Of a DNA stretch of 64,000 nucleotides, positions 1-64,000 are shown piece by piece. Source of the stretch: Candidatus Spongiisociaceae bacterium (lineage in GTDB: Bacteria > Actinomycetota > Acidimicrobiia > Spongiisociales > Spongiisociaceae). Made by a program: the position numbers and the translations under genes. The DNA lies in assembly GCA_965262915.1 (NCBI GenBank), contig OZ253564.1, positions 1,472,001-1,536,000 of the forward strand, written 5' to 3'. The number at the start of each line of letters is the position of its first letter. The first letter of the stretch is position 1. The notes beneath the pieces were generated by a model, which saw only the letters and a list, made by a program, of their open reading frames with translations, ran no database searches and was not told the origin of the DNA.

Positions 1-369
1 GTACTCTGCTAGCGACGCACGACCGGCGCGCACGGCGGCGGCGAAGGCTGCGGGGAAGATGACGACGCCAGGATGGCTAGACGCGGCACTGTGGACGTCG
101 TCGTATTCGATGGAGTGGGCGGCGACGGCGTTGGCCATCGCGGCGTACAGCGGCGTCGCACTCAACGACGTGCCGACGATCGACGACGATCCCTCACCCG
201 AGGCGAGCGCGAACCTCTGGATGCAGGCTCCTGAGTCGGTGGTCGAGCCGTTGGCGGCGACGCCGAGGTGGTCCAGCAGCAGCAAGCGGGTCGCGCTGAG
301 GTCCTCCTGAGCCAGATCATCGAACTGCAACTCGAATACTCGTTCGACGAGGTTTCTCGTCAGCGACAT
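1..369 (-). CDS. MmgE/PrpD family protein (runs off window start)
   Basis: Not in ORF track. Manual translation from ATG 369 (AGGAG RBS upstream): MSLTRNLVERVFELQFDDL...LLDHLGVAANGS...ANAVAAHSIEYDDVHSAASSHPGVVIFPAA, carrying the PrpD HxxE/DxDDxH...HP motif. Confidence 0.88.
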   Translation of the reverse strand, partial: MSLTRNLVERVFELQFDDLAQEDLSATRLLLLDHLGVAANGSTTDSGACIQRFALASGEGSSSIVGTSLSATPLYAAMANAVAAHSIEYDDVHSAASSHPGVVIFPAAFAAAVRAGRASLAEY

Positions 370-432
370 CGGGCGCTCCTCGGCAAAGGTCCGGATCGGT
401 TCGTCAAGCTTATGAGCCGACGCGCACCACCG

Positions 433-1668
433 TCAAGATCGGTTCTCGTCAACTCCTCCGAATGCTCCCGTAGCCTCAAGCTCAGCCACTCGCTCTGGCG
501 GGTAGCCAAGAAGCTCGGAGATCACGTAATCCAGATCCTCGTTGCGCGTTGGGGCTCGCCGGTACGTCACCTCCGACGGCTGCCCGACCCGCATCGAGCT
601 GGCCACCTCGTACACGGTGCCCCACTCGGGATGGTCGACCTCGATCACCATTCCTCTAGCTACGGTGTGAGGATCCCTCAGGGCGGGTCCTACCGACTGG
701 ACCGGAGCACACGGCACCCCCGCCTCAGTCAGCAAGTCGATCCACTCCTCGGTGGTGCGCTCTTGAAAGACGGAGTCGAGGATCGAAAGCAGCTCATCCG
801 CGTTCTCACGACGATCTCCGAAGGTCCTGTACCGATCGTCTGTGGCCAGGTCGGGGCGGTCCAAGGCCTCGACGAGACGATGCCAGAACTTCTCCTTGGC
901 GCACCCCGCGACGATCCATCCATCCGACGTTTCGAAGTTCTGGAAGGGCACAAGCGATGGGTGGGCCGAGTGACGAGTGCGGGTCGGCTCGAAACCCTTC
1001 GTGAGGTGCCACGTAGCCTGATACGTCAGCATGTTGATCGCGACGTCGTACAGGCTCAGGTCACAGTCCATGCCGATTCCGTCACGCCGGGCGGCGTGCA
1101 GCCCAGCAAGAATGGCCCCCGCGGCCATGTACCCGCCGGAGAAGTCGACCAGCGAGAGCCCCGACTTTGTAGGCGGCCCATCGGGCTCACCCGTCAGATC
1201 CATCCATCCGCCCAGGCCCTGGAGAATGTAGTCGTATCCGGGCTGTTTGGCACGTGGGCCCGTCATCCCAAAGCCGCTCAGAGAGCTGCATACGATGGCG
1301 GGATTCAGATGCTTGAGGTCGTCGTACATCAGACGAAGACGTGCCGGCACGTCGCCGCGAAGGTTGGAGTGCACTACGTCGGACACTCGTACGAGATCTT
1401 CGAAGACTTCTCTGCCTTCGGCTACCGTCAAGTCGAGACTCAAGCTCCGTTTGTTCCGGTTGAACGTCTCGAAGAACAGGCTGTCCTCTCCGTCCTGGTA
1501 CGGAGGTATGTACCGAGATACGTCGCCGCCGGTGCGGGGATCCTCGATCTTGATGACCTCGGCGCCGAGATCCGCCAGATGGAGCGAGCAGAAGGGTCCT
1601 GCTCCGAACTGCTCGATGGCGATAATCCGGACGTCTTCCAGCGGTCTCAACGGGTCCTCCTCATCCAC
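433..1668 (-). CDS. CaiB/BaiF family (type III) CoA-transferase
   Basis: PLEDVRII..AGPFCSLHLADLGAEVIKIE, NRNKRSLSLDL, SGFGMTGP..PGYD motifs. Likely start is GTG ~1668; the ORF track extends to 1794. Confidence 0.93.
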   Translation of the reverse strand: MDEEDPLRPLEDVRIIAIEQFGAGPFCSLHLADLGAEVIKIEDPRTGGDVSRYIPPYQDGEDSLFFETFNRNKRSLSLDLTVAEGREVFEDLVRVSDVVHSNLRGDVPARLRLMYDDLKHLNPAIVCSSLSGFGMTGPRAKQPGYDYILQGLGGWMDLTGEPDGPPTKSGLSLVDFSGGYMAAGAILAGLHAARRDGIGMDCDLSLYDVAINMLTYQATWHLTKGFEPTRTRHSAHPSLVPFQNFETSDGWIVAGCAKEKFWHRLVEALDRPDLATDDRYRTFGDRRENADELLSILDSVFQERTTEEWIDLLTEAGVPCAPVQSVGPALRDPHTVARGMVIEVDHPEWGTVYEVASSMRVGQPSEVTYRRAPTRNEDLDYVISELLGYPPERVAELEATGAFGGVDENRS

Positions 1669-1728
1669 TCGCACCCGACACCAATGCAGGCCATTAGAGT
1701 ACTCGCAAGACACACGACCTCGGAGGCC

Positions 1729-2286
1729 ATGGCACCTTCTCACGCGCCCGCCGGATGCGTCACCGGTCGGTTGCAGCCCGTCCACAACGGGCACCTCGAA
1801 CTCTTCAGGATGGTCCTCGGTGCGGGCTTACGTCTCATTGTCGGCATCACAAACCCGGATCCGCCATCCAGAGAGGCGCACCCCGACCACGATTCGCGTC
1901 ACCTCGCAGAGAACAACCCTTTCACGTTCCACCAGCGCCTCACCATGGTTCATGCGGCTCTGGCATCAGCAGGCATCAGCCCTGTGCGCTATGACATAGT
2001 CCCGTTCCCTCTTCACAACCCGGAGCGGGTAGAACACTATGTTCCTCTCGACGTAGTCCAGTACGTCCGAGTCTTTTCCCCGTGGGAGGCCGGCAAGGCT
2101 GACATGCTCCGCGGCTACGGATACACTGTGGAACTCGTCGACGGAGACGGCGAACATCGCATCACAGCCTCGTCCATTCGGGAGGCTTATCGCCTTGGAC
2201 GGCCGTGGCGTGACCTGGTGCCCGCACCGGTTGCCGACCTGGTAGATGACTATATCCGCAGCGGGCACTTCGCGTCCCGGCCGTGA
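1729..2286 (+). CDS. NMN adenylyltransferase-like nucleotidyltransferase (HxGH family)
   Basis: C-terminal part of ORF 268..2286: GRLQPVHNGH, NPFTFHQR, ITASSIR. GGAGG precedes ATG 1729. Confidence 0.82.
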   Translation: MAPSHAPAGCVTGRLQPVHNGHLELFRMVLGAGLRLIVGITNPDPPSREAHPDHDSRHLAENNPFTFHQRLTMVHAALASAGISPVRYDIVPFPLHNPERVEHYVPLDVVQYVRVFSPWEAGKADMLRGYGYTVELVDGDGEHRITASSIREAYRLGRPWRDLVPAPVADLVDDYIRSGHFASRP

Positions 2287-3626
2287 TCCCATATGGCGAC
2301 ACCCATCCGATGTTGCCTGACAACCGGCTGCCCCTGGTCCTGGTCATCCTCGACGGACTAGGAGACCGGGCCGTACCCGAACTCGGCGGCCGCACCCCTG
2401 CGGAAGCGGCCGAGACTCCACACCTTGATCGGCTCGCCGCTCGAGGTGCCTCCGCTCTTCACCTACCCTTCGGACCCGGAAAGGCTCCTGCGAGCGAGAT
2501 CTCTCACTGGGCTTTGTTCGGCTGTGAGCCTGATACCTTCCCCGGCCGAGCCGTGCTTGAAGCCCGCGGGCATGGCGCGGTCGTACAAGCCGGGCAGGTC
2601 CACTCGTATGCCGCCTTGCGGGTCGGGGAGGAGCGAGACGGTGTCGTATGGGTCACCGGGAGGGCTGCACCCTCCGACGGTGCCGACGCCCACGTCCTGT
2701 TCGAGGCACTCGACGGGATAACGATCGATGGATTCCGCTTCGGCTTGCAACGCCTCACCAGGGGTGAAGCCTTGCTTTCGATCTCCGGGCAGGCCTCGCC
2801 GGACATCACCGACTCCGACCCGTTCTTTGAGCAAATCCATCCGTGGCTACGACCGCTCCCACTCGCGGATGCAACAAACCCGGCCACGGCTACCGCCACT
2901 TCATCTGCGGTTGAGGAGTTCCTGCGGTCGAGTCGCCGCCTCCTGCACGCACACCCGGTCAACGTGCAACGCCGGGAGCGCGGCCTACCGGTGCTCGACG
3001 TGCTCACCACGAAATGGACCGGCATGGTGCGTCCGGTTCCGTCATTCGAAGAACGGGTCGGCGTACCCGGCGCAGCGGTGACGTCGAGCGCGTTGTACCG
3101 GGGACTGGCGGCGACGCTCGGTCTCATCTCTCATGACATCGAGCCTCTGCCGGACCCGGGCGAGGATCTCTTCGTCCGTTTCGAGACCGCGGCGACTCTG
3201 CTCGACGAGGGAGCACAGTTCGTCCACGTACACACCAAGGCAGCGGACGAGGCAGGCCATACCAAGGACCCGCGCGAGAAGATGCGCGTTCTCCAGCTCC
3301 TCGACGAAGCCTCGCGCAGGCTCCACCAGAAGCCCTTCCTCTCTGCAGTCGTCGTGATCACCGGCGACCACGCCACACCGTCCGTCGACGGCATCTTGCA
3401 TTCGGGAGACCCGACTCCGTTCTTGATGACCTCCCCGACCACACGGCCCGACGCCGTCACGAGCTTCGGCGAATCCTTCGCCGAGCGCGGTGCCATGGGG
3501 ACTATTGGAGCCTGTGACGTGTTGCCGCTGATGCTCGACCGCGCCAACCGACCTATGTTCCTTGGCTCCAGGATCACGCCCTACGAAAGCCTCGGGCTAC
3601 CCGACTGCCCTGAGCCGATGACTTAG
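2283..3626 (+). CDS. Cofactor-independent phosphoglycerate mutase-like metalloenzyme (ApgM type)
   Basis: ILDGLGDR..TPAEAAETPHLDRLA, HTKAADEAGHTKD, ITGDHATP..HSGDPTP motifs. Overlaps the upstream stop (GTGA). Confidence 0.85.
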   Translation: MIPYGDTHPMLPDNRLPLVLVILDGLGDRAVPELGGRTPAEAAETPHLDRLAARGASALHLPFGPGKAPASEISHWALFGCEPDTFPGRAVLEARGHGAVVQAGQVHSYAALRVGEERDGVVWVTGRAAPSDGADAHVLFEALDGITIDGFRFGLQRLTRGEALLSISGQASPDITDSDPFFEQIHPWLRPLPLADATNPATATATSSAVEEFLRSSRRLLHAHPVNVQRRERGLPVLDVLTTKWTGMVRPVPSFEERVGVPGAAVTSSALYRGLAATLGLISHDIEPLPDPGEDLFVRFETAATLLDEGAQFVHVHTKAADEAGHTKDPREKMRVLQLLDEASRRLHQKPFLSAVVVITGDHATPSVDGILHSGDPTPFLMTSPTTRPDAVTSFGESFAERGAMGTIGACDVLPLMLDRANRPMFLGSRITPYESLGLPDCPEPMT

Positions 3627-3707
3627 CAACAGGACACCTCAAGCATTCAGACACGGCATGAAAGGCGGGCAATAACCTCCCGACGGTAGCTCGGTGGTCG
3701 TGTCTAC

Positions 3708-3865
3708 GGGGTTAGCGGAATATTTGGACGGGATGGTGCGGTTTCGGGGGGTTGCCGTGGAACGTTTCGCTCCGGGCGCTGGGGGTGGATGCTGGGGACG
3801 GTCTGCTGGTAGTCATTGGCTGTGGCCGGGGTCACCGTAGAAAATGGACAAGAGACAACGGTTTC
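3708..3865 (+). repeat. Two degenerate Tn3-like terminal repeats (3708-3745, 3828-3865)
   Basis: GGGGTTAGCGGAATATTTGGACGGGATGGTGCGGTTTC and GGGGTCACCGTAGAAAATGGACAAGAGACAACGGTTTC align with the 39-bp TIR at 3912. Confidence 0.7.
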
Positions 3866-3911
3866 GTTGCGGACCTGTAGGGGTTGGGTTGGCGTCAGCG
3901 GAGGGATCTAA

Positions 3912-4416
3912 GGGGTGACCGTAGTAAATGGACAAAATGTTACGGTTTCAGGGGGGTCCGTAGGGGTCGGTGTTGGCCGTGGGGTGGTGGTGTGGGGTTG
4001 GTGAAGTCGTATCGGCCCGAGGGCGCCTCTCCTACGAACGAGCATGCACAGCCTTCAGGGAAGCCAGCGGCGGGTTGACCCTCCACCAACTCCGCCACTC
4101 CTCCCTCACCCACCTCGGTGAAGCCAGCGCGTCGGCATGCTGCTCCAAGGCAAAGCCGCCACCGTGACCTCCGCACCCTCGGCCGCTACACCAAACCAGG
4201 TACCGAAGCCGTCGCCGCCCTCGCCACCCACTTCGACAACAGCCGCTAACAGCACACGACCGAACAGGGCAGCGAAATAGCCAACCACACGGCAACACGA
4301 CTACCGGAGGCTGATCCCGACAGCCAAATACCACCCAACACCAGCCGACTGCGGCAGCAGGTACTGACCGCTGGTCATGAAACCGTAACATTTTGTCCAT
4401 TTACTACGGTCACCCC
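3912..4416. mobile_element. Non-autonomous Tn3-like element (MITE) with perfect 39-bp TIRs
   Basis: GGGGTGACCGTAGTAAATGGACAAAATGTTACGGTTTCA (3912-3950) has its exact reverse complement at 4378-4416. No TSD seen. Confidence 0.85.
4020..4250 (+). pseudogene. Tyrosine recombinase (resolvase-type) C-terminal remnant
   Basis: LSYERACTAFREASGGLTLHQLRHSSLTHLGE (HxxR box), then after a frameshift DLRTLGRYTKPGTEAVAA (catalytic Tyr region). Confidence 0.75.
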
Positions 4417-4429
4417 CAACACCGGTCCG

Positions 4430-5356
4430 GTGATCTCCACCGATTCACGCTGCTATCCCCCTAACCAGCGGAAACGTACGAGGTCGTCACGTTTGCACGT
4501 AGCTGTTCCGCGCTCTGTCGTAACCAACGATCCGACCCCGGCTGCCCAAATGCTGAACACGATGCGCCTCGTTGCGAAACCGCTCTCTCCTGGTCAAGGG
4601 ATAGCCCCGTACGTCGCCGAAGTCCATGCGGGCGACCTCGTCGAGTTCGGCGGCCTGCCGGTTCTGCTACAAGAGCTGGTAGTCGACGCCGACCTCCGTG
4701 TCGTAGTAGTCGGATCACGCGCTTGGACATGGCGACGACCGCGCAATCCAGACGCGATCGACTGGCGCGCCGAGGACCCGCACGGAACCGGTTTCGAACG
4801 CGCGTCATCCCCCGCCGTCGAGCGCGAAGCGATCGACTTGACCGGAGCACTGGGCCTCACCATGAGCGTGCAGGACTGGCTGGAAACTCCCGATGGCATC
4901 GTGTTCTTGGAGGCGAACCCCCAAGGGGCATGGACATTCCTCGACCGCTCCGAGGAAGTCATCCCTGACGCCCTCGCAGCACACCTCATTGAACGGTCAG
5001 GGGAGGTCCTAGCCGACGGGAAATGGCCGCATCCGTTAAAGCTCGTCCTATGGGACCTCTACCCGGCGAGTAAGGCGCCTGACAACGACGGCGCGGTCGC
5101 ACCCCCGTTCGCTCCGCCTCCCTGGGCATCCGCAGCTGCACGATCCCCTGCAGCGCTGTCCGTTGCGGTCAGAGCGAACGACGAGGCGAAAACTGGAGCC
5201 AGAACAGCGGAGGACAAGGCAGCCCGACTCGTCCGCACAGCACTCACAACGCTCACCGTCGCTACAGCACTCTTCGGCTACGAGTTGCAGGTCGCGCTCG
5301 CGCGCGTCGCTTGGTGGGGGTCTCCGGAATATTTGGACGGTGGTCTCAATCGGTGA
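4430..5356 (+). pseudogene. ATP-grasp (RimK/MvdD-like) ligase fragment with C-terminal hydrophobic extension
   Basis: VVTNDP, LVAKPL, LLQELV..DLRVVVVG, IDWR, FLEANPQGAW motifs. Begins just after a TIR and runs into another TIR-like sequence at 5317. Confidence 0.72.
5317..5354 (+). repeat. Tn3-like terminal repeat copy
   Basis: GGGGTCTCCGGAATATTTGGACGG matches the 3708 copy. A partial opposite end (CCATTTACTACGGTCACCCC) lies at 6757-6776. Confidence 0.65.
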
Positions 5357-5490
5357 ACGCAACGGATGGCTGTCTTGTAGCTTAGAGTTGAGGTAGTGAA
5401 GCGGCGTGTCAGTCCCCGTTGTTTCGGCCGTGTGAGGTTTAGAGGAGTGTTTCGTCGCAATATCTCCGTGGAGGCTCCTTGTGGTCGTGG

Positions 5491-6751
5491 GTCGTCTCAA
5501 TGACCAACGCCGTGGGCATCGGAGTGTTCAAGATGTTTGTTTGGTTACGGCTGTTAATGCTTGGTGGGGTGTTTGCCAGCCGAGGGTCTGGCGTGGTCGG
5601 TTGTTTAGTTCTGCTGCTACCTGGTCGTACGCTCTCTGGTCGAGCTTGTAGAAGTTGGTTGACTTGGGGAAATACTGGCGGAGCAGCCCGTTGGTGTTCT
5701 CGTTGGTTCCGCGCTGCCAGGGACTGTACGGGTCGCAGAGGTAGACTTCGATACCGGCCTTCTCCCGGAGGGTCTTATGGCCGGCGATCTCCTTGCCCTG
5801 ATCCCACGTCAACGTTCTACGCAGAGTGGGCGGGAAGGCTTCGAGCTGGGCGGCTATCGCGTTGTTCAGTGCCTCAGCGGTGCGGCTCCCTGGGAGGGCA
5901 GCCAGTATCAGGTACCGGGTCTTGGGTTCCACCAGGGTAGCCACGGCGGTTACTCGGTTCCCCACCAGTAGATCTCCTTCCCAATGCCCAGCCTCCTCAC
6001 GGGTTTCAACTACGCCGGGTCGGGCTGAGATCAAGACAGGATCCCTGATCACACCCTGGCCTCTCCCTCGACGATGCCCTGTCCGTGGTGTTCGAGCAGC
6101 ACGGCGGGTGCGAAGGCATCGCCACAGTTCTTTGCGGAGCACACCACGATGATGGGCGTACACAGACCGGTAGATCGTCTCGTGGCATACCCACATCGAC
6201 GGGTCAGTCGGGTACTCGGTACGAAGCCACCCCGAGATCTGCTCGGGTGACCACCGAACTGCCAGTTTGCTCTCCACGAGGATCCGCAGGCGGCTGTTAG
6301 CGGCGAGTTTGGGCACCTTCGGACGTTTCGCTCGTTCACGGACTCGATCCTCAGCGTCAACAGCCCGATAGGCACCCCGCCCACCGTTGGTGTTCACTTC
6401 ACGACAGATCGTCGAGGGCGCGCGGTCAAGCCGCCTGGCTATCGACCGCAACGACTCACCCGCTACCAGCCCCCAAGATATCTCTTCTCGGTCCATCAGC
6501 GACATCCGAGCCGAAGACCAAGCAGGCGGCCCCACAGGCCGCCGGAACCCGTGACGGGCCACATAGTCCCGCACCGTGCTCAACGGCCGCCCGACCGACG
6601 CCGCTATCTCCCTCAAAGTCTGACCAGCCTCGTACCGATCCCAAATCTCTGTCTGTTCCACAGTATTCATATGACGGCCCATCACAACACCTCCTACCCA
6701 TCCCGACTGGTATTTCCAGACCTAGGTGTTGCGTTGACCCTCTGAGGCCAC
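5491..6751 (-). mobile_element. IS30 family insertion sequence (ends approximate)
   Basis: Contains an IS30 transposase. End motif TGTTGCGTTGACCCTCTGAGGCCAC near 6727-6751 has an imperfect counterpart near 5491. Confidence 0.75.
5528..6685 (-). CDS. IS30 family transposase
   Basis: WSPEQISG, GHWEGDL, TLTWDQGKE, PWQRGTNENTNGLLRQYFPK motifs. Confidence 0.96.
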   Translation of the reverse strand: MMGRHMNTVEQTEIWDRYEAGQTLREIAASVGRPLSTVRDYVARHGFRRPVGPPAWSSARMSLMDREEISWGLVAGESLRSIARRLDRAPSTICREVNTNGGRGAYRAVDAEDRVRERAKRPKVPKLAANSRLRILVESKLAVRWSPEQISGWLRTEYPTDPSMWVCHETIYRSVYAHHRGVLRKELWRCLRTRRAARTPRTGHRRGRGQGVIRDPVLISARPGVVETREEAGHWEGDLLVGNRVTAVATLVEPKTRYLILAALPGSRTAEALNNAIAAQLEAFPPTLRRTLTWDQGKEIAGHKTLREKAGIEVYLCDPYSPWQRGTNENTNGLLRQYFPKSTNFYKLDQRAYDQVAAELNNRPRQTLGWQTPHQALTAVTKQTS

Positions 6752-6927
6752 AGTCCCCATTTACTACGGTCACCCCCAGTCGCCGCCCCGGATCAGGAAC
6801 CAGTTGGGGTGAGCCCGGAAAGCACCTGAAAAACCGGGCATCCAAAAGGCCTTGGTTCCACAAGTCGTCGAACCTCGATTTTTGGTTAACCTATCTAGGC
6901 CGGTTCCAGGGAAGGGGAGACACAAAC

Positions 6928-7761
6928 TTGAGCACTATTGACGGTCCAGCGTCCACGGGGACTCCTAGGGATACAGTCGATAGTGGAGGCGAGCTAGATC
7001 TAACGCCGAGGAGAGACGGATCCCGGCGGCGGCTGGGATTCGGGATCGTAGTTGCTGCTGTGTTGGGCATTGCCCTTCTGGTCTTCTTCGGCGGCGCTGG
7101 CAGGTTCGACGAAGACCTGCGAGAAGCTGCGGCAGCTGCTGAGGCGTCCAGAATCGCTGCCTACTCCGTCTCTGTTGCTGCCTACGCAGATTTAGTAGCG
7201 GCCCAGGTCGACGTCCAGACCACGTACGCCGACTTCGACGCCGCGCACTCGGTGTACTTTTTCGCCGAAATTGGCTCCTTAGCTGAAGCTACCGCTCTCG
7301 CAGCGTCTGGTGGAGCAGCGAGAGCGACAGCTCAGGCGTCCATAGTTGCGAGCCGTGCGGCCCTCGCGTCTGGTGAAGCCCTAGCCGCCGCCCATGACGC
7401 TGACGCTGCTGAAGCCGATGCGTATGTCGCTTACTTCAACGATGAGGAACCCGCCCGCGCCGCAGCCACCGCCGCTTTCGTCGAGATGGCTGCGGCGGCT
7501 AGAGAAGCCGCCCGTGCGGCCCTCGCGTCTGGTGAAGCCCTAGCCGCCTCCTATGACGCTGACGCTGACGCCTACAACGCCTACGCCCGCTTCGCCCAGA
7601 GCAGCTCCGTCGATGACACAGCGGTTACAGCAGCATGGGGGGCGGCCACCTACGCCAATTCAGTCTCAGCTGAAGCTGATGTCGCCCTTGCTCAAGCCAC
7701 TAACCGCTTTGTAGCGGCACAAAAGTCGGCGTTCGACGCTGCGGGCGCCGTTGACGTTTGA
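6928..7761 (+). CDS. Ala-rich membrane-anchored hypothetical protein with internal duplication
   Basis: One TM segment (LGFGIVVAAVLGIALLVFFG). RAALASGEALAAxxDADA is repeated twice, with a matching DNA direct repeat at ~7353 and ~7512. Confidence 0.65.
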   Translation: MSTIDGPASTGTPRDTVDSGGELDLTPRRDGSRRRLGFGIVVAAVLGIALLVFFGGAGRFDEDLREAAAAAEASRIAAYSVSVAAYADLVAAQVDVQTTYADFDAAHSVYFFAEIGSLAEATALAASGGAARATAQASIVASRAALASGEALAAAHDADAAEADAYVAYFNDEEPARAAATAAFVEMAAAAREAARAALASGEALAASYDADADAYNAYARFAQSSSVDDTAVTAAWGAATYANSVSAEADVALAQATNRFVAAQKSAFDAAGAVDV

Positions 7762-7799
7762 GGTATCCCCCAAAGGCGAGCCCTCCGTCGCTCCTTAAT

Positions 7800-7819
7800 A
7801 CACCCAGCTAGCTGGGTGT
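7800..7819. other. Perfect 20-bp palindrome (possible terminator or operator)
   Basis: ACACCCAGCT|AGCTGGGTGT, about 40 bp downstream of the 6928..7761 stop. Confidence 0.45.
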
Positions 7820-8061
7820 TCTCTGCACTGGGCAACGGACTGCCACTCCGCAGGCGGGCAATCAGCGCCGCAGGAGCGATTCCGTAGGATGGCCCGCATC
7901 TCGCCTTGTCGGACCGGCCCGACAAGGCGCAGCGGCCAGAGCAAGCGACCGAGTGGAGTGCAGGGTACCGGCCGGTAGACCACAAGCGCCGGCGGGACAC
8001 GGAGGTTGCCAATGTCGTGGGTTGGTAGAGAAGTCGAACGAATCCGGCAGGAGACGAGTAC

Positions 8062-8685
8062 ATGGCAATGACGAATCCCATTCCCACCGACGGTCCGATC
8101 CCCGTCGGCGTCATCGCCGGGATCGACGAAACCGTCTTCTCTGAAGACGACAACATCACCATCACCTATGTCCTCGCTGGCGTTGTGTACCGCGACGCCC
8201 AAGCGGCCCGTCGGGCCTTCCAGCAACTTATCGCTGGCCGCAAGGGACCGTTTCACTGGCGGGAAGAAGGCCGCGAGCGCCGTGAGGAAGCAGTCACCCT
8301 CCTAGAAGAGCACGTTGTCGCTACCTACCTGCTTGCTCGACCAACTGGAATCCACCGCCCGCTAGAGGCGCGTCACGAACTTCTCGCCCATCTCGTAGCA
8401 GAACTCCTCAATGACGGAGTCGACCACGTCATCATCGAATCAGCACGGGTTCCAGCCAATGACGGTCGGGACCGCGATACGATCGTGGAATCATTCCGAG
8501 CCGACAGCGCCAACCGTACGTTCACTTACGACTGGCGCACTAAGACCGAGCCGCTGCTGTGGTACCCCGACGCGCTCGCCGGCGTCGCCCATGAATTCCT
8601 CGCCGATGGAAAAGCACACCACTTTCGACGACTTCAGAGAGCAGAAGTCGTCACCGAGATCCGCTACCCCCGTTCTGATCACTGA
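8062..8685 (+). CDS. DUF3800-like (RNase H-fold) protein
   Basis: IDET..YVLAGV, FHWREE, IIES..D..D, EPLLWYPDALAG pattern. AGGAG RBS. Confidence 0.6.
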   Translation: MAMTNPIPTDGPIPVGVIAGIDETVFSEDDNITITYVLAGVVYRDAQAARRAFQQLIAGRKGPFHWREEGRERREEAVTLLEEHVVATYLLARPTGIHRPLEARHELLAHLVAELLNDGVDHVIIESARVPANDGRDRDTIVESFRADSANRTFTYDWRTKTEPLLWYPDALAGVAHEFLADGKAHHFRRLQRAEVVTEIRYPRSDH

Positions 8686-8822
8686 AGTTCCTCTTTACCT
8701 TGGGTGGCTCTGATGTGTCAGGATCGGGGCTGGTCGCTCACAGCGGCCAGTAGGGCCTCACCGTTCGTTACCGGGTTGCTTGCCTTTAGGGGCGATCTGA
8801 TCCTAGGACCACCGGGGATGTG

Positions 8823-8850
8823 ATGTCCGATAATGAACATTATGTAAAGC
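8823..8850 (+). other. dif-like XerC/XerD recombination site A
   Basis: ATGTCCGATAA-TGAACA-TTATGTAAAGC: 11-6-11 architecture with a XerD-type arm TTATGT and a CCGATAA arm as in actinobacterial dif. Confidence 0.8.
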
Positions 8851-8997
8851 TACGGCTGCGGTGTTTCCCCAGGTAGATGACGGTTTCGGGGTAGGGCCGT
8901 CCGGGTCGTGCATAAACCGTCCCAGCCACGGTCGAATATGCGACAGTTAATACCGGTCGACGATGGTCGGCAGAGACCCGGCTGGTTGACGAGCTCC
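8823..8997. repeat. ~175-bp repeat containing the dif-like core; inverted copy 11702-11879, degenerate inverted copy ~19453-19549
   Basis: The reverse complement of 8823-8997 aligns almost base for base with 11702-11879. Blocks ATATTC..CGTGG.TGGG, GGTTTATGCACG and CCGAAACCG recur at 19490-19549. Confidence 0.9.
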
Positions 8998-9241
8998 CGG
9001 CGGGTACCGTTAACCCCCTATGAGCAGAGTCCGCCCCCCAGGGCGCCCACCACCCACATATCCCCCCGGCCGCTACTGCGCCACCGACAGCTGAACGGCG
9101 CGCCTATCCATCTACAACCCGACCGACCACTGCAACCTCCACACCCCCCTCCGACGCCGACCCGCACTGAGCCGCCGACGCTGGTGAGACCATTCAGGCG
9201 GGTAACCGCTGTCGGCGGCCGGCCGAGCCCCCAGCGGAAAG
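8998..9241. repeat. ~245-bp block with inverted copy at ~19072-19313
   Basis: For example GGTAACCGCTGTCGGCGGCCGGCCGAGCCCCCAGCGGAA and CACCACCCACATATCCCCCCGGCCGC occur reverse-complemented at 19072-19265. Confidence 0.88.
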
Positions 9242-9268
9242 GAGTGTCCGCTGCCTGTCACCCGGGCG

Positions 9269-9353
9269 AACAGCCAAAGTATCCGGTTCCCCCCAGCACG
9301 CCGTGGCGGCGAAACTCCTCGAAGAGGGTTTCGGGCGGAAACGCCCCAAACCC
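9269..9353 (+). repeat. ~85-bp structured repeat; copies at 13203-13283 (+) and ~16835-16915 (-)
   Basis: Shared ACAGCCA..GTA.CCG.TTC.C.CAGCACGCCGTGG..GGC...GGGTTTCGGG.GG.AA.ACCC/CGCCC, including hairpins. Confidence 0.82.
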
Positions 9354-9849
9354 TGTCTCCAGCCCGCCGGGGCGGGTACACGCCCCGGCATGGCCATGTT
9401 GGAAAGCTGCGGGAGGGGGGCCGGCGGCTATGGGACCAGAAGTTGCCCGAACCGGACTATTTCCTCGTTGAATTCGTCGAAATCGGCGGTGAGCGTAAGA
9501 GTCATACCGACAACTCGGGGGCCGTCATCAGTGTGTCCCTCGATGGCCTCATCGAGGGATGGAATAAAGCTGTGCCCGAACTCCCAGATCTCGTCGAGTA
9601 TGTGGGCGTTCGTGGTTGACAGCAGCTCAACGACACGTTCTGCGTCAGGGTCGACGCGAACAGCGCGGCAGCGCAATGTCCAGCGGGCGCTGTCCTCCCA
9701 GACCTGGGCGAGGCGGCGCGCAGCAGCGGCGATCTCGATCGGGTCTCCTGACACCTGTGGGAGGTAGTCGTTGACGATGGCCGTTGCTGTGCTCGTGTAC
9801 CCACTGAATTCGTGCATCCTGTCCTGTGCCCACGGGGCGAAATCGTTTA

Positions 9850-10678
9850 GGGCGTGTTCACCTAAAGTTACACTGATGTGATATCATTACGATATGACAA
9901 TAACACAAGAACAATACCAACTCATAGTAGACGTGTTCCCGAAACCCCGCGGTACCGTCAAGGTATCCAACCTCCAAGCCCTCAACGGCATCCTGTACGT
10001 ACTGGAGCACGGCTGCAAGTGGCGGGCGCTTCCCGAACGGTTCGGGAACTGGCACACCGTTTACATGCGGATGAGCCGCTGGGCGGCCAGCGGCGTCTTG
10101 GACCGGGTGTTCCAGCGTCTACAGCAGGAACAGCTCATCGACCTCGAAGTTCTGGGCCTGGACAGCACGTCGGTCAAGGTTCATCCCGACGGCTGTGGTG
10201 CTCTCCGAAAGCGGGGTCCCCAGGCCATCGGTCGCTCCCGGGGAGGGTTGAACACCAAGATCCACATGGTCGCGGCCAGCGCTTGTAGCGCCGTCTTATT
10301 CGCTCTTTCCCCAGGTCAGGACCATGATGCTCCCCATGGGCGGGAGCTCCTCAAAAAGATGGGCCCACGAAAAAAGGAGCAGGAAGGGGAGCAGCTAGAG
10401 CTGTTCCTGGTAGCGGACCGCGCCTATGAAGGGGACGAAACACGGCAACTGGCCGTCGCTCTGGGCTACACGCCGGTCATCCCACCCCGAAGCAACCGCC
10501 GCCACCCGTGGGACTACAACCGTCCGATATACAAGCGACGGAACGAGGTCGAACGGCTCTTCCGACGGCTCAAAGGCTACCGGCGTGTCTTCACCCGCTA
10601 CGACAAACTCGACGTGATGTTCCTAGCATTCATCACCCTCGCGCTCATACACGACACGCTCAGAAACGTAACACGCCC
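9850..10678 (+). mobile_element. IS5 family insertion sequence
   Basis: IRs GGGCGTGTT / AACACGCCC with a TA duplication (9848-49, 10679-80). Confidence 0.9.
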
Positions 10679-10706
10679 TAGGTTGATGTGGGTCACTTCG
10701 GCTTGA
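9894..10706 (+). CDS. IS5 family transposase
   Basis: NGILYVLEHGCKWRALPERFG, LDSTSVKVH, GRSRGGLNTKIH, ADRAY, YKRRNEVERLFRRLK, TRYDK motifs. Reads past the right IR. Confidence 0.95.
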   Translation: MTITQEQYQLIVDVFPKPRGTVKVSNLQALNGILYVLEHGCKWRALPERFGNWHTVYMRMSRWAASGVLDRVFQRLQQEQLIDLEVLGLDSTSVKVHPDGCGALRKRGPQAIGRSRGGLNTKIHMVAASACSAVLFALSPGQDHDAPHGRELLKKMGPRKKEQEGEQLELFLVADRAYEGDETRQLAVALGYTPVIPPRSNRRHPWDYNRPIYKRRNEVERLFRRLKGYRRVFTRYDKLDVMFLAFITLALIHDTLRNVTRPRLMWVTSA

Positions 10707-11851
10707 GCGAGCCGATACTCGATCTCGCGGCGTAGCGGTGCTCGACGATCCAGTTCTGCTTCGAGGACTGTTCCAAAGAGCCTGATTTCCCAGAGCGTGT
10801 CGCGTCGAAGCGCCACCATCAGCGCGTCGCCGGCGAGCTCCTCTAGGAGACGGTCGTGGCCATGTGCCTTCTGATGGAGAGCGAGGGCGTCTTGCACGAG
10901 GTATGCGAACTGCTGGCGCAAGGTGTCAACGATGTCCTCGGTGGCAGTAAACGAGAATGTCCAGACGTCGCCACTCTCGCGGAACGAATCTATGAACTCG
11001 AAAACGCGCGGCGTGTCGACGACGCCGGAGTAGTCGGCGTCGGGGTTGCTCCGCCACACACTCAACTGTGCAAGAACGTCGCTGTCGACGAAGACGTACG
11101 TGGGTACGCCCCGTGCTCGGGCTTCAAGAAATTCGAGGTTGGTGACGGACTTGTCGGTATCGGGGTCGACCGAGCCGTACCGCGCGCCGACAACCATCAC
11201 GAAGATATCGGCGTTCTCTCGGACGTTCCTCACGCTGTTGGTGACCGTCGTCTGGTTCGCGTCGATCGGGAACGAACCGTGCTCGGCCATCACGGCACGC
11301 CAACCGAGTCCCCCTATGAATTGGCGAAGCTGCGAGCGGAGATGGTTGAGGTCGTACATGGTCGAACTCACGAAGACATTTGGTGGTCGGTTCTTCACTG
11401 GCCACTCCGTTCAGTCGCAGGAGACGCCCTCGGGCACTTTAGGGCCGAATCCCGGATCACCACCCCGTCGGCGAGGACCCCGACGGGGAGCTGTGGCACT
11501 GACTTGTCCTGAGACGCTCGGCCGGCCTAACTCCCCCCTGAGCCCCGCCCAGCGGAGGGGTCCTCCGCTGGAGGGACTCAGGAGGTGGTAGGGAGGGGCG
11601 GCCTCTCCTGCCTCGCACCGAAAGGTGGCGCCGGGGGCCCCCACACCCAACGGATCCAGCGGCACCGGGGTCAGGAATCGATGCTGACCCCTCCGAACAT
11701 GCGGGAGCTTGTCTACTAGCCCGGTCTCCGCTGACCATCGTCGACCGGTATTAACCGTCGCATATTCGACCGTGGCTGGGGTGGTTTATGCACGACCTGG
11801 ACGGCCCTACCCCGAAACCGCCATCTACCTGGGGAAACACCGACGGGCGTG

Positions 11852-11879
11852 GCTTTACATAATATCTATTATCGGACAC
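11852..11879 (-). other. dif-like XerC/XerD recombination site B (inverted relative to A)
   Basis: Minus strand GTGTCCGATAA-TAGATA-TTATGTAAAGC. Arms nearly identical to site A, spacer different. Confidence 0.8.
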
Positions 11880-11936
11880 CGCTGCCCCTGACAATCCGGC
11901 CCCCGCTGCGGTTCGTCGGTGTGGTCCTCTCGGGGG

Positions 11937-12899
11937 TTAGCCCCGCTCCCAGCCCCGCTCCGTGTAGTACCAATCGCACGCAGGGCAGCGGCACTTATCG
12001 GCATGGATGAGATCAAGGCAGGCGTCGCATTCGCAGCCGTCGTTGCCCGACTGGTCATGGCCTGGGATCCCGCCGAGGGGGAACAGCCCCTCACGCTGTT
12101 TGCGCGGGACATGCCGGTTGAGTTGACACTGGTCGCATGCGCACACCGGCGGCGCGGGCAGCGTGTTATCGGGACTGTCGCCGTCCTCGGGTTTGGTTGG
12201 CACATAGCGGACTGAGATGGTCTTGATTTGGCTGGCCGATACGATCACTCGGTCTACATCCCAATCCTCTGCAGCCGTTATGTTGTCGCCGGGAGGGCGG
12301 ATCTTGACGGGGCGCCCAATTTGGATACTACGAGCGTCGTTCTCCTCGAGGTCGGTGCTGAAGGCGAAGAGCGGGCCGTAGAGGTAGGTCCCGTCCTTTA
12401 GGTCGAGACCGACATACACCCGATGGTGAGGGCGTTTAGTGAAAGCGAACCCCCATCCTGACAATTGTTCGATAGGCCCTTGCAGTTGCCTGGTTGCTAT
12501 GAACGTTGCGATTGTGGGACCAGGCCAGAATCTGATTTTGGAAGCGCGCTTACTGCTCCACGCTGGGGGGACAGCGATTACTGCGGCAAGGCCGGTTGCA
12601 GCGAGAAGCAGGGCGGCAGACCAGAGTGTGACCTCGGCGTAGTTGCTCTGGAAGTAGCCACTCGGATCACGGACAATCGCCCCGGCATCCGGTGTGATAG
12701 TTGGCAGTAGGTATCGGAGAATGGCGAATAGGCCGAGTATGACCCCGTTGACTGCGAGGCTGACCGACACGATCGTCACGGTCTCGCGGAGAAGGCTGTA
12801 TCTCCTCTCGGGGAGCCGCGTCTCCGTTCTGACGAGATAGACGAACCCAGGTGTCAGGAATGTGACGAAGATGGCAAGGCCAACGAGAGTCGTAGGCAT
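11937..12899 (-). CDS. DUF6338-like membrane protein with Cys-rich C-terminal tail
   Basis: MPTTLVGLAIFVTFLTPGF N-terminus, 3 TM segments, V.LDLKDGTYLYG..FS motif. Tail CACDQC..CECDAC..CRCPAC. Confidence 0.65.
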   Translation of the reverse strand: MPTTLVGLAIFVTFLTPGFVYLVRTETRLPERRYSLLRETVTIVSVSLAVNGVILGLFAILRYLLPTITPDAGAIVRDPSGYFQSNYAEVTLWSAALLLAATGLAAVIAVPPAWSSKRASKIRFWPGPTIATFIATRQLQGPIEQLSGWGFAFTKRPHHRVYVGLDLKDGTYLYGPLFAFSTDLEENDARSIQIGRPVKIRPPGDNITAAEDWDVDRVIVSASQIKTISVRYVPTKPEDGDSPDNTLPAPPVCACDQCQLNRHVPRKQREGLFPLGGIPGHDQSGNDGCECDACLDLIHADKCRCPACDWYYTERGWERG

Positions 12900-12936
12900 T
12901 ACGAGCGGCTATCCGAAGGTGGCAGCGAGGACGAAG

Positions 12937-13110
12937 TTAGCCTTTGGGCGGCGGCTTCGGGTCTGCATTACTGCTTGACGAGGCGGCCGGGGCGTTCGGG
13001 GGCTGCTGTTGACCTCGGTCGGTTACCCCTCGGACCCGAACCTGTCTTGTCTGCGATCCGCCATCTTCACGCTGCACGCGCCATCGGCCGTGTTCCTTCT
13101 TGGCTGGCAT
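12937..13110 (-). CDS. Small 57-aa Pro-rich ORF upstream of the DUF6338 gene
   Basis: Manual translation MPAKKEHGRWRVQREDGGSQTRQVRVRGVTDRGQQQPPNAPAASSSSNADPKPPPKG*. Stops 37 bp before the DUF6338 start. Confidence 0.4.
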   Translation of the reverse strand: MPAKKEHGRWRVQREDGGSQTRQVRVRGVTDRGQQQPPNAPAASSSSNADPKPPPKG

Positions 13111-13235
13111 AGCCCTAAAGATTACCAGTTCCCCCGGGTACGCTCGACACGGGCACCGAGGCCGGATACCTCCGGTCCGCTCCTCCGCTGCCCACGACGG
13201 TCAACAGCCAAGTAACCGGTTCCCCCCAGCACGCC

Positions 13236-13775
13236 GTGGGCGGCGAAACCCTCGGGGTTTCGGGAGGGAACACCCCCAAACCCGCCTGTCCCCGACCGAC
13301 GCGAATCAGGTGGAAAGTGGTGCACGCCGCGGTAGGCGACGTGATCGCGGAGTGGGTTCGTATGGTCCGCTCCGGCCAGACGAAGCCCAGACTCGTCGAA
13401 TTCAGCACTCGCGCTGTGGCCTCAACGGATCTGCTTGAGCAGGTCCGGGCTCTGAATGCGGACAACAGAGTTGTTCCGGCCGCCCCGATCGTATTGGCTG
13501 GAGTTGCTCTTGAGATCGCACTTCGGTCCGCGGTCGAGGAACTCGATCTCACCGTCGAGGGACGGGGAAGCATCGATGCTTATGCCAGGGCGCTCCGCCA
13601 GGTCGATGTGCTGAACAGGCAGGACATGAAAGATGTCACGCAGATGGCGGGCCTTCGCAACGACGCCGCGCATGGAGTCCACGAGACACTCAGCCGTAAG
13701 GGAGCGAGCTTGATGGAACAGCAAGCGAACCTCTTCCTCGCCCGGCTAGATCAGGCCGTCCAGCAGTCGAACTGA
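13236..13775 (+). pseudogene. HEPN/DUF4145-like protein, probably 5'-truncated
   Basis: LAGVALEIALR...LRNDAAHG (Rx4H). The ORF start lies inside the 13203-13283 repeat. Confidence 0.65.
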
Positions 13776-13950
13776 AACCCAAGCCGTCGCCCAACCAGAA
13801 CCTCAAACGAGGCTGAGTTCGGGTGCTGTTCGCTGCTGGGGGCAACGGAGGACCCCTCCGCTGGAGGCGCTCAGGCGCTGTGGCTGTGGGTGTTGGGCCA
13901 GCCCAGGTCGGAGGGCGTTGTCACATGGATACTCGGCGGCGGTGGCACCG

Positions 13951-15048
13951 CTAAGGCCGTATTGGACGCTCCTCTCCCTTGATCGTGAGTTTGATCTTGT
14001 CTGCAAACTGCCTCTTGTCCCCGGTCACACGAACCGCTCTCTTGGCTTGGACTCTTAAGCTTCCCGTTACCCCGACGTACTCGGCTTCGTCCAGGATCAC
14101 ACGGGCGGCCTTTGCCAAAGACCGTGCGGGTTGGGGGCCAGTCATTCCCCTGAACGCATCGGTTCCTACAGCAGCCTCGAAGTACCGCCACTTCCCAAAG
14201 GTACCGCGGTTCTCTGTCAGCACATCCCGTATGGTTGCGAAGTCTGCTTCGATCCGATCTCGGCTCTCCCGTGGGAGGTGGTCAAATAGATTCAGCAGGT
14301 CGTGGATCTTTCTCGCTTCATCGGTACAAGTTAGTGAGATGGCCTTCAGCGCGAGCTCGCACGCGAAGGCGGCGATCATCCCGTTCCCTAGCAGCAAGCC
14401 AGCTGTCGCAAGAAGTTCTTGCTCTCGGTGCCGCGGGTTCTGGCTCAGGGCATGCGCATCGATCTGGAACGAGACCGACCCATCGGCGTTGACTCGGTAA
14501 TCGCGAAAGTCCGCGATCGAGACCCTCTCATGGTCGGTGTTACGGGATACTCCGTCGAGGAGAGCTCGCGCCTGGAGGAAGAACAAACCTGGTGAACCTG
14601 CGGGGAAGTCACGGCGGGTGAGCTTTCCCCTAGGGCTTTTGCTGCGGGCAACCCGGTCCAGCAGCTCCTGCTTCGACAACCTGTGGAGCTTAGGAAAAAC
14701 CTTTTGAGCGAACGGACCGTCACCGTACTTGGGTTGATGTCCCAACATCATGTTCAACGCGTTGCTGAAGGACTCCTCGGATATCCTCTTTGCCTCTGCC
14801 GCTGCAGCGCTGCCTTCCAGTATCTCGCCACAGACGATGCACTTTATGCCGGTGACAGCACGCTCCGGGTCGGTTCTTCCCCTGAGGACTCCCCAGCACC
14901 GCTTGCAGCGTCCCGTGGCATCGAACTCTGAGAAGGGGGGCTGGCCACCGATGACACCGAGCGAGACGGTTGTGGCGTCCATGTCCCAGTCCCACTCAAT
15001 GGGAATCGTCTGTTTGGTTCTCTCATTCGGTTCGTTCATGTCGATCAA
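13951..15048 (-). CDS. HEPN-like domain protein with N-terminal CxxC pairs
   Basis: CKRC..CIVC, then AFACELALKA...HDLLNLFDHL...FGKWRYFE. Confidence 0.6.
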   Translation of the reverse strand: MIDMNEPNERTKQTIPIEWDWDMDATTVSLGVIGGQPPFSEFDATGRCKRCWGVLRGRTDPERAVTGIKCIVCGEILEGSAAAAEAKRISEESFSNALNMMLGHQPKYGDGPFAQKVFPKLHRLSKQELLDRVARSKSPRGKLTRRDFPAGSPGLFFLQARALLDGVSRNTDHERVSIADFRDYRVNADGSVSFQIDAHALSQNPRHREQELLATAGLLLGNGMIAAFACELALKAISLTCTDEARKIHDLLNLFDHLPRESRDRIEADFATIRDVLTENRGTFGKWRYFEAAVGTDAFRGMTGPQPARSLAKAARVILDEAEYVGVTGSLRVQAKRAVRVTGDKRQFADKIKLTIKGEERPIRP

Positions 15049-15159
15049 CGCTCTGCTCCTGCTACGTAGGATGCGGGCACATCGAAGTCCATTCCGGGCT
15101 GTCTGACCGCTCCGGACCGGGTGGCACAGCAGGCGGATGTTTCACGGCGCCGACCATTT

Positions 15160-16119
15160 CTAACCAGTCAGTTCGTGACGTGTGATCACGGTCCGGCCCG
15201 ATGGTGTTTCCTTGCTTGCGGGTTGTCGGTCCGTTCCGATATCGATCGTGACCAAGAAGAATGTCTTGCCGTCGTGCATGATTCTGGGCGGGAATTCGCC
15301 GTCGGGTGAGTCTTCGGACGGCCAGACCAACTGATTGTTCGAACAGTTGAACACGACGAGATAGCCGATGTTCTGCTGGTAATCGTTGGCGTAACGCAGA
15401 ACTTGGTGGAACCCTTGACGCAGGCGGCTCTTGTCCCTGCCCCGAGCCGGGTCGAAGACCTTGGCTTCGAGGACCAGCGGATCGTCCGCGTCGTCGAGGC
15501 TGACGACATCCGCCCGCCCCGACGGCGAATCGGGCTGCGAGAAGGGGAAATCCACACCCCCGTCGAACAGCGCCTCCCGCAGCCGACGGTCGAGGTTCTT
15601 CTCACCTGACCCCGTGTCACGAAGATAGGCCTGATGTAGTTCTTGTTGGCTGAACCACTCGGCTTTCCGCTTGAACCGTTGCAGCAGGTACACGACGTTG
15701 CCTGTGTCGTCGATCCGGTCATCGAGATAGTTGACAACCGGATCGAGCACGGCCTCGTTCAGATCATTGAGCATTTCGTTGAACCTCGACTCGTGGCTGA
15801 ATGCACTTCCCCACGAGATGGCTGCTCGCTGTTCAGGGTCGTACGCACACTCCTTCAGGATCCCAAGGCAGAGTTTCGCCCTGGCCGTCTCCGAAGGCGG
15901 AAACGCGATAGAACGCGACTTGGCAGCAGCGTCCTTCCATTCCCCAAAATCCGCTTCGTCGCCGGCGTCCAGTGTGTGTAACAGGGCACGGAGATACGGG
16001 TTGTCATCGAGGAACTGCAGGAACAACTGCAGTTCTGTCTCATAGTGCCGATAGTCCACCATGTGTACACGGTTCCGGCGCTGCTGCAAGCGGACACGCA
16101 AGTCGAGTAGGTACCGCAT
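15160..16119 (-). CDS. Hypothetical protein with C-terminal PD-(D/E)XK nuclease-like domain
   Basis: AGGAG before ATG 16119. GEKNLD..SGRADVV...LVLEAKVFD...QVLRY pattern. Confidence 0.65.
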   Translation of the reverse strand: MRYLLDLRVRLQQRRNRVHMVDYRHYETELQLFLQFLDDNPYLRALLHTLDAGDEADFGEWKDAAAKSRSIAFPPSETARAKLCLGILKECAYDPEQRAAISWGSAFSHESRFNEMLNDLNEAVLDPVVNYLDDRIDDTGNVVYLLQRFKRKAEWFSQQELHQAYLRDTGSGEKNLDRRLREALFDGGVDFPFSQPDSPSGRADVVSLDDADDPLVLEAKVFDPARGRDKSRLRQGFHQVLRYANDYQQNIGYLVVFNCSNNQLVWPSEDSPDGEFPPRIMHDGKTFFLVTIDIGTDRQPASKETPSGRTVITRHELTG

Positions 16120-16129
16120 TCGTAAACTC

Positions 16130-16372
16130 CTAGATCGTGATGGTGATCGTCGTGTCCAGGTTCTTGATCTCGCGCTCGAGGTCCGTGAGAGCGTTGTGGA
16201 CACTCCGACGCGTTCTGTGACCGCTAGCCCGGTCGTCGGAGAACCGTATACGTCCTTTGCAGCATGGACAGAACACCGCATCCTCCAACTGTGCCAGCCG
16301 GAACCGAACATCTACCTCGTAGCCGCACCGCGGGCACGGGACTCTCAGAAAGGCGCGATCGAAGGGGTACAC
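16130..16372 (-). CDS. Small Zn-ribbon protein
   Basis: GGAGGTG RBS then GTG. CPRC..CPCC plus a helical C-terminus; ends 10 bp upstream of the nuclease-like gene. Confidence 0.62.
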   Translation of the reverse strand: MYPFDRAFLRVPCPRCGYEVDVRFRLAQLEDAVFCPCCKGRIRFSDDRASGHRTRRSVHNALTDLEREIKNLDTTITITI

Positions 16373-16473
16373 CGTCTGGTCACCTCCGAATAACGGTCCT
16401 CGACACACAACCGGGACCGGCCGGCCGTGTCAGGCGGCCAGATCAAGCACGAAAGCCCCGTATGGGTTCGGGG

Positions 16474-16584
16474 TCAGAAAGCGAAGCGAGCAATGACGAG
16501 GAGAGCCACCAGGCACACCGCGATTCCGACTCCCGCGAACACGACATCGACGACGTCGCCTAATAGGTCTCTGATTAGTTTCAT
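16474..16584 (-). CDS. 36-aa single-TM peptide
   Basis: Manual translation MKLIRDLLGDVVDVVFAGVGIAVCLVALLVIARFAF*. Confidence 0.35.
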   Translation of the reverse strand: MKLIRDLLGDVVDVVFAGVGIAVCLVALLVIARFAF

Positions 16585-17104
16585 GGTCGTAATTCTACAA
16601 CCCGACCCTGACAAGGGTCGGTCCCGCCGTCTCACCCGAAATCACAGCAACCGACCGCGGGTGAGGAACGCATGTGATTTCTGCACCGTTCCGGATGTTC
16701 AGGTCAGGGCCCCCTGTCTGGGTTTTGTTGTGCGAACTGGTGTCCGCAGGGGTGTGCAGATCGTGGGCGGGTTCTCCCGGCCCCCAAATCGGCCTCTAGG
16801 CCTTCGGGTTGTGTTGGTTAACGTGCTGACGGGCGGGTCGTGGGTGTTTCCGCCCGAAACCCCTCGAGGGGGAGAGCCGCCACGGCGTGCTGAGAGAATC
16901 GGCTACCTGGCTGTCCGGCCGGCCGGCGGCAGCGGACTTCCCTTCCGCTGGGAGGGACTCAGGAGGCGACGGGGAGTAGGCAGACCCAGGCACCTCTCGG
17001 CACCGAGCGCTGCCGGCCTTCCCCTAGCCGCCGACCGCTACTAGGGAGCCCCCCTCTCTGAGAAACCCGAGATGAGGGTGGCCCTTGCTCTATTCTCCAG
17101 CGAG

Positions 17105-17923
17105 ATGCAACGGCCTCCTCTTTCTGTTCGACACAACAATGAGGCCCTCGAGGCATATCGGGAACTTCATGAGGGGATCCCAGATTGGATGATGCAGGGG
17201 GTGGGCGAATGGGCTGTCCAGGTCCTTAGCCACGCCAGTGATCTGCAGGCAGCTGAACAGTATTTTCGTATAGGACTCGATTGGGCAGCCATACAGAGTT
17301 CGCACGAAGAAGGTGTCGCGCAGCTCCTCGCATTTGAGGACCTCGATGTCTTGGACTATTGCCTGGGCATCTATTACCACCCCGACCACGCGGCGGAACT
17401 CCGAGAGATCCTGGATAGATCAGGGTCGGCGTGGACGGTGGGGACAGACGACGATGAAGGGCTGTGGTGTTTGAAACGGCGCGTGGACGTGACCGTTCTG
17501 GCGGCAGCAAACGAAGAAATGGAGCAACGGAGCAATGCCGCTGAGTACCTTCGGAGGGCTTGGCACCACGTCTACGGTCGGAACCCGAACCCCAGCACTG
17601 CTTACCACGACGCCGTTCGTGCAGTAGAGGCCGCCGCCCGTCCGGTCGTGACCCCCAACGATGACCGGGCCACATTGGGCAAGATGATCCTTGCCCTCGA
17701 GGACAAGCCAGGGAAGTGGGAAACGGTAATCGGCGATGTTGACACCGTGCGGAAGATGATGGCAACCATCTGGAAGTCACAGTCCGACCGGCACGGCACC
17801 GACGACACCACCAGGTCCCTCAACGTGTCACAGCCCGCAGCCGAAGCCGCAGTCCAGATGGCCGTAACGCTGGTGCAGCTGTTCCGTACCGGGGCGATCC
17901 GGAGGGAACACGACAGCCTCTAA
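17105..17923 (+). CDS. Abortive-infection (AbiJ/Abi_C)-like protein
   Basis: LHEGIPDW N-terminus; AYHDAVRAVEAA..ATLGKMI..SDRHG..AEAAVQMAVTLV HEPN-like C-terminus. Confidence 0.55.
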   Translation: MQRPPLSVRHNNEALEAYRELHEGIPDWMMQGVGEWAVQVLSHASDLQAAEQYFRIGLDWAAIQSSHEEGVAQLLAFEDLDVLDYCLGIYYHPDHAAELREILDRSGSAWTVGTDDDEGLWCLKRRVDVTVLAAANEEMEQRSNAAEYLRRAWHHVYGRNPNPSTAYHDAVRAVEAAARPVVTPNDDRATLGKMILALEDKPGKWETVIGDVDTVRKMMATIWKSQSDRHGTDDTTRSLNVSQPAAEAAVQMAVTLVQLFRTGAIRREHDSL

Positions 17924-18090
17924 CAGTCGTGACCCTCTAGAACGCAACGGGTCGTCTGTTGTCTGGTCCGCCCGAGGCAGAGGTGCTGCAACAACTGGAA
18001 AGGGTCAGGCTGTCGCTTAGCCTTCTTCTATCTCCGGGCCCCTGCGGATGGGTCTGGGTCAGAGGTTGGTGGCTAGCATCCCGCTGGCCT

Positions 18091-18805
18091 ATGAGCGATG
18101 ACCACGAAACGACCGAAGACCAAGCGGCAGGCGGCGACACGGTTTCCTATGAAGGGTACGTGTACGTGGCGACCAATCCTGCTATACCGAACATGGTCAA
18201 GATCGGCAGCACGACGCAACACGATCCCCGAAGCCGTATCACTGCGCTGTTCACGACCAGTGTGGCCCCTGCCGTTCGAACTGGAGTACGCGGCAGCAAT
18301 AGCGGATGATCCCGCCAGGGTTGAACGGGCGCTGCACAAGGCTTTCACACCTCAACGGCTGCATCCAAGGCGTGAGTTCTTCAAGGTCGAGCCGTACCAG
18401 GTGATCGCGATCCTCAGGCTGCTCAACGTTGCTGACGTCACTGAGCAGGCCAAGTCCGATGTTGAGGCCGAGAAATCACAGGAGGACCGGGAAGCCCTTG
18501 CGCGAGCCAGACGACCAGTGCTCAATTTCGCCGACCTAGGGCTGCCAGAAGGATCGATCCTTACGTATCTGAGAGACGAGAGAGTCAAAGCCGAGATAGT
18601 CGACGGGCGGCGTGTGCGACTTATCGAACTGCCCGAAAACAAGTACCCCGCAGTCGTGTTGGACGGCGAACCTTCGTTCCTTTCGCCGCTCTCAAGAGAC
18701 CTTCTCGGGGTTGCACGTTATGTGGGCCCCACCCGGTACTGGCGTGTTGAGGACGGACGGTCACTCCTTGAGATCTACGACGAGAAGCACGGTCCAAGGG
18801 AGTAG
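18091..18805 (+). pseudogene. GIY-YIG (T5orf172-type) nuclease, frameshifted at ~18265
   Basis: GYVYVATNPAIPNMVKIGST..TTSV | PLPFELEYA..VERALH..RREFF split across two frames. Confidence 0.8.
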
Positions 18806-19577
18806 CACACCTCTCTGCCTACCTACGCCGGCTAGACCAGCACCCCGTCAACGCCTCGGCTGCTCAAGCTCTTCGAGGGCCAACGTGGCTATGAAAACAT
18901 CGGGGGAGGAACCCTGTACGCAGCACAGGGACGTGGGTGAAATACTGTCAGTTCGGTCCCGCTACAACGAACGCCCACGGTCGAGGAACATCGTGAGCGT
19001 GCGGCTCCCGGCGGGGCTTCTTCTCTGGAGTCTGTCCACGAGAGCACTCTCGCGGACTCGATTTCTCTCCCTTCCGCTGGGGGCTCGGCCGGCCGCCGAC
19101 AGCGGTTACCGGTCCGGTGGTCTCACTAGCCTTAGCGGTTCCGTTTGGGTGGGTGTCGGTTGGGGGAGTGGAGGCGGCAGTGGTCGGCCGGGTTGTAGAT
19201 GGATAGGCGTGCTGTGCAGCTGTCGGTGGCGCAGCGGCGGCCGGGGGGATATGTGGGTGGTGGTCGGCCTTTGGGGGGTAGGACTCTGGTCATAGGGGGT
19301 TGACGGTACCCGGGAGCGGTTTCCGCTGACGGCCGGCGGCATCGGAGTATCCCTCCGTCGGGGGGCTGAGGGATCAGCCGGGCGGGCTGTTGGGGAGCTT
19401 CCGTCTCAGGTCTGCGCCGGGTGACTCGGGCGTTAGGGAGCGGGGGAACGGAGAGTCTGTAGCCTATCGTTGACTAGCGCTGTGTGGTGTATATTCAAAC
19501 GTGGGTGGGCGGGTTTATGCACGGGGCTGGCCGGCTGTTGCCGAAACCGGCTTTTACACCAACGCGATAATATAACG

Positions 19578-19943
19578 AACATCGAAACAGCCGCCCGCAA
19601 GCTGAGGCAGGGCGCGCAGGTGCGGGAAGGTCTCATCGTGGAAGAGGTTGAGGAGTTCGACTACGACCGTAGCCTCGGCACCAACGCCGAGGAGTTGGCC
19701 CTGTCTGTCCAGTTCACGGTCGGTGTGGTTGTGAGGCGTGCTCGGGTGCTTCGTACCCGAGCCCGGTTCGATGAGTGGGCGGCCACTATCCGGGTGGATA
19801 CAGATCCTGAGTTGGTGGACCGTGAACAGTTGCTGACCTGGTTGGACATTGGGGGGCGTCGTATCGGGGTGGGGAATTGGCGGCCGGAGAAGTCAGGCCA
19901 GTTCGGACGGTTCGAGGTCAAAAACATACAAACCATCTCATAG
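19578..19943 (+). pseudogene. Phage-type RAMP/Cas7-like protein, C-terminal ~120 aa (N-terminus apparently missing)
   Basis: AARKLRQG..VVVRRARVLRTRARFDEW..L..GGRRIGVGNWRPEKSGQFGRFEV, a Gly-rich C-terminal loop. The upstream part of ORF 19470 overlaps a non-coding repeat. Confidence 0.6.
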
Positions 19944-19954
19944 CGAAGACAGAC

Positions 19955-20098
19955 AGCGTGGCGTGGCTTCGCCTGGCAGGGCTGGGCTCGGCGCCGCACC
20001 GCAGAGCGTGGCTCCGCACCGCACCGAAACCGGACAGGGCCGGGGACAGTGACACACCCTGGGAAACCCGGGTTGGCCACACCCCCCGCCCCGTCCGG
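19955..20098 (+). ncRNA. Putative guide-like RNA: 14 phased (G/C/A)GC-NN pentamers plus 3' hairpin
   Basis: AGCGT GGCGT GGCTT CGCCT GGCAG GGCTG GGCTC GGCGC CGCAC CGCAG AGCGT GGCTC CGCAC CGCAC (19955-20024), followed by a stem-loop at 20030-20098. Transcription is not shown. Confidence 0.55.
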
Positions 20099-20449
20099 TC
20101 AACAGCCCTGAAGTGAACCGTACCGGGTTTCCCAGAGAGTGTTTTACTTGAGTCCAGCTAGCTGGACTCGGTTCTGCTCACGATGGTAGTTGGCCTCCTT
20201 TTCTGCTGGTGGGATGTCTCCGATGGGTTCGAGGAGCCGGCGGTGGTTGAACCAGTCGACGTATTCGAGGGTGGCGTACTCGACTTGGTCGAGGTCCTTC
20301 CACGGAGCGCGTTTGTGGATGAGTTCTGTCTTGTATAGGCCGATGACGGATTCGGCGAGGGCGTTGTCGTAGGAATCCCCAACCGAGCCGACTGATGGTT
20401 CGATGCCGGCTTCGGTGAGCCGGTTCGTGTAGCGAATGGACAGATATTG

Positions 20450-22859
<2,410 letters not shown>

Positions 22860-23129
22860 CTAATCGAGTCTCCGGAAAACCCGGTGCGGTTCAAAGAACC
22901 CTTTGACATCCCGCCGGCGGTGTCACGGAAGAACAACTCCCCCAAGTCTCAGACACCCCGGCGGCATTCGGCTGTCTAGCAACGTAGAGGCTGACCCAGC
23001 CCCACCGAAAGCTGATAGGCCTCCCAACTCCGACCTAGCAAGACAGGCACAGGCCCCGGCCACCCTTGGCACGTTCAATCCGCCATGTGTGGTTGACTGA
23101 TCTCATCCACCAGCATCTGCTAACAGTCC

Positions 23130-23883
23130 CGTGGGACGTATGGAGCACCGAGGGTGCACGCTGAGCTGAGGTTGGGCTATGGAATCAGGGTCGGGCACAA
23201 CGCGGCGGGGGATGCTCATGAGACGAGCCGGCCTGCAGGCCTGAGCGGGAGCCGAGGCCCCAGACGGCGGCGAATCAGACCGGTGGATACCCCAGCGGAC
23301 CTGGTCGAGAGGAACTTCGTCCGCCATCAGCCGGACCAATTATGGGTGGCCGACGTGACCGAGCATCCAACCCGAGAAGGCAGGTCTACTGCGCGGTCGT
23401 CCTCGACGTGTTCAGCCGCCGCGTCGTCGGCTGGTCTATCGACCACTCCGCCACCGCTGGGCCGCTCACCTCCGCCCTGGGTATGGCTATCCAAAACCGC
23501 CAACCGGGCTCGGAGACGGTGATCCATTCAGACCAGGGCACCCCCTACACCTCCTGGGCGTTCACGGACCGGGCGCAGCAGTCCGGGCTCGTTCCCTCGA
23601 TCGGTGTCAGTTGGGGACTGTTTCGATAACGCGTTGATTGAGTCGTTCTGGGCTCGGATGCAGGTCGAACTGTTGGACCGCCGGCGATGGCGCACCCGTA
23701 TCGAGTTGGCCAACGTGATCTTCGAATACCTCGAGATCTTCCACAACCGGCAACGACGCCACACCGCCCTAGGAATACGTTCCCCGGTCGAATACGAAAG
23801 AATCCACTGGCGCGCCGCTGATCCAAGTGAACTGACTCCACAAAACCCGGTCACCATCAGTCCACGAAAGCGGGGCAACTCCA
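23130..23883 (+). pseudogene. Degraded IS3 family OrfB with right IR
   Basis: Frameshifted DLVERNF..LWVADVTEHPT, YCAVVLDVFSRR..HSDQG, GDCFDNALIESFW. End sequence GTCCACGAAAGCGGGGCAACTCCA. Confidence 0.85.
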
Positions 23884-24101
23884 GAACCCTCGGAGGCCGG
23901 CACCCGGCCTGAAGGTTGATGCGAGGCTTCGTCCGGCACGTCCCGACTTCGTTATGCGGGCAAGCCTCGAGAGACTCAAGATCCCGGCTTTGCGGGCAAC
24001 GTTCGACTGGCCTTGCCAAACAGTGGCTGCACTCGAAGCTCGTGGTGGGTCACAGAAGATCGAAGAGGAGCAACGAACTGACGGTTACCCTTCCAGCCGG
24101 T

Positions 24102-26483
24102 ATGACAGAACCCTCTTCCACCCTTGGCTGGCACGGGTACCGGGTGGTTGGTGTCCTGTTCATGGCGGTACCAACCGCGGCCGGCCTTGCATGGTGGTTT
24201 GCCGAGACCCATAGCGGACCTCTACTTCGGGACGCTCTGACCGCTGCCCTAGTGCCTGTCGGATTCATCATCGCGTTCGGATTCGGATATGCGGGAAACA
24301 CGTTCTCCAGACGTCTTGCCCTGTATGGGTACGAAAGGGAGACACACCCGGCGATTCTCGTTCTTCTGTTCTTTGGCCTCGCTGTTGGAACAGTGGCTCT
24401 GATTCTTGTCTATCTGGCGCTCGGAGACAGAGACAACTTGTGCTTGGGTCCCTGTCGTCTCGCCGTCCCGCTTCCATGGATAAACGCGTACTGGCAGCCG
24501 CTACTGGTGGCGCATTCCACGATCGGCCAGTTAGCTACGGCAGGAGTAGGGATGGTGCTTGCGGGGTCAGTTCAGGTGCTCTTCGGTCTACTTCATCCAC
24601 GTCGGCTCGATGTGTACTCGCACAACCTCCTCCTCGGACGCCGCTTCGCTGCCCGGCTCCTTGACAGCTTGGTCCTCTTGGCGTCGACCTTCTGCATGAT
24701 CGAGTATGGCCCCGAGTTGCTCGTCGGCCGCTTCGGGCTGTCATGGACGGCCGCTCGAGTCACTCTCAGCTGTCTGCTCTTGGCGCTGCCCTTCTTATAC
24801 GAGGTCACTCCCCAGTTCGGCTGGAAGTGGTGGCTCGGGTTGCGGCTGGTAGCCCCTCCCGACGGTAGACCGGTCGCTATAGGGCGGTTAGCTGTACGGG
24901 CGCTCGTCACGTCACTTGTGTTCTCTCTCGGTATCGACGCGGCAGTTGTCCTTTGGACCATCGAAGGTTCGTATTTATTCTGGGTCATGGTCGGGCGGAT
25001 GCTGCTCCTGGTCGCTCTGATCCCAGCGGTGGTGCATCCACACGGCCAGGGATTCCATGACGTACTGCTGGGTACCCAAGTCCGCGGCGATCTCGATGGA
25101 GACACGGAACCGGGCCAGTCTTCCGAGTCCGAAGGGCTACGGCTCCGCTCCGCGGATTTCACTGCCGACGAGGACGATCCGTTCGCGAACGACCTACTGG
25201 ACCGTCAACCCCAGGTCGAGTATCTCTCCGCTGTGATCACGGCAACGGATAGCCCACTTGTGGTGATGGTTGACGCGCCGTGGGGTAGCGGCAAAACCGC
25301 ATTCCTAAGGATGTGCGCTGCCCACCTGCGACACCAAGGCGTTACTGTGGCGGAGTTCAACGCCTGGACCGACCAACATACCCAGCAGCCGCTCCTTGAC
25401 ATGGTCGGTGCGCTCTCGGCCCGCCTTCCAAAAGGGGCTGCCACCCGTATCGGGTCGGCTGCCTCGGGCCTGCTCACCCTGCTCACCACCGACCATCCCA
25501 GCCCAAGGATTGATTCGTGGGATGACCACAACCGGGCCGTGAGATCGTTCACCGAATCGTTAGCGGAAGTAGCGGCCGATCGCGGGCGTCTGGTCGTGAT
25601 CGTGGATGAGCTCGACCGTTGCCGACCTGAATACACACTCGGGATACTGGCGGACATCCACCATCTCTTCTCAGTAGACGGGGTCACGGTTCTGCTCGGC
25701 GTTAACCGTCGCCAACTATGTCACGCTGTGCAAGCCGTGTACGGACTCAGCTTCGATGCAGACTCGTATCTTAGGCGATTCGTCGATATCCCTATTAACT
25801 TGCCCTCCCCGAACCGCACAGAACTTGAAGCTTTCCTCGACCATCTGTACGCCGAATCCCGTCTTCACGGCCGGACTTCGCGTGGACTGGCCAAGTGGCC
25901 AGCTACGAGAGCCGTGCTCCGCCTGGTTATCGAGCTCAAGTCGTGTTCATTACGGGATCTGCAGCAGGCTGCCCATATCTACGCTCTAGCGCTGGTCAAG
26001 CGGGTTCCCGATGATCATCCGTACGATGTGTGGCAACTTTCGGTCGCAGCGATGGTCGTGTTGCGCGTCGCGGACCGGGACGCCTACGACCGCTTTGTAG
26101 TTGGCCAATCCGACAGCTTCGAGGCTCTGACCTCCGCTTACGCTGCTCTCGGGCCGGAACCACATCTGAGGCCTACGGACACGCTGCCCCATGGAACCCG
26201 AAGGGATCACTTCGCTGCCGCCTTGATCAACATCGGGTCGCGCGACGACTGGTGCGATACCATCAGCGGTGCTGAAGATGCGTTCGTAGAGCGGTACCGG
26301 CGCGCCCACGCTGCTCTCCCACAATCTATCGAGGGTTCTCCACGGGATTCGACACAGGCTGCCCGCGATGTCCTCAAGATTCTCTGCCATATAAGGAGTT
26401 GCTATCAGCCACTACCTGTCTGGCGCACCTTGGAAGCAGACAGACTGGCCAACTTGATCGACCTCGCTGTCGATCTCCGATGA
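24102..26483 (+). CDS. Multi-TM RDD-domain / KAP-family P-loop NTPase fusion
   Basis: RRFAARLLD..KWWLGLRLV..QGFHD (RDD); DAPWGSGKT, FNAW, VIVDELDRC, YLRRFVD (KAP). Start uncertain; ORF is open from 23916. Confidence 0.8.
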   Translation: MTEPSSTLGWHGYRVVGVLFMAVPTAAGLAWWFAETHSGPLLRDALTAALVPVGFIIAFGFGYAGNTFSRRLALYGYERETHPAILVLLFFGLAVGTVALILVYLALGDRDNLCLGPCRLAVPLPWINAYWQPLLVAHSTIGQLATAGVGMVLAGSVQVLFGLLHPRRLDVYSHNLLLGRRFAARLLDSLVLLASTFCMIEYGPELLVGRFGLSWTAARVTLSCLLLALPFLYEVTPQFGWKWWLGLRLVAPPDGRPVAIGRLAVRALVTSLVFSLGIDAAVVLWTIEGSYLFWVMVGRMLLLVALIPAVVHPHGQGFHDVLLGTQVRGDLDGDTEPGQSSESEGLRLRSADFTADEDDPFANDLLDRQPQVEYLSAVITATDSPLVVMVDAPWGSGKTAFLRMCAAHLRHQGVTVAEFNAWTDQHTQQPLLDMVGALSARLPKGAATRIGSAASGLLTLLTTDHPSPRIDSWDDHNRAVRSFTESLAEVAADRGRLVVIVDELDRCRPEYTLGILADIHHLFSVDGVTVLLGVNRRQLCHAVQAVYGLSFDADSYLRRFVDIPINLPSPNRTELEAFLDHLYAESRLHGRTSRGLAKWPATRAVLRLVIELKSCSLRDLQQAAHIYALALVKRVPDDHPYDVWQLSVAAMVVLRVADRDAYDRFVVGQSDSFEALTSAYAALGPEPHLRPTDTLPHGTRRDHFAAALINIGSRDDWCDTISGAEDAFVERYRRAHAALPQSIEGSPRDSTQAARDVLKILCHIRSCYQPLPVWRTLEADRLANLIDLAVDLR

Positions 26484-26874
26484 GCGCTAGAGATTCCACT
26501 GCGGACGTCAGTATCGAGGCTGAGCCTCCTTTCCTCGAGCAGGATGGCATTCAACTTACCCCGAAACATGGTCCGCAAGCGATACTCCGAAAACATGGTC
26601 CGAAGGTCCGAGGACCAGATGGTCGCGGCCTATACGGCCACCCCGGGCTCGGCCGGATACGTATCCATCGAGCATTTCACCGGGTCGGTCGGCGGTAGGT
26701 CGGGCTCGTTCATCCCTCCAGGACCATGGTTTGATCGAAAGAGGCGATGCCGCGCTGACGGTGATGATAGTTCCGGACTCCGGCACCGGTGAGCTGGCTG
26801 GGATCTCGGGCAGCCTCGAGATCGACAACGAGGACGTTGAACACTCCTACGTCCTCGACTTCGAGTATCGATGA
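26480..26874 (+). pseudogene. DUF3224 family protein, frameshifted
   Basis: SAGYVSIEHFTGSVGGRSGSF and IVPDSGTGELAGISGSLEI..HSYVLDF lie in different frames. Confidence 0.75.
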
Positions 26875-27374
26875 GGGAACGCTACCTCGTGATGCCGAGG
26901 GGTATCAACGTCGGTACCCGAAATCGGGTACCGATGGCGGCGCTCAGGTCTGGCTGGCGAGGGTGGGTTGCCCCGACGTGGAAACGGTTCGGGCGAGCGG
27001 GAACGTGATCGTTTCGGCCGAATCACGTCGCCCCAAAGAGGTCGCCAACATCGCTTCGACCGGTCTCGGGGATTGCAGATATCGAACGGATACATGAAGT
27101 GTTTCTGTTAAAGGGTGCTCTCCACTGTGAGTGACTTCAACCCACTCATCCCATGTTTCCACGCGCCGCCCGCAAGTTCCTCTTTGAGCTCTGGATCCAA
27201 GCGAGGGCCACGGTGATCCCAGTTCTTCTGGCCAGAACATGCGTTCGGGGTGGGAGAGTCGTCTGCAAGTTGTTGCTACCCGGTACGAACCCGAACTTGG
27301 TCCCATCCGAATTGCTGTGTGGGATAGAGTGTGGGACTTAAATCCAGGAAACAAGGGTTTAACTGGGATGTTAC

Positions 27375-27432
27375 GCGGTCTTAAACTCCGCTGCCCCTAA
27401 GGGGCGTGTGGGTTCGAATCCCACCCCGGGTA
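27375..27432 (+). tRNA. 3' fragment of tRNA-Leu (att-site-like remnant, not an intact tRNA)
   Basis: GCGGT-CTTAAAC-TCCGC anticodon arm (TAA), long variable arm GCCCCTAAGGGGC, GTGGGTTCGAATCCCAC T-arm, CCCGGGT. No D-arm or 5' acceptor strand upstream. Confidence 0.78.
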
Positions 27433-27869
27433 CTGGGTCTCCGTAACGTCTTGGACAGTTTCTCGACGTTTCAGGATCACTCATAGTCCCTGGTCAGAGG
27501 CTATTTAGTTCGAACCATCACGGACTTCAGGTAGGGTCGGAGAGCCGCACGCTCGTGTAAGCTCACGTTTCTTGATTCCTCGTGATGTTTCCGATAGTTG
27601 CTCTTCTGGGTAATTTCGGTGATCGCCATCACATCAACCCGATCCCCCGACACGAACCACCTCCCCGTGGGCTACCGTCTGCTAAGGGGTTCTGGCAAGA
27701 AGCGGCGGACAATACACTCACGGTGCTGGAAGCTCAGTCAAAGCTCCTATAAGGTCACATCCGCTTCGAGCCAACCCCGCCCCCCCGGACCGGAGGGACA
27801 GGCCGACAGATCCCCAGAAAGGCGCTCACACGCCAAATTTCGATTGGGTGGAGTTCCTCCCATGTGCTG

Positions 27870-27990
27870 GACACTTGGTTCACGCGACCGTGGCTCCTAT
27901 GGTTCGCCCCGGGTGTGCGCCGAGCTACGCCGACAAGGGCTGGTCGTGAACCACAAGCGGGTGGAACGGCTGATGAAACGCCGCCGTGAT
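27870..27990 (+). pseudogene. IS3 OrfB fragment
   Basis: GSYGSPRVCAELRRQGLVVNHKRVERLMK. Confidence 0.7.
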
Positions 27991-29126
27991 CGGGAACCAG
28001 CCACCGAACGATGGGAGGACAACTACTACCATCACACACCGGAGTCTGCCTAGATGGCCCGGATCTCGTCCACCAGAGCGGCCTCCGCCATCTGAGCAGG
28101 ACCCGGCTCCCGTCGCTTCTTGTAGGCATAATACGCGGAGGGTGACACCCCCACCACAGAACACACCAGTCTGACGGGGAACCCTTCGACCTTCTGGTCA
28201 TCGACGAAGCGATGGAGCGTCACTCGATCGACTCCCTCACCCAGAAGGACACAGTTCGTCTTAAGAGTTCACGTTCCATCCGCAGCCGAGCGTTCTCCCG
28301 CTCCAACTGCGTAGCCGTTCCCGCTCACCCCGGTTAATCTCATCCTGACGTAGCCAGTTGCCCAAGTCGAGTCACAAATTCCCAACTCCTTGGCAACCTA
28401 GCGGATCGGTTCGCTTGACCTGCGGACGATCTCCACAGCATCTCGTTTGAACTCATCCGAGAACTTCCGTCTCGGTCGTTACCTCCCAACAGGACTCCTT
28501 CCCAGCGCGCACTTCCAACTGTCGGAGACAAAGCACGCTCACTGTGGAAGTATCCGGCCACCGGGGGAACTCCAGAGCATTTTGGTCGTTCGTGACTGTG
28601 TGACTTATCTAGCGTGCCTCAGGGAAAGGGCACCTCGACAGGTGACTCCGGGGCTCTACTCCGAGCCGCCATACAGAATCGGTCGTCTGGTATTACATCG
28701 ACGTGGACGTCTCTGCCTTCGGGCTGGTGTTCGTGGTCGCTCAGCGGGAACCGACCAGGCACCCTTATCAGGTCTGCTGTCGTGAACCACCAACTATGTT
28801 AGTAACCGGATCCAATCCACTGGGCAACTACCCAACCCATTACTGACCAGCATATGTCCGTACAGCTCCCTCTGGTCCCTCCTCCGTCGTTTGTCACCCG
28901 TCCCTCGACTCGTGCGTTATCATGGGGGCCCGCTGTTTCCGACGGGTTCCGTTATTACCAGACAGCTATCGCACCGCATCTGCCCGTATCTTGCGATGTA
29001 CAGGACGGCCACACGTAGTTCGGTGGTCCACCCAAGTGCCTCTACACCGGTGCGATACGACGTGTCCGCAGTGGCCGTACCAGCAACCTAACTCGGGAGA
29101 ACCGCCCGATGGGGCAATGAGTTCCT

Positions 29127-29742
29127 TTATGCTCTGTTCTCTTTCACTAGCCAGCCAACACACCGGCCCCTCTGGTACACTCCATGTACTAGGTCCGACC
29201 TAGTCTCCTCCACCCGCTTGCCCAAGGTGACTCCGTAGAGGTGCTGGGCAAGAATCTCAATCGCAGCAAGTATTTCGTCAAGGTCTGCTTCAGGCGGATC
29301 ATGTTCATAGCCGATTGCAACAACGGCTCTATTCTGAAAATGGCCGTCTAGAGATCTCCTAGGATCAGATCCAGACAATAGTCTGGCGTCACTTAGGAGT
29401 GAATTCTCTACGTATAGGTCAAGCAATTTCTTGAGCCAGGCGTCCTCCCTCTTTCTGTTATCTCTATATGGACGCGCTAGTTTTAGTTCAAGTGCCCAGT
29501 TTGCTTCTTCTGAACCGGTGATTTCGAATCGCCAGATCAGGATGGCCCATTAGGGCGAAGTGCACCTTAACATCCTGTCCACCAATCCTCGATGTGTTGA
29601 GTTGTGCGGTAATCGTCATACACAAGCGATCTTCTGGTAGTGGACCGATTCCCGGCTTGAACTCACGATGTGTCGGCCGCTCATCGTTGTAGCTCTTCAG
29701 AATATCAGCAATAGCCTCTATTATCTGTCTCAAGTCAATCAC
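29127..29742 (-). pseudogene. PD-(D/E)XK nuclease-like protein, frameshifted at ~29525
   Basis: PGIGPLPED..HPDLAI | ..WALELKLARPYRDNRKRE..LLSDA..IGYE. Lower GC than the flanks. Confidence 0.55.
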
Positions 29743-30469
29743 AGCACCTCCTGATGGGAGCCAAGTATACAGAGGAGTTGATACCCCTTGCCTCGGGGAG
29801 TCAGTTCACTGTGATCAGTTGATGTGACGGTTCTACGGCGAATACATAAGGGATCTATATCTCTCGTGCTCTGAGATGGGCAACGCTTTAGTGGTTGGTT
29901 TCTCACCTGTGTCTGAGCCTCACTGTGCGCCATCCAAACCCACCGACCTGCGCATAATCGGCTCGCAGCGCCTTCTCAGCGCCTGAAAACGAACTGCGTA
30001 TAACAGGGAGAGGGGACGCATTGGTCGTTGGTGACTGTCGAGTTCGCGGGCAGAGTCCCACGATGCAGCACTTCGACCTATGACTCCGGGGCGAGGACTC
30101 TGTATTGTGATCGGCCATGTAGAGCGGGTCCTCTCGTGCGACACGACGCGGACTTCCTCCCTGCCGAGCCGGATGTGAATGGATGACGAGCCGCGACCCG
30201 ACCAAGCGCACGCCTCCGCCCGTCGTCGTGAACCACCAGCGAAGTATTGAATTGGATTCCAATCACTTGTTAACCATCCGTCAGCCGCTGCCGGTATCAG
30301 GCTGCTGCTTCGATCTCGGGGCGCTCCTTCACCGCTTCCAGCGGCGGGTCACTCGTGGCTTTGGCCTGGGACGGCACCGTGTTCGGTGTCTTCCCTCCCT
30401 GTTTCAGACGGAAACGGGGGGGCATAGACCCAGCAGTCCGAACTGGCGGTTGGACGATGCTCGGATGAA

Positions 30470-31163
<694 letters not shown>

Positions 31164-31167
31164 TAGT

Positions 31168-31968
31168 GTAGGGTCCGGGGCGCCCCTCCTGCTTTTCAGC
31201 TGGTGGGTTTCCCCGGCCCGCCCTCCGAACCGGACGTGCAACTTCGGGTGCATCCGGCTCTCCATGTGTTCATGCCACTGGTGGTTCAGCCTGTGTCTGC
31301 ATCACACGTACCCGCCGCCCAGCCTCTCCGAGGTCAGGCCACGGTGCGCCGGTATTCACCAGCGACCTCCGCGATCAGCAGTTCGGCTACCAACACACTG
31401 GACCCCTTCGCCATGTGACCGGCTTTCCCGGCCTCGGACTACTACGGGTCCTCCGCCCCATCCCACCGGCATCAGCCGGCAACAAGCCTTCCCGCCGACC
31501 GACAAGACGCCGGCCGGTGAGGGCACCGGGGGGATGGTTCCCACGTTCACTTTCCAACCGTTCGACAGGGTCGGCGCCCAGCTATGCCCCTGCAACATCG
31601 CCACGGCTACGCCGCAGGCCCACACCGTGGCCTCCCGGTCGGCGATATCAACCGACCAAAGAGTCACCGCACACAACAATTGCTGTGCGAGTGTGCGCTG
31701 CTACGCGGCCCTGATCCGCCAGGTTCGAGCCGCTGGGTTGTCTTGAGGAGCTTTCAGACGCTGGTTCCTCACGTACGCCTTTCTGTCTTGCTTGCCGGAC
31801 CCGGACCATCTGGCAGTACTGGTCCGTCCCATCGTTGTCAGGGCTGCTTCCCACCCAAACCCCCCGTTCCACAGGGTCCAGGCTGCCCTCAGCTTCACGC
31901 GCACGCTGCAACGAGCACGCAGCGGTGTCCTTTCACCACCGCACGGTTAGAAACGCCTCGTGGCGCTC
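31168..31968 (-). ncRNA. Group II intron lacking its RT ORF (~800 nt)
   Basis: 5' end GAGCGCCACGAGGCG; domain V GAGCCGGATGCACCCGAAGTTGCACGTCCGGTTC; domain VI ending ..CCCGGACCCTAC. Only VNTGAPWPDLGEA and ..HMESRM ORF stubs remain. Confidence 0.85.
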
Positions 31969-32351
31969 GATATCCGACACCCAGATTCGGTCCGGTCCGC
32001 TTGCGGTGAACTCTCTGCGTACCAGGTCGGGCGCCGCGGCCCGTTCGGGATTCGCCTTGGTGGTGGCAACCCTGCGGCGGCGGTGAACCCCCTGGATAGG
32101 GCCTGGCGCATGAGGCGGGCTACCCGTTTGCGGCCGACTGAGACACCGTCGGCTGCCAGCTCGGCGTGGACACGGGGCGCCCCATAGGTGCCCCGCGACC
32201 GGCTGTGGATATCGACGATCCGGTCCCGGAGTGCCCGATCAGCTTGTTCCCGGGCGGATGGGCGACGGCTGAGCCACGCGTAGTAGCCGCTGGCCGAGCA
32301 CACCCAGGAGCTCACACATGCGCCGCACCGAATGAGAGGCCTGGTTAGCTT

Positions 32352-32696
32352 TCACGAACCCAAACGCCGCCGCGGGGTCGATCCGGTCTCCTCTGCGAAC
32401 CAGGCCGCTGCTTTTGCCAGGATCTCCTTCTCCTCACGCAGGATCCGATTCTCCCTACGCAGCCGGCGTAACTCTTCCCGCTCGGCAGTCGTTAGACCCT
32501 CCCTGCGCCCGTCGTCGATGTCGGCTTGGTTCACCCAATTGCGGATGGTCTGGTCTGAGGGTTCGAACTCCCGGCTCAGCTCGCCGGGCGTGCGACCCGA
32601 CCTGACCAGGCGAACCATCTCCGCTCGGAACTCCGCCGGATACGGCGCTCTCGTCTTTCGGCATTCTCTGAACACTCCTTCTGGGAACAATCCCAA
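32352..32696 (-). CDS. IS3 transposase OrfA (start region frameshifted)
   Basis: YPAEFRAEMVRLVRSG..TIRNWV..ELRRLRRENRILREEKEILAKAAAWFA. Confidence 0.85.
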   Translation of the reverse strand: MGLFPEGVFRECRKTRAPYPAEFRAEMVRLVRSGRTPGELSREFEPSDQTIRNWVNQADIDDGRREGLTTAEREELRRLRRENRILREEKEILAKAAAWFAEETGSTPRRRLGS

Positions 32697-33218
32697 GTCA
32701 TAGAATGTCCACCGAAGCGGGTCAACCTCAGTCTCCTAGGTGACCGCTGGCGCCGCACAGTGCTCGACTCTTGGCTGATCCGTGCCAAAGGTGGATGCGG
32801 CTGGCTGTTCACGACCCGGGAAGACGCTCGGCTGATCGCACGGCGAAGCATCTGTGCCTCGACCCGTCGGCTCGGGCGGGGACCAGCCGGGCTATGGCCC
32901 TCTGCTGCCGAGCCGAGCTACTCACAATCCAAGATGTGGCGGTCCGGCTGGGCCAGATCATGTGGCTCGACGACCACCTCACATTGCATACAACTGTGCT
33001 GCGGTTTGTACGCCCCTGACTAGAAATGCCTCCAGTCTGGCCAGATTGACGGGCGATTGTATACAAAGGTATAGTTCCGAAGTACTGCCAAGCCGACTGT
33101 CGGAGGTCGAGCGATGTGCAGCCGACGCTGGGGTCCTTCGAACGATCTGTTTCGGTACCGGTTGTCATTCATCTCCCGCCGTCTCGGTGAGATCGCTCGA
33201 ACCCAAAGGGAGGAAGCT

Positions 33219-34931
33219 ATGAGATTCAGAGTCGCGACGCGATGGATCGCGATGTTGGCCGTCGTTGCTCTGCTGGCCGCGGCGTGCGCGACGACGACGA
33301 CGACCACAACAACGGCCGTCGCCACAACAACGGCCGTCGCCACAACAACGGCCGTCGCCACAACAACGGCCGTCGCCACAACAACGGCCGTCGCCACAAC
33401 AACGGCTTCCGCGCCTACCGCGGACACGCAGCTTGTGATAGGAGATCCACAGGAGCCGGATGTCTTGAACCCGTGGCTGTCAAATAGCACGGCACCGTGG
33501 TTCCAGACCTTCCTGTTTGACTCGTTGCTCGCAATCGACGACAACGCCGAGTACGTTCCGCGCCTCGCCGAAGAGGTACCCACTCTTGACAACGGGGGGA
33601 TCTCGAGCGACTTGCGGACGTATACGTTCAGGCTTCGGAGCGACGCGCGGTGGCACGATGGCGAACCCGTTACATCCGACGATGTCGCCTTCACCTATGG
33701 TGCTGCGGTGAATCCGGACTTCGAGATCACTCAGCGCGCCGGCTACGACCAGATCGAGGCAGTCGAGACTCCCGATGAACGCACTGTCGTCTTCCGGCTG
33801 CGGGAGCCGAACGCAGCGTTCCTGGAACTGTGGTCGTACGCGGGATACAACCCGATTCTCCCGCAGCATGCCTTTGAAGGTGAGGACTTCAACACGAGTT
33901 CCCTCAACCGGCAGCCAATCGGGTCCGGTCCATTCAAACTCGTGGAGTGGAAGACCGGAAGCAGCCTGACCTTGGAGGCTAACGAGGATTACTACCTCGG
34001 AGCCCCGCAGATTGCCCGCATCATCTACCTTATCGTCCCCAACTTCGAGACACTCCGGATTATGATGGACACCGGCGAGATCGACATGCGTTTCCTCTTG
34101 GAGACTGCGGAGATCGCCGATGTTGAGGCCATGTCTGGTTGGCGCGTCTACTCAGCACCTGCAACAGCCTTTTTCCACTTCATGTTGAACAACAGCAGCC
34201 GGGTGCTCTCCGACGAGCGCGTAAGGCACGCGCTGTCAGCTGCCGTTGACAAGGAAGCGATAGTGGAGAGCCTGCTTCGCGGCACAATGGAGCCTCACTG
34301 GTCTCCAGTGCCCCGTGCATCATGGGCCTTCAAGGAGGTGGAATCCCGGGATGAGTACGACCCAGCACGAGCGATGGAGCTAATCGAGGAGGCTGGCTGG
34401 GTCGCCAATGCCGACGGGACACGTACGAAGGATGGTGAGAAGCTGTCACTTCGTGCCGTACATATTGGAGGTCAACCGGAACGCGATCAAGTCCTTGCCG
34501 TCGTGCAGCAGATGTGGCAGGCGGTGGGAATCGAGGTTCGGATTGAGCAGGTGGATGTAGGCGCGTTCGTTAAAGCTGTAAACACGGGCGACTACGACGT
34601 CTCATACGTGTACTGGTTGTTCAGCCCCGATCCAGACTCCCTGACTAGCCGCTACTCTTCCGGCGGTCAGACATGGCTCCAGCTTCCTGCTGAGGTCGTC
34701 GCTGAATATGACGCCCTCTTCGAGCGGGGACGCCTTACCGCTGACCGCGATGAGCGGCGCGAAGTGTACGGCACCCTTCAGGACCTGGTTGCCGAGCGCG
34801 CTCACAACGTCTTCATGTTCAATCGTGTGTTCTTTGACGCGGTCAAAGAGTCGGTGGGGGGCTATAAGCCGAACCCCACGCGCGCAACGAACATGTGGAA
34901 CGCTTATGAATGGACGGTGTCGGGGTCCTAA
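33219..34931 (+). CDS. ABC transporter peptide-family (SBP_5) substrate-binding lipoprotein
   Basis: GGAGG RBS; lipobox LAAAC; YTFRLR..WHDGEPVTSDDVAFT; PIGSGPFKL. Confidence 0.93.
   Translation: MRFRVATRWIAMLAVVALLAAACATTTTTTTTAVATTTAVATTTAVATTTAVATTTAVATTTASAPTADTQLVIGDPQEPDVLNPWLSNSTAPWFQTFLFDSLLAIDDNAEYVPRLAEEVPTLDNGGISSDLRTYTFRLRSDARWHDGEPVTSDDVAFTYGAAVNPDFEITQRAGYDQIEAVETPDERTVVFRLREPNAAFLELWSYAGYNPILPQHAFEGEDFNTSSLNRQPIGSGPFKLVEWKTGSSLTLEANEDYYLGAPQIARIIYLIVPNFETLRIMMDTGEIDMRFLLETAEIADVEAMSGWRVYSAPATAFFHFMLNNSSRVLSDERVRHALSAAVDKEAIVESLLRGTMEPHWSPVPRASWAFKEVESRDEYDPARAMELIEEAGWVANADGTRTKDGEKLSLRAVHIGGQPERDQVLAVVQQMWQAVGIEVRIEQVDVGAFVKAVNTGDYDVSYVYWLFSPDPDSLTSRYSSGGQTWLQLPAEVVAEYDALFERGRLTADRDERREVYGTLQDLVAERAHNVFMFNRVFFDAVKESVGGYKPNPTRATNMWNAYEWTVSGS
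33306..33406 (+). repeat. Intragenic 18-bp tandem repeat (ACAACAACGGCCGTCGCC) x5.6
   Basis: Encodes a TTTAVA linker after the lipobox. Confidence 0.95.
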
Positions 34932-35055
34932 TCCGGATATGAGGTCGATTAGGTAAGGACGCAGTGAGAGTGAGGCAGGGCCAGTCTCTTGAGATTGGCC
35001 CTGCCTCTTGATGTACTTCGGTGCTGCGGGATACGTCGATTTGGAGGGCAGCTGA

Positions 35056-36009
35056 GTGCTGAACTTCGGGTTGCGCCGGCTGCTGTTGGCAGTACCTTCC
35101 CTTTTGCTTATCTCCGCGACACTGTTTGGCCTGTTACACCTAGCTCCGGGCGGTCCCGCGGCTGTTTACGGCGCCTCGACCGTGCTGACAGCGGAGCAAC
35201 AGGAGCAGATCGAACATCAGCTGGGTCTTGATCGACCCCTGGCCATGCGTTATGTAACTTGGCTGGGTAGGGTCCTTCAAGGGGACCTCGGTCGCTCCTA
35301 TCGCGATGGGAGGCCGGTGACACACGTGCTTGTCGAGCGTTTACCGGCCACGCTCCTACTGATGGGTACTGCCCTCATCCTGGGACTCATGATCGCGGTC
35401 CCAATCGCCCTGATCGCAGCAACGACTCGGCGACGCTCCGTTCGCGCGGGGATCCACCTCTTCACGCTGCTGGGTGTGTCGATGCCGACCTTCTGGACCG
35501 GGTTGCTCGCGATTCTGATCTTTGCTGGACGGCTCGGCTGGATTCCAGCAGGAGGAATAACAACGCCCGGTGGCCCGGCAAGCGTCGGAGACTTGCTGCA
35601 CCACCTAATCGCACCCGCGACTGTGATTGCGATTCTCTATGCATCTCGGTGGGGTCGCTATCTGGAGGCCGATGTTCGTGGGGTACTCGACGAGGACTAT
35701 GTGAGAACTGCGCGTTCGAAAGGTCTGCCGGAGGTTACGGTGCTGGTCGGACACGCGTTCCGCAACTCGCTGATATCCATTATCACGCTGGTTGCTCTAG
35801 AGTTCCCGTTGATGCTCTCGGGAGCGGTGGTGACCGAGGTCGTATTCTCATGGCCAGGCATGGGGCGTCTCGTGACGGACGCACTCACGCAACGAGATTA
35901 TCCTGTCCTGATGGGCACTCTGGTCATCATCGCTGTGGTGGTCATCATCGCCAACCTTGTTGCCGACTTTCTGTACTCCTGGGCCGATCCGCGTGTGAGG
36001 CTGTCATGA
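35056..36009 (+). CDS. Opp/Dpp ABC permease (B type)
   Basis: GLDRPL..GDLGRSY..EDYVRTARSKGL..DPRVR. Confidence 0.93.
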   Translation: MLNFGLRRLLLAVPSLLLISATLFGLLHLAPGGPAAVYGASTVLTAEQQEQIEHQLGLDRPLAMRYVTWLGRVLQGDLGRSYRDGRPVTHVLVERLPATLLLMGTALILGLMIAVPIALIAATTRRRSVRAGIHLFTLLGVSMPTFWTGLLAILIFAGRLGWIPAGGITTPGGPASVGDLLHHLIAPATVIAILYASRWGRYLEADVRGVLDEDYVRTARSKGLPEVTVLVGHAFRNSLISIITLVALEFPLMLSGAVVTEVVFSWPGMGRLVTDALTQRDYPVLMGTLVIIAVVVIIANLVADFLYSWADPRVRLS

Positions 36010-36860
36010 GCAGGCGAAGGGGGAGTCCTGCCATCGGTCCCGCTGCCTGGTTCGCGCTCTCGTCGCTGGCACTTCTCATTATTGCGACAGTTGTCGGCCC
36101 GATTTTTTTTGACAGGGATCCCAATGCCATTGCCTTGAGTAGAATCCTTGAGCCGCCCAGCCTGCAATATCTATTCGGTACGGATGAGCTTGGCCGGGAC
36201 GTCTTCACAAGACTACTCCACGGCGGTCGTGTTTCCTTGGTCGTGGGGATCACGACCGCTGCATTGGCCGTCACAGTCGGCGCCATGGTGGGGGCGGTGG
36301 CAGGATTTCTCGGCGGATGGCTTGATGAGGCGATCTCACGCACGGTCGACATGTTCTTGTCATTCCCGGTGGTTCCGGTCGCTCTCGTCGCCTCCGCCTT
36401 TCTCACGCTCGATGTCGTCAGTGTTACGCTCCTGATCGCTGTACTGTCGTGGATGCAAGTCGCTCGGCTTGTGCGCGGGCATGTCATTGCTCTGCGGGAG
36501 CGGGATTTTGTAGTCGCCGCGGAGACCTTGGGCGCCACCAACGCGGGAATCTTGTTTAGGCACTTGATACCTAACACCGTTCCCGTGATCCTCGTCGCTG
36601 CGACACTATTGGTGCCCTTCGCGATTCTTCTCGAAGCAGCGTTGAGCTTCCTCGGGCACGGCGTTCAACCGCCAACCCCCACGTGGGGAAACATGCTTCA
36701 GAGTGCTCCCCGGTTCATGCGAGATGCGCCATGGCTCGCAGTGGCGCCCGGACTACTGATTACTTGGACGGTTTCTTCTTTTACCATCATCGGTGACACA
36801 ATGAGGCGAGTCATGAGCGGCGCTGCTCGCCCAATCACGCAAAGGGAGGTACGTGAGTGA
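36006..36860 (+). CDS. Opp/Dpp ABC permease (C type)
   Basis: FGTDELGRDVFTRLLHGGRVSL..EAALSFLG..PTWGNML. ATG 36006 overlaps the upstream stop. Confidence 0.93.
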   Translation: MSRRRGSPAIGPAAWFALSSLALLIIATVVGPIFFDRDPNAIALSRILEPPSLQYLFGTDELGRDVFTRLLHGGRVSLVVGITTAALAVTVGAMVGAVAGFLGGWLDEAISRTVDMFLSFPVVPVALVASAFLTLDVVSVTLLIAVLSWMQVARLVRGHVIALRERDFVVAAETLGATNAGILFRHLIPNTVPVILVAATLLVPFAILLEAALSFLGHGVQPPTPTWGNMLQSAPRFMRDAPWLAVAPGLLITWTVSSFTIIGDTMRRVMSGAARPITQREVRE

Positions 36861-37648
36861 CAGTTGAGGAGCTTCTTGAGAGCATTCGCGGGCGGCGCGT
36901 CTATGATTTGTCGCGAGAGTTCCACATCGGGATGCCGGTCTTTCCGGGATTCCCGACCTTCTCGCTCACACCGATTAGACGGCACGGCGACAAGGTGTAC
37001 GAGGACGGCTACACGGGGTCGGATGAGTTGGTGACGATGTGTAACCACGCAGGCACAAACATGGATGCGCTCTGCCACGGTTCTGTCAACGGCCTCATGT
37101 ACGGCGGAAAGAGCTTCTCGCAGGGCCCTGAGGGATGCGACATCCATGGAGTCGAGACGATCGATCCGCTGGTGCGTCGAGGGGTGCTTCTCGACGTACC
37201 CCTCGCTCGCGGCTTGAGCATCCTGGACCCTGCGTATGAAGTAACGCCGAGCGACCTAGAGGCAGCCCTTGGGGACTCGCACCTGGGACACGGCGACGTC
37301 GCGCTCATCCGAACAGGCTGGATCCGCTACTGGGACGATGTTGACCGCTACTCCGGGGCGGCACTTCCCGGCCTCCCGGGACCGGGCCTTCCTGCTGCAG
37401 AGTGGCTCAGCAAGAAGGGCATTGCCGCGGCGGGGAGCGACACGATTGCCTTCGAGCGCTACATCCCCAATCAAGCCCGGGTGCCGGTCCACAGGCACTT
37501 CCTCGTCGAGAAGGGAATCTTCATCTTGGAGGCACTGGACCTGGAGGAACTTGCAGCTGACGGAGTCCACGAGTTCCTGATGATTGCCGCACCGATCAAA
37601 TTCCGTGGCGCTACGGGTGGTCCCGTTCGTCCCCTCGCCATGGCATAG
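36857..37648 (+). CDS. Cyclase family (kynurenine formamidase-like) metallohydrolase
   Basis: HAGTNMDALCH, LIRTGW, GSDT..E, PIKFRGATGGPVRP. Confidence 0.88.
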   Translation: MTVEELLESIRGRRVYDLSREFHIGMPVFPGFPTFSLTPIRRHGDKVYEDGYTGSDELVTMCNHAGTNMDALCHGSVNGLMYGGKSFSQGPEGCDIHGVETIDPLVRRGVLLDVPLARGLSILDPAYEVTPSDLEAALGDSHLGHGDVALIRTGWIRYWDDVDRYSGAALPGLPGPGLPAAEWLSKKGIAAAGSDTIAFERYIPNQARVPVHRHFLVEKGIFILEALDLEELAADGVHEFLMIAAPIKFRGATGGPVRPLAMA

Positions 37649-37651
37649 GAG

Positions 37652-38182
37652 ATGGCAATGACTGACCGAATCGCATCGGCGGCCCGGGCCTTCGTAGAGA
37701 GGGTTCGCAATGACCCCGAACACAGCTCCGAGTCCTTCTCCGTGCACACTGAGCTCGTAGAAGGCACCCACGTCAAGGCTCATGTTCGCTCCTTCATCCT
37801 GGAGTACGACGAACCACCAATCATCGGTGGCGACGACCTCGGCCCTGGCCCGGCCGAATCCACCCTCGCTGCCCTTGGCGCAAGCCTCATCCAGTTCTAC
37901 GTGATCCAGAGCCGCCTCCTCGAAGTACCGATAGAAGGCGTTGAGGTCGACGTCACGGGCGAGCTCGACCTCACGGGAGTCTTCCGGACGCTCCCGGACG
38001 CGATCCCTGGCTATAGCTCGATCCACTTCCAGACGCGCTTACAGAGCTCGGCGGACCGCGACGCAATCGAGACTCTTGTCTCGGTCGTCGAAGCAACGAC
38101 ACCGGTCATGGCGGCGTTCAGGAACCCGGTGCCGGTTACCGGCACAACTTCAATTGAACGAGGAAGTCAGTCCGGCGACTGA
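37652..38182 (+). CDS. OsmC-like protein lacking the usual cysteines
   Basis: DEPPIIGGDDLGPGPAESTLAALGASL..GELDLTG..TPV, with S/T in place of the C residues. Confidence 0.78.
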   Translation: MAMTDRIASAARAFVERVRNDPEHSSESFSVHTELVEGTHVKAHVRSFILEYDEPPIIGGDDLGPGPAESTLAALGASLIQFYVIQSRLLEVPIEGVEVDVTGELDLTGVFRTLPDAIPGYSSIHFQTRLQSSADRDAIETLVSVVEATTPVMAAFRNPVPVTGTTSIERGSQSGD

Positions 38183-38301
38183 AGCATTGGCACCATCATG
38201 TTCCGACGTATCCCTCCCAGCAGCCGTAGCAATGCCCTGATAGCGGTCGTATCGATGCGGGCCACCTCCGTCCACAAGGGTGCCGCCGGAGGGGGTGAGG
38301 C

Positions 38302-39366
38302 GTGAGCGGGAATGCCGATGGTCCCTTCGGGGATTCCGGACGGCGCAACGGGAATCGGAACAACGCACCCCTCCTTGACGTCGAGGACCTGCGGGTCACA
38401 TTCGAACAGCCCGGAATCACGATCCGGGCCGTGCGCGGCATCTCCTATCAGATCCGCCGCGGCGAAGCCCTCGGGCTCGTAGGGGAGTCGGGAGCCGGCA
38501 AGAGCGTCAGCGCACTGGCGCTTCTCGGCTTGCTCCCACGGGACACGGCCCGCGTGCAGGCGAAGTCGATTCGATTCGACGGCAAGGAGATCACGGCAGC
38601 CAGGGAGCGCGAACTCCGCAAGGTGCGAGGGATCGGGATCAGCATGATCTTCCAGGATCCACTGAGCAGCCTCAACCCGGTGCTGCGGATCGGCAAACAG
38701 ATCACCGAGCAGATCCGCCGGCATCTCAACGTGGACCGCGCCGAAGCACACGAACGTGCGGTCGGTCTCCTGCAGATCGTCGGGATCCCCCACCCCGAGC
38801 AACGGATCTTCAGCTATCCCCACGAGTTCAGCGGCGGGATGCGGCAGCGGGCAATGATCGCTATGGCACTGTCGTGCGGCCCGGCATTGCTCATCGCCGA
38901 CGAACCGACTACCGCTCTCGACGTGACCATCCAGTCTCAGATCCTCGACCTGATCGGGGAACTGCGCCGGGAACTGGGAATGGCACTGCTGATTATCACT
39001 CACGATCTTGGTGTGATAGCTAACTCGACCGACCGGATTGCGGTGATGTATGCCGGCCACATCGTCGAGAAGGGTCCCACGAGAGACGTGCTCGCCGACC
39101 CCAGTCACCCCTATACGCAAGGACTGCTGCGCTCACTTCCTCGCCTCGACAATCCCAAGGAAACCGAGCTCACGCCGATCAGCGGTAACCCGCCGGATCT
39201 CGCAGCCTCGATCGTCGGCTGTCCATTCCGGCCCCGATGCCCAAAGGCGATGGATCGATGCCGGGCGGAGAACCCCTCCCTGGCCCTGGTGTCATCGAAC
39301 CGGGAGGCGGCGTGCTGGGCGGTGGAGGAGATCCCGGCATCGGCGCCGGGGTCTGAAGAGCGATGA
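38302..39366 (+). CDS. Opp/Dpp ABC ATP-binding protein (D type)
   Basis: [33 protein letters not shown]. Confidence 0.95.
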
Positions 39367-40472
39367 GCCCGGGACTGACTGAGGGGTCACCGCTGCTCGA
39401 GGTTCGGGATCTCAAGGTGTGGTATCCCGTCCGGGCCGGGATCTTCAGACGCCGCGTGGGATGGGTACGGGCAGTGGACGGCGTCGACTTCACGCTCGAG
39501 CGGGGCCAGACTCTCGGGCTGGTGGGAGAATCCGGCTGCGGAAAGACCTCCATCGGCCGCGCGGTAGTGCGGGTGGTAGAACCTCACGACGGGTCAATCC
39601 GGATCTCCGGCGAGGATCTGTTGGCCATCAAGGGAAGCGGCCTGCGGCGCCGGCGTCGGCGCTTCCAGATGGTGTTTCAGGATCCGTTCTCCAGCCTCGA
39701 CCCCCGGCAGACGGTGGGGCAGGTGATCGAGGAGCCGCTGAGGATCCACTCGCTGGGGACTCGCAGCGAGCGACGTCGCCGGGTGGAGGAGCTGCTGGAG
39801 TTGGTCGGCCTCCCCGGCGGGACGACGAGGAGGCTTCCCCGCGAATTCAGCGGCGGTCAGCGGCAGCGAATCGGGATCGCCCGTGCTCTGGCACTCGATC
39901 CTGATCTAGTCGTCTGTGACGAGCCGATTAGCGCTCTCGACGTCTCTATTCAGGCTCAGATCATCAACTTGTTCGAGCGCCTGCAGACGCAGCTGGGCAT
40001 CGCTCTACTATTCATTGCTCACGACTTGGCCGTGGTACGGCACATCGCCCACGACGTTGCCGTCATTTACCTCGGCAAGATCGTCGAGCACGCTCCGAGT
40101 CGCACTCTCTTTGAGCGCCCGACCCATCCCTACACAGTGGCTCTGCTGTCAACGGCGCCGGTTCCTGACGTCGACGTGGAGAGGTCTCGGGAACGGATTC
40201 CCCTTTCCGGCGATCCGCCGAGTCCGGCCGACCCACCGAGCGGGTGCCGTTTCCACACCCGATGCTGGTTGCGCACTGACCTCGGCAACCCCGAGGAATG
40301 CGCCACCACCGAACCCGTTCTCCAGACCTGCGAGGACGCTGAGGATCATCAGGTGGCCTGCCATTTCGCTGCGCAGGTATCGGAAAGGATCGCGGGGCTG
40401 AATCTGCCCACCGTGGGGGTGTCCTCGACGGGAGACCAGAGCGGGAGAGAGTCAGGGAGCGACGGAGCATGA
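39363..40472 (+). CDS. Opp/Dpp ABC ATP-binding protein (F type)
   Basis: [33 protein letters not shown]. Confidence 0.95.
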
Positions 40473-40645
40473 CCTGCTCGGTCCGCTGCAAGCTGCCCGA
40501 TCCACCATCGAGATGACGTTGTGAGATGGTGCGTTTCCCAGGTGGCGGGGGGCGCGGGCGACGCTGACGTCCATTGATCGACGCGATTCCCGAGCGGCTC
40601 GACGGTGACCGCCTCGATCCAAGATGCCGAATACGGGTCTCCCCT

Positions 40646-41055
40646 TCACGCGAGTGAGGGCAGATGCCGTGGGCGGGCGGTTTCATAGGCCTCGATCTTG
40701 GACTCAGAGTTGAGCGTCGCCCCGATGGGGTCCACACCGGCGAGCAGGCGTTTCTTGGAGGACGGATCGAAATCGAAGTGCACATTGCTGCCGAGCGCTG
40801 AGACGGTCTGGTTCTCTAGGTCGATTGAGATTCGCTCCTGGGGCCGATCGAGCGCGGCAGCGAGGAGTTGTTCCACGGTTTCCGGTTCGAGGGCGATGGG
40901 GAGGAGGCCGATATTGACCGAGTTCTGGCGGACGATGTCGCCGGAGGAGGGGGCGATGACGGCCTTGATGCCCCAGTCTTGGATGGCCCAGGCGGCGTGT
41001 TCCCGGGAGGAACCCGATCCGAAGTTAGGGGCGGCGATCAACACGACGGCCTCTT
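40646..41055 (-). pseudogene. leuD: 3-isopropylmalate dehydratase small subunit, N-terminus deleted
   Basis: NFGSGSSREHAAWAI..N..N.GLLPI..IDLENQ. Confidence 0.85.
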
Positions 41056-41560
41056 GCAGATCGTCATTCGGCCCTCCATCGACAGGGACCTGATCGCCTC
41101 CTCGCGGTATTCGATGACGTGTTCCACCTCCGACGTGCCGATCCTGAACGCCAACGCTCCGAACGCACCGTGGGTAGCGGTATGGCTGTCACCGCACACG
41201 ATGACCGTCCCAGGCTGGGTGAGCCCCTGCTCGGGGCCGATCACATGCACGATACCCCGACGGGGATCGTCGATTCCGAAAAGGGAGATCCCATTCGTCC
41301 GACAGTTCTCCACCGGCACCTCGATCTGGCGCTTCGACAACGGGTCTGTGATCCCCGACGCCCGGTTCGCCGTCGGGACCGCATGATCCACCGTCGCCAA
41401 CGTCAGATCCGGATGGCGCACCGTCCGGGCCGCCATCCGCAGCGCCTCGAACGCTTGCGGAGATGTCACCCCGTTAACCAGGTGCAAATCCACATACAAC
41501 AGGTCCGGCCCCCTGGAGCACTACCAACCACATGACCATCCCAAACCCTGTCCAACAGGG
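41056..41560 (-). pseudogene. leuC: 3-isopropylmalate dehydratase large subunit remnant with internal deletions
   Basis: [52 protein letters not shown] | [15 protein letters not shown]. Confidence 0.88.
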
Positions 41561-41566
41561 TGGCCG

Positions 41567-42961
41567 TCAGCCCACCTTCTCCGTTCCAGCCTGGAAGAAC
41601 TCCGCGATGGAGCCAAGGTCATTGGCCTGTTCGAGGTTGCCGAAGAACTGCATCCACTGGTCGATCTGGGCGGCATCCATCCGGTAGCCGAGCAGCTCCC
41701 GCTGCTTGGAATTGAACTCTTCGAGGCTCAGCGGCCGCTGGTGGCTTCCCCGGGCATAGCCCACCTCCTCGACGAATCGCTTGCCACTGGTGGTGGTGAT
41801 CTCCACGCGGGTCGGAGCCGACGTGGTGTATCGCTCGCGAAGGCTCAGGTCGGGTTCGACAGTCACCTTCTCCATGTGGTGGAGGATGGTGGGGTCGAAG
41901 TACCGTTCGCCGCCGAACTGTTCGATCCCGACCCGGCCGTCAACCAGTCCGATCACGATGCAGTAGGGGACGGACAGGCGAGCTGCCATCACGCTGTTGG
42001 GGTGGTAGTTAAGCCCGTGACGTTTGGAGTAGGCCCTCTGATACAGGACGATCCGGTCGATGTCGTCGAGAGTCAGGCCATGCTCCCGAACGATGGTTTG
42101 GGCTCCATCGATCGCGGTGTGTGACGAGAGGATGCAGGGGTGGGCCTTAAGGTCGGCCTTGAGCATCTCCCAAGCGTCGCCGAGAGGTGCCTCCGCTTCG
42201 CGGACCAGCCGCGGGGCGTCTCGCTCGTCGGTATAGGCCCAGAGGAAGCCAACTTCGTGCTCAAGGAGGCCGGTCGGACCTGAGGCACCCGCTGCGGCGA
42301 GGAGGGCAGCCTGGCTTCCCTTCCAGGAAGCAGAGCCGGCGTGGAGACTCTTGGAGAAGTCCCCCACCTTGATGCAGTATCGAGTACCGCCGGCGTCATC
42401 GGCGGCGAAGCCAAGGGCGATCTCGGTCTCCTCGGGTCCAAGGCCCATCGCCCGAGCGGTCGCGGCGGCGGCCGCGATGCCGCCGATTGACGAGGTGGCA
42501 TGCCACCTCTGGTAGTGATCGGGCATCACGGCGCGTCCGATCCGGCCGCCGATCTCGAAGCCGGCTACCACGGCCTCAATGAGATCCTTTCCGTTGCCCC
42601 GGCGAACTTCCACTGCGGCGAGGGCGGCGGGAACTACCGGGGCTCCGAGGTGGGCGACAGCGTCGAGGTGGGTGTCGTCGTAGTCAAGGGTATGGATGGT
42701 GGTGGCATTGAGAAGAGCCGCGACCGGCTGGGCAGCCTGCTTCGCATCGAAGATGACGCTGCACCGGCCGGATGCCCGCAGCGTTCTTGCGTAGCGGGCC
42801 ATCGGCTGGATGATCTCCGGAGCGATTGCCGAGCCGGCCATTCCGCAGGCCAGAGCGTCGGCGATCACCTGTCGGGCGCGTTCGACCACTGGGCGGGGAA
42901 GATCCTCGAACCGGATTGAGGTACTACGGTGTGCGAGAAGGGCTGTCGGACCTGGTGTCAT
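41567..42961 (-). CDS. MmgE/PrpD family protein
   Basis: HTLDYDDTH..AHLG, WHATS, KSLHAG, KAHPC..SH motifs. Confidence 0.92.
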   Translation of the reverse strand: MTPGPTALLAHRSTSIRFEDLPRPVVERARQVIADALACGMAGSAIAPEIIQPMARYARTLRASGRCSVIFDAKQAAQPVAALLNATTIHTLDYDDTHLDAVAHLGAPVVPAALAAVEVRRGNGKDLIEAVVAGFEIGGRIGRAVMPDHYQRWHATSSIGGIAAAAATARAMGLGPEETEIALGFAADDAGGTRYCIKVGDFSKSLHAGSASWKGSQAALLAAAGASGPTGLLEHEVGFLWAYTDERDAPRLVREAEAPLGDAWEMLKADLKAHPCILSSHTAIDGAQTIVREHGLTLDDIDRIVLYQRAYSKRHGLNYHPNSVMAARLSVPYCIVIGLVDGRVGIEQFGGERYFDPTILHHMEKVTVEPDLSLRERYTTSAPTRVEITTTSGKRFVEEVGYARGSHQRPLSLEEFNSKQRELLGYRMDAAQIDQWMQFFGNLEQANDLGSIAEFFQAGTEKVG

Positions 42962-43071
42962 CGGGGCCTGCCTTCGAGGAGGGTTCTCGGGGTCAGAGGC
43001 GAACCTCTTGCAGATTGCATACAATCATCCTAGTATCCTGCATGTTTGAGGCGGCGAGGCCAGCAGTTTGT

Positions 43072-43716
43072 ATGCAATCAATACCCGGATCGATCGAGGA
43101 CACCCGTCGGGCCTACACCGAACAGCGGGTGGGCGGTGGGCGAGTGGGATTCGGCAAGACGGCGGCGCTCCTACTCGTCGATTTTCAGCACATGTACACG
43201 CAGGGTCGCAGCGGCTGCGGTACTGAAGCTCCGAAGCGCGCTGCAGAGCTCCTACGCGTGTTCAGGACTCGGGGGCTCCCGGTCTTCTTCGTGCGGGTTG
43301 TCTACCAGGCCGACGGTAGCGACCGCAACGTCTGGATCGACAAGGCGCCCGGGCTCTTGGAGAACAGTCCCGGGAGCAAGAACGTCGAGATCGATCCGAT
43401 CGTGGCGCCGCGTGCCGACGAAGCGGTGCTCGACAAGCGGGCTGCATCAGCATTCTTCGGGACGGGACTGGCGGCGCAACTGCGCGAGCGGGGCGTGGAC
43501 ACGGTGATCGTATCCGGTGCCTCGACGTCGGGATGCGTGCGCGCGTCGGTTGTCGATGGCGTGGCGCATGACTTCCGGATGATCGTCCCTCGGGAGTGTG
43601 TTGCCGATCGCTCGGAGTTGGCCCATGAGATGTCGTTATTCGACATCGACTCGAAATATGGGGATGTCGAGGACCTCGAACACGTGCGTAGACAGGTCGA
43701 ACGGATGAGCCCATGA
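43072..43716 (+). CDS. Isochorismatase-family amidohydrolase (N-carbamoylsarcosine amidase / maleamate amidohydrolase-like)
   Basis: LLLVDFQ, K..ASAFFGT, GASTSGCVRASVVD, DIDSKYGDV. Confidence 0.9.
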   Translation: MQSIPGSIEDTRRAYTEQRVGGGRVGFGKTAALLLVDFQHMYTQGRSGCGTEAPKRAAELLRVFRTRGLPVFFVRVVYQADGSDRNVWIDKAPGLLENSPGSKNVEIDPIVAPRADEAVLDKRAASAFFGTGLAAQLRERGVDTVIVSGASTSGCVRASVVDGVAHDFRMIVPRECVADRSELAHEMSLFDIDSKYGDVEDLEHVRRQVERMSP

Positions 43717-43780
43717 CTACGACCCCACGCAAGAACTGCGGCGATGGCGCCCAAGGCTTCGCAGGGCCCGCCAAGCCCTC

Positions 43781-44704
43781 GTGGTGGTAGAGCCGGACAA
43801 TCGTCGGTTCCCTCGGCCGGTGGCCGCTGAGCGGGGGCAACGCTGCCCGGGTCTGGTTGACCACGTCGGCGGTGTTGTTCCCGACCTGACCGCGGCCTCT
43901 GCAACCCTTGATCAAGCTGGTTTCAGCCTCACATTTCCAGCGTCTCTCATGAGACTCGGACGTGACCGGGCAACGATGGTCGAGTCCGGCGGGCGACAGC
44001 GGTGTGTCATGTTCAAGCGGGGATATGTCGAGATCCAGCAGATCGAGGGGAATGCCTTGGATCATCCCCTTGCAGAACGGGTCCACCGCTACCAGGGGCT
44101 CCACGTCCTTGCTCTTGCCACGGCTGATGCCGCGGCGACGGCTCAGCGATGGGCGTCCCGGGGACTGTCTGACGGAGAACTCCACCGGTGGGGGCGGCCT
44201 GCAGGAGGTGCAGGCGGGTTCGCAGAGTTCTCATTCGTTGTCGCACACAAGGCGGCGACGCCGAGTGCCCTCGTCATCGCCACCGAACACCACGATCCCG
44301 ATCTGATCCGCCCGCCCGGGTCGGTCGAGCATCCCAGCGGAGTAGAGGCTCTTCATGAATGCCTTGTTTCCGCATCCGACCCAAACTTCGCGACTGGCAC
44401 TTATGCGGCCTTGACCGGGGTCAATCCTGAGGATGATGGCTTCGGAGGCCGGCAATTCGGCGATGGCCAGGGTTCGTTGACCGTGGGGTCTCCTGATTGG
44501 GTGCGCCGCCGGATCCCCCTCGATCCTGCTGCACCGGATTGCATCGCAGCGGCCGTTCTCTCGGTGGCCGATGCGACTCGCTTTGCAGGAAATGTCAGTT
44601 CAGCCAGCGGGATCGCGCTTGGGAGCCGGGGAGGAGTGGAGTGGTTCTCGCTCTCAGAGATTGGCCTCGTCCTCGGCGCGGTTCAAGGAGATCGGGAGTC
44701 ATGA
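43781..44704 (+). CDS. VOC/glyoxalase-like protein
   Basis: VDHVGGVV.DL..GF, GYVEI, EHPSGV pattern. Confidence 0.7.
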   Translation: MVVEPDNRRFPRPVAAERGQRCPGLVDHVGGVVPDLTAASATLDQAGFSLTFPASLMRLGRDRATMVESGGRQRCVMFKRGYVEIQQIEGNALDHPLAERVHRYQGLHVLALATADAAATAQRWASRGLSDGELHRWGRPAGGAGGFAEFSFVVAHKAATPSALVIATEHHDPDLIRPPGSVEHPSGVEALHECLVSASDPNFATGTYAALTGVNPEDDGFGGRQFGDGQGSLTVGSPDWVRRRIPLDPAAPDCIAAAVLSVADATRFAGNVSSASGIALGSRGGVEWFSLSEIGLVLGAVQGDRES

Positions 44705-44740
44705 ACCGCTGCGGCATGAAGATCCTCGAGGACTACCGCC

Positions 44741-45544
44741 ATGAAGGGAGGGTCGGGCGTGACTGACGAGCAGCACCCTCTGCCTGCCGCCGCCCGGCAG
44801 CAGGCAGAACCAGGTCTTCGACGACGCGTGACTTCCCGCGCAGAGCCCGATCGCAGTCAACCCCGCTCGAAGGGCTTCGCCGACCTGGTTGGCCCGGTGC
44901 CGGCGGCAACTGCCCTCGACGCCCTGCGGGAGGCAATCGTCCGAGGTGAATACGGCCCAGGACACCAGCTCAAAGAGAAGGAGCTCTCCGCCCGACTAGC
45001 CGTGAGCCGAACACCTATTCGCGAAGCCCTCCGCCAGCTCCAATCCGAAGGCCTGGCGGAATACCGGCCGAACCGAGGCGTCTTCATACCCGAGTGGTCG
45101 GCAAGCGACCGGGAGGAGATCTTCGCTTTGCGGTTTCGGCTTGAGCCGTATGCGGCCGAACTGGCTGCTCTGGCGATCGCGCCGGAGCAGCTCGACCAAC
45201 TGAGGCAGATGGCCCAGGCCATGGAAGCAGCAACCGATTCCGATGACCCGGATCGCTTTGACCAGATCTCCCTGGTCAACAATCACTTCCACCGCCTGTT
45301 GGCGGCAGCTTCCGGAAGTACCCGCCTCGCTGCGATGCTCGCCTCGCTGCTCAATGTCCCGCTGATGCACAGGGCCTTCTCCGCATACGAGGAGGATGCT
45401 GTGATCCGGTCAAACGCCCATCACCGGGAGATCATCGACGCCTTCAGTGTCCGGGATCCTGACTGGGCCGCGGCGGTCGTTCGCGCTCACGTGCGCATCG
45501 CTCGCAACTTCCTGCAGGCCACCAGAGGGGGAGCGACCAGATGA
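44741..45544 (+). CDS. GntR (FCD) family transcriptional regulator
   Basis: LSARLAVSRTPIREALRQLQSEGL; NNHFH..H.EIIDA. Confidence 0.92.
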   Translation: MKGGSGVTDEQHPLPAAARQQAEPGLRRRVTSRAEPDRSQPRSKGFADLVGPVPAATALDALREAIVRGEYGPGHQLKEKELSARLAVSRTPIREALRQLQSEGLAEYRPNRGVFIPEWSASDREEIFALRFRLEPYAAELAALAIAPEQLDQLRQMAQAMEAATDSDDPDRFDQISLVNNHFHRLLAAASGSTRLAAMLASLLNVPLMHRAFSAYEEDAVIRSNAHHREIIDAFSVRDPDWAAAVVRAHVRIARNFLQATRGGATR

Positions 45545-46461
45545 CGTCGATTCGTGATCTCGCCCCGTACAGTCCGATCGTCACCCGACCGCCGATCACC
45601 TGGCCCAACGGTGCCCGTCTCGCCTTGTGGATCGTCCCCAACATCGAGTTCTACGAGTTCGATCCACCTCCCGCAGTGGGTCGGGAGACCTGGGACCGCG
45701 TCCCGTCCTATCCCGACGTTCGCGAGTACTCCTTTCGGGACTACGGCAATCGGGTCGGTCTTTGGAGGATGCTCGATCTCTTAGACGAATTCCAGGTGAG
45801 AGCGACCGTCTCCCTCAATATCGCCCTGCTCGACCACTTCCCCGAGATCGGCGAGGCGATAGTCGATCGGGGATGGGCGGTGATGAGCCACGGCCTCTAC
45901 AACACGCGCTTCCTCTACGGCATGACGGTGGAAGAGGAGCGGGAGTTCTATCGCGACAACATCGATTCGCTGGCACGCCTGACGGGTCTGCAGCTCAAGG
46001 GGATCCTCACTCCAGCGGTCACCAATACACCACGCACACCGACGCTGATCGCCGAAGCGGGGCTCGTCTACCACGCCGACTGGGTTCACGACGATCAGCC
46101 GGTGCCGATCCTGGTCCCCTCCGGCCGCCTTATCTCGATGCCCTACTCCTACGATCTCAACGATGCGCCTCTCTGGGACGGGAGGCCGTACTCTGCGGAC
46201 TACCTGGTCGACGCCTGCCGGCGCCAGTTCGATCGCCTCTACGCCGAAGGGGAGGCGAACGGGATGGTGATGTGTGTGGCCCTGCACCCGTATCAAATCG
46301 GCCAACCTCATCACGCTGAGGTTCTGCGCGAGATCCTCGACTATCTGTGCGGCAGGGATGACGTCTGGTACGCAACCGGCGACGAGATCGCCGAGTACTA
46401 CCTTCAGAACTACTACGACCTGCACGCGGACCATGCTCGGGAGGTGGCTGATGCCGGCTGA
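45541..46461 (+). CDS. Polysaccharide deacetylase / PuuE-like amidohydrolase
   Basis: WPNGARLALW..NIE, DYGNRVGLWR, SHG, DDQP, ALHPY. Confidence 0.88.
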   Translation: MTSIRDLAPYSPIVTRPPITWPNGARLALWIVPNIEFYEFDPPPAVGRETWDRVPSYPDVREYSFRDYGNRVGLWRMLDLLDEFQVRATVSLNIALLDHFPEIGEAIVDRGWAVMSHGLYNTRFLYGMTVEEEREFYRDNIDSLARLTGLQLKGILTPAVTNTPRTPTLIAEAGLVYHADWVHDDQPVPILVPSGRLISMPYSYDLNDAPLWDGRPYSADYLVDACRRQFDRLYAEGEANGMVMCVALHPYQIGQPHHAEVLREILDYLCGRDDVWYATGDEIAEYYLQNYYDLHADHAREVADAG

Positions 46462-47377
46462 GCGAGGTCACGGCATGGACCACGAGCACTATGGATGGGA
46501 TCCACTTCCCCGAAGGTCCGCCCTGGTCTGGCCCAACGGGGCGACGGTCGCCGTCGTTCCTCTGGTACTCCTCGAAGTGCATGAGGACCCGGTTCCCGAC
46601 TGGCCCCAGTACACCTCAGTCGGCGGTGGCCTGGTAAGGGCCAGTCCGAATATTTCGCGAGTGTCGACACGCGAGTACGGGCATCGCGTTGGGATCTTCC
46701 GGATGATCGAGGCCCTGCGCGCCTGCAGCATCCGGCCCACGGTGGCCATAGACGCACTCAGTGCCGAGTTGTACCCGTTCCTCGTCCGATGGCTCTCCGA
46801 TGCGGGCTCCGAGTTCATAGCACACGGCATTTCGGTGAATCGCCCGCTCCATGGGGCGATGACCGAGGTGGAGGAGCGGCACTACATCTCAGAGACGCTG
46901 GACCGATTGGCGGCGGCGGGGGTGGAGACGACCGGATGGCTCGGACCGGAGTATGGAGAATCGATGCGCACCCCCCAGATACTCGACGAGCTCGGCATCT
47001 CCTACGTGTGCGATTGGTGCAACGACGAACAGCCCTACCAGATGTCGACGGCCAATGGTCTCGTTGCGCTTCCCCTCCTTGCCGACCTGGACGATCAGAC
47101 AACACTGATCGGCCGCATGGCGGATCTCCAGGCCTACGGGCGTCACTTGGAGCGATGTGTCGTCGCCCTCGCCCGCGACGGTTCCCAAGCGGGCCGGGTG
47201 ATGGCCTTCGCCGTCAGGCCGTGGGTGATGGGCCAGCCGTTCCGAATCGGGGTCTTCGAGAAGTTTCTGGCGGTTGGAGTGGCGACCCCAGGAGTGTGGT
47301 TTGCCAGATCCGGCGAGGTGGTGACGGTGTGGCGGGAAACTCGAACGTCGCAGCCGGCGGCAGGACGTGGCCGGTGA
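46451..47377 (+). CDS. Second polysaccharide deacetylase / PuuE-like paralogue
   Basis: WPNGATVA, EYGHRVGIFR, AHG, GWLGPE, NDEQPY. ATG 46451. Confidence 0.85.
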   Translation: MPAERGHGMDHEHYGWDPLPRRSALVWPNGATVAVVPLVLLEVHEDPVPDWPQYTSVGGGLVRASPNISRVSTREYGHRVGIFRMIEALRACSIRPTVAIDALSAELYPFLVRWLSDAGSEFIAHGISVNRPLHGAMTEVEERHYISETLDRLAAAGVETTGWLGPEYGESMRTPQILDELGISYVCDWCNDEQPYQMSTANGLVALPLLADLDDQTTLIGRMADLQAYGRHLERCVVALARDGSQAGRVMAFAVRPWVMGQPFRIGVFEKFLAVGVATPGVWFARSGEVVTVWRETRTSQPAAGRGR

Positions 47378-47775
47378 GCGAACGAGTCGACATTGTGGAT
47401 GTGAGTCCGCGTGACGGGCTTCAGAACGAACCGGTCCTCCTGACGACTGAGGCGAAGGTCGAGCTGATTGAGCGGCTTGTTGGTGCTGGCCTGAGGCGGA
47501 TCGAGGTGACCGCTTTCGTGAGTCCGAGGGCGCTGCCGGCGATGGCCGATGGTGAGCAGGTGCTCTCCCGGTTGCCTCGTCGCGATGGCCTCCGATATTC
47601 GGCACTGGTGGTCAACGAGCGGGGCGTTGAGCGTGCCGCTGACACTCAGGTTCACGAGTTGAATGCCATTGTCGTGTGCTCGGACACGCTGGGGCAGCGG
47701 AATCAGCGCATGACGACAGCCGAAGCTCTCAGAGCTTGGGACCGCATTGCCGGGATGGTTCGAGACGCTGGTCTA
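47374..47775 (+). pseudogene. HMG-CoA lyase family protein, truncated
   Basis: DVSPRDGLQNE..IEVTAFVSP..N.RG. Homology ends ~47775. Confidence 0.85.
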
Positions 47776-47977
47776 CGCTATCTTCGTCCTCTATCCCGTT
47801 CGGGGTATCCACCAAATGGAGAAGATAATGAGTGAAGTGACCTACCACCTGGGTGAGGGAGTGAATCTCACTCTGGAGATCGAAGCCGACTCCGCCGAAG
47901 AGTTCGACGAACGCACCCGTCGCGTGGATTCCGAGAACGCCTCGAACCTGGAGGCGGCCGCAGCGGAGTCCGAATAG
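47770..47977 (+). pseudogene. C-terminal fragment resembling DUF499 AAA ATPases
   Basis: EV..HLG..LTLEIEA...RRV.SENA.NL pattern. Confidence 0.5.
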
Positions 47978-48174
47978 CCGACATCGGCCTACTGTTCGTC
48001 CCTAGCGCGAGGGAGCGCGACACTTGGCGCGGGCTTCGATCCTCGTGAGAATCTCTCGGCGGTCACGATCCCGCCGTAGCTCGATAAGTAAGACCCAACA
48101 GATTCGCCGAGGTCAGGTCCTCTATGTTCCGAACGCTTCTCTGCCACCAGGCAGGCACTGCGGCATCGGCGGGT

Positions 48175-48570
48175 TCAATGGCCGGGGGTTTCCCGAATGA
48201 CTCCGGGAAACATCGCGAAGTCGTTGTCGTAAGAAACCACCACGGCCTGGAACTCCTGGGCGAGCACCGCCAAGTGCGCATCCATCACCAGGTTTCCGGC
48301 GGAGCCGATCGCGCTCAGAAGGGCCCGAAGCCGCTCGGGATGCGCCGGACCCGGATGCAGGACGACCAGATAGGCGGGCGCCATCCACTCGGCCACGCGG
48401 GAAAGCGCCTGATCGCCGGTCAGTGGACTTGGGAAGAACCTGGGGTTGGTGGTCACCCGCATGAACGTCGGCAGCACCACCCAGGAGACACCTATGGTTT
48501 CGTCGCCGTGCAGAGCACGCCAAAGCCAGTCATGGGCCTCCTGGTGCCTCGGGTCGCCCTCTTTGACTGA
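48175..48570 (-). pseudogene. vapC: VapC (PIN) toxin lacking N-terminus
   Basis: H.EAHDWL..W..L.TFMRVTTNPR..GNLVMDAHLA..SYDNDFAMFPG. Confidence 0.8.
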
Positions 48571-48914
48571 GGAGATCGGAACGTTGCTGCCAACTGTCTC
48601 TACCGAGGGCGTCCAATAGGTTCATGTCATGACCCATGGACTCGAGGATCTGCTCATCCTCCAACAAAACCCACGATCTTGATGTGGTGATGCATTGAGT
48701 CGGGTGAGGTCATGACCTCGTCGAACACCACCAGGCCGGGCGCCGCGTTGCCCGCGGTAAGGGCCGCTCAGCCATTCGCTGCTCCTCGATGATCCCAACG
48801 ACGTGTCAACCAGCCAGATCGCTGCCCGAACTCGATCATCCTCTGGTATTACTTTCGTAATAATCTGAACCGGGATGCTGAGTTGGCCGGCGCCGCCCCT
48901 GTCCTGGTGGGCGG

Positions 48915-50108
48915 TTGTACGTCGGCCCTCTGCTGGTGAGGAGGCGAGGGGTTCGGGTGACGGGTCGCAACGTGGAGCGTGGTTGGAAGTGGCTTGCCGG
49001 TTTCCTCGTCACTGTGGCGATGGTCGGTTTGGGGGCGGCGGTCACCGATACCGAGCCGGGTGCGACCATGTCCACGGTCGCGAGTTCGATAGGTATCACT
49101 GCTACGACACGGACCGAGGCGGCGGTGGCTGCTTCCGCGGGTTCCTCATCGGTAACGACCGTTCCGCAGATGGAAGCTTCACGGGAGGAGGCTGGGCAGA
49201 TCGCTACGGTCACTGCCACAGCGGCCGAGAGTCGGGCCCTTGAGACCACCATGGTCGAGATGGCTGCTGTTTCCGCGGATTCGCTATCGGTTACGACTGT
49301 TCCGCAGGTGGAGTCTCCACCGCAGCAGGCTGCAGAGCCGGCAATTACCACCACAGCCGCCGCCACTCCGGACAGGGTCACATCCGGACGCATCGCCTAC
49401 ACCAAAGCGAGATCGGATGACAGTTTGGCAGGGATCTGGGTGGTGAATCCGTACGGCGCCAACCGACGGCGGCTGGCTGACAGAGGCTGGGCACCGGTGT
49501 GGTCGCCGGACGGGAACCGTATCGTATATAGCGATGGAGGGGTGTGGGTGGTGGATGCGGATGGCGCCGACCCCCAACTGCTGGCTGACGGGGGTTTGGA
49601 TGCGGTGTGGTCGCCGGACGGGAACCACGTCACTTACCTCAGGCTGAGACGGAGCGAGTACGTTGTCGACATTTGGGTGGTGGGTACCGACGGCGGCTAC
49701 CCGCGGAGGCTGGCCAGGAAAGGCAGGCAGCCGGAATGGTCGCCGGACGGGCGGCACATCGCTTACTTCAGAGAGGTTGAGTCTGCTCCTGAGCTTTGGG
49801 TGGTGGGTGCCGACGGCGCCGACCTCCGGTGGCTGACTGACGGTTCGGGTCCGGTGTGGTCGCCCGATGGGAACCGGATTGCTTACACGGACAGAAGGAT
49901 TCGGGTAGTCGATGCCGATGGCGCCAACTCCCGGCAGCTCACCGACGACTATGGCTTGAGTCTGGTGTGGTTGCCCGATGGGACGTATATCGCCTACTCC
50001 ACCGGATGCTATGGTCAACCCGAAGAGGTTTGGGTGGTGGATACCGTGAGCGCCGACTCTTGGCGGCTGGCCGAAGGTGCTTGGAGTCCGGCTTGGTCAC
50101 CCGTGTAG
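48915..50108 (+). CDS. Exported TolB-like (PD40 repeat) beta-propeller protein
   Basis: TM/signal segment, Thr/Ala linker, repeated PVWSPDGNRIAY..VWVVDADG. Start uncertain. Confidence 0.88.
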   Translation: MYVGPLLVRRRGVRVTGRNVERGWKWLAGFLVTVAMVGLGAAVTDTEPGATMSTVASSIGITATTRTEAAVAASAGSSSVTTVPQMEASREEAGQIATVTATAAESRALETTMVEMAAVSADSLSVTTVPQVESPPQQAAEPAITTTAAATPDRVTSGRIAYTKARSDDSLAGIWVVNPYGANRRRLADRGWAPVWSPDGNRIVYSDGGVWVVDADGADPQLLADGGLDAVWSPDGNHVTYLRLRRSEYVVDIWVVGTDGGYPRRLARKGRQPEWSPDGRHIAYFREVESAPELWVVGADGADLRWLTDGSGPVWSPDGNRIAYTDRRIRVVDADGANSRQLTDDYGLSLVWLPDGTYIAYSTGCYGQPEEVWVVDTVSADSWRLAEGAWSPAWSPV

Positions 50109-50140
50109 CGGACCGTGATCAGGACACTCGGCCACACGGC

Positions 50141-51142
50141 CTATTCGACTGTCCAGGTTCCGAGGCTGGTGAGCAGTTTGCCCAGGTCGCCGTTGCCGCG
50201 GGCGGCTTTGGATCGGGTGACCTCGGCGGCGAGGGTGTCGTCGTAGACGGGGCGGTACACGTCGCGGAAGATGCCCAGGGGAGTGGGGCCGTAGGGGCCG
50301 TGGGCGAGGCGGGAGAGGGCGAAGGCTTGGGAGGAGTCATCGTCGTGGGCGTTGTGGACGATGATCTGCGATGGGCTGACCGAGTAGCGGTCGACGATGG
50401 TCGCCCGGCCGCCGTCCCACACCACGGCTTTCTCCTTGTTGGCTCCGAACACGATCGGTTGCCCGTGGACCAGGTCGATCCGGTTGGCGTACCGCTCCTT
50501 CTTGCCGGTCAACTGGATGAAGGCCTTGTCGTTGAACACGTTGCAGTTCTGGTAGATCTCGATCAGCGCCGACCCGCGATGGGCGTGGGCGGCCTTGAGG
50601 ATGGCGGTGGTGTGGTTGCGGTCCATGTCCAGGGTGCGGGCCACGAAGGTGGCTTCGGCTCCGAGCGCCAGGCTCACCGGGTTGAACGGGTAGTCGATGG
50701 ATCCCCCGGGGGACGACTTGGTGGTCTTGCCGGGTTCGGAGGTGGGTGAGTACTGGCCCTTGGTCAGGCCGTAGATCTGGTTGTTGAACAGCAGGATCGT
50801 GAGATCGAGGTTTCGTCGCATGACGTGGATCAGGTGGTTGCCGCCGATCGAGAGCAGGTCCCCGTCACCCCCCACCACCCATACGGACAGTTCAGGGTTG
50901 GCGATGGCCACGCCGGTGGCGATGGCCGGCGCCCGGCCGTGGATGGCGTGCATACCGTAGGTGTTCATGTAATAGGGGAAGCGGGCCGCACATCCGATAC
51001 CGGACACGAACACCACGTTCTCCCGTTTGATGTCGAGGCCGGCCATGAAGTTCTGGACGGCGGCGAGGATCGTGTAGTCCCCGCATCCGGGGCACCAACG
51101 TACCTCTTGGTCGGTCTGGAAATCGACGCGCGTGTAGCTCAT
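50141..51142 (-). CDS. korB: 2-oxoacid:ferredoxin oxidoreductase beta subunit
   Basis: VRWCPGCGDY, SGIGC, IHGRAPA, GDGD..SIGGNH, NNQIYGLTKGQ. Confidence 0.95.
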   Translation of the reverse strand: MSYTRVDFQTDQEVRWCPGCGDYTILAAVQNFMAGLDIKRENVVFVSGIGCAARFPYYMNTYGMHAIHGRAPAIATGVAIANPELSVWVVGGDGDLLSIGGNHLIHVMRRNLDLTILLFNNQIYGLTKGQYSPTSEPGKTTKSSPGGSIDYPFNPVSLALGAEATFVARTLDMDRNHTTAILKAAHAHRGSALIEIYQNCNVFNDKAFIQLTGKKERYANRIDLVHGQPIVFGANKEKAVVWDGGRATIVDRYSVSPSQIIVHNAHDDDSSQAFALSRLAHGPYGPTPLGIFRDVYRPVYDDTLAAEVTRSKAARGNGDLGKLLTSLGTWTVE

Positions 51143-53037
51143 CCTCCGGTCAACTCCATGATCTTGTTGGCTATCTCGTCCGACGTGAACGGGATCCCCT
51201 CCACCTTGTTGTACGAGATGATCGGGGTGACGAATTCGGCCTTGATCATCCTGGAGAGCTGGCCGTTGTTCAACTCGGGTATCAGCACCTGTTCGTAGCT
51301 GCTCAACACGGTGGGCATGTTGGGCGCGAAGGGGCTCAGGTAACGGACCCTGGCATGGGCCACCTTGGCGCCCGCCGTCCGGGCGTTGCCCACCCCCGCC
51401 CGTACTGCCGAGTAGGTCGATCCCCAACTGATCACCAGAAGGTCCGCACCGTCGGGATCGTCGACCTCCACCTCGGGAATGTCGTTGGCGATGTTCGCCA
51501 CCTTCCAGGCCCTGATGTCGGTCATCAACTGGTGGTTGGCGGAATCGTAGGAGACGTTGCCGGTCCCCTCCTCCTTCTCGAGGCCACCTATCCGGTGCTC
51601 GAGGCCGGGCATCCCGGGAATCGCCCACCGGCGGGCCATCGTCCGGAAGTCGCGGACATAGGGCAGGAACCGGTCGCCGGCGTTGGGTCCGGTGGCGAAG
51701 GGAACCTCGATCTTTGGCAGGCTGGCGATGTCGGGCAGCTTCCACGGCTCCGACCCGGTGGCGATGTATCCGTCGGAGAGGAGGATGACCGGGGTCATGT
51801 ACTTGATGGCTATGCGGCATGCCTCGACCGCCACCTCGAAGGCGTCGGAGGGCGACGAGGCCGCCAGGACGGGGAGCGGGGACTCGCCGTGGCGACCCCA
51901 CACGGCCAGGAACAGGTCAGACTGCTCGGGCTTGGTGGGCAGGCCTGTCGACGGGCCGCCCCGCTGCACGTCGACGATGATCATCGGCAGTTCGGTGATG
52001 ATCGCCAGGCTTATCGTCTCGCCTTTCAGCGACAGGCCCGGACCGCTCGTGCCGGTGATGGCCAGGGAGCCGGCGAAGGCCGCCCCCAGAGTCGCTCCCG
52101 CCGCGGCGATCTCGTCCTCGGCCTGGAAGGTCTTCACCCCGAAGTTCCGGTGGCGCACCATCTCGTGGAGGATCTCCGATGCGGGGGTGATCGGGTAGGA
52201 ACCGTAGAACAGGGGCAGCCCGGACAGCTGCGAGCCGGCGATCAGGCCCCACGCCAAGGCCGCGCTGCCGTTGACGTTGGTATAGGTGCCGGGCGGTAGG
52301 GCAGCAGGTCGCACCTCGATCTGGCGGGCGAAGCTCTCGGTGGTTATCCCGTAGTTGTAACCCGCCTTGAGGGCCGCCAGGTTGGCGTTCTTGACGGCTT
52401 CCCTCTTGGCGAACTTCTTCTCCACCCATCGCTTGGTCACCTCGGTGTCACGGCCGAACATCCACAGGAGCAGGCCCACGGCGAGGAAGTTCTTCGAGCG
52501 GAGCACGGCCCGACCGCTCACCCCGGAACCTTTCACGGCCTCCTTGGTGAGGGTTTCCATCGGTACCGAGTGGACGTCATAGGTGTCCAGCGAACCATCC
52601 TCGAGAGGGTTGGACTCGAAGCCCGCTTTGTAGAGGTTGCGCTCGTCGAAGGCCTCGTTGTTGATGATGAGGATCCCGTCCTCGCGCACATCCGCGAGAT
52701 GCACCTTGAGGGCGGCGGGGTTCATCGCCACCAGCACGCCGGGCCGGTCGCCCGGGGTGAGGATGTCCCAGTCGGCTATCTGGATCTGGAAGGACGAGAC
52801 GCCGGGAAGGGTGCCGGCCGGTGCCCGTATCTCGGCGGGGAAGGTGGGCAGGGTGGCCAGATCGTTCCCGAAGATGGCTGCCGCGTCGGTGAAGCGATTA
52901 CCTGCCAGCTGCATGCCGTCGCCCGAGTCGCCTGCGAAGCGGATCACCACCCGGTCTCGATTGTCGACCTTAACGCCTCCGTCGTGCGCGGCGAGGTCGG
53001 GCTTTCCCGGACTGGCTGAGTAGTTCTGGCTATCCAC
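51139..53037 (-). CDS. korA: 2-oxoacid:ferredoxin oxidoreductase alpha subunit
   Basis: RFAGDSGDGMQ, YPITPAS, QAEDEIA, TSGPG, QRGGPSTGLPT. Confidence 0.95.
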   Translation of the reverse strand: MDSQNYSASPGKPDLAAHDGGVKVDNRDRVVIRFAGDSGDGMQLAGNRFTDAAAIFGNDLATLPTFPAEIRAPAGTLPGVSSFQIQIADWDILTPGDRPGVLVAMNPAALKVHLADVREDGILIINNEAFDERNLYKAGFESNPLEDGSLDTYDVHSVPMETLTKEAVKGSGVSGRAVLRSKNFLAVGLLLWMFGRDTEVTKRWVEKKFAKREAVKNANLAALKAGYNYGITTESFARQIEVRPAALPPGTYTNVNGSAALAWGLIAGSQLSGLPLFYGSYPITPASEILHEMVRHRNFGVKTFQAEDEIAAAGATLGAAFAGSLAITGTSGPGLSLKGETISLAIITELPMIIVDVQRGGPSTGLPTKPEQSDLFLAVWGRHGESPLPVLAASSPSDAFEVAVEACRIAIKYMTPVILLSDGYIATGSEPWKLPDIASLPKIEVPFATGPNAGDRFLPYVRDFRTMARRWAIPGMPGLEHRIGGLEKEEGTGNVSYDSANHQLMTDIRAWKVANIANDIPEVEVDDPDGADLLVISWGSTYSAVRAGVGNARTAGAKVAHARVRYLSPFAPNMPTVLSSYEQVLIPELNNGQLSRMIKAEFVTPIISYNKVEGIPFTSDEIANKIMELTGG

Positions 53038-53229
53038 CGGCCTTCACTTCCTCCTGGTCATCGGTCCGAGCTTGTGCGCGTTTTGATAGTACAGTTTCGG
53101 CGCCGCCGGTCCGGTTCTAGCACTGCAAGGCGCGTACAGCCGATTCTACCTCGTCGAGGCGGCAAACCCATAGCCGTACGGGTCACTGATTGTCCGACTC
53201 CCGCTGGCCGGACCGGCGGAAAGGGTCGT

Positions 53230-54615
53230 TCATGGGGGTGGCCGGACCGTGGCCACCAGGCCGGATCCTTCGAGGGCCTCGCCCACTCCGAAGAGGAGGT
53301 CCTCCCGCCACCACCGGGCCACCAGATGGACCGCCGGAGGCGGGATGCCGTCGGCTACCACAGGAAGGGAGATCGCCGGGCACTTGATGACGTTCACGAG
53401 GGAGGTGAAGCCGCTCAGTATTCCCCTGTAGAAGATCGGTGACCCTCCGATCTCGATTGTGTCGACCCCGATCCGTTTGCGGGGATGGCCTACGGTCGGG
53501 GTGATGAGCAGGTCGTAACCGGCGAAGAGTTCCCCCGCGGCTTGCACGACTCCCGCCTGCCACCGCAGGGCATCGGTGTATTCGTCGAGAGTGATATCGG
53601 TGGCCAGGCCCACACGCTCCCGGAGATCGGCTCCGTAGAGGTTGGCGGGATCGCTGAACCACTCCCGGTGGACGGAGGCCGCCTCTGCGGCTGCCAGGGT
53701 GATGAGGGCCCGGTCGGGGGCGAGGCGCGGCGCGTCCACCTCGTCGACGGTGACGCCGAGGCGGCGCAGCCGATCGCAGAATTGCGCGAACGACCTGCGC
53801 GTGGCGTCGGAGGTCGTGACGTCTCGCAGCCAGGCCGACGGCACCGCCATCCGGAGTTTCTCCATCACCGGTGGCCGGCGCGGCGGGTCGTCCACCGGGA
53901 CCGACCACGGATCGCTCCGATCGAACCCTTTCATCGCACGGAACAGCAGCCGGGCATCCCCGACCGTGGCCGTGAGCGGTCCTACCGTATCCAGCGACCC
54001 GGCCAGCGGGAAGACGCCGGTCAGGGGGATCCTGCCGTGTGTGACCTTGAGGCCTACGATGCCGCACAGGGCGGCGGGAACCCGCACCGAGCCGCCCGTA
54101 TCCGTGCCGAGGGCGGCCGGCGCCATCCCGGCGGCCACCGCCACCGCCGACCCACCGGAGGAGCCTCCCGGTGACAGCTCCCGATCCCACGGGTTGCGCA
54201 CCGGTCCGGACCAGGGGTTCTCGGAGGAGAAGCCGTAGGCGAACTCGTGGAGCCCGGTGCGGCCCATGATGATCGCCCCGGCCGCTTCCAAGCGGTCCAC
54301 GACGGGGGCCGACACCGTCGCCTCGTGGCGGTAGAAGGCGGACCCTGCCGTGGTGACGTGACCCGCATGGTCGATCAGGTCCTTCAGGGCGATCGGAACG
54401 CCGCACAGCCGTCCGGTCCGGGGTCCGGCGTCCACGAGGTCGGCCTGTCTCAGCGCCCCTTCCGGGTCGAGTTCGGTGAAGGCGTTGAGGTCGGGGTTGC
54501 GGGCTTCCGCCACGTCGAGGTACCGCTCCACCACCTCGCGGGCGGTCCGTTCCCCGCTGCGTACCGCACGGGCGATCGACTCGACAGGACCCGGCAATGG
54601 TTCGGTTTCTACCAC
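53230..54615 (-). CDS. Amidase signature family enzyme
   Basis: GVPIALKD, GGSSGGSAVAVA, GTDTGGSVRVPA. Confidence 0.92.
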   Translation of the reverse strand: MVETEPLPGPVESIARAVRSGERTAREVVERYLDVAEARNPDLNAFTELDPEGALRQADLVDAGPRTGRLCGVPIALKDLIDHAGHVTTAGSAFYRHEATVSAPVVDRLEAAGAIIMGRTGLHEFAYGFSSENPWSGPVRNPWDRELSPGGSSGGSAVAVAAGMAPAALGTDTGGSVRVPAALCGIVGLKVTHGRIPLTGVFPLAGSLDTVGPLTATVGDARLLFRAMKGFDRSDPWSVPVDDPPRRPPVMEKLRMAVPSAWLRDVTTSDATRRSFAQFCDRLRRLGVTVDEVDAPRLAPDRALITLAAAEAASVHREWFSDPANLYGADLRERVGLATDITLDEYTDALRWQAGVVQAAGELFAGYDLLITPTVGHPRKRIGVDTIEIGGSPIFYRGILSGFTSLVNVIKCPAISLPVVADGIPPPAVHLVARWWREDLLFGVGEALEGSGLVATVRPPP

Positions 54616-55820
54616 ACCAGGTCGGATGTCTCCGGATAGATCATGATCCACATCCTCCCAGGCGGCACGGTGATCTCGGCCCCGCCTGCGTCCGTGATGG
54701 TGAACCACTCGTCGGCGGAGGCGCGGTGCCACCGCCCCTCCGTGTAGCGTCCCTCGCCGAACACGATGGCGCGGTTCTCGCCCACAGTGTTCCAGGCCGG
54801 CACGCAGGAGCCTTCCCCCTGAGGGCAGGCCCGGTAGCCCTCGGCCATCAGCACGACCAGCACATCGGCTGATATCTGCCCGGTCTCTCCCTCACGGGTT
54901 CGCCAGAGTTGCGATTCGCCGTCCACCGATCGCAGGTACCGGCTGCCGTCCCAACGCCACACGACGTCGGACGTGTCGGACCACTCGAAGAAGATGTAGG
55001 TGGCGGTCGCCTCCGCCGGGCCGCTCAGGGGTCCCCTCCTGAAGAGCGGTGCCGGAGGTTCCTGGCTGAGCCCTCTCTCCGCCGCTATCCGGCGCACCTC
55101 GTAGGTGTTGACGTAGAGATTGTGGGGTGCATCCCGCTCCCTCCATCTGGCGGTCAGGGGCGGGCCGTAGTCCCCGATCAGCGGTACGTCGTTGCGGGTG
55201 ACCAGCCGGGTGATCCACGGTTGGCCGCCGCTGATCGCCAGAACACCGTTGAGCGGCTTGACCAGCGTCCAGTCGGTGGGACGGAGCGAGCGCATGGGGC
55301 CTACCCAGTCGGAGTCGCTGTGATGGAACAGGCCGATGAACCTGAGGATGCCGCTCTCCACCACGACCTCGTAGACCGCTTCGGCCTGCTCGAGCCCCGA
55401 CTGGGGTCGGGCATTCCAGTGGTTGTCGATCTTGACCGCCACCAGCTTGCGGTTGACCAGCGCCGGGTCGTCGACCGGAAGGCCGGTGACCGGGGACACC
55501 GGCCCCGAGTAGGCGGTCGTGGTGGGATCGGCGGAGGTCTCGGTAGTGCTCGCGGTCCCGGCCACCGTCTCTCCGGAGGTTTCGGTGGTGTCGCCGGTAG
55601 CGGTGGTGTCGCCGACGGTGGTGGCGAGGGCGTCGGCCACCGTCGCCTCGGTGGCTTCCTCGGTGGTGACGCTGGTGCCGGTGGGATCGGCGCCGGTGCT
55701 GGTCTCGGTCACCTCGGTCCGGCCGGAGGTGACGGTGGGTGTGGGAGCAGGATCGTCGCCACCGCAGGCGACGGCCAGCATCATCCAGATGACCAGGGCA
55801 ACCGAGGATTTTCGCGACAT
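54609..55820 (-). CDS. DUF3048 family lipoprotein
   Basis: Lipobox AVAC; AVKIDN..ARPQSGL..E..VESGILRF; GPMRS.R; APHNLY. Confidence 0.88.
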   Translation of the reverse strand: MSRKSSVALVIWMMLAVACGGDDPAPTPTVTSGRTEVTETSTGADPTGTSVTTEEATEATVADALATTVGDTTATGDTTETSGETVAGTASTTETSADPTTTAYSGPVSPVTGLPVDDPALVNRKLVAVKIDNHWNARPQSGLEQAEAVYEVVVESGILRFIGLFHHSDSDWVGPMRSLRPTDWTLVKPLNGVLAISGGQPWITRLVTRNDVPLIGDYGPPLTARWRERDAPHNLYVNTYEVRRIAAERGLSQEPPAPLFRRGPLSGPAEATATYIFFEWSDTSDVVWRWDGSRYLRSVDGESQLWRTREGETGQISADVLVVLMAEGYRACPQGEGSCVPAWNTVGENRAIVFGEGRYTEGRWHRASADEWFTITDAGGAEITVPPGRMWIMIYPETSDLVW

Positions 55821-56131
55821 ACGGGTGCCAGTGTCTCAGAAACGAAGCGCTGATTGCAACGACCTCGGGATCCGGCTGCCCCGGTTTATGGGTTGCCCGA
55901 CGTGGCCGGCTACGGGATGGGTTGGCTCGGCGTCGTCCGCCGTTCATGCCGCCGACGTACTCCAGGCGCGGAGTGACCGACAGGACCATCGTGCTGGCCC
56001 AGGTCATATCCGGTGCGTACACGCTTGCCCAGTGCGGTAAGCAAACCCTGGCTCCCACCCGGTAGAACCAGCATCTGGATGCCATCGCCACCGACTGGCC
56101 GCGGTTCATAGGTTGCGGTCGTCCCTACTTC

Positions 56132-56383
56132 ATGGATAGCCACTCCCTCCGGAAGCACGGGCAGGCTACGCCGCTGGGTTTCGTGTTCACGAGTATCACC
56201 GCCGGTGATGACCATACGTGTGCTGTGACGGATGACTATCGGATCAGGTGCTGGGGGAGCGACCTTTACGGGCAGTCGACGCCTTCGTCCACGGGCCGCA
56301 AGTATTTCAGCGTGACCGCCGGTCCCAGACACACCTGCGCCCTTCAGCGGGATCATTCCGTGACGTGCTGGGGGCGGGTGTGA
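56132..56383 (+). pseudogene. RCC1-like repeat remnant
   Basis: Two repeats: ITAGDDHTCAV..CWG...GQ and VTAGPRHTCAL..CWG. Confidence 0.7.
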
Positions 56384-56425
56384 GAGTGTTGTGGCGTGGA
56401 CATCGGGAAGACTCGGTCTGGAGTG

Positions 56426-56872
56426 TCACGGGAGCCGCCGAACTCCGCGGAGCGGCCAGTAGCGAGCGACTGCCACCGAATGGAGGGCTCCGCGGCTGAC
56501 GGGGCCTCTTGAACGGCTGTCGTTCGCCGAGTCGGCGCGGTTGTCACCGAGGACGAACCAGGAGTCCGCAGGCACGGTCCAGAGGCCGTCCGGTCGGGTC
56601 GCGGCCGACCACCACGGTTCGGTAAACGGGGTTCCGTCGATGAGGAGCACCCCGCCCTCGATCTTCACCGTCTCGCCGGGGAGACCGATCACCCGCTTGA
56701 GGAGAAAGCGGTCACCGGCCTGGAACACGACGATGTTCCCCCGCCTGGGTTCGCGGCCGCCACGGATCAGGCGCGTGAGCAGGTAGTCGCGGGGCGCCAG
56801 GAGGGGCGCCATCGAGTGATCGGCGACCTCGAAGCGGCCGAAGCGGGTGCGGAACCAGGCGAAGAGAGCCAA
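56426..56872 (-). CDS. sodX: S26 peptidase, probable Ni-SOD maturation protease
   Basis: SMAPLL..D, LLKRV, LGDN..S.DSR. Divergent from sodN. Confidence 0.8.
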   Translation of the reverse strand: MALFAWFRTRFGRFEVADHSMAPLLAPRDYLLTRLIRGGREPRRGNIVVFQAGDRFLLKRVIGLPGETVKIEGGVLLIDGTPFTEPWWSAATRPDGLWTVPADSWFVLGDNRADSANDSRSRGPVSRGALHSVAVARYWPLRGVRRLP

Positions 56873-56992
56873 TGAGGTAATGATGGTCGGTCAGTCCCCT
56901 CGGTGGCTGCGCGTACGGACAGAGCGACCCGTCTGGACGACGGCGAGTGTATTGTCAGCCGGGCAGTACCTACGAATCCCGAAGGAGAGCTC

Positions 56993-57409
56993 ATGGGGAT
57001 CTTCAAGCCGTCGAAGGTGGCCCACGCCCACTGCGACCTGTTCTGCGGCGTGTACGACCCGGCCCAGGCCCGGATCGAAGCCGAGTCGGTCTTGCAGGCA
57101 GCCAAGAAGTACCACGGCAGCGACGACGAGGTCTTCCGTTCGCGGTGCATCTCGGTCAAGGAGTCGCAGGCCGAGTTGGTGAAGCATCACCTGTCGGTGC
57201 TCTGGACCGACTTCTTCAAGCCTCACCACCTGGAGCGCTTCCCCGAACTCCATGGCATGTTCTGGAACGCCATCAAGGCGGCGGGGGATGCCAAGAAGTC
57301 GACCGATCCGGCGGCGGCCGAGGACCTCATCGCCCAGATCGAGGGGATCGCCGACGTGTTCTGGCAGACCGACGAATCGGCGAACGTAGGTCTCTACCCG
57401 CCTTCCTGA
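56993..57409 (+). CDS. sodN: Nickel superoxide dismutase
   Basis: GAAGGAG RBS; leader then HCDLFCGVYDPAQARIEA; KHHLSVLWTDFFK. Confidence 0.95.
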   Translation: MGIFKPSKVAHAHCDLFCGVYDPAQARIEAESVLQAAKKYHGSDDEVFRSRCISVKESQAELVKHHLSVLWTDFFKPHHLERFPELHGMFWNAIKAAGDAKKSTDPAAAEDLIAQIEGIADVFWQTDESANVGLYPPS

Positions 57410-57510
57410 ACATCCGGGCGGCAGGGACCGCGGCTGACCGGCTGCGGGTGCAAGCGTCCGCCAAACACCCGAACTTCTAACCTGCAGGGATCGGCGAGGG
57501 CGTCGGCAAC

Positions 57511-58272
57511 TCACTCGCCGACCAGATCGCGCCGTCTCAGTATCGATCCTGTAAGGATCACTGAGACCAGCGCCATCACCGCCACCTTGGCGGCGGCGCC
57601 TCCTGCTCCGATCATCACCCGGCCGAGTATCCGGTCTACCGCGTCATACGTGTCGGGGGTCATCGAGGCGAAGTCGGCCGAAGCCGAGACGACGATGCGG
57701 TAGATCGAGGATGCCTGTATCCCCTCGAGGAGGCTGGCGAGGATCCCCTCCCAGAGGAAGAGGTAGCCGAGGCCGAACAGGGTGGCCCGGTTGAGCACCA
57801 ACCCCAGAGGCACGAACAGAGCGGCCGAGGCCAGGCTCTGGACGGCCACCCCCACCGTGGTGGCGATCCCCAGCGACCAATCGCCGCTCATCACGGCGGC
57901 CACCAGCCATGTGACCAGCACGCCTGTTTCCAGGATCACGAAAGCGGAGACAGCTGCGGCTATCAACGCGCCGAGGGCGATCACCCCGCGCGGCACCGGC
58001 TTGAGAAGAAGGAAAGGAAGGGTGTGGGCCTTGCGCTCCTCACCCAGCGCGGCGGTCGACACGACGAGGGCGGCCACCGGGTAGAGGGTGGCCATCCCCA
58101 GGCTGAATGTGAGGTCGTTGTACATCTCGGCTGCGAACGACTCGGAACGGCCCACGGCCAGGAGGAACAACAGCGGTGCCAACGAAGCGGTCAGCAAGAA
58201 CATCGCGATCGACCGGCGGCGCCTCATCAGCCGGCCGGTTATCGAACCCACTAGCAGGAGTAGGGCCCTCAT
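57511..58272 (-). CDS. ABC-2 type permease
   Basis: Multi-TM; LGEERKAHTL..LLLKPVPR. Confidence 0.85.
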   Translation of the reverse strand: MRALLLLVGSITGRLMRRRRSIAMFLLTASLAPLLFLLAVGRSESFAAEMYNDLTFSLGMATLYPVAALVVSTAALGEERKAHTLPFLLLKPVPRGVIALGALIAAAVSAFVILETGVLVTWLVAAVMSGDWSLGIATTVGVAVQSLASAALFVPLGLVLNRATLFGLGYLFLWEGILASLLEGIQASSIYRIVVSASADFASMTPDTYDAVDRILGRVMIGAGGAAAKVAVMALVSVILTGSILRRRDLVGE

Positions 58273-59225
58273 CCGGGTTCCACCAGGTAGCGGAAGACGC
58301 TGTCGAGGGACTCGTCCTCGGGGGATACGGCGATGATCCGTGATCCGGTCTCCCGGGCAGCCGCCGCGATATCGAGACCGAGAGCCCGTGCGTCGCCGGT
58401 TCTTATCTCGACGGTGTCTCGGCCGACCCGTACCGCCTCGACCCACTCTCCTCCTAGCAGCCTCCGCGCCAGCGGGCGCGGCCGGTCGGTGTCGATCCTG
58501 ATCAGGCGAGGCGTGTCCGACATGGCATCCCGGAGCGCCGCCACGGATCCCGCCGCCGCTACCCGTCCGTCGACCATGGCCACCACCCTTCCCGCCATGC
58601 GCTCCACCTCCGCCAGGACATGGGATGAGACGATGATCGTCCGGCCTTGCTGCCCGAGATCCAGGAACAACTCGATCAGTCGGGCCCGCTGCAGCGGGTC
58701 CGTCCCGTTCAGCGGCTCGTCGAGTAGCAGCACCTCCGGGTCGTGGACCAAGGCAGCGGCCACCTTGGCTCTCTGGCGCATGCCCTTGGAGAAGGTCGAC
58801 AGGCTCCGGTCGGCGTCCTTGGTGAGGTGAACGGTCTCCAAAGCACGAATTGCAGACGAACCGGGGTCCTCCACTCTCGACATGGCCGCGCTCCACTGGA
58901 CGAATCGTCGCGCTGTCATGTGCCCGTAGACGGCCTCGTCCTCCGGCACGAACCCGAGGTAGCGGTATACGGCGTGCTTGTTGCCCGGAGGGTGGCCGAG
59001 GATGGTCGCGCTACCCGCCGACGGCCTCAGCAAGCCGGCGAGAACCCGTAGCAGGGTTGTCTTCCCGGCTCCGTTGGGACCGAGCAGACCGGTTACCCCC
59101 GGCCCGAATGAGCAGTCCACCTCGGAGACCGCTACCTTCGGCCCGAACCACTTCGACAGGCGAGTGGCTACCACTGTGGGCTCGTCCACGTGAAGAGCGT
59201 CGGTCGAGCGGTCGGATGCAGTCAC
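58269..59225 (-). CDS. ABC transporter ATP-binding protein
   Basis: GPNGAGKTT, FSKGMRQR, LLDEP. Confidence 0.95.
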   Translation of the reverse strand: MTASDRSTDALHVDEPTVVATRLSKWFGPKVAVSEVDCSFGPGVTGLLGPNGAGKTTLLRVLAGLLRPSAGSATILGHPPGNKHAVYRYLGFVPEDEAVYGHMTARRFVQWSAAMSRVEDPGSSAIRALETVHLTKDADRSLSTFSKGMRQRAKVAAALVHDPEVLLLDEPLNGTDPLQRARLIELFLDLGQQGRTIIVSSHVLAEVERMAGRVVAMVDGRVAAAGSVAALRDAMSDTPRLIRIDTDRPRPLARRLLGGEWVEAVRVGRDTVEIRTGDARALGLDIAAAARETGSRIIAVSPEDESLDSVFRYLVEPG

Positions 59226-60145
59226 GTCAATCTCCGGTAGCGCCAGCCGACCAGCGCCGCGCTAACGGCGGCCAGTCCGATTACCACGGCCAGTGAGGCG
59301 CCCGGCCCGAATCCGGCCTGCGCGGGTATCCACTCCGCCGATTCGTGGACCCCGAAGATCCAATCACGGATGTATCGAGGATGCTGCTCGGTGGCGAGCA
59401 GGGCTGCCCAGCGGGTACCGGGTGTGTCCTCCACGGCTTCCTGGAAGAAGAGGGCCACCAGGTTGAGGCCCAGTGAACCGACCAGGAAAGCGGCCGCGGC
59501 GCCTCCGACCCGGTTGATGAACGACGCGGTCAGGAAGCTGAGCGATGCGTGGAGGACGAAATAGGCGAGGGCCGCCAGAGGGACCTTCCAGAGGATGTCG
59601 GTGGTCCGGCCCAGGTACGAAAGGAAACCTTCCTGGGAGAGGGCGGCCAGCCCGAGATGTAGCAGCAACTGGGGCACCAGCCAGAAGCTGAGGATCACCG
59701 CGGCGTAGGCGAAGGCTTTGCCGATGAGATAGTCCCGCAACGCCAGCGGTCGAGAGAAGTACACGTTCAGGACCCCGTGGGTCCGGTCGGGGATCAGGAG
59801 ATGGGCCCCCGCGTACGCCGCGAACAGGAGTGCCACCACCGAGATGAAGTCGAAATACCCGCGGTAGCGGGGAACCAGATCCACCGGCCCCGCGGCGGAG
59901 GGGATCTGGGAGGTGGCCCAGGTGATGGCGACCAGTATCACCACCGAAGCCAGCGCCACCGTTATGAGGGTCCACGGCAACAGCTTCCGCTTCGCCTTAC
60001 GCCGGAGGCCCATCACCCTCCGGAAGCCCTCCCTGACTATGGCCCGGATGGCGCCCCGTCTCCCGGTACGGTTACCTTCGTAGTGGCGGTAGCCGCGGTC
60101 GACGATGACGGCTTCGTCGCGATCGGTTACTCGGGGATCAGCCAT
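59222..60145 (-). CDS. ABC-2 type permease
   Basis: Multi-TM; PDR..GVL..YFSRPL...DYL.GK. Confidence 0.85.
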   Translation of the reverse strand: MADPRVTDRDEAVIVDRGYRHYEGNRTGRRGAIRAIVREGFRRVMGLRRKAKRKLLPWTLITVALASVVILVAITWATSQIPSAAGPVDLVPRYRGYFDFISVVALLFAAYAGAHLLIPDRTHGVLNVYFSRPLALRDYLIGKAFAYAAVILSFWLVPQLLLHLGLAALSQEGFLSYLGRTTDILWKVPLAALAYFVLHASLSFLTASFINRVGGAAAAFLVGSLGLNLVALFFQEAVEDTPGTRWAALLATEQHPRYIRDWIFGVHESAEWIPAQAGFGPGASLAVVIGLAAVSAALVGWRYRRLT

Positions 60146-61088
60146 TTGCTTCCTTGGCGGCTGCCACCAGCACGTCCTCCAGGCGGCTCAGGCTGGTTCC
60201 CAACCGGCGGACAGACGATCCTGACGACTCGAGAGCGTCGCGCATCAGTACGAAGGCGTCCTCGGCTCGGGTGACGACTGTTACCACTGCCCCGTCCACA
60301 GTGGTGGATACCCCCTGGCGGGTGAGTGCTTCGACCAGGGCCCGGGGATCCCCGAAGACCTCCACGGATAGTCGATCCCCCTCATCCGGAGGGTCGAGCG
60401 GCGCCGAGTGGATCAGCCGCCCGGCGTCGAGCATCACCACCCAGTCACAGGTCCGCTCAATGTCGTCGAGGATGTGCGATGAGAACAGCACGTTCATGCC
60501 GAATTCGCGGAAGCGGCCGATCAACTCCAGCATCTGGTCCCGCCCGGCGGGGTCGAGGCCGGAGGCCGGTTCGTCGAGGAGCACCAACTCCGGATCGTGG
60601 ACGATGCTCTGGGCCAGCTTCACCCGCTGTTGCATGCCGGTTGAGAAGTCGCCCAGGTAGCGGAAGCGTTCCTCGTGCAGTCCGACCAGGAAAAGGGTCT
60701 CCGACGCTCTCCGTCGTGCTTCGAGCGAAGGGATACCCGCCAGTTCGGCGGCGTAGGCCACGAAATCGGCCGCGGTCTGGTCAAGCGGAAGGCACTTGCC
60801 TTCCGGCATGTAGCCGATTCGCTCCCGGAGCCGGGCCGGGTCATCGGACACCTTCGTTCCGAAAACCGAGACCTGCCCGTAGGTCGGTCGGATCAGACCC
60901 AGGACAAGCCTGATCAAGGTGGTCTTACCCGCTCCGTTGGCTCCGATGAGGCCTGTCACCCCGTGGGGAACGGTCAGGTCGAGCCCTTCGAGGGCCCTGA
61001 CGTTGCCGAAGTGCTTGTACAGGCCACGAGTCTCGATGATCGGCGGGTCCGATCTTGTCGTGGCCGAAGGGATCCGCCGATCAGTCAA
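60138..61088 (-). CDS. ABC transporter ATP-binding protein
   Basis: GANGAGKTT, FSTGMQQR, LLDEP. Confidence 0.95.
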   Translation of the reverse strand: MTDRRIPSATTRSDPPIIETRGLYKHFGNVRALEGLDLTVPHGVTGLIGANGAGKTTLIRLVLGLIRPTYGQVSVFGTKVSDDPARLRERIGYMPEGKCLPLDQTAADFVAYAAELAGIPSLEARRRASETLFLVGLHEERFRYLGDFSTGMQQRVKLAQSIVHDPELVLLDEPASGLDPAGRDQMLELIGRFREFGMNVLFSSHILDDIERTCDWVVMLDAGRLIHSAPLDPPDEGDRLSVEVFGDPRALVEALTRQGVSTTVDGAVVTVVTRAEDAFVLMRDALESSGSSVRRLGTSLSRLEDVLVAAAKEANG

Positions 61089-61258
61089 GCTCCCCCTCCA
61101 CGTGGGTTCCGAATCGGCGCATTGCCCTTAGCCTGAATCCACCGATTCATATTCCGAAAACCAATCCTGACCAGGGCGATCTCCGGGATCCACCACTCAC
61201 AGGAAGTTGCTCCTCTTCCCAGGACCGAACCATCCTTACCAATGGCTATCGCCGCAGA

Positions 61259-61600
61259 TCAGGAGGCATTTCCACCATATCTCCATGTCCGCTGCGCCCT
61301 CCCCATCGGTGGATTCAGGCTTAGCAATTCTCTCCTTCTTTCCTGACTCGAACAGTCCTTGATCCACTGCTTGACGCGGGCGAGAAGTTGTTTGGCCCAC
61401 CCGAACTCCGTTGACCACAGCACTACGCCCGCTAGGAGGAACGCTGTGCCGGGCACCAAGGGGAGGACGAGTCCGATGAGGCCCACCAGGACGAGCACGC
61501 CCCCGCCTACAGCCGCCGCCCTTCTGAACCCGCGCGGCACAGTGATCTCCCTTGGCCGGTCAAGTGATGTCATACGGTGAATATCCATGACTTCGGGCAA
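61259..61600 (-). CDS. PGPGW-domain small membrane protein
   Basis: GLIGLVLPLVPG..LAGV.LWSTEFGWAKQLL. Confidence 0.7.
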   Translation of the reverse strand: MPEVMDIHRMTSLDRPREITVPRGFRRAAAVGGGVLVLVGLIGLVLPLVPGTAFLLAGVVLWSTEFGWAKQLLARVKQWIKDCSSQERRRELLSLNPPMGRAQRTWRYGGNAS

Positions 61601-61744
61601 CCCGTCTATGGGGAATCGCCCTGATTTGACCCTGAGTACCTCAGGACGACCTCGGGTTTGTCACTGATGGTTGGTACCAACGTCCAGTGAGAAAACGGAG
61701 ACATGGAAACCATGGGGCCCTCGCCGGTAGCCGGGTTGGGCCGC

Positions 61745-62038
61745 TCAGTCACGCTCTTGCAGTTCCGCAGAGGTGTTCGGGGGTGCAGGAAGCGACCTCC
61801 TCGCATCTTTCCTCCTGCTCGAGCGGCTCCTCATCCACCCACGGACCCGCACCAGGAGTCGCTTGGCCCAACTGAACTCGCTCGACCACACGAAGAGGCC
61901 CGCGATCAGGAAAACCGCGCCGGGAAGGATGGGGAGGGCGAAACCCGCCAAGCCTAGGAGAACCAGGATTCCGCCGCCGATGGCCACGAATGCCTTCCGA
62001 AAGTTGCTATGCACGGTCATTCGCCTCCTGCCCGACAT
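61745..62038 (-). CDS. PGPGW-domain small membrane protein (paralogue)
   Basis: GLAGFALPILPG..IAGL.VWSSEFSWAKRLL. Confidence 0.7.
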   Translation of the reverse strand: MSGRRRMTVHSNFRKAFVAIGGGILVLLGLAGFALPILPGAVFLIAGLFVWSSEFSWAKRLLVRVRGWMRSRSSRRKDARRSLPAPPNTSAELQERD

Positions 62039-62054
62039 TCCGTCTCAAGTCCGC

Positions 62055-63698
62055 TCAGCCGCGTCTAGCCGTCTCTACCTTTCGGTAGAGGGGTCTGATG
62101 GTTCCCAGAGTCGTTCCCGGAGGAACGGGCAGACCGGCCCAGCCCTGGCCTGCGACGGTGCCGGGGAGGCCGAGCATGGAATGGAGGCGTCCGGTGGTCA
62201 CGGGCAGGTAGGGGGCAAGGGCCACCTTCAGGTGGTTGATGGCGTCGAGAGCCGTCTTCAACACGGTGGCGGTCCGTTCGAGGTCGGTCTTGGCCGTCTT
62301 CCACGGCTCGGTAGCGTTCAGATAGGCGTTGATCTGCCCGGCTGCCTCCATGGCGGTCCGGAGCCCGGCCCGAAGTTCGACCCTCTCGATCCGGGCAGCC
62401 ACGCGGTCCAGGAGCTGCTCGGATGAGGTCCGGACGGCCCGGTCATCAGCGGTTTCCTTGCCCGGCTCCGGAACTCGGTCACCGAACACCGATCGGGTTA
62501 GCGACAGGACCCGGTTGACGAGATTTCCCCAGGTGGCGACCAGTTCATCGTTGATACGGCGATCGATCTCGTGCTCGGTCATCTCCGTGTCGCTGTTCTC
62601 CGGCAGGCTGGCTGCCAGCGCGTACCGGAGGGCGTCGGGTTCGTAGACGTCCAGCGCGCCGCTGATGGTGAGGCCGATTCCCCGGCTCGCCGACGCCTTG
62701 CCTCCACGGAAGGTCACGTACTGGTTGGCAGGGACATTCGTGGGGAGTTCCAGGCCGCCGTATCCGAGCAGCATGGCCGGCCAGATGATGGTGTGGAAGG
62801 GAATGTTGTCCTTGCCGATGAAGTAGTAGTGCTCGGCCTCGGGGTTCTCCCACCAGTCCTTCCAGGCGTCCGGCGTACCTTGTATCTGCGACCACTCCTT
62901 GGATGCCGACAGGTAGCCGATCACCGCGTCGAACCACACGTAGATCTTCTTGCCCGGTCCGAGACCCTCGACCGGTATGTCGATGCCCCATTCGATGTCG
63001 CGGGTTATGGCGCGATCCTGCAGACCCTCCTTGATCCATCCGAGCGAGAAGTTGAGGACGTGCTTGCGCCAGCCCTTCCGGGAGTGCAGCCATTCTTCCA
63101 ACTGGTCGGAGAAGTCGGGCAGGCGCAGGTAGAAGTGGTCTGTCCTGCGACTCACCGGGGTGGCGCCGGACAGCGTGGAGCGGGCGTCGATCAGATCCAC
63201 CGGGTCAAGGGTGCGTCCGCACGACTCGCATTGATCGCCCCTCGCGTCCCCATATCCACAGTGCGGGCAGGTTCCCTCGACGTAGCGGTCGGGTAGGAAG
63301 CGACGAGACTCGGGATCGAAGAACTGCTCGGAGGTGCGTCGGTCTATGTGCCCGTTCTCGTGGAGAGTCCGGAAGATGTCCTGGGTTACCTCATGGTGGT
63401 TGGGGGTTCCGGTCATGGTGAACAGTTCCCACTGGATCGCCAGGTCGTCCCAGTTGGCCACGAACTCGGCGTGGTAACGATCGACGATCTCCTGGGGGGT
63501 TACCCCTTCCTGATCGGCCCTCACCGTGATGGGGGTGCCGTAGATGTCGCTTCCCGACACCATCAGGACCCGGTCTCCGGCCAGGCGGTGGTAGCGGGCG
63601 AAGATGTCGGCCGGAAGGTAGGCGCCCGCGAGATGGCCGAGATGACGGGAGCCGGACGCGTACGGCCAAGCGACGGAGACAAGGACATGTCGGTTCAT
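62055..63698 (-). CDS. metG: Methionine--tRNA ligase
   Basis: AWPYASGSRHLGH, Zn knuckle CPHC..CESC, YVWFDA, GKDNIPFH. Confidence 0.96.
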   Translation of the reverse strand: MNRHVLVSVAWPYASGSRHLGHLAGAYLPADIFARYHRLAGDRVLMVSGSDIYGTPITVRADQEGVTPQEIVDRYHAEFVANWDDLAIQWELFTMTGTPNHHEVTQDIFRTLHENGHIDRRTSEQFFDPESRRFLPDRYVEGTCPHCGYGDARGDQCESCGRTLDPVDLIDARSTLSGATPVSRRTDHFYLRLPDFSDQLEEWLHSRKGWRKHVLNFSLGWIKEGLQDRAITRDIEWGIDIPVEGLGPGKKIYVWFDAVIGYLSASKEWSQIQGTPDAWKDWWENPEAEHYYFIGKDNIPFHTIIWPAMLLGYGGLELPTNVPANQYVTFRGGKASASRGIGLTISGALDVYEPDALRYALAASLPENSDTEMTEHEIDRRINDELVATWGNLVNRVLSLTRSVFGDRVPEPGKETADDRAVRTSSEQLLDRVAARIERVELRAGLRTAMEAAGQINAYLNATEPWKTAKTDLERTATVLKTALDAINHLKVALAPYLPVTTGRLHSMLGLPGTVAGQGWAGLPVPPGTTLGTIRPLYRKVETARRG

Positions 63699-63787
63699 AG
63701 CCCCACAGGCTACCGGAGTCCGAAGCCTGTCATTCATCCGAGCGGCATCCCGGTAAGTGCCCCGCCGGCGGTGCTTACGATTGGGAC

Positions 63788-64000
63788 ATGAGAGTTGCGG
63801 CGGCCCTCGTGGCCGCATTGATCGCCAGCCTGTTCTTCGCCGACCTGCTCCGCGGATACCGGGCCGCCCCGAGGCCCCATACCGCTGCGTACACGGCCGG
63901 GATCGGGTGCTTCGCCCTCGCCACCTGGGCATTGTTCCTCGGTGCGGCAACCGGCTGGACCTCGGCCAGCTACCGGATCTTCTTCCTGTTCGGCGCGATC
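63788..64000 (+). CDS. Membrane protein (runs off window end)
   Basis: Manual translation MRVAAALVAALIASLFFADLLRGYRAAPRPH..FALATWALFLG..GW...YRIFFLFGAI. Confidence 0.6.
   Translation, partial: MRVAAALVAALIASLFFADLLRGYRAAPRPHTAAYTAGIGCFALATWALFLGAATGWTSASYRIFFLFGAI

Follow-up and report, generated by a model that had tools for sequence, protein, structure and literature searches.

Two inverted dif-like sites and the DNA between them

The window, i.e., the whole 64,000-nucleotide stretch of contig OZ253564.1 of a Candidatus Spongiisociaceae bacterium that was analysed here, contains two dif-like sites with the 11-6-11 organization, which can be read directly in the sequence at positions 8823-8850 and 11852-11879. 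The sites are inverted and their XerD-type arms face inward. Each 28-bp core stands at one end of a unit of ~180-190 nt, the remaining ~150 nt being conserved DNA on the XerD-arm side. A DUF4062 gene, split by an insertion sequence (IS), lies between the units. The features of the locus are as follows.

8823..8850, plus strand: left dif-like core, consisting of XerC-type arm ATGTCCGATAA (8823-8833), spacer TGAACA (8834-8839) and XerD-type arm TTATGTAAAGC (8840-8850)
8851..9000, plus strand: left conserved arm on the XerD side, part of the inverted repeat (nhmmer E 4.6e-55), with the box GTTTCCCCAGGTAGA at 8863-8877
9001..9232, plus strand: "segment 2", a 232-nt non-coding block (blastn against the genome and comparison of copies)
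9232..9253, plus strand: hairpin CAGCGGAAAGGAGTGTCCGCTG that closes segment 2 (comparison of copies)
9277..9358, plus strand: post-hairpin repeat, present also at 13210-13287 (repeat search) and behind the hairpin in other copies
9428..9846, minus strand: 3' part of the DUF4062 cargo gene, severed by the IS (ORF 9428-9817; homology to intact copies covers 9383-9849)
~9847..10677, plus strand: 831-bp insertion of the IS4/IS5 family (Pfam DUF4096, DDE_Tnp_1 and DDE_Tnp_1_2), transposase ORF from 9894
10678..11398, minus strand: 5' part of the DUF4062 cargo gene (Pfam PF13271, E 1.2e-16)
11549..11570, plus strand: palindrome CCAGCGGAGGGGTCCTCCGCTG upstream of the cargo gene (repeat search), at which the homology to the G001 cargo stops
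11702..11851, minus strand: right conserved arm on the XerD side, part of the inverted repeat (nhmmer E 8.4e-55), with the box at 11824-11838
11852..11879, minus strand: right dif-like core, GTGTCCGATAA-TAGATA-TTATGTAAAGC in the minus-strand reading (read directly and found in the genome scan)
19456..19557, minus strand: core-less partial unit (model positions 60-161; nhmmer E 1.2e-14), followed by segment 2 at ~19067-19312

The earlier note on this DNA had described the inverted pair of cores with ~150 bp of conserved inner sequence on each, and both parts of this description were confirmed. The left core matched at 20 of 20 arm positions in the whole-genome scan. The repeat search returned inverted arms 8859-8999 and 11702-11842 (141 nt, 92% complementary) and a second stretch, 8814-8854 and 11848-11888, and the two units are ~90% identical over 177 nt according to blastn. 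The spacers of the pair, TGAACA and TAGATA, differ at three of six positions. For the 15-nt box GTTTCCCCAGGTAGA, the window has two occurrences against an expectation of 0.08. An assembly artefact, which the earlier note had named as a way in which its reading could fail, is not the source of the duplication, because contigs from two public runs cross both outer junctions and show no differences there: X5 covers 7962-9093 and 11390-14000, and X9 covers 7962-8910 and 11813-12528. Run X5 may represent the source sample.

The gene between the sites was correctly assigned to DUF4062, as its match to Pfam PF13271 demonstrates, and was additionally found to be split by the IS. The IS4/IS5-family element is a secondary insertion, and some contigs of other runs lack it: public contigs have IS-free joints at 9846>10678 (X5 and X9) and 9847>10679 (X1). 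Intact DUF4062 homologues of 389 aa and 383 aa are encoded, respectively, at position 302,771 of the genome to which the window belongs (G000) and in the related genome G001. Defence annotation of the cargo with PADLOC and NCBIfam returned 0 matches for 10 proteins. Segment 2 comes after the unit in most copies and is itself present in ~12 copies genome-wide by blastn, several of which have no core.

A third copy of the flank, reported to be without a core and to abut a truncated "RAMP-like" gene, is indeed present on the minus strand. The ORF beside it has no Pfam match at E values up to 0.1, and the "RAMP-like" label is therefore unsupported.

The repeat family and its likeness to chromosomal dif

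When both strands of the whole 5.06-Mb genome were scanned, the threshold of 15 matches at the 20 arm positions was reached or exceeded at 19 places, of which 15 were judged to be family members and 4 marginal. In G000 there are 10 full units, a hybrid site and a partial site, in addition to several copies without a core. Outside this genome, the units were found, in the collections searched, only in four related MAGs designated Acidimicrobiia / Ca. Spongiisociaceae: 7 of the 16 loci recovered by a scan of species representatives are true units, all within four MAGs, and a metagenome scan gave 5 true units among 16 loci, all of them G001 sequences. The unit had no match in plasmid (72,556 records) and phage collections.

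An alignment of 18 unit copies from five genomes, in which the conserved arm measures 120-175 nt, has its invariant columns concentrated in the XerC arm, parts of the XerD arm and the box GTTTCCCCAGGTAGA. The 6-nt spacers are variable, and some of them (TAGATA, CAGACA and AAGACA) are identical at several sites. Beyond the XerC arm all copies diverge within 0-40 nt; homology on the XerD side continues for 120-900 nt, and the core invariably forms the border of the repeat. A small protein encoded in the unit was excluded, with stops and frame changes varying between copies and no frame open throughout. An RNA gene or riboswitch in the flank was excluded as well: for the region of the window examined, Rfam gave nothing at the gathering threshold and only chance-level matches at E up to 10. 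RNAalifold predicted no pairs from the 18 copies, and a sigma-70 scan of positions 8600-12100 returned 0 promoter sites. The clustering of invariant columns, together with the lack of an open frame and of RNA structure, was counted as selection acting on the DNA. Some 22 near-matches to the box in the genome, GTTTCCCCGCGTAGA, were treated as unrelated to it because they share one preceding 45-nt sequence; one of them lies inside an ISL3 transposase ORF.

Of 29 family genomes subjected to a dif pattern search, 23 contained a site, mostly a single one, with the consensus ATGTCCCATAA-TGCACG-TTATGTAAAG (full site ATGTCCCATAATGCACGTTATGTAAAG). In G000, the same search gave seven matches. The window cores have the XerD arm in common with the consensus and differ from it in one XerC-arm base and in the spacer. 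The GC skew forms a flat plateau between 2.30 and 2.88 Mb. The window pair is found at 1.48 Mb and the dif consensus site at 2,308,073, which puts ~0.8 Mb between them. A hybrid site at 2,850,964 has the XerC arm, spacer and outer flank of the dif type fused to the arm of the unit. XerC-like (2,013,380-2,014,303) and XerD-like (2,402,664-2,403,587) genes are present in G000, with scores above the NCBIfam cut-off for tyrosine-recombinase subfamilies.

Arrangements, neighbours and breakpoints

The units of G000 frame single genes in three ways. The window pair is inverted with the XerD arms inside. Inverted sites with the XerC arms inside surround a DUF4352 gene in two near-identical copies (1,260,882/1,262,060 and 1,426,773/1,427,951), and a direct pair surrounds one ORF at 514,425/515,813, an arrangement that is also present in G001. 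No alternating site arrays were found in the G000 genome, where all sites are either solitary or in isolated pairs. One or two units follow downstream of each of the two TrwC relaxase genes, with a unit 0.5-1.3 kb away in both cases. In G005 and G006, a unit occupies a syntenic position on the chromosome, and the surrounding 10 kb contain no relaxase. At 2,894,319, the XerC arm of a unit lies 16 nt from a truncated HTH gene, the intact copy of which has no dif-like target at this place.

The DUF4352 module is present twice as part of a 2776-bp duplication that extends beyond the sites and ends at +165 of the unit, outside the core. Duplicates in G005 have DUF169, the core and ~75 nt of the flank in common. 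The breakpoints of the two duplications are thus inside the flank and not in the core. As to the cargo of the window pair, for which a comparison with relatives had been suggested, its DUF4062 segment does recur, in G001 and at 302.7 kb of G000, and there it has no unit within ~1 kb (G001) or 4 kb (copy 2 of G000); the homology stops short of both window cores, ~310 nt inside one and 530 nt inside the other. Homologues of the left-flank gene are present in G001 and G007, with homology ending ~75 nt before the core, within a short dispersed repeat, and the right flank has no orthologue adjoining a unit, so no empty site was obtained from the relatives.

Four of the 15 listed public runs, in the form of Logan contigs, were examined for inversion and excision, and no trustworthy joint was present in them. 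The joints 8833>9076, 8887>13204 and 8915/11774 were not counted, having short sides (26-60 nt) or a paralogue-like appearance; 8915/11774, the only one that connects opposite strands, reads like a paralogue missing 11 nt. Loose contig ends at 11878 and 11702 belong to unit copies in contexts not found in G000, which may be paralogues in other strains.

Possible origin and role of the sites

The reading that we favour tentatively, with a probability of roughly 0.45, is that these are Xer-type composite sites of conjugative-element islands, similar in layout to dif modules. The window sites are members of a lineage-restricted family whose 28-bp core probably derives from chromosomal dif and whose XerD-arm side carries at least 150 nt of conserved non-coding DNA with the invariant box GTTTCCCCAGGTAGA. 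The family is located in islands of conjugative-element origin, where conserved non-coding blocks meet variable accessory genes. Both core arms would be occupied by the host proteins XerC and XerD, the long arm possibly acting as an accessory or architectural region. By analogy with the dif modules of Acinetobacter, recombination between two sites could join, invert or exchange the intervening DNA, and a module might move as one unit. The window pair is a "D-type" arrangement around one DUF4062 gene, which the IS split later. Points that count against the favoured reading include the different spacers of the window pair, the unit beside the truncated HTH gene at 2,894,319 and the location of the conserved arm on the XerD side, opposite to that of the accessory DNA in cer and psi.

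In Acinetobacter, according to the accessible part of PMC13141974, dif modules are bounded by inversely oriented pairs of 28-bp sites with either the XerC arms (C modules) or the XerD arms (D modules) inward, direct pairs are of the "CD" type, and arrays consist of alternating C and D modules with shared sites. The composite sites resemble these modules, known as dif (pdif) modules of Rep_3/OrfX plasmids, in having 28-bp 11-6-11 sites similar to host dif and, as far as that part of the source goes, in having one or few genes between inverted sites with XerC or XerD arms inside (the window having the arrangement of a D module), in the occurrence of direct pairs, and in spacers that vary and are sometimes identical between sites. 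They differ in belonging to an Acidimicrobiia-type MAG lineage, in being chromosomal and located in TrwC relaxase islands, in the lack of alternating arrays, and in a cargo that recurs without a unit within ~1 kb (G001) or 4 kb (G000 copy 2). Each of them also has a conserved stretch of at least 150 nt next to its XerD arm, a feature not mentioned for pdif sites in the accessible part of PMC13141974.

The earlier note had inferred an actinobacterial Xer-dependent cassette system or, alternatively, stacked Xer-exploiting elements. The former is consistent with the dif-like sites, the Xer genes and the framing of single genes in three arrangements; however, the absence of alternating arrays, the DUF4062 copies with no unit within ~1 kb or 4 kb, the breakpoints in the flank and the lack of a trustworthy inversion or excision joint in the public contigs speak against it. 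The latter gains some backing from the hybrid site at 2,850,964 and from the units downstream of both TrwC relaxase genes. In its full form, the cassette proposal would mean that Spongiisociaceae-type sponge Acidimicrobiia possess their own gene-cassette system on conjugative elements, in which host XerC/XerD insert, invert or swap single genes between ICEs and the chromosome at a ~180-nt composite site that combines a dif-like core with an architectural arm next to XerD. We consider this rather doubtful. If true, the principle of the Acinetobacter dif modules would have been invented independently in a second phylum, and the accessory arm would be of a new type.

The same units could be decayed attachment-site ends of integrative elements that encode their own Xer-like tyrosine recombinase ("E1": a core with its flank and segment 2, then two ORFs, the gene for a 332-aa recombinase and finally an HTH gene), in which case the window pair would be head-to-head remnants and no cassette at all. 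Segment 2, two ORFs, the 332-aa Xer-like recombinase (1,430,691-1,431,686) and the HTH gene do follow on the flank side of the G000 unit at 1,427,951, and next to the hybrid site at 2,850,964, likewise on its flank side, there is a degraded collinear copy with the last 70-86 residues of the recombinase. The conserved block is one-sided, 500-900 nt long and has a hairpin at its end, and the ~12 copies of segment 2, several without a core, as well as the position of the core at the repeat edge in every copy, would also be expected of such elements. We nevertheless hold this explanation to be unlikely: the recombinase is near only 2 of ~12 units, G002 and G006 have units and no close homologue of it (their extra Xer-like recombinases are distant relatives, 31-37% identical), and the homologue in G005 is broken and far from the units. 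The two core arms are dissimilar to each other and similar to host dif, which suits an XerC/XerD pair better than a single recombinase, and the partner junction, i.e., a core without the flank, was not found in the genome scan.

The units could also serve in multimer resolution. At cer and psi, XerCD act together with PepA, ArgR or ArcA on accessory DNA of ~150-200 bp, which lies on the XerC side. The form of the unit, a dif-like core with ~150 nt of conserved DNA, fits a cer/psi-like site of a conjugative plasmid or ICE family, even if its arm is on the XerD side; the fixed place just downstream of both TrwC relaxase-primase genes ties it to a mobile replicon backbone. Such a site would act only between direct repeats in a dimer, and the chromosomal copies and inverted pairs would be remnants left by repeated rounds of integration, by IS activity and by homologous recombination, with no gene-moving role. 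The genome is crowded with IS, and the flank breakpoints of the duplications are as expected from homologous recombination. The available part of the psi preprint describes cer and psi as active only in direct repeat on one molecule, with one site per replicon. Inverted pairs are found here, and each of the two relaxase genes has one or two units downstream. With single genes framed in three arrangements in two species, a unit at a syntenic chromosomal place in G005 and G006 with no relaxase within 10 kb, and no similarity to known plasmids (no match in 72,556 records), we find this explanation improbable. Far less credible still is a non-autonomous transposon whose terminal inverted repeats are the units and whose transposase is encoded elsewhere. 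A 3-kb segment bounded on either side by a 187-nt inverted repeat, the many family copies with a sharp outer boundary and the unit adjoining a truncated gene without a dif-like target are reminiscent of it. Unlike in DDE transposons or MITEs, however, neither tip has a target-site duplication, and the sole transposase inside belongs to a separate IS that has its own ends and is absent from some contigs; moreover, most units stand alone or form direct or flank-out pairs, and the tip copies host dif.

The composite sites can also be compared with integrative mobile elements exploiting Xer (IMEX), such as CTX, TLC and the gonococcal genetic island, which reside at chromosomal dif between direct repeats; the gonococcal island carries a relaxase. 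As in IMEX, mobile DNA carries a dif-like site here; one hybrid site joins dif-type and element-type halves, and, as on the gonococcal island, there is an association with relaxases. The window pair differs in being inverted and in the ~0.8 Mb that separate it from the dif consensus site. In the literature that we found, no relevant paper dealt with IMEX, Xer and dif in Actinobacteria, and gene shuffling through Xer sites was described only for Acinetobacter (including PMC13141974, in its accessible part). A second, unrelated lineage would make the hijacking of dimer resolution for gene exchange a general strategy. The conserved arm with its invariant box provides a handle for finding the accessory factor, and the sites can be used as markers of the accessory, mobile portion in the genomes of these uncultured symbionts.

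The inverted pair and its cargo

The source genome, Candidatus Spongiisociaceae bacterium (G000), is a single 5,055,038-bp contig with 64.4% G+C, of which the window covers 1,472,001-1,536,000. Two dif-like cores of the 11-6-11 form were located in the window by reading the sequence:

8823-8850, plus strand, left core, ATGTCCGATAA-TGAACA-TTATGTAAAGC
11852-11879, minus strand, right core, GTGTCCGATAA-TAGATA-TTATGTAAAGC

The TTATGTAAAGC arms face inward, the spacers are unlike at 3 of 6 positions, and a flank of ~150 nt extends inward from each core. A repeat search paired 8859-8999 with 11702-11842 (141 nt, 92% complementary), and in blastn the two units, i.e., each core with its flank, are ~90% identical across 177 nt. 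Sequence reading and both searches thus agree with the earlier note, which described an inverted dif-like pair with inward XerD arms, different spacers and conserved inner flanks. The single DUF4062 gene that it placed between the cores was also recovered, on the minus strand (PF13271, E 1.2e-16), and is additionally split by an IS4/IS5-family insertion sequence (IS; 9847-10677, transposase ORF starting at 9894). The note had considered that the duplication might be an assembly artefact. Contigs from public sequencing runs span both outer junctions of the pair with no differences, and contigs of three runs (X5, X9 and X1) join over the IS (e.g., 9846 to 10678), representing an IS-free allele; the pair is accordingly genuine, and the IS arrived later and is polymorphic.

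A ~70-nt repeat just downstream of the left-flank gene (8689-8756) recurs at ~80% identity in many places in G000 and in the related genomes G001, G002, G005, G006 and G007. Elsewhere in the window, two Rfam matches, both on the minus strand, exceed the gathering score: an ALIL pseudoknot at 22447-22563 (106 bits) and, at 31168-31262, a group II intron domain (41.5 bits).

The unit family and its conservation

A profile search of G000 with the unit returned 12 strong matches.

Strong profile matches to the unit in G000 (E 3e-30 or better; positions approximate)
308,100, plus, unit
515,804, plus, unit
540,972, plus, core-less unit
1,260,717, minus, unit
1,262,051, plus, unit
1,386,328, minus, unit
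1,426,598, minus, unit
1,427,943, plus, unit
1,480,817, plus, window left unit
1,483,702, minus, window right unit
2,850,859, minus, unit
2,894,173, minus, unit

Partial copies are present too, among them window 19456-19557, which matches the further core-less flank copy reported earlier. When both strands of G000 were scanned with a two-arm score (at least 15 of 20 positions), 19 places were found, 15 judged real and 4 marginal, and the flank was present beside every core of the unit's type (class 2). Behind the unit, most copies have a further non-coding block termed segment 2 (window 9001-9232; ~12 copies), which extends over ~510-740 nt in six long copies, terminates at a hairpin, CAGCGGA..TCCGCTG, and in some copies is kept apart from the unit by a 70-120-nt insert. 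Relaxed copies of this hairpin (CAGCGGA-N5-12-TCCGCTG) number 87 in G000, with 12 in 1.4-1.5 Mb; those in the window (9232, 11550, 13843 and 16930) are intergenic within the island, and the hairpin may act as a terminator or form a second type of cassette boundary.

Eighteen unit copies were aligned (10 of G000; 8 of G001, G002, G005 and G006). Columns without any variation are concentrated in the XerC arm (TGTCC-A--A), in portions of the XerD arm and, ~13 nt past it, in GT..C.CCAGGTAGA; the spacers are variable. No consensus RNA structure was predicted from these copies, the Rfam search gave no match for the unit, and a coding role was rejected because no frame is open throughout all copies. 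The exact 15-nt box, a near-invariant motif of the flank, occurs at 10 places in G000: the core-less copy at 540,973 accounts for one, and the other nine adjoin a core. A further three core-adjacent sites carry it with one mismatch. Judged from the sequences, the conservation is of the protein-binding-DNA kind, with the two arms of a putative tyrosine-recombinase site spaced four helical turns from another conserved site. Two genes of 307 aa each, XerC-like and XerD-like, score over the NCBIfam subfamily cut-off, and two more Xer-like genes (332 and 338 aa) score under it. We consider it probable (about 0.75) that the cores are functional Xer-type sites on which XerC/D or an Xer-like enzyme acts, and the conserved arm would most likely serve as an accessory or architectural region. 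Another repeat of more than 20 copies in G000 (about 22 places, e.g., 306,120 and 312,725; one copy inside an ISL3 transposase ORF) has a common GGTCCCAGTTGGGTTTCCCCGCGTAGA, whose 13/15 likeness to the box looks like chance.

The core-plus-box pattern was found in 5 of 401 genomes of the order, all of one genus (10 sites in G000, 3 in G001, 2 in G005 and 1 each in G006 and G002), and in none of the 393 genomes of other genera. In a scan of species representatives 7 of 16 loci were true units, all in four MAGs labelled Acidimicrobiia, Candidatus Spongiisociaceae or 'bacterium APA_bin_98'; the remaining 9 were chance matches. Among metagenome contigs 5 of 16 loci were true units, with scores identical to those of the G001 copies; the unit had no match in the plasmid and phage collections.

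Islands, mobility and known systems

In G000 units lie 0.5-1.3 kb downstream of TrwC relaxase-helicase-primase genes in 2 of 2 cases, and the region 1.22-1.50 Mb, which includes the window, holds 11 unit or segment-2 copies along with many tyrosine recombinases and many IS. The unit family is part of islands derived from conjugative elements, where it marks the junctions of conserved non-coding blocks with variable genes. On the flank side of the site at 1,427,951, segment 2 comes first, followed by two ORFs, then the gene for the 332-aa Xer-like recombinase and finally an HTH gene. That the units are what is left of integrative elements equipped with a recombinase of their own is a minority possibility; that they are cer-like resolution sites of integrated plasmids, with no role in gene exchange, is less probable still. 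Least probable is that they are terminal repeats of a transposon, since target duplication is absent and units are mostly single. In G005 and G006 one unit at a syntenic chromosomal place has a DUF169 gene on one side and an M81 peptidase gene on the other.

Single genes are framed in three ways: with XerD arms inward in the window pair; with XerC arms inward around a DUF4352 gene, twice, within a 2776-bp duplication (98.7% identity); and in direct repeat around one unannotated ORF, in G000 (514,425 and 515,813) and in G001, the left site consisting of the core with ~40 nt of flank in the former and the core alone in the latter. Several observations argue against a simple cassette. The DUF4062 cargo (window 9383-9849 and 10678-11570) is found again at 302.7 kb of G000 (91% identical) and in G001 (87%), with no unit within 4 kb or ~1 kb, respectively, the nearest being 4-7 kb off. 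Measured from the window cores, its homology stops ~530 nt and ~310 nt further in, on the right at the hairpin and on the left ~125 nt past it. The breakpoint of the 2776-bp duplication is at the unit's distal end, not in the core, and in G005 the DUF169 gene, core and ~75 nt of flank were duplicated into a unit of a different flank subtype. At 2,894,319 an HTH gene fragment (2,894,337-2,894,564, residues 1-76), 83% identical to the gene at 1,431,736-1,432,224, stops 16 nt short of the unit's XerC arm, and dif-like sequence is absent from the corresponding point of the intact gene. No empty site was found in relatives. The check for inversion or excision proposed earlier, made on the public-run contigs, gave no trustworthy joint; an apparent opposite-strand joint (8915/11774) reads like a paralogue, its 11-nt deletion also being present in other copies. 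We regard movement of the window pair as a module as rather unlikely, and homologous recombination between units, together with IS activity, could account for much of the mosaic seen today. The second DUF4062 gene of G000 (302,771-303,940) is intact (389 aa) and has segment 2/3 fragments after it; the 4.2 kb separating it from the unit at 308,106 contain ISL3 copies.

As described for Acinetobacter, dif modules have 28-bp pdif sites in inversely oriented pairs (C and D modules) that alternate in arrays, and rearrange between like-spacer sites on Acinetobacter Rep_3/OrfX plasmids (PMC13141974). Geometrically, the window pair corresponds to a D-type module; site form and paired geometry are common to both systems, whereas arrays, plasmid type and demonstrated mobility belong to the Acinetobacter modules. 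None outside Acinetobacter were found in the literature searched on dif modules. The core-plus-accessory form is common to cer, psi and the unit, and the accessory DNA of cer and psi is on the XerC side. Both are active solely in direct repeat, according to the psi preprint. IMEXs sit at dif between direct repeats, whereas the window pair is inverted. Only part of the features of each system match, and we class the unit family with none of the three.

Relation to chromosomal dif

A dif pattern search matched 23 of 29 genomes of the taxonomic family, most with a single site, with the consensus (A/G)TGTCC(C/T)ATAAT-NCAYG-TTATGTAAAG. G000 has seven matches, and its exact consensus site (2,308,073-2,308,099, minus strand) lies at the left end of a plateau in the cumulative GC skew (2.30-2.88 Mb; maximum 2,854,677). 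Relative to dif, class-2 cores have a G in place of a C within the XerC-type arm and a different spacer (NNNACA); their XerD-type arm is as in dif or the variant TTATGACAAC. Three further dif-type sites are located at 1,446,669, 2,850,964 and 4,016,099. At 2,850,964 the outer flank, XerC arm and spacer are dif-type and a class-2 flank follows the XerD arm, so that the site is a hybrid, of the make-up expected from crossing over inside the core; alternatively, it is possibly an ancestral form. Its flank side holds a degraded collinear copy of the gene series at 1,427,951.

Sharing a strand and separated by 543 kb, the consensus dif site and the hybrid site (2,308,073 to 2,850,989) lie at either edge of the GC-skew plateau, and a very large element or rearrangements between them are possible. 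The XerD-like gene (2,402,664-2,403,587) lies within the plateau, and a truncated second copy (234 aa; 2,405,550-2,406,254, positions 5550-6254 of sub-locus L089) is 2 kb from it. Comparison of the dif loci of G000 (sub-locus L060, 2,308,073) and of the relatives G001, G002, G007, G008, G023, G005 and G006 revealed a motif, TGTCCGATCCC..CAAGTTGGCGAAATCC or its reverse complement, 40-80 nt from chromosomal dif in several genomes, which may represent the ends of a small dif-targeting element.

Follow-up and report, generated by a model that had tools for sequence, protein, structure and literature searches.

A 5'-truncated vipr gene with an adjoining pentamer-repeat RNA gene, probable remnant of a stand-alone VIPR locus in a chromosomal island rich in insertion sequences

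A gene fragment for a RAMP/Cas7-like protein that is closely followed by a phased tract of pentamers raises the questions whether the two belong to one RNA-guided system, which system this would be and whether this copy can still act. The locus lies in a stretch of 64 kb, referred to here as the window, which was analysed over its whole length. The original prediction had read the arrangement as a candidate non-CRISPR RNA-guided system and possible relic, and had pointed out a resemblance to VIPR-type systems. VIPR (Viral Interference Programmable Repeat), a CRISPR-like system for RNA-guided DNA silencing, has been presented in preprints since April 2026 (10.64898/2026.04.26.720920, 10.64898/2026.04.26.720927), and the novelty implied for the window locus therefore falls away.

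According to the available parts of these preprints, Vipr proteins co-purify with vrRNAs of ~100 nt that consist of 9-16 YNNGG repeats and a constant tail; base pairs with double-stranded DNA are formed at the NN positions, one base of the target is left out at each unit, and binding represses transcription (10.64898/2026.04.26.720920). Each repeat is covered by one Vipr protomer, whose pockets receive the flipped fixed triplet (10.64898/2026.04.26.720927). In nature the system is directed against competing phages and satellites. Seven VIPR types are distinguished, and some clades have related consensuses including YNNNG, NNNGG and NNNNG. About 71% of the published systems reside in phages or proviruses and about a quarter are chromosomal; the operon typically includes an accessory vap gene, although some systems stand alone (10.64898/2026.04.26.720920).

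The open reading frame 19470..19943 (+) ends with the Gly-rich loop that had been predicted and with a TAG stop codon at 19941-19943. A protein search with this 157-aa ORF gave 374 candidates, 285 of which were relatives at E ≤ 0.01; nearly all of them are 197-200 aa long and cover only ~77% of the ORF. An exhaustive search among representative proteins yielded 1862 matches at E ≤ 1e-3, 165 at E ≤ 1e-10 and 13 at E ≤ 1e-30, typically spanning the representatives' own residues ~78-198. When the fragment was compared with all PDB sequences, the sole meaningful match was chain D of entry 36pp, 'SUSP1 Vipr protein' (E 6.8e-8), and CRISPR RAMPs were absent from the matches at E ≤ 10. The same chain was found with E 1.8e-18 by a family profile (A2) built from 30 full-length relatives, positions 4-193 of 198 aligning with its residues 5-189. 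The vipr fragment encodes the thumb arginine and the G-loop (GVGNWRP), and the alignment of the Vipr family shows the thumb arginine and the W-R of the G-loop to be conserved.

The fold was assessed on P0002, a full-length relative of 198 aa, whose alignment-based AlphaFold model reached a pLDDT of 90.5 and a pTM of 0.85. In a Foldseek search of a PDB library with the state of 8 April 2026, the model was closest to type VII Cas7 and to the Csm3 of type III (E from 4e-5 upwards, TM ~0.5), and the expected RRM/RAMP fold was thus recovered. Because of the sequence and profile matches to 36pp and the Cas7/Csm3-like fold, the window protein is a Vipr, a minimal RAMP, of which only the C-terminal 121 residues (61%, about two thirds) are encoded. 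Both the RAMP/Cas7-like character of the protein and the resemblance to VIPR were confirmed by these matches. Pfam and PADLOC contained no family for the window ORF or for full-length P0002, and Rfam gave no family at E ≤ 1 over 18800-20200, so that none of the three collections had a model naming the protein or the RNA.

The homology to the ~198-aa relatives begins exactly at nt 19578, which corresponds to residue 78. A tblastn search with full-length P0002 found residues 78-198 at 97.5% identity, and neither a trace of residues 1-77 nor a second vipr copy anywhere in the 64-kb window. Where a complete vipr gene encodes ~198 residues, the window copy comprises residues 78-198 only. The N-terminus is missing, as the original prediction had noticed, and its suggestion of a relic fits the loss of codons 1-77. 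The break falls within helix 72-85 of the P0002 model, according to which the first RRM strand(s), the helical bundle and half of helix-1 would have been lost with these codons. Because codons 1-77 are lost, the window gene yields no working protein, and for this reason the locus is unable to act alone.

Upstream of the break the reading frame continues into sequence that belongs to a set of repeat modules spread over the window: positions 19440-19560 align directly with 11711-11850 and in inverted orientation with 8865-8990. The truncation was likely caused by a rearrangement that involved such a module, as we infer from this junction. The modules (8824-9353, 11702-11878, 13184-13283, 16842-16952, 19067-19312 and 19440-19577) form an apparently non-coding mosaic, share 79-90% identity, occur in both orientations scattered through the island and had no match in Rfam. 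One of them stops within ~10 nt of the truncation point. The features of the locus are compiled in Table 1.

Table 1. Coordinates of the vipr remnant, its RNA gene and the adjoining elements in the window
Feature	Position	Strand	Basis or remark
In-frame ORF extension, non-vipr, part of a repeat module	19470..19577	+	No family homology upstream of 19578
vipr 3' fragment (codons 78-198 and TAG stop)	19578..19943	+	97.5% identity to P0002 residues 78-198; match to PDB 36pp_D
Spacer of 11 nt between stop codon and repeat tract	19944..19954	+	Median gap in relatives 17 nt
vrRNA repeat region, 14 NGC/NN pentamers	19955..20024	+	Same register as the L001 tract (GGC/NN)
vrRNA 3' tail: junction motif, then long imperfect hairpin 20029-20099	20025..20099	+	Fold z -4.51; alignment with L001
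Left target-site duplication of IS3, 3 bp (AAG)	20111..20113	.	Right copy 22894-22896
IS3-family element, limit of the locus, 14 nt beyond the tail	20114..22893	-	Inverted repeats 20114-20150 / 22857-22893

The pentamer tract proved to be exactly as predicted, with 14 units beginning 11 bp after the stop codon, G and C fixed at positions 2 and 3 in 14/14 units, and the triplets GGC (seven units), CGC (five) and AGC (two). No other NGCNN run in the 64-kb window reaches 6 units; its image on the minus strand is due to the palindromic GC. Compared with the published systems, an RNA gene of 14 units located 11 nt past the vipr stop has the make-up of a vrRNA gene and fits the related consensus YNNNG. 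The large hairpin announced behind the tract was located at 20029-20099, with a minimum free energy of -44.5 kcal/mol and a z-score of -4.51, none of 200 shuffled sequences being as stable; folding of the whole 167 nt from 19944 to 20110 gave a z-score of only -1.79.

If the tract is part of a VIPR locus, related vipr genes should be accompanied by similar RNA genes. A scan of genome contigs matched 152 stretches, 116 of which encode a relative, and the best 80 of these 116 loci (L001-L080) were kept. They stem from MAG records, have 51-80% protein identity and are labelled Dehalococcoidia, Caldilineaceae, Binatia, Vicinamibacterales, Alpha- and Gammaproteobacteria and Acidimicrobiia. GGYNN runs of at least 5 units were present on the coding strand within 600 nt downstream of the vipr gene in 67 of 79 related loci, one locus with less than 500 nt of flank being left out. 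The controls gave 0/79 on the opposite strand, 8/79 upstream on the plus strand and 2/79 upstream on the minus strand; at two sites 4.4-5 kb away the count was 0/72 each, after exclusion of eight loci with too short a flank. A clean downstream tract was absent in 12 of the 79 loci, some of which have short or interrupted ones. Adjacent pentamer tracts, as expected for homologues, are thus present in most of these loci.

The closest locus with DNA available, L001 (80% protein identity), has its tract in register with that of the window. Positions G2 and C3 are the same in 28/28 cases and the NN bases in 7/28, which agrees with the lineage-variable dinucleotides that had been anticipated; throughout the relatives, positions 4 and 5 have mixed base frequencies. 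Also common to the two loci are the junction motif behind the final unit and the stem at the base of the tail. Tails at the same place fold strongly in L001, L004, L013 and L018 (z -3.3 to -7.1), while the L006 tail is weak (z -1.87) and L017 gave z -1.90 with a folded span that missed its stem. The tail sequences differ between the other loci, and most of those folded are strong hairpins.

The arrangement of the RNA genes varies in the family. Many relatives have arrays in which short linkers connect several vrRNA-like tracts, and as many as 102 units are contained in 1.2 kb. Seven tracts each lie downstream of vipr in L050, L070 and L078, five each in L011, L014 and L016, and one in the window. 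Rfam recognized no family in the vrRNA-like arrays of 11 related loci. In the Caldilineaceae loci L046-L049 and L053, a common spacer of ~21 nt separates the tracts, ~60-90 nt past the vipr stop; it looks like a processing element. A hammerhead ribozyme at this place was rejected, as Rfam gave no match at the gathering score in the five loci or, in L048 only, at E ≤ 1.

Could the tract be a product of chance in GC-rich DNA, the end of an insertion sequence or a coding repeat, placed next to a stray Cas7 from a lost CRISPR-Cas locus? The window has a G+C content of 62.7%, the region is full of IS elements, and the fold of the protein does match Cas7 and Csm3. When the whole window was shuffled 200 times with its dinucleotide composition preserved, the longest NGCNN run on either strand was 3-6 units and never exceeded 6, against 14 in the native sequence. 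The tract is in register with tracts that follow orthologous genes. The boundary of the IS3 element and its 3-bp duplication lie outside the tail. The sequence match is specific to Vipr, no CRISPR RAMP in the PDB matching at E ≤ 10, and the absence of cas1/cas2, other cas genes and a CRISPR array, stated in the original prediction, was corroborated in the window by Pfam searches of 61 ORFs and a direct-repeat scan. On the shuffles, the orthologous tracts, the IS3 boundary and the Vipr match, a chance repeat, an IS end and a CRISPR Cas7 remnant were rejected; this origin of the locus is exceedingly improbable.

We conclude with a probability of roughly 0.88 that the window locus, with its 5'-truncated vipr gene and its vrRNA gene, is what is left of a VIPR locus of the stand-alone kind. 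Most likely it is a relic. In the intact relatives, the gene for a Vipr of ~198 aa is followed directly by one or more vrRNA genes, each of them a run of pentamers with a fixed triplet and two free bases that is capped by a structured tail. By analogy with SUSP1, one Vipr protomer would bind each pentamer with the triplet flipped into its pockets, the NN bases of successive units would form base pairs with double-stranded DNA, passing over every third base of the target, and binding would silence the transcription of competing mobile elements. For the window locus, vrRNA transcription, filament assembly and gapped DNA pairing are likewise inferred from the known systems. Here vipr has lost codons 1-77, and a single, structurally whole vrRNA gene is left between a repeat module and the IS3/IS30 insertion. 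Counted against a VIPR remnant were the promoter-like site, target, phage genes and vap gene missing from the searches reported here, the 12/79 loci without a clean tract, and the half of the window units that depart from GGY at the first base.

The good condition of the RNA gene suggests an alternative fate, namely that vipr died and the vrRNA was kept as a functional solo RNA, which is loaded in trans on a Vipr from another genomic copy or from an invading element and acts as guide or decoy. Solo vrRNAs with such roles have been described in satellites and in 346 VIPR-null phages related to SUSP1 (10.64898/2026.10.15.759431, as far as the preprint is available). The window vrRNA looks whole, with 14 units in the published range of 9-16, G2 and C3 in 14/14 units and both junction motif and tail hairpin intact, and the IS3 element was inserted 14 nt beyond the tail and not inside it. 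The seven departures from GGY are all at one position, and the tract is therefore unlike a product of random decay. Yet no second vipr was found within the 64-kb window, and a sigma-70 scan of 19000-20300 detected no promoter-like site. Since the vipr fragment is still 97.5% identical to an intact relative, the truncation may be recent, and the RNA gene may then have had too little time to decay.

The searches for a target in the window and the 80 related loci also speak against a solo guide. Under the 1-nt-skip (xNN) rule the best sites matched 17/28 NN bases in the window and 19/28 in the 80 loci, and permuted guides reached 17-21. Rules with 0-, 2- and 3-nt skips, applied to the same sequences, gave nothing above the permuted-guide controls; the match under the 3-nt-skip rule was the tract itself. 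Exploratory triplet rules, in which the variable first base served as third reading base, predicted no target either. A functional solo vrRNA is unlikely on this balance.

The free first base of the window repeats is the feature of this locus that is worth pursuing, together with the coupled replacement of the two residues by which it is recognized. In relatives, the first position is G in 1727/1864 units (92.7%), counted in runs defined by G2 and Y3; the window has G in 7/14 units (binomial P 2.5e-5). With a definition that gives the three fixed positions equal weight (at least 2 of them match, runs of at least 8 units), 65 loci provided 2349 units, of which 1889 were perfect GGY. Single mismatches were evenly spread over G1 (167), G2 (142) and Y3 (151). 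The seven mismatches in the window are all at G1, with 0/14 at G2 and 0/14 at C3, for which the probability is 0.363^7 = 8e-4. In SUSP1, perturbed GGY triplets abolished silencing (10.64898/2026.04.26.720920). The available part of the structural study assigns the reading of G1 to H17 and D177 of SUSP1 Vipr and of G2 to R138 and W178, and includes R179 in the Y3 pocket (10.64898/2026.04.26.720927).

H17 and D177 align with family positions 16 and 177 in a profile alignment at ~25-30% identity, which limits the certainty of this mapping. In a survey of residues that aligned 208 of 269 proteins (150-260 aa, 61 being left out by length), 142/208 had H/D at 16/177. The 13 cluster representatives closest to the window fragment (P0002-P0014, with identities of 84% or more over residues 78-198) have N or S at position 177 without exception, and position 16 is D in ten, E in one and L in one; the combinations are D/N in eight, D/S in two and E/N, L/N and -/N in one each. 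The window encodes N at 177, and its own truncated ORF (P0001) lacks residue 16. Among the relatives at the top of the list, every one with an identity of 82% or less has H/D.

These observations suggest a variant code in which the subclade, with both G1-reading residues replaced, reads NGC/NN and not GGY/NN. The variable first base would then be native and not damage, a view compatible with a relic as well as with a solo vrRNA. Degenerate consensuses are on record: apart from YNNNG (10.64898/2026.04.26.720920), the available part of a further preprint reports non-canonical triplets in 21/99 period-5 clusters, some degenerate at one position, such as WGT/NN and TGH/NN, besides GAC/NN and CAC/NN (10.64898/2026.10.21.760802). 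The link is supported by loci with N at 16, in which G1 was G in 58/68 units as compared with 1622/1745 units with H (Fisher p 0.029). On the other hand, L067 combines N177 with H16 and yet has G at the first position in 18/18 units, and a tract of the subclade was seen in the window only (n = 1), a protein search with an ORF that runs across this tract giving 0 matches. We regard the variant code as a tentative explanation whose chances are somewhat below even. More doubtful still is the further-reaching version, in which the lock between protein and repeat was re-cut in the subclade (H to D at 16, D to N at 177), the repeat is now NGC/NN with a third base freed per unit, and the surviving vrRNA may serve as solo guide for a Vipr made elsewhere in the genome. 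The paired replacement of the G1-reading residues coincides with a free first repeat base and is a testable lead on how the triplet is specified; if it holds, the residues to change for an altered repeat specificity of Vipr would be identified.

The VIPR remnant in the window resembles the type II VIPR of SUSP1 and of the P. fulva prophage in its homologous Vipr (PDB 36pp), the adjacent pentamer-repeat RNA gene with 14 units (9-16 in the published systems), the hypervariable NN bases, the structured 3' tail and the lack of cas genes and CRISPR array. Sequence identity of the window and family proteins to SUSP1 Vipr is ~25-30%. Unlike these systems, the window gene is 5'-truncated, its family has no conserved vap gene, the first repeat base is variable (7/14 G), the tail is a long hairpin, and the locus resides in an IS-rich chromosomal island beside candidate defence genes with no recognisable phage. 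As in the solo vrRNAs of F5 satellites and VIPR-null SUSP1-like phages, a deletion left a vrRNA gene without a working vipr. The VIPR-null phages, in the available description, have cleanly lost vipr and vap1, whereas about two thirds of the window vipr remain, and unlike solo vrRNAs the window tract has neither a predicted target nor a sign of Vipr in trans. With the published non-canonical repeats it shares the degeneracy of one of three fixed positions, its units being YNNNG in the YNNGG notation; the link to D16/N177 is absent from the available parts of the published descriptions of such repeats. The RRM, thumb and G-loop fold is common to the Cas7, Csm3 and type VII Cas7 proteins of class 1 CRISPR systems, and by analogy one protomer would cover a fixed interval of guide RNA as in their backbone RAMPs. 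The differences to these are the missing array, cas1/cas2 and other cas genes, a footprint of 5 nt and not 6 nt, and a sequence identity of ~10-13%.

This kind of system is already described, and the window copy represents a large stand-alone family in truncated form; taken by itself, it is a known system in a damaged state. VIPR has been known for months only, and each natural variant maps what the system tolerates. The present one belongs to a stand-alone family of vipr and vrRNA with no accessory gene, which is spread over MAGs with the labels Chloroflexota, Binatia, Vicinamibacterales, Proteobacteria and Acidimicrobiia, and is an example of VIPR decay in IS-rich chromosomal islands in which the guide gene survives.

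No neighbouring gene that could be an accessory (vap) gene is conserved in the family. The largest cluster of neighbours comprised 8/80 loci and consisted partly of spurious ORFs, and the window's own neighbours were outside that cluster. In the absence of a conserved neighbour, the family therefore consists of vipr and vrRNA only. The ~198-aa Vipr occurs in MAG records with at least five phylum labels at 51-80% identity, and some genomes have two vipr copies (L057 and L068 on one contig, L069 and L075 on another). Occurrence across phyla and two copies in some genomes point to horizontal spread of the family.

Distant full-length relatives with 26-32% identity are carried by 132 phage records. 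Two actinophage relatives, in Gordonia phage Trine (L081) and Mycobacterium phage LittleE (L082), have H/D at 16/177 and clean GGC tracts. In these VIPR loci (2077-2400 of L081, 1280-1480 of L082), tRNA-like elements that include a T-arm-like hairpin come after the GGC/NN tracts; ARAGORN recognized one odd tRNA at 2289-2357 of L081. The Trine array is partly annotated as a protein gene (gp40), and the LittleE tract is located upstream of vipr.

Downstream of the window vrRNA, the IS3-family element contains an ALIL frameshift pseudoknot at 22447-22563. Its orfB is cut into 20144-20731 and 21769-22521 by a nested IS30-family element with a transposase ORF at 20457-21854; the Pfam matches of the two elements were rve, HTH_21, HTH_Tnp_1 and HTH_38. 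The apex of the tail hairpin (20052-20071) is complementary in 18/20 positions to the inner part of the left inverted repeat of IS3 (20123-20142), 51 nt apart, which could reflect insertion beside a sequence similar to the inverted repeat, or chance.

The region from 5.5 to 33 kb holds copies of IS30, IS5 and IS3, a group II intron remnant and PADLOC-candidate genes, and the right half of the window holds housekeeping genes; phage-type Pfam families were absent from the 61 ORFs of the window. A T5orf172/MUG113-domain protein at 18098-18805 corresponds to the PADLOC candidate PDC-S57 (E 1.2e-35). At 23916-26483, a P-loop NTPase of the KAP family that includes an RDD domain corresponds to PDC-S20 (E 5.8e-68). 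Weaker PADLOC matches were PDC-S32 (17072-17923) and PDC-M14B (15160-16311). Domain V/VI of a group II intron lies at 31168-31262 (-) with 41.5 bits (gathering score 40) and is adjoined by IS3-type HTH fragments; among the ORFs at 29903-32315, Pfam detected no reverse transcriptase. Within a solute-binding-protein gene (33114-34931), an 18-nt tandem repeat of ~7 copies at 33286-33429 probably encodes a low-complexity linker.

Follow-up and report, generated by a model that had tools for sequence, protein, structure and literature searches.

A truncated VIPR locus in a Spongiisociaceae genome and a suggested link between Vipr residues 17 and 177 and the first base of the vrRNA repeat

VIPR, a CRISPR-related RNA-guided DNA binder made up of a Vipr protein, a vrRNA and a vap gene, was described in 2026 (10.64898/2026.04.26.720920). 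In the published mechanism one protomer covers each pentamer of the vrRNA: the GGY triplet is buried, the two remaining bases (NN) are paired, one target base is skipped and a triplex R-loop is formed (10.64898/2026.04.26.720920; accessible passages of 10.64898/2026.04.26.720927). The available text of the structure paper assigns the reading of the first base of GGY, G1, to H17 and D177 in the SUSP1 Vipr, in which the change D177A abolishes silencing, and gives H17 and D175 for the Vipr of P. fulva; in the bundle of the SUSP1 protein, replacement of K33 by alanine abolishes silencing and replacement of R39 by alanine reduces it (10.64898/2026.04.26.720927). Repeats other than GGY are also on record. 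The original report names NNNGG, YNNNG and NNNNG (10.64898/2026.04.26.720920), and passages of a later one describe the non-canonical clusters GAC/NN, CAC/NN, WGT/NN and TGH/NN (10.64898/2026.10.21.760802). Orphan vrRNAs that redirect Vipr have been reported from E. coli satellites, according to the accessible part of 10.64898/2026.10.15.759431. The terms 'CGY' and 'YNNCG' are absent from the supplement text of 10.64898/2026.04.26.720920 and from a literature search; the available passages of 10.64898/2026.10.15.759431 contain no CGY, H17 or D177, and those of 10.64898/2026.10.21.760802 contain neither CGY nor a residue linked to the motif. The same search, whose coverage stops short of subscription journals, returned no paper tying Vipr residues to repeat variants.

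The locus considered here lies in the genome of a Candidatus Spongiisociaceae bacterium (GCA_965262915.1, contig OZ253564.1, positions 1,472,001 to 1,536,000). The window is this whole stretch of 64,000 nucleotides, and coordinates given without a contig name refer to it (Table 1). A preliminary description, made from the sequence alone, had proposed a non-CRISPR RNA-guided system in which a RAMP/Cas7-like protein polymerizes along a phased pentamer tract. That system has already been described, as VIPR (bioRxiv 2026), and the mechanism proposed for it is the published one. The suspected likeness to VIPR is borne out by homology of the 121-residue product to PDB 36pp_D, 'SUSP1 Vipr protein' (E=6.8e-8), which together with the structural matches of an intact homologue, given below, also upholds the proposed RAMP fold. 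The product aligns with the C-terminal region of longer proteins (36 matches, 46–80% identity).

Table 1. Features of the vipr locus, in window coordinates
Feature	Coordinates	Strand	Basis or remark
Repeated genomic element	19066..19557	.	Occupies the site of the HNH gene and vipr codons 1-77 in relatives
vipr 3' fragment, residues 78-198 of 198	19578..19943	+	P0043 and PDB 36pp_D alignment
Asn codon at the SUSP1 Asp177 site (G-loop, reads G1)	19875..19877	+	Alignment to SUSP1 numbering
vrRNA repeat tract, 14 NGC-NN units	19955..20024	+	Phased unit scan
Predicted vrRNA 3' tail hairpin	20029..20099	+	Folding; similar in L082
End of IS-like element, inserted just past the tail	20112..20731	-	Many genome copies of 20112-20250

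The fragment ends with a stop codon at 19941-19943. No start codon lies at position 19578, from which the gene had initially been drawn; the open frame reaches back to 19437, and homology begins at about 19576-19578. Judged by the model of the intact homologue L082, what survives is the end of helix 1, the thumb, with the equivalent of R138, and the Gly-rich C-terminal G-loop, which reads at 19851-19913 as first described; the equivalents of W178 and R179 are likewise retained (SUSP1 numbering). The fragment is without the beta-1 strand, the helical bundle and a native start, and the lost residues 1-77 comprise RRM strand 1 including residue 17, the helical bundle and the start of helix 1. As the repeated element has replaced codons 1-77, any product would be devoid of RRM strand 1 and the bundle and therefore could not work. 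The missing N-terminus, suspected from the outset, is found neither at the locus nor in the rest of the genome by tblastn, and the HNH partner gene is absent from both as well (best tblastn E=0.19). A frameshifted N-terminus lying upstream was ruled out, since none was present in three frames or by tblastn of 36 homologues.

The element that abuts the fragment is about 490 bases long and occurs about ten times in the genome: blastn finds ten other copies of ~19079-19312 at 84–89% identity plus one partial copy, and three copies of 19466-19557. Several copies extend to a dif-like site. Such XerC/D-type sites occur in the window at 8826 (+) and 11876 (-), and 15 are present in the genome, clustered in island regions; as several end the element that abuts the truncated vipr, they possibly mark dif-flanked mobile modules. 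On the other side, further IS pieces extend downstream to ~22860, where the open reading frames of 20457-22859 encode an integrase core and an HTH domain (Pfam). Five public runs from two studies contain all 78 sampled words of 19300-20110, and the source may be among them; two other public runs yielded contig pieces in which gene, tract and tail are identical to those of the window. Among the contig pieces listed from four runs none bridges the truncation junction, and no public run containing the stretch 19300-20110 is recorded as RNA.

Residues 1-77 and the HNH gene having been replaced, and the only other Vipr of the genome being truncated too, the window locus is a VIPR relic, a member of the Vipr family with an incomplete reading frame. 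The fragment is identical to residues 78-198 of the intact protein P0043 at 118 of 121 positions, and these three differences mark the break as recent. The second Vipr gene (C1:546560-546220, minus strand) is 5'-truncated and carries Asp177; its tract (C1:541914-541865, minus strand) has ten units, all GGC, and gene and tract are separated by ~4.3 kb of IS insertions that start inside the tract. A third broken vipr, cut by an IS, lies in a genome of the same genus (L086, G002:C2:3129753-3129982). Truncation of the vipr cassette thus recurs within the genus.

The neighbourhood is in a similar state, with frameshifted and IS-interrupted genes, and several neighbours in the window match the PADLOC candidate defence families PDC-S57, PDC-S32, PDC-S20 and PDC-M14B. 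A T5orf172/MUG113 gene at 18098-18805 (PDC-S57, E=1e-35) seems to be frameshifted near 18270, its N-terminal motif lying in another frame, and an 855-residue fusion of an RDD membrane domain with a KAP NTPase is encoded at 23916-26483 (PDC-S20; PifA/QatA-like). The reported absence of CRISPR components stands: no Cas1 is found anywhere in the genome by a search that was positive in seven of 14 reference genomes, and the four families of close-spaced direct repeats in the window include none that is CRISPR-like. Rfam gave no match at E<=1 over 18700-20300. The locus is accordingly judged a recent relic inside a decaying defence-like island. Being a defunct copy of a system known since 2026, it has little importance by itself.

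The tract is preserved as it was first noted: 14 consecutive 5-nt units begin eleven bases past the stop codon, with GC at positions 2-3 in all 14 and the triplets GGC seven times, CGC five times and AGC twice. Scanned on both strands, the 5.06-Mb genome contains 5790 phased GC runs of three units, 600 of four, 46 of five, ten of six, two of ten and two of 14. The last two are the window tract read from either strand, which is therefore the longest phased GC run of the genome (expectation from the GC dinucleotide frequency, 2e-8), and the two runs of ten are the tract of the second VIPR. In the register of 10.64898/2026.04.26.720920 the window tract is YNNNG. The possibility that its CGC units represent an antisense GGY tract was rejected, as position 4 is variable. 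The 28 variable NN bases constitute a putative guide, for which the target searches described below found no match above chance. Over nine units the tract can be aligned with that of L082, 15 of 18 NN bases being equal and divergence setting in beyond, which points to a common origin and perhaps a common target of the two guides. Among the 40 best-supported variant rows from related contigs two fall within the tract (19969 and 19973), both at NN positions. The hairpin that had been seen after the tract is indeed predicted, although by itself it is modestly stable (z = -1.9; seven of 200 shuffles equally good); a similar one follows the L082 tract, and in this comparison of two sequences both bases differ in four of 19 pairs.

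Of 114 relatives obtained in a scan of genomes, the best 80 were retained. Many phyla are represented among them, including Dehalococcoidia, Binatia, Alphaproteobacteria and Acidimicrobiia, and carrier names such as Poriferisocius and Spongiisociaceae presumably point to sponge symbionts. The expectation that full-length homologues would be accompanied by downstream period-5 tracts with variable NN is confirmed: vipr is full length in 74 of the 80, a phased tract lies near the gene in 75, mostly directly after the stop, and the NN bases differ between homologues. In 55 of the 80 a small CxxC-H-CxxCH (HNH-like) gene is situated directly upstream of vipr. L082, from a genome of the same family and 85% identical, is the sole intact locus of the window subclade seen with its DNA; it consists of a small HNH gene, a 198-aa Vipr, one vrRNA of ~14 pentamers and a hairpin tail. 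Its upstream partner resembles HNH endonucleases (ESM Atlas 0.96), and its Vipr matches PDB 36pp_D at E=9.6e-11. The AlphaFold2 model of the L082 protein (pLDDT 92.4) has Csm and type VII CRISPR complex chains as its best Foldseek matches, in a library that predates the Vipr entries, and agrees with Class 1 CRISPR chains at E ~6e-4 and TM ~0.5. Neither the window fragment nor the intact Vipr nor the HNH partner has a Pfam match, and PADLOC gave none for the latter two. The ancestral cassette is HNH gene, vipr, vrRNA and tail. Beyond L082 no further loci of the window subclade were found among 28 family genomes; a search of 400 genomes of the phylum with a distant-clade profile gave two distant matches, and no relative emerged from a viral scan with P0004.

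Several other arrangements were encountered among the collected loci. In L077, vipr encodes a His/Asp protein and is followed by T-rich NGC tracts and preceded by a GGC array on the opposite strand. L002 carries, ~3 kb from its GGY arrays, a second type of pentamer array (8237-8326 and 8840-8879), whose units have GT/GC at positions 2-3 when read on the plus strand and resemble GAC on the minus strand; it may belong to a further VIPR that uses another scaffold. In L155 an unbroken run of 112 pentamers starts directly past the vipr stop. The Gordonia phages UmaThurman and ODay and the Mycobacterium phage Quico (L238-L240) have Vipr homologues and GGY arrays, the array of UmaThurman being annotated as a hypothetical gene (gp40); the two Gordonia phages have Glu in place of Asp177.

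The feature that sets the window subclade apart concerns the two residues that read G1. The numbering of the structure paper is reproduced by the SUSP1 gene sequence at H17, K33, R39, K82, R138, D177, W178 and R179; at position 175 the gene has V where the paper gives T. At site 177 the window fragment has Asn, and all 78 readable relatives among the 80 loci have Asp. Intact L082 and P0043 are both Asp17/Asn177, and Asp17 is presumed for the window copy from P0043, residue 17 being deleted there. The L082 tract is relaxed at the first base (G4 C3 A5 T1 over 13 counted units); in L001, which is 80% identical and His/Asp, 15 of 15 units are GGC. All seven departures of the window tract from GGC fall at position 1 (hypergeometric 1.3e-4 under even decay; binomial 1e-3 at the 13% non-G rate of relatives). 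In a FastTree phylogeny of 89 selected rows, built without columns 17 and 177, the window belongs to a clade of ten rows (support 98) nested among His/Asp rows; every row of this clade has Asn or Ser at 177, and Asp17 where the residue is present. With Asp17/Asn177, a relaxed tract in L082 and departures confined to position 1, the relaxed first base is a heritable trait of the subclade, tied to the residue swap, and not decay.

The association was followed in a wider sample. DNA patterns of the G-loop fetched Asn-type loci (18 metagenomic, 5 + 4 viral, some of them not Viprs) and 61 Asp-type viral loci. A tract finder that ignores base 1 was applied to the 152 loci whose G-loop could be recognised, and identical proteins and loci of fewer than six units were removed for a de-duplicated set. 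The sample is biased, because retrieval relied on G-loop patterns and the finder requires GY at positions 2-3. Within it, the 96 de-duplicated His/Asp loci comprise 90 with a G majority at position 1, none with a C majority and six that are not G-majority. The nine Asp/Asn loci include none with a G majority and seven with a C majority (83–100% C). G prevails in 12 of 12 Asn/Asp loci, in three of four His/Asn loci (the exception is L113), in all three loci with Asp177 and residue 17 missing, and in all six later loci with Asp or Glu at 177. The two Asn/Asn loci are divided, one having a G majority and the other, L111, a C majority without Asp17; of the two Arg/Asp loci, L022 is an antisense miscall. 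Two later loci, L236 (Gln/Asn; 19/25) and L237 (His/Asn; 49/49), are rich in G, and L094 (Asp/Asn) is evenly mixed (G5 C5 A7 T6). Across 150 representatives at <50% identity, Asp17 occurs in seven, with N (four), S, G and A at 177 and never with Asp or Glu, which are found at 177 in 116 of the other 143. Two simpler rules did not hold. A change of Asp177 to Asn alone as the switch is ruled out, as His/Asn and Gln/Asn loci mostly keep G, and a strict amino-versus-keto rule is weakly supported, the non-G bases of His/Asp loci being T 186, C 120 and A 119 and L094 evenly mixed.

Trees place five changes to Asp/Asn. A single clade for all Asp/Asn rows is rejected (AU p=2e-35), while one clade for the eight distant Asp/Asn rows is not (AU p=0.19), so that two to five origins of Asp/Asn are indicated. 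Independent pairs on supported branches number three among 55 selected rows, and the three agree in direction (sign test p=0.25); the phylogenetic support for the residue-repeat link is thus suggestive, and not significant. The company that Asp17/Asn177 keeps with C-starting repeats in distant VIPRs suggests a simple recognition switch, of which the window subclade is a probable case.

Taken together, the locus is most likely a recently 5'-truncated, HNH-associated VIPR of carriers that are sponge symbionts by name, in whose subclade a swap from His17/Asp177 to Asp17/Asn177 goes with the loss of G at position 1. Expression, binding and cutting are presumed, as is a causal role of the swap in the repeat change. 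In the intact form, according to the published mechanism, one Vipr would sit on each pentamer, burying the triplet and presenting NN to double-stranded DNA with one target base skipped, and the HNH protein would probably cut the bound DNA. In the window the repeated element has displaced the HNH gene and codons 1-77, leaving tract and tail whole. In terms of base chemistry, the Watson-Crick face of G offers an acceptor and then donors, which would suit His followed by Asp; C and A offer a donor and then an acceptor, which would suit Asp followed by Asn. The swap may therefore reverse the donor/acceptor pattern at the pocket, with C at position 1 as the outcome in distant lineages and a mixture of G, C and A in the young window subclade, whose window units, still half G, would reflect a recent switch with residual tolerance. 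The CGC arrays, the lack of any Asp/Asp pair and the prevalence of C and A among the departures of the subclade agree with such a reversal; it leaves unexplained the even mix of L094, the C of L111 without Asp17 and the half-G window units. The stronger proposal, that the two-residue swap turns scaffold reading from GGY to CGY (with A tolerated), that it arose at least twice and that the subclade is caught mid-change, the protein switched and the repeats half G, is one to which we would give an even chance.

A less probable but tenable account accepts the same relic and holds that the swap merely abolishes recognition of G1, so that position 1 drifts, the distant CGC tracts being due to shared descent or mutation bias. 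Both tracts of the window subclade and that of L094 are mixed and not CGY, as drift would have it, the distant CGC rows may share a single clade, and the published YNNNG consensus has a free first base (10.64898/2026.04.26.720920). Free drift would not, however, maintain C at 83–100% in seven loci; Asp17 is accompanied by an acidic residue 177 in none of the seven distant representatives, and loci with Asn177 and no Asp17 mostly keep G (L091, L100, L099, L089, L236 and L237).

It is improbable that the vrRNA continues to serve as an orphan guide or a decoy, with transcription starting in the upstream repeated element and running through the truncated gene, and with loading onto a Vipr that a mobile element brought in. 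Tract and tail are intact although the gene is broken, the identical tract-and-tail pieces in two other public runs are in keeping with such a role, and orphan vrRNAs of E. coli satellites redirect Vipr (accessible passages of 10.64898/2026.10.15.759431). But the break is recent, at three residue differences from P0043, so that selection need not be invoked for an intact tract; a search for a sigma-70 consensus promoter gave none, and the other VIPR of the genome has an IS within its tract. A decoy target in the own genome does not rise above chance, the best site with a 1-nt skip agreeing at 21 of 28 NN bases and shuffled guides reaching 19–23. Target searches elsewhere, which were stricter than the 80% threshold of 10.64898/2026.04.26.720920, were negative at <=3 mismatches for the window guide in 101 relatives and in 50 homologue-bearing genomes (50 of the 80 loci); the L082 guide gave 0 of 41. 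In IMG/VR the exact 11-unit pattern of the window guide has no match; 8-unit seeds gave 30 + 18 matches, and the best of these 48 (23/28, with 16 bases forced by the seed) is judged to be chance. The truncation and the frameshifted and IS-interrupted neighbours might suggest that a GGY tract decayed at random once the gene had died. Such decay can hardly account for the non-G first bases, as the changes are restricted to position 1 (p=1.3e-4) and intact L082 shows the same pattern with an intact gene, which largely refutes it.

The correlation between residues and repeat outweighs the locus in importance, as the accessible VIPR texts give alternative motifs without a protein determinant. Were the switch real, nature would provide orthogonal Vipr/vrRNA pairs and an escape from GGY decoy guides. 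Should the scaffold base be set by two residues, multiplexed DNA binding could draw on orthogonal guides, the sequence of a Vipr would predict the vrRNAs that it loads, callers based on GGY would miss CGY arrays, and a case of stepwise change in a protein and its RNA code would be at hand.

Among described systems the SUSP1 VIPR is alike in its homologous protein, in 9–16 pentamers followed by a tail, which in the window is predicted to be structured, and in the lack of a CRISPR array or cas1, and the window tract fits the alternative YNNNG consensus of 10.64898/2026.04.26.720920. The window copy differs in being truncated and deprived of its vap gene, and its subclade has Asp17/Asn177 where SUSP1 has His17/Asp177; it is moreover chromosomal, with a single guide and an HNH partner in relatives, whereas SUSP1 carries four guides and a vap1 predicted to bind DNA. 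The His17/Asp177 pair by which canonical GGY-reading Viprs (SUSP1, P. fulva) read G1 is replaced in the window subclade. Nuclease-associated VIPRs of defence islands (types III and V) resemble it in the HNH gene upstream in relatives and in the PADLOC defence-like neighbours, and differ in that the first base of the window subclade is relaxed; by elimination from the legend of fig. S21 of 10.64898/2026.04.26.720920, an HNH vap is probably type III. The non-canonical clusters, in the available passages of 10.64898/2026.10.21.760802, likewise have pentamer arrays adjacent to Vipr and a fixed triplet that is not GGY. With the Cas7/Csm3 RAMPs of Class 1 CRISPR systems the fold and the G-loop are held in common, yet sequence identity is 10–12%, there is no cas operon or array, and the pentamer scaffold of Vipr takes the place of a contiguous spacer.

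Follow-up and report, generated by a model that had tools for sequence, protein, structure and literature searches.

The locus described here lies in a 64-kb stretch of DNA (the window), within an island rich in insertion sequences (ISs) that extends from 5.5 to 32.7 kb, carries IS30-like, IS4/5 and IS3 elements together with IS3 fragments, and is flanked by housekeeping genes on either side. Candidate defence genes in the island encode a DUF4062 protein, a GIY-YIG/T5orf172 protein resembling PADLOC PDC-S57 (1e-35) and an RDD-KAP NTPase resembling PDC-S20 (6e-68), with weaker matches to PDC-M14B and PDC-S32. No tRNA gene was found in the 64 kb. Following each other on the plus strand of the island are the 3' remnant of a protein-encoding gene, a tract of 14 pentamers and a long GC-rich hairpin, beyond which an IS3-family element has inserted.

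The gene remnant, the pentamer tract and the hairpin

The open reading frame (ORF) upstream of the tract begins at a TTG codon (19470) and ends in the stop codon at 19941-19943. Its downstream part (19576..19943, plus strand) corresponds to codons about 78-199, plus the stop, of a vipr gene, encoding the RAMP-family protein Vipr of the VIPR systems introduced below. These 122 codons (366 nt) form an open frame that is interrupted by neither stop nor frameshift, and the G-loop that they encode reads GVGNWRP. A coding-type codon-position GC signal sets in at ~19540 and fades after ~19900. When the ORF was compared with a protein library (HMMER), 1829 proteins were retrieved at E≤0.001, the full-length ones measuring ~200 amino acids (aa). 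Pfam, NCBIfam and PADLOC returned nothing useful for the ORF or for six full-length relatives, and the PHROGs match of the family, phrog_4652, carries the label "unknown function." However, the fragment alone matched PDB entry 36pp_D ("SUSP1 Vipr protein") at E=6.6e-8, with the G-loops aligned, and a profile built from 51 full-length family members matched the same entry at E=6e-42. On the basis of these matches, the truncated gene adjoining the tract is assigned to the Vipr family. Neither the nature of this gene as a partner protein nor its truncation had been recorded in the initial annotation, which was made from the sequence without database searches.

The truncation itself was evident from several comparisons. 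In tblastn searches with three full-length relatives, only residues about 79-199 were matched in the window; nothing similar to residues 1-78 was found anywhere in the 64 kb, nor was a second vipr gene. Homology to at least 30 relatives at the DNA level begins abruptly at 19576-19581, and alignments with two of the relative loci, L004 and L028, likewise lose homology left of ~19576. The stretch fused in frame upstream of the remnant (19470..19575, plus strand) is unlike any Vipr N terminus and unlike the HNH gene that relatives carry at this place, which marks the boundary as a deletion or rearrangement junction. A blastn search (distant mode) with 19300-20110 yielded no match in plasmid and phage collections.

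What is missing could be deduced from 80 relative loci, which were collected from public genomes with an alignment of 11 proteins and define a clade of at least that size. Directly upstream of vipr, 61 of these 80 loci carry a small (~100-aa) HNH-motif gene, the third-largest cluster of neighbours, and the existence of this cluster overturned a reading of the neighbour clustering according to which the clade had no conserved accessory gene. Of the 62 clustered ORFs, 29 (those starting at or before locus position 5699) were aligned (A6) and display the invariant pattern C-x-x-C ... H-H ... C-x-x-C-H. Profile matches of the HNH ORF include ZRANB3 (3e-6), the HNH-bearing Cascade protein CasD (6e-6) and IscB (2e-4), and the Pfam HNH model weakly matched 2 of 20 submitted upstream ORFs. 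The reading frame of the HNH gene appears to overlap vipr in the relatives. A profile search of the six-frame translation of the window returned no match to this gene at E≤1. Since the relatives have both the HNH gene and the 5' part of vipr and the window has neither, the comparison indicates that a deletion took the HNH gene along with the start of vipr up to about codon 77, its right edge lying at 19575/19576.

Downstream of the stop codon of vipr, a leader (19944..19955, plus strand) precedes the tract, the first unit of which starts 13 nt past that stop codon, on the same strand. The tract is a period-5 run of 14 head-to-tail units starting with GC (19956-20025; 70 nt); read as 14 pentamers in the register x-G-C-N-N, the putative guide region occupies 19955..20025. 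All 14 units have G at the second position (G2) and C at the third (C3), the first position varies among G (seven units), C (five) and A (two), and the two NN positions each use three to four different bases, so that variation is confined to three of the five unit positions and yields 10 distinct units among the 14. In order, the NN dinucleotides read GT GT TT CT AG TG TC GC AC AG GT TC AC AC, amounting to 28 informative bases. This exactly matches the dinucleotides and the uninterrupted phase over 14 units that had been listed in the initial annotation, and the chance figure given there, 0.1 to the 14th power, is fair, with a GC dinucleotide frequency of 0.086 in the window. At this frequency, 8e-11 such runs are expected by chance, and among period-5 runs of at least six units with any fixed dinucleotide, the tract is the sole one in the 64 kb. 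The accompanying claim that this is not a slippage microsatellite likewise held up: Tandem Repeats Finder reported no period-5 array in the region, its sole report being a 25-nt repeat at 19976-20026 (two copies, 80% match), and G2 and C3 are invariant next to variable NN positions. CRISPR-type direct repeats (25-40 nt, with unique spacers) were absent from the repeat searches, which gave this imperfect two-copy 25-nt repeat and short chance pairs. One such pair, the 10-nt sequence CCGAAACCGG, occurs at 19541 and 20024, at a level compatible with chance (~0.4 expected in 900 nt).

Immediately 3' of the tract lies a candidate tail (20026..20099, plus strand) that consists of GAA and a 71-nt nested GC-rich hairpin (20029-20099). 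The stems, as originally drawn, were borne out: the outer part comprises 7+4+4 pairs and encloses a 6-bp inner stem with an AAA loop, and the fold of 20026-20100 has a free energy of -44.5 kcal/mol (z = -4.17), a value equalled by 0 of 200 shuffles. The region could serve as a handle, as a terminator or as both. Scans of 19200-20200 for promoter and terminator consensus sequences returned 0 sites, and an Rfam search of 18000-24000 at E≤1 returned no match besides a frameshift pseudoknot of the IS3 element. The GAA start is shared with 16 of 63 terminal tails of relatives. Compared with the tail of L004, the first 20 nt are identical at 15 positions and the remainder at 19 of 54; the L004 tail folds into a similar nested hairpin, with an outer stem around a 5-bp stem with a 3-nt loop. 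In the consensus fold of these two homologous sequences, 0 of 9 pairs showed compensatory changes. No convincing alignment was obtained with the tail of L028, and in a blastn-short search of the tail against 83 loci no relative's vrRNA tail was matched (best E=0.059). Tail sequences thus diverge across the clade. Those relatives that were folded have GC-rich hairpins after their terminal tracts, and the tails of relatives exceed background slightly in their degree of structure (Mann-Whitney p=0.006). Rfam searches of the loci of 12 relatives found neither a hammerhead nor any other family in the arrays.

The IS3-family element (20115..22893, minus strand) is bordered by a 3-bp AAG duplication (20112-20114 and 22894-22896); its ends were placed with the help of an 83-85% identical, uninterrupted copy in L028 and from the sequence itself. 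Given this end at 20115 and the end of the hairpin at 20099, the element begins 15 nt past the hairpin, as the initial annotation had estimated, and therefore lies outside the putative RNA gene. Its ORFs match Pfam HTH_Tnp_1, HTH_21, rve and rve_3, its frameshift pseudoknot (ALIL) was located by Rfam at 22447-22563, and an IS30-like element (Pfam HTH_38 and rve) is nested in it at about 20450-21910.

VIPR systems and the relatives of the locus

VIPR (Viral Interference Programmable Repeat) systems were described in 2026 in three bioRxiv preprints from one group (10.64898/2026.04.26.720920, available as PMC13142463; 10.64898/2026.04.26.720927; and 10.64898/2026.10.15.759431). According to the text of the first of these, a VIPR locus contains the gene for Vipr, a minimal protein of the RAMP family (~20 kD), in most cases a single accessory gene (vap), and genes for vrRNAs. 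Each vrRNA is built of 9-16 YNNGG (GGY/NN) repeats and ends in a structured 3' tail that is invariable, and its NN positions pair with double-stranded DNA such that every third base is skipped (the "1-nt skip rule"). Seven types are distinguished there, variant repeats (NNNGG, YNNNG and NNNNG) are named, and for the nuclease-bearing types III and V, found in defence islands, destruction of the target is predicted, rather than its repression (10.64898/2026.04.26.720920). In the model system, Escherichia phage SUSP1, vrRNAs of ~100 nt were sequenced and pulled down with Vipr, and silencing was abolished when GGY was perturbed (10.64898/2026.04.26.720920). The second preprint describes a filament with one Vipr protomer per 5-nt repeat; in SUSP1, H17 and D177 recognize G1, R138 and W178 recognize G2, and a purine-excluding pocket recognizes Y3 (10.64898/2026.04.26.720927). 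The third deals with solo vrRNAs that persist after vipr-vap deletion in 346 vipr-null phages and satellites (10.64898/2026.10.15.759431). A further preprint states that VIPR arrays can be recovered from period-5 entropy and reports noncanonical trinucleotide scaffolds (10.64898/2026.10.21.760802).

Tracts were called in the relative loci as runs of at least nine G[CT]NNN units with at most one bad unit. In phage SUSP1, the caller picked up exactly four tracts, all on the strand of vipr, with one preceding vipr-vap and three following it; because this is precisely the published arrangement (10.64898/2026.04.26.720920), we consider the caller valid. A same-strand tract with its start between -8 and +86 nt relative to the vipr stop codon was found in 62 of the 80 loci, a number that rises to 68 when 1.2 kb upstream is included, and the remaining 12 lack a tract that passes the caller. 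Single tracts occur in 33 loci and two to seven tracts in 35, with 14 units, the length seen in the window, being the commonest (22 of 147 tracts). The background is low: outside ±1.5 kb of vipr, five tracts were called in 659,188 nt, and the window itself contains one caller-passing tract in its 64 kb. Over 149 tracts (2,127 units), the scaffold of the relatives is G in 91% of units at G1, G in 97% at G2 and C (83%) or T (16%) at Y3, and both NN positions use all four bases.

The closest locus, L004, shares 79.5% amino acid identity with the window over the Vipr fragment, and its DNA can be aligned with a stretch that begins at 19576, spans the tract and reaches into the tail. Here, 28 of 28 scaffold positions (G and C) are identical, against 7 of 28 for the NN positions, which is chance level. 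More generally, the tract recurs among relatives that have only 50-80% protein identity and unrelated NN content. The relatives are mostly uncultured Dehalococcoidia, Caldilineaceae, Binatia, Vicinamibacterales and similar metagenome-assembled genomes (MAGs); most of them are MAG records bearing sponge-related names. Several genomes hold multiple VIPR loci, with five in one Vicinamibacterales isolate and two on one Poriferisocius chromosome. Distant homologs are present in phages: in Gordonia phage Trine, a 12-unit tract directly follows the gene, the five tracts of Mycobacterium phage LittleE are distributed over both sides of a two-gene cassette, and the homolog in prophiBWHA-1 has no tract.

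Since the tract lies 13 nt from a vipr remnant, since a tract is placed likewise in 62 of 80 relatives, and since the scaffold is conserved at 28 of 28 positions against 7 of 28 for NN, the tract and its hairpin are, with a high degree of confidence, a vrRNA gene by descent. The kind of guide RNA in question had already been described as VIPR in 2026, and the window does not represent a new kind. The resemblance to the SUSP1 system is extensive: pentamers in which two hypervariable bases accompany a fixed trinucleotide, a number of units (14) within the range of 9 to 16, a tract on the same strand as vipr and adjoining it, a putative structured 3' tail, and a G-loop, retained in the fragment, of the form GxGxWRP...GRF. 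In contrast to SUSP1, the scaffold in the window is SGC instead of GGY (seven of the 14 units have G1), the tail folds as a long nested hairpin where SUSP1 has a pseudoknot, and the accessory protein of the relatives is an HNH protein of ~100 aa encoded upstream, not a vap1 product encoded downstream of vipr. Moreover, the host is not a phage but an island in a cellular chromosome, and the locus has lost its accessory gene and part of vipr.

Because the HNH gene sits directly upstream of vipr (61 of 80 loci), the relatives resemble the nuclease-bearing, defence-island class of types III and V, a likeness that extends to the single vrRNA in 33 of 80 loci and, for the window, to the setting in an IS-rich island with KAP NTPase and GIY-YIG candidate defence genes. 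The clade is probably the HNH-bearing type, type III, an assignment taken solely from the text of the preprint and the legend to its Fig. S21. The window copy is a decayed locus of this nuclease type, with the HNH gene and the first ~77 vipr codons deleted, and the vrRNA gene itself is complete, with leader, 14 units and tail. In that respect, it is comparable to the solo vrRNAs of vipr-null phages, since it was left behind by a deletion that hit both vipr and vap. In those phages, however, both genes are described as wholly deleted and the vrRNAs as inherited across many phages and directed at known targets (10.64898/2026.10.15.759431), whereas the window retains a 366-nt vipr stump and lies in a bacterial chromosome. 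Parallels also exist with class 1 CRISPR systems, in which, as with Cas7, RAMP-fold protomers assemble on the guide and a thumb breaks the guide-target duplex (10.64898/2026.04.26.720927), and the crRNA likewise combines a variable guide part with a constant handle. VIPR differs by having a period of 5 with three of five bases sequestered, compared with a period of 6 with one flipped base, and, in its authors' account, by lacking 25- to 40-nt direct repeats, spacer acquisition genes and a PAM.

These comparisons also bear on the initial proposal of an RNA of ~145 nt with a 28-nt split spacer and a 3' handle or terminator. Because vipr adjoins the tract and the relatives carry tracts in the same way (62 of 80), the split 28-nt spacer and the 3' handle are supported and the architecture is that of a VIPR vrRNA; the length of ~145 nt was a guess. 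In an intact system, going by the published work on SUSP1, one Vipr protomer binds each 5-nt unit to build a helical filament, each GGY is flipped out and held by the protein, the next two bases are offered to double-stranded DNA, and the 3' tail caps the filament. Under the same rules, the guide in the window would present 28 informative bases over a 41-bp footprint, skipping every third base of the target.

Target search and the relaxed first position

Prospective targets were sought in the window and 83 loci (1,032,378 bases, both strands), allowing skips of 0 to 3 nt and using shuffled guides for comparison. A gapped search of this kind had been suggested in the initial annotation as a check on its split-spacer idea; over these 1.03 Mb, the guide did not match above shuffled controls. 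With a 1-nt skip, the best match reached 20 of 28 bases (71%), a score that 28 of 100 shuffled guides equalled; skips of 0 and 2 performed no better than shuffled guides, and a skip of 3 retrieved only the tract itself. The outcome was the same for 133 guides (that of the window and 132 from relatives), none of the skips 0, 1 and 2 being enriched over shuffled guides in the window and the 83 loci, and matches at a skip of 3 were leftover tract-to-tract matches that had escaped masking. The 1-nt skip rule was thus not reproduced for this clade within the window and the 83 loci. The authors ran the same gapped-dinucleotide test, in which a 1-nt gap emerged as the rule; their cutoff was at least 80% of NN positions, and for types III and V they searched IMG/VR (10.64898/2026.04.26.720920). 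Targets of VIPR systems are expected in phage genomes.

Canonical GGY is not present in every unit of the tract: G1 is G in 7 of 14 units, compared with 91% in the relatives, and values of 50% or lower were found in just 3 of 149 tracts of relatives, two of which are possibly mis-stranded calls. All seven departures from GGY affect G1 and none affects G2 or Y3, a distribution with a probability of (1/3)^7, or about 5e-4, if departures were random, which argues against free decay. The resulting SGC scaffold fits the YNNNG variant form that the authors of the VIPR preprint name without giving detail. At the place of D177, one of the two SUSP1 residues that read G1, the G-loop in the window has an N. 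This substitution was considered as an explanation for the loss of G1 and rejected, since one relative (L077) also has N there with G1 at 95% and another (L065) has A with G1 at 96%.

Competing readings and present state of the locus

Several other readings of the tract were weighed against a vrRNA origin. An origin as a functionless local duplication or degenerate pentanucleotide microsatellite, with the hairpin as nothing more than the terminator of the upstream gene, might seem to be suggested by identical neighbouring units (GCGTG twice and GCACC twice), by the terminator-like hairpins that follow the tracts of many relatives, and by the 25-nt, two-copy repeat with 80% matches that Tandem Repeats Finder placed inside the tract, a repeat indicating that duplication contributed to its growth. 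Yet two positions are fixed in 14 of 14 units while the two that follow use three to four bases each, 62 of 80 relatives, at 50-80% protein identity, have the same pattern with unrelated NN in the corresponding position, the background amounts to only five tracts per 659 kb, and SUSP1 vrRNAs of like form have been sequenced and pulled down with Vipr (10.64898/2026.04.26.720920); we therefore regard this explanation as extremely unlikely. A protein-encoding origin, or membership of a conserved coding sequence, has even less in its favor and a probability that we consider negligible: although ORFs cross the tract on both strands (19849-20052 and 19877-20116 on the plus strand and 19661-20080 on the minus strand) and phage annotations place coding sequences over such tracts (Trine gp40 and LittleE gp35), conservation has a period of 5 rather than 3, the codon-position GC signal in the frame of vipr fades after ~19900, NN identity between close relatives is at chance, and ORFs that start just past the vipr stop codon and cross the tracts form clusters in only 10 of 80 loci. 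The tract could also be a periodic site in the 3' untranslated region of the upstream gene, to which another ring- or filament-forming protein would bind in order to regulate that gene rather than to guide anything. TRAP, for example, binds GAG/UAG repeats, and a 5-nt register with a fixed dinucleotide resembles the sites of multisubunit RNA-binding proteins. However, the adjoining gene itself encodes a filament protein that takes up one unit per protomer (10.64898/2026.04.26.720927), and the hypervariability of NN between relatives would be needless at a purely regulatory site, making this reading very unlikely as well.

Descent from a vrRNA gene being by far the best-supported reading, the question becomes what the gene does at present. 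No intact vipr and no HNH vap that could provide a partner for it is encoded in the 64-kb window, and we doubt that it is still active today. If still transcribed, the vrRNA would be either a recent relic or an orphan that depends on Vipr made elsewhere in the genome. The latter possibility, a working orphan ("solo") vrRNA that is maintained by selection, loaded by Vipr from elsewhere in the genome or from an incoming phage, and used as an extra guide or decoy, is tentative and on balance improbable, but it has a number of points in its favor. The gene is complete from leader to tail, with both the deletion and the IS3 element halting just outside it; the confinement of all seven departures to G1 would be improbable (~5e-4) at random; solo vrRNAs are on record for 346 vipr-null phages and satellites (10.64898/2026.10.15.759431); and several relatives' genomes have more than one VIPR locus, so that provision of Vipr in trans is plausible. 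Against it, the part of the genome examined, 64 kb, holds no other vipr, the deletion may have taken the promoter that drove the gene, few tracts of relatives have a G1 as relaxed as this (3 of 149), and no target exceeded shuffled guides in 1.03 Mb. In addition, the 122 vipr codons without a stop or frameshift suggest that the deletion may simply be recent, in which case decay would not have had the time to show. The fuller version of the orphan reading, a chromosomal solo vrRNA with a relaxed S-G-C scaffold that was maintained by selection after the loss of the HNH vap and vipr and is loaded in trans, we hold to be somewhat less probable still.

The spaced-dinucleotide logic of the guide, at which the initial annotation had arrived from the raw sequence, is the same logic that was published in 2026 as VIPR. 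The locus is a natural example of how a VIPR system decays, in which the nuclease gene disappeared together with the 5' third of vipr, the guide was spared and an IS inserted alongside. It adds a scaffold that is strict only at G2 and C3, and with it comes a clade of at least 80 relatives, mostly from uncultured bacteria, in which vipr is paired with a small upstream HNH gene. Should the orphan RNA be active, solo vrRNAs would operate in cellular chromosomes too; the idea of solo vrRNAs as "guns for hire" would then apply not only to phages and satellites of Enterobacteriaceae but also to chromosomes of uncultured bacteria, and the G1 of GGY would be dispensable in this clade.

Apparent overlap of the HNH accessory gene and vipr

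In the 80 related loci retrieved from public genomes (L004 to L083), the open reading frame (ORF) encoding the upstream HNH accessory protein does not end ahead of vipr but enters it in the +1 frame, reaching from approximately 300 nt ahead of the vipr start to approximately 255 nt past it (for instance, positions 5660 to 6259 of L004, the locus closest to that of the window). Over vipr codons 1 to 75, this +1 frame was stop-free in 57 of 79 loci, and stops counted across the relatives' loci amounted to 0.0062 per codon, compared with 0.0346 per codon in the same frame of codons 81 to 185 and 0.028 per codon in the +2 frame of vipr. Such a scarcity of stops points to a conserved overlap of approximately 230 to 255 nt that the two genes would share, a feature of which the main text of 10.64898/2026.04.26.720920 makes no mention in any of its four uses of the word "overlap." The window itself lacks the HNH ORF, its deletion edge corresponding to L004 positions 6229/6230, approximately 30 nt short of the end of that ORF.

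G-loop of the vipr remnant and VIPR loci elsewhere

The G-loop codons of the vipr remnant (positions 19890 to 19910) read GVGNWRP. Among the 80 relatives, GxGDWRP is present in 75, the D position is occupied by N in one and by A in another, and the motif was unmatched in the remaining three. The SUSP1 counterpart of the window's asparagine, D177, is reported to read G1, and a D177A substitution to abolish silencing (10.64898/2026.04.26.720927).

Several single genomes contributed two to five separate VIPR loci to the fetched set (L067/L074/L075/L078/L079, L056/L060, and L044/L051); in some of these, tract positions are near-identical. Two coding sequences annotated as hypothetical in phages, gp40 of Gordonia phage Trine (L002, positions 4591 to 5394) and gp35 of Mycobacterium phage LittleE (L001, positions 3557 to 3946), lie over GGYNN tracts and are probably not real genes. 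By appearance, a hairpin 5′ of the Trine tract resembles a tRNA T-arm.

The island around the locus

Some IS3-family elements are said to favor target sites resembling their own ends. In the window, the inner part of the hairpin in the vrRNA tail (positions 20052 to 20071) is complementary at 18 of 20 positions to a segment just within the left end of the IS3 element (positions 20123 to 20142), which could be due to chance or could be one reason for insertion at this site.

Approximately 1 kb past this element lies the gene for an 855-amino-acid protein that combines an RDD domain and a P-loop NTPase of the KAP family (positions 23916 to 26483, + strand). In PADLOC, this protein matches the candidate system PDC-S20 at 5.8e-68, and it has weak matches to QatA and PifA. 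Other candidate defense genes lie at 18098 to 18805 (+), 17072 to 17923 (+), 15160 to 16311 (−), and 10601 to 11398 (−); these include a GIY-YIG/T5orf172 protein (PDC-S57, 1.2e-35), a DUF4062 protein, and weak matches to PDC-S32 and PDC-M14B. Further insertion sequences (IS) and IS fragments occupy 5531 to 6685 (−), 9894 to 10703 (+), 27598 to 28050 (+), 30774 to 31163 (+), and 31950 to 32315 (−). The spread of such elements, comprising IS30-like, IS4/5, and IS3 pieces, over 5.5 to 32.7 kb identifies this region as a variable island flanked by housekeeping genes.
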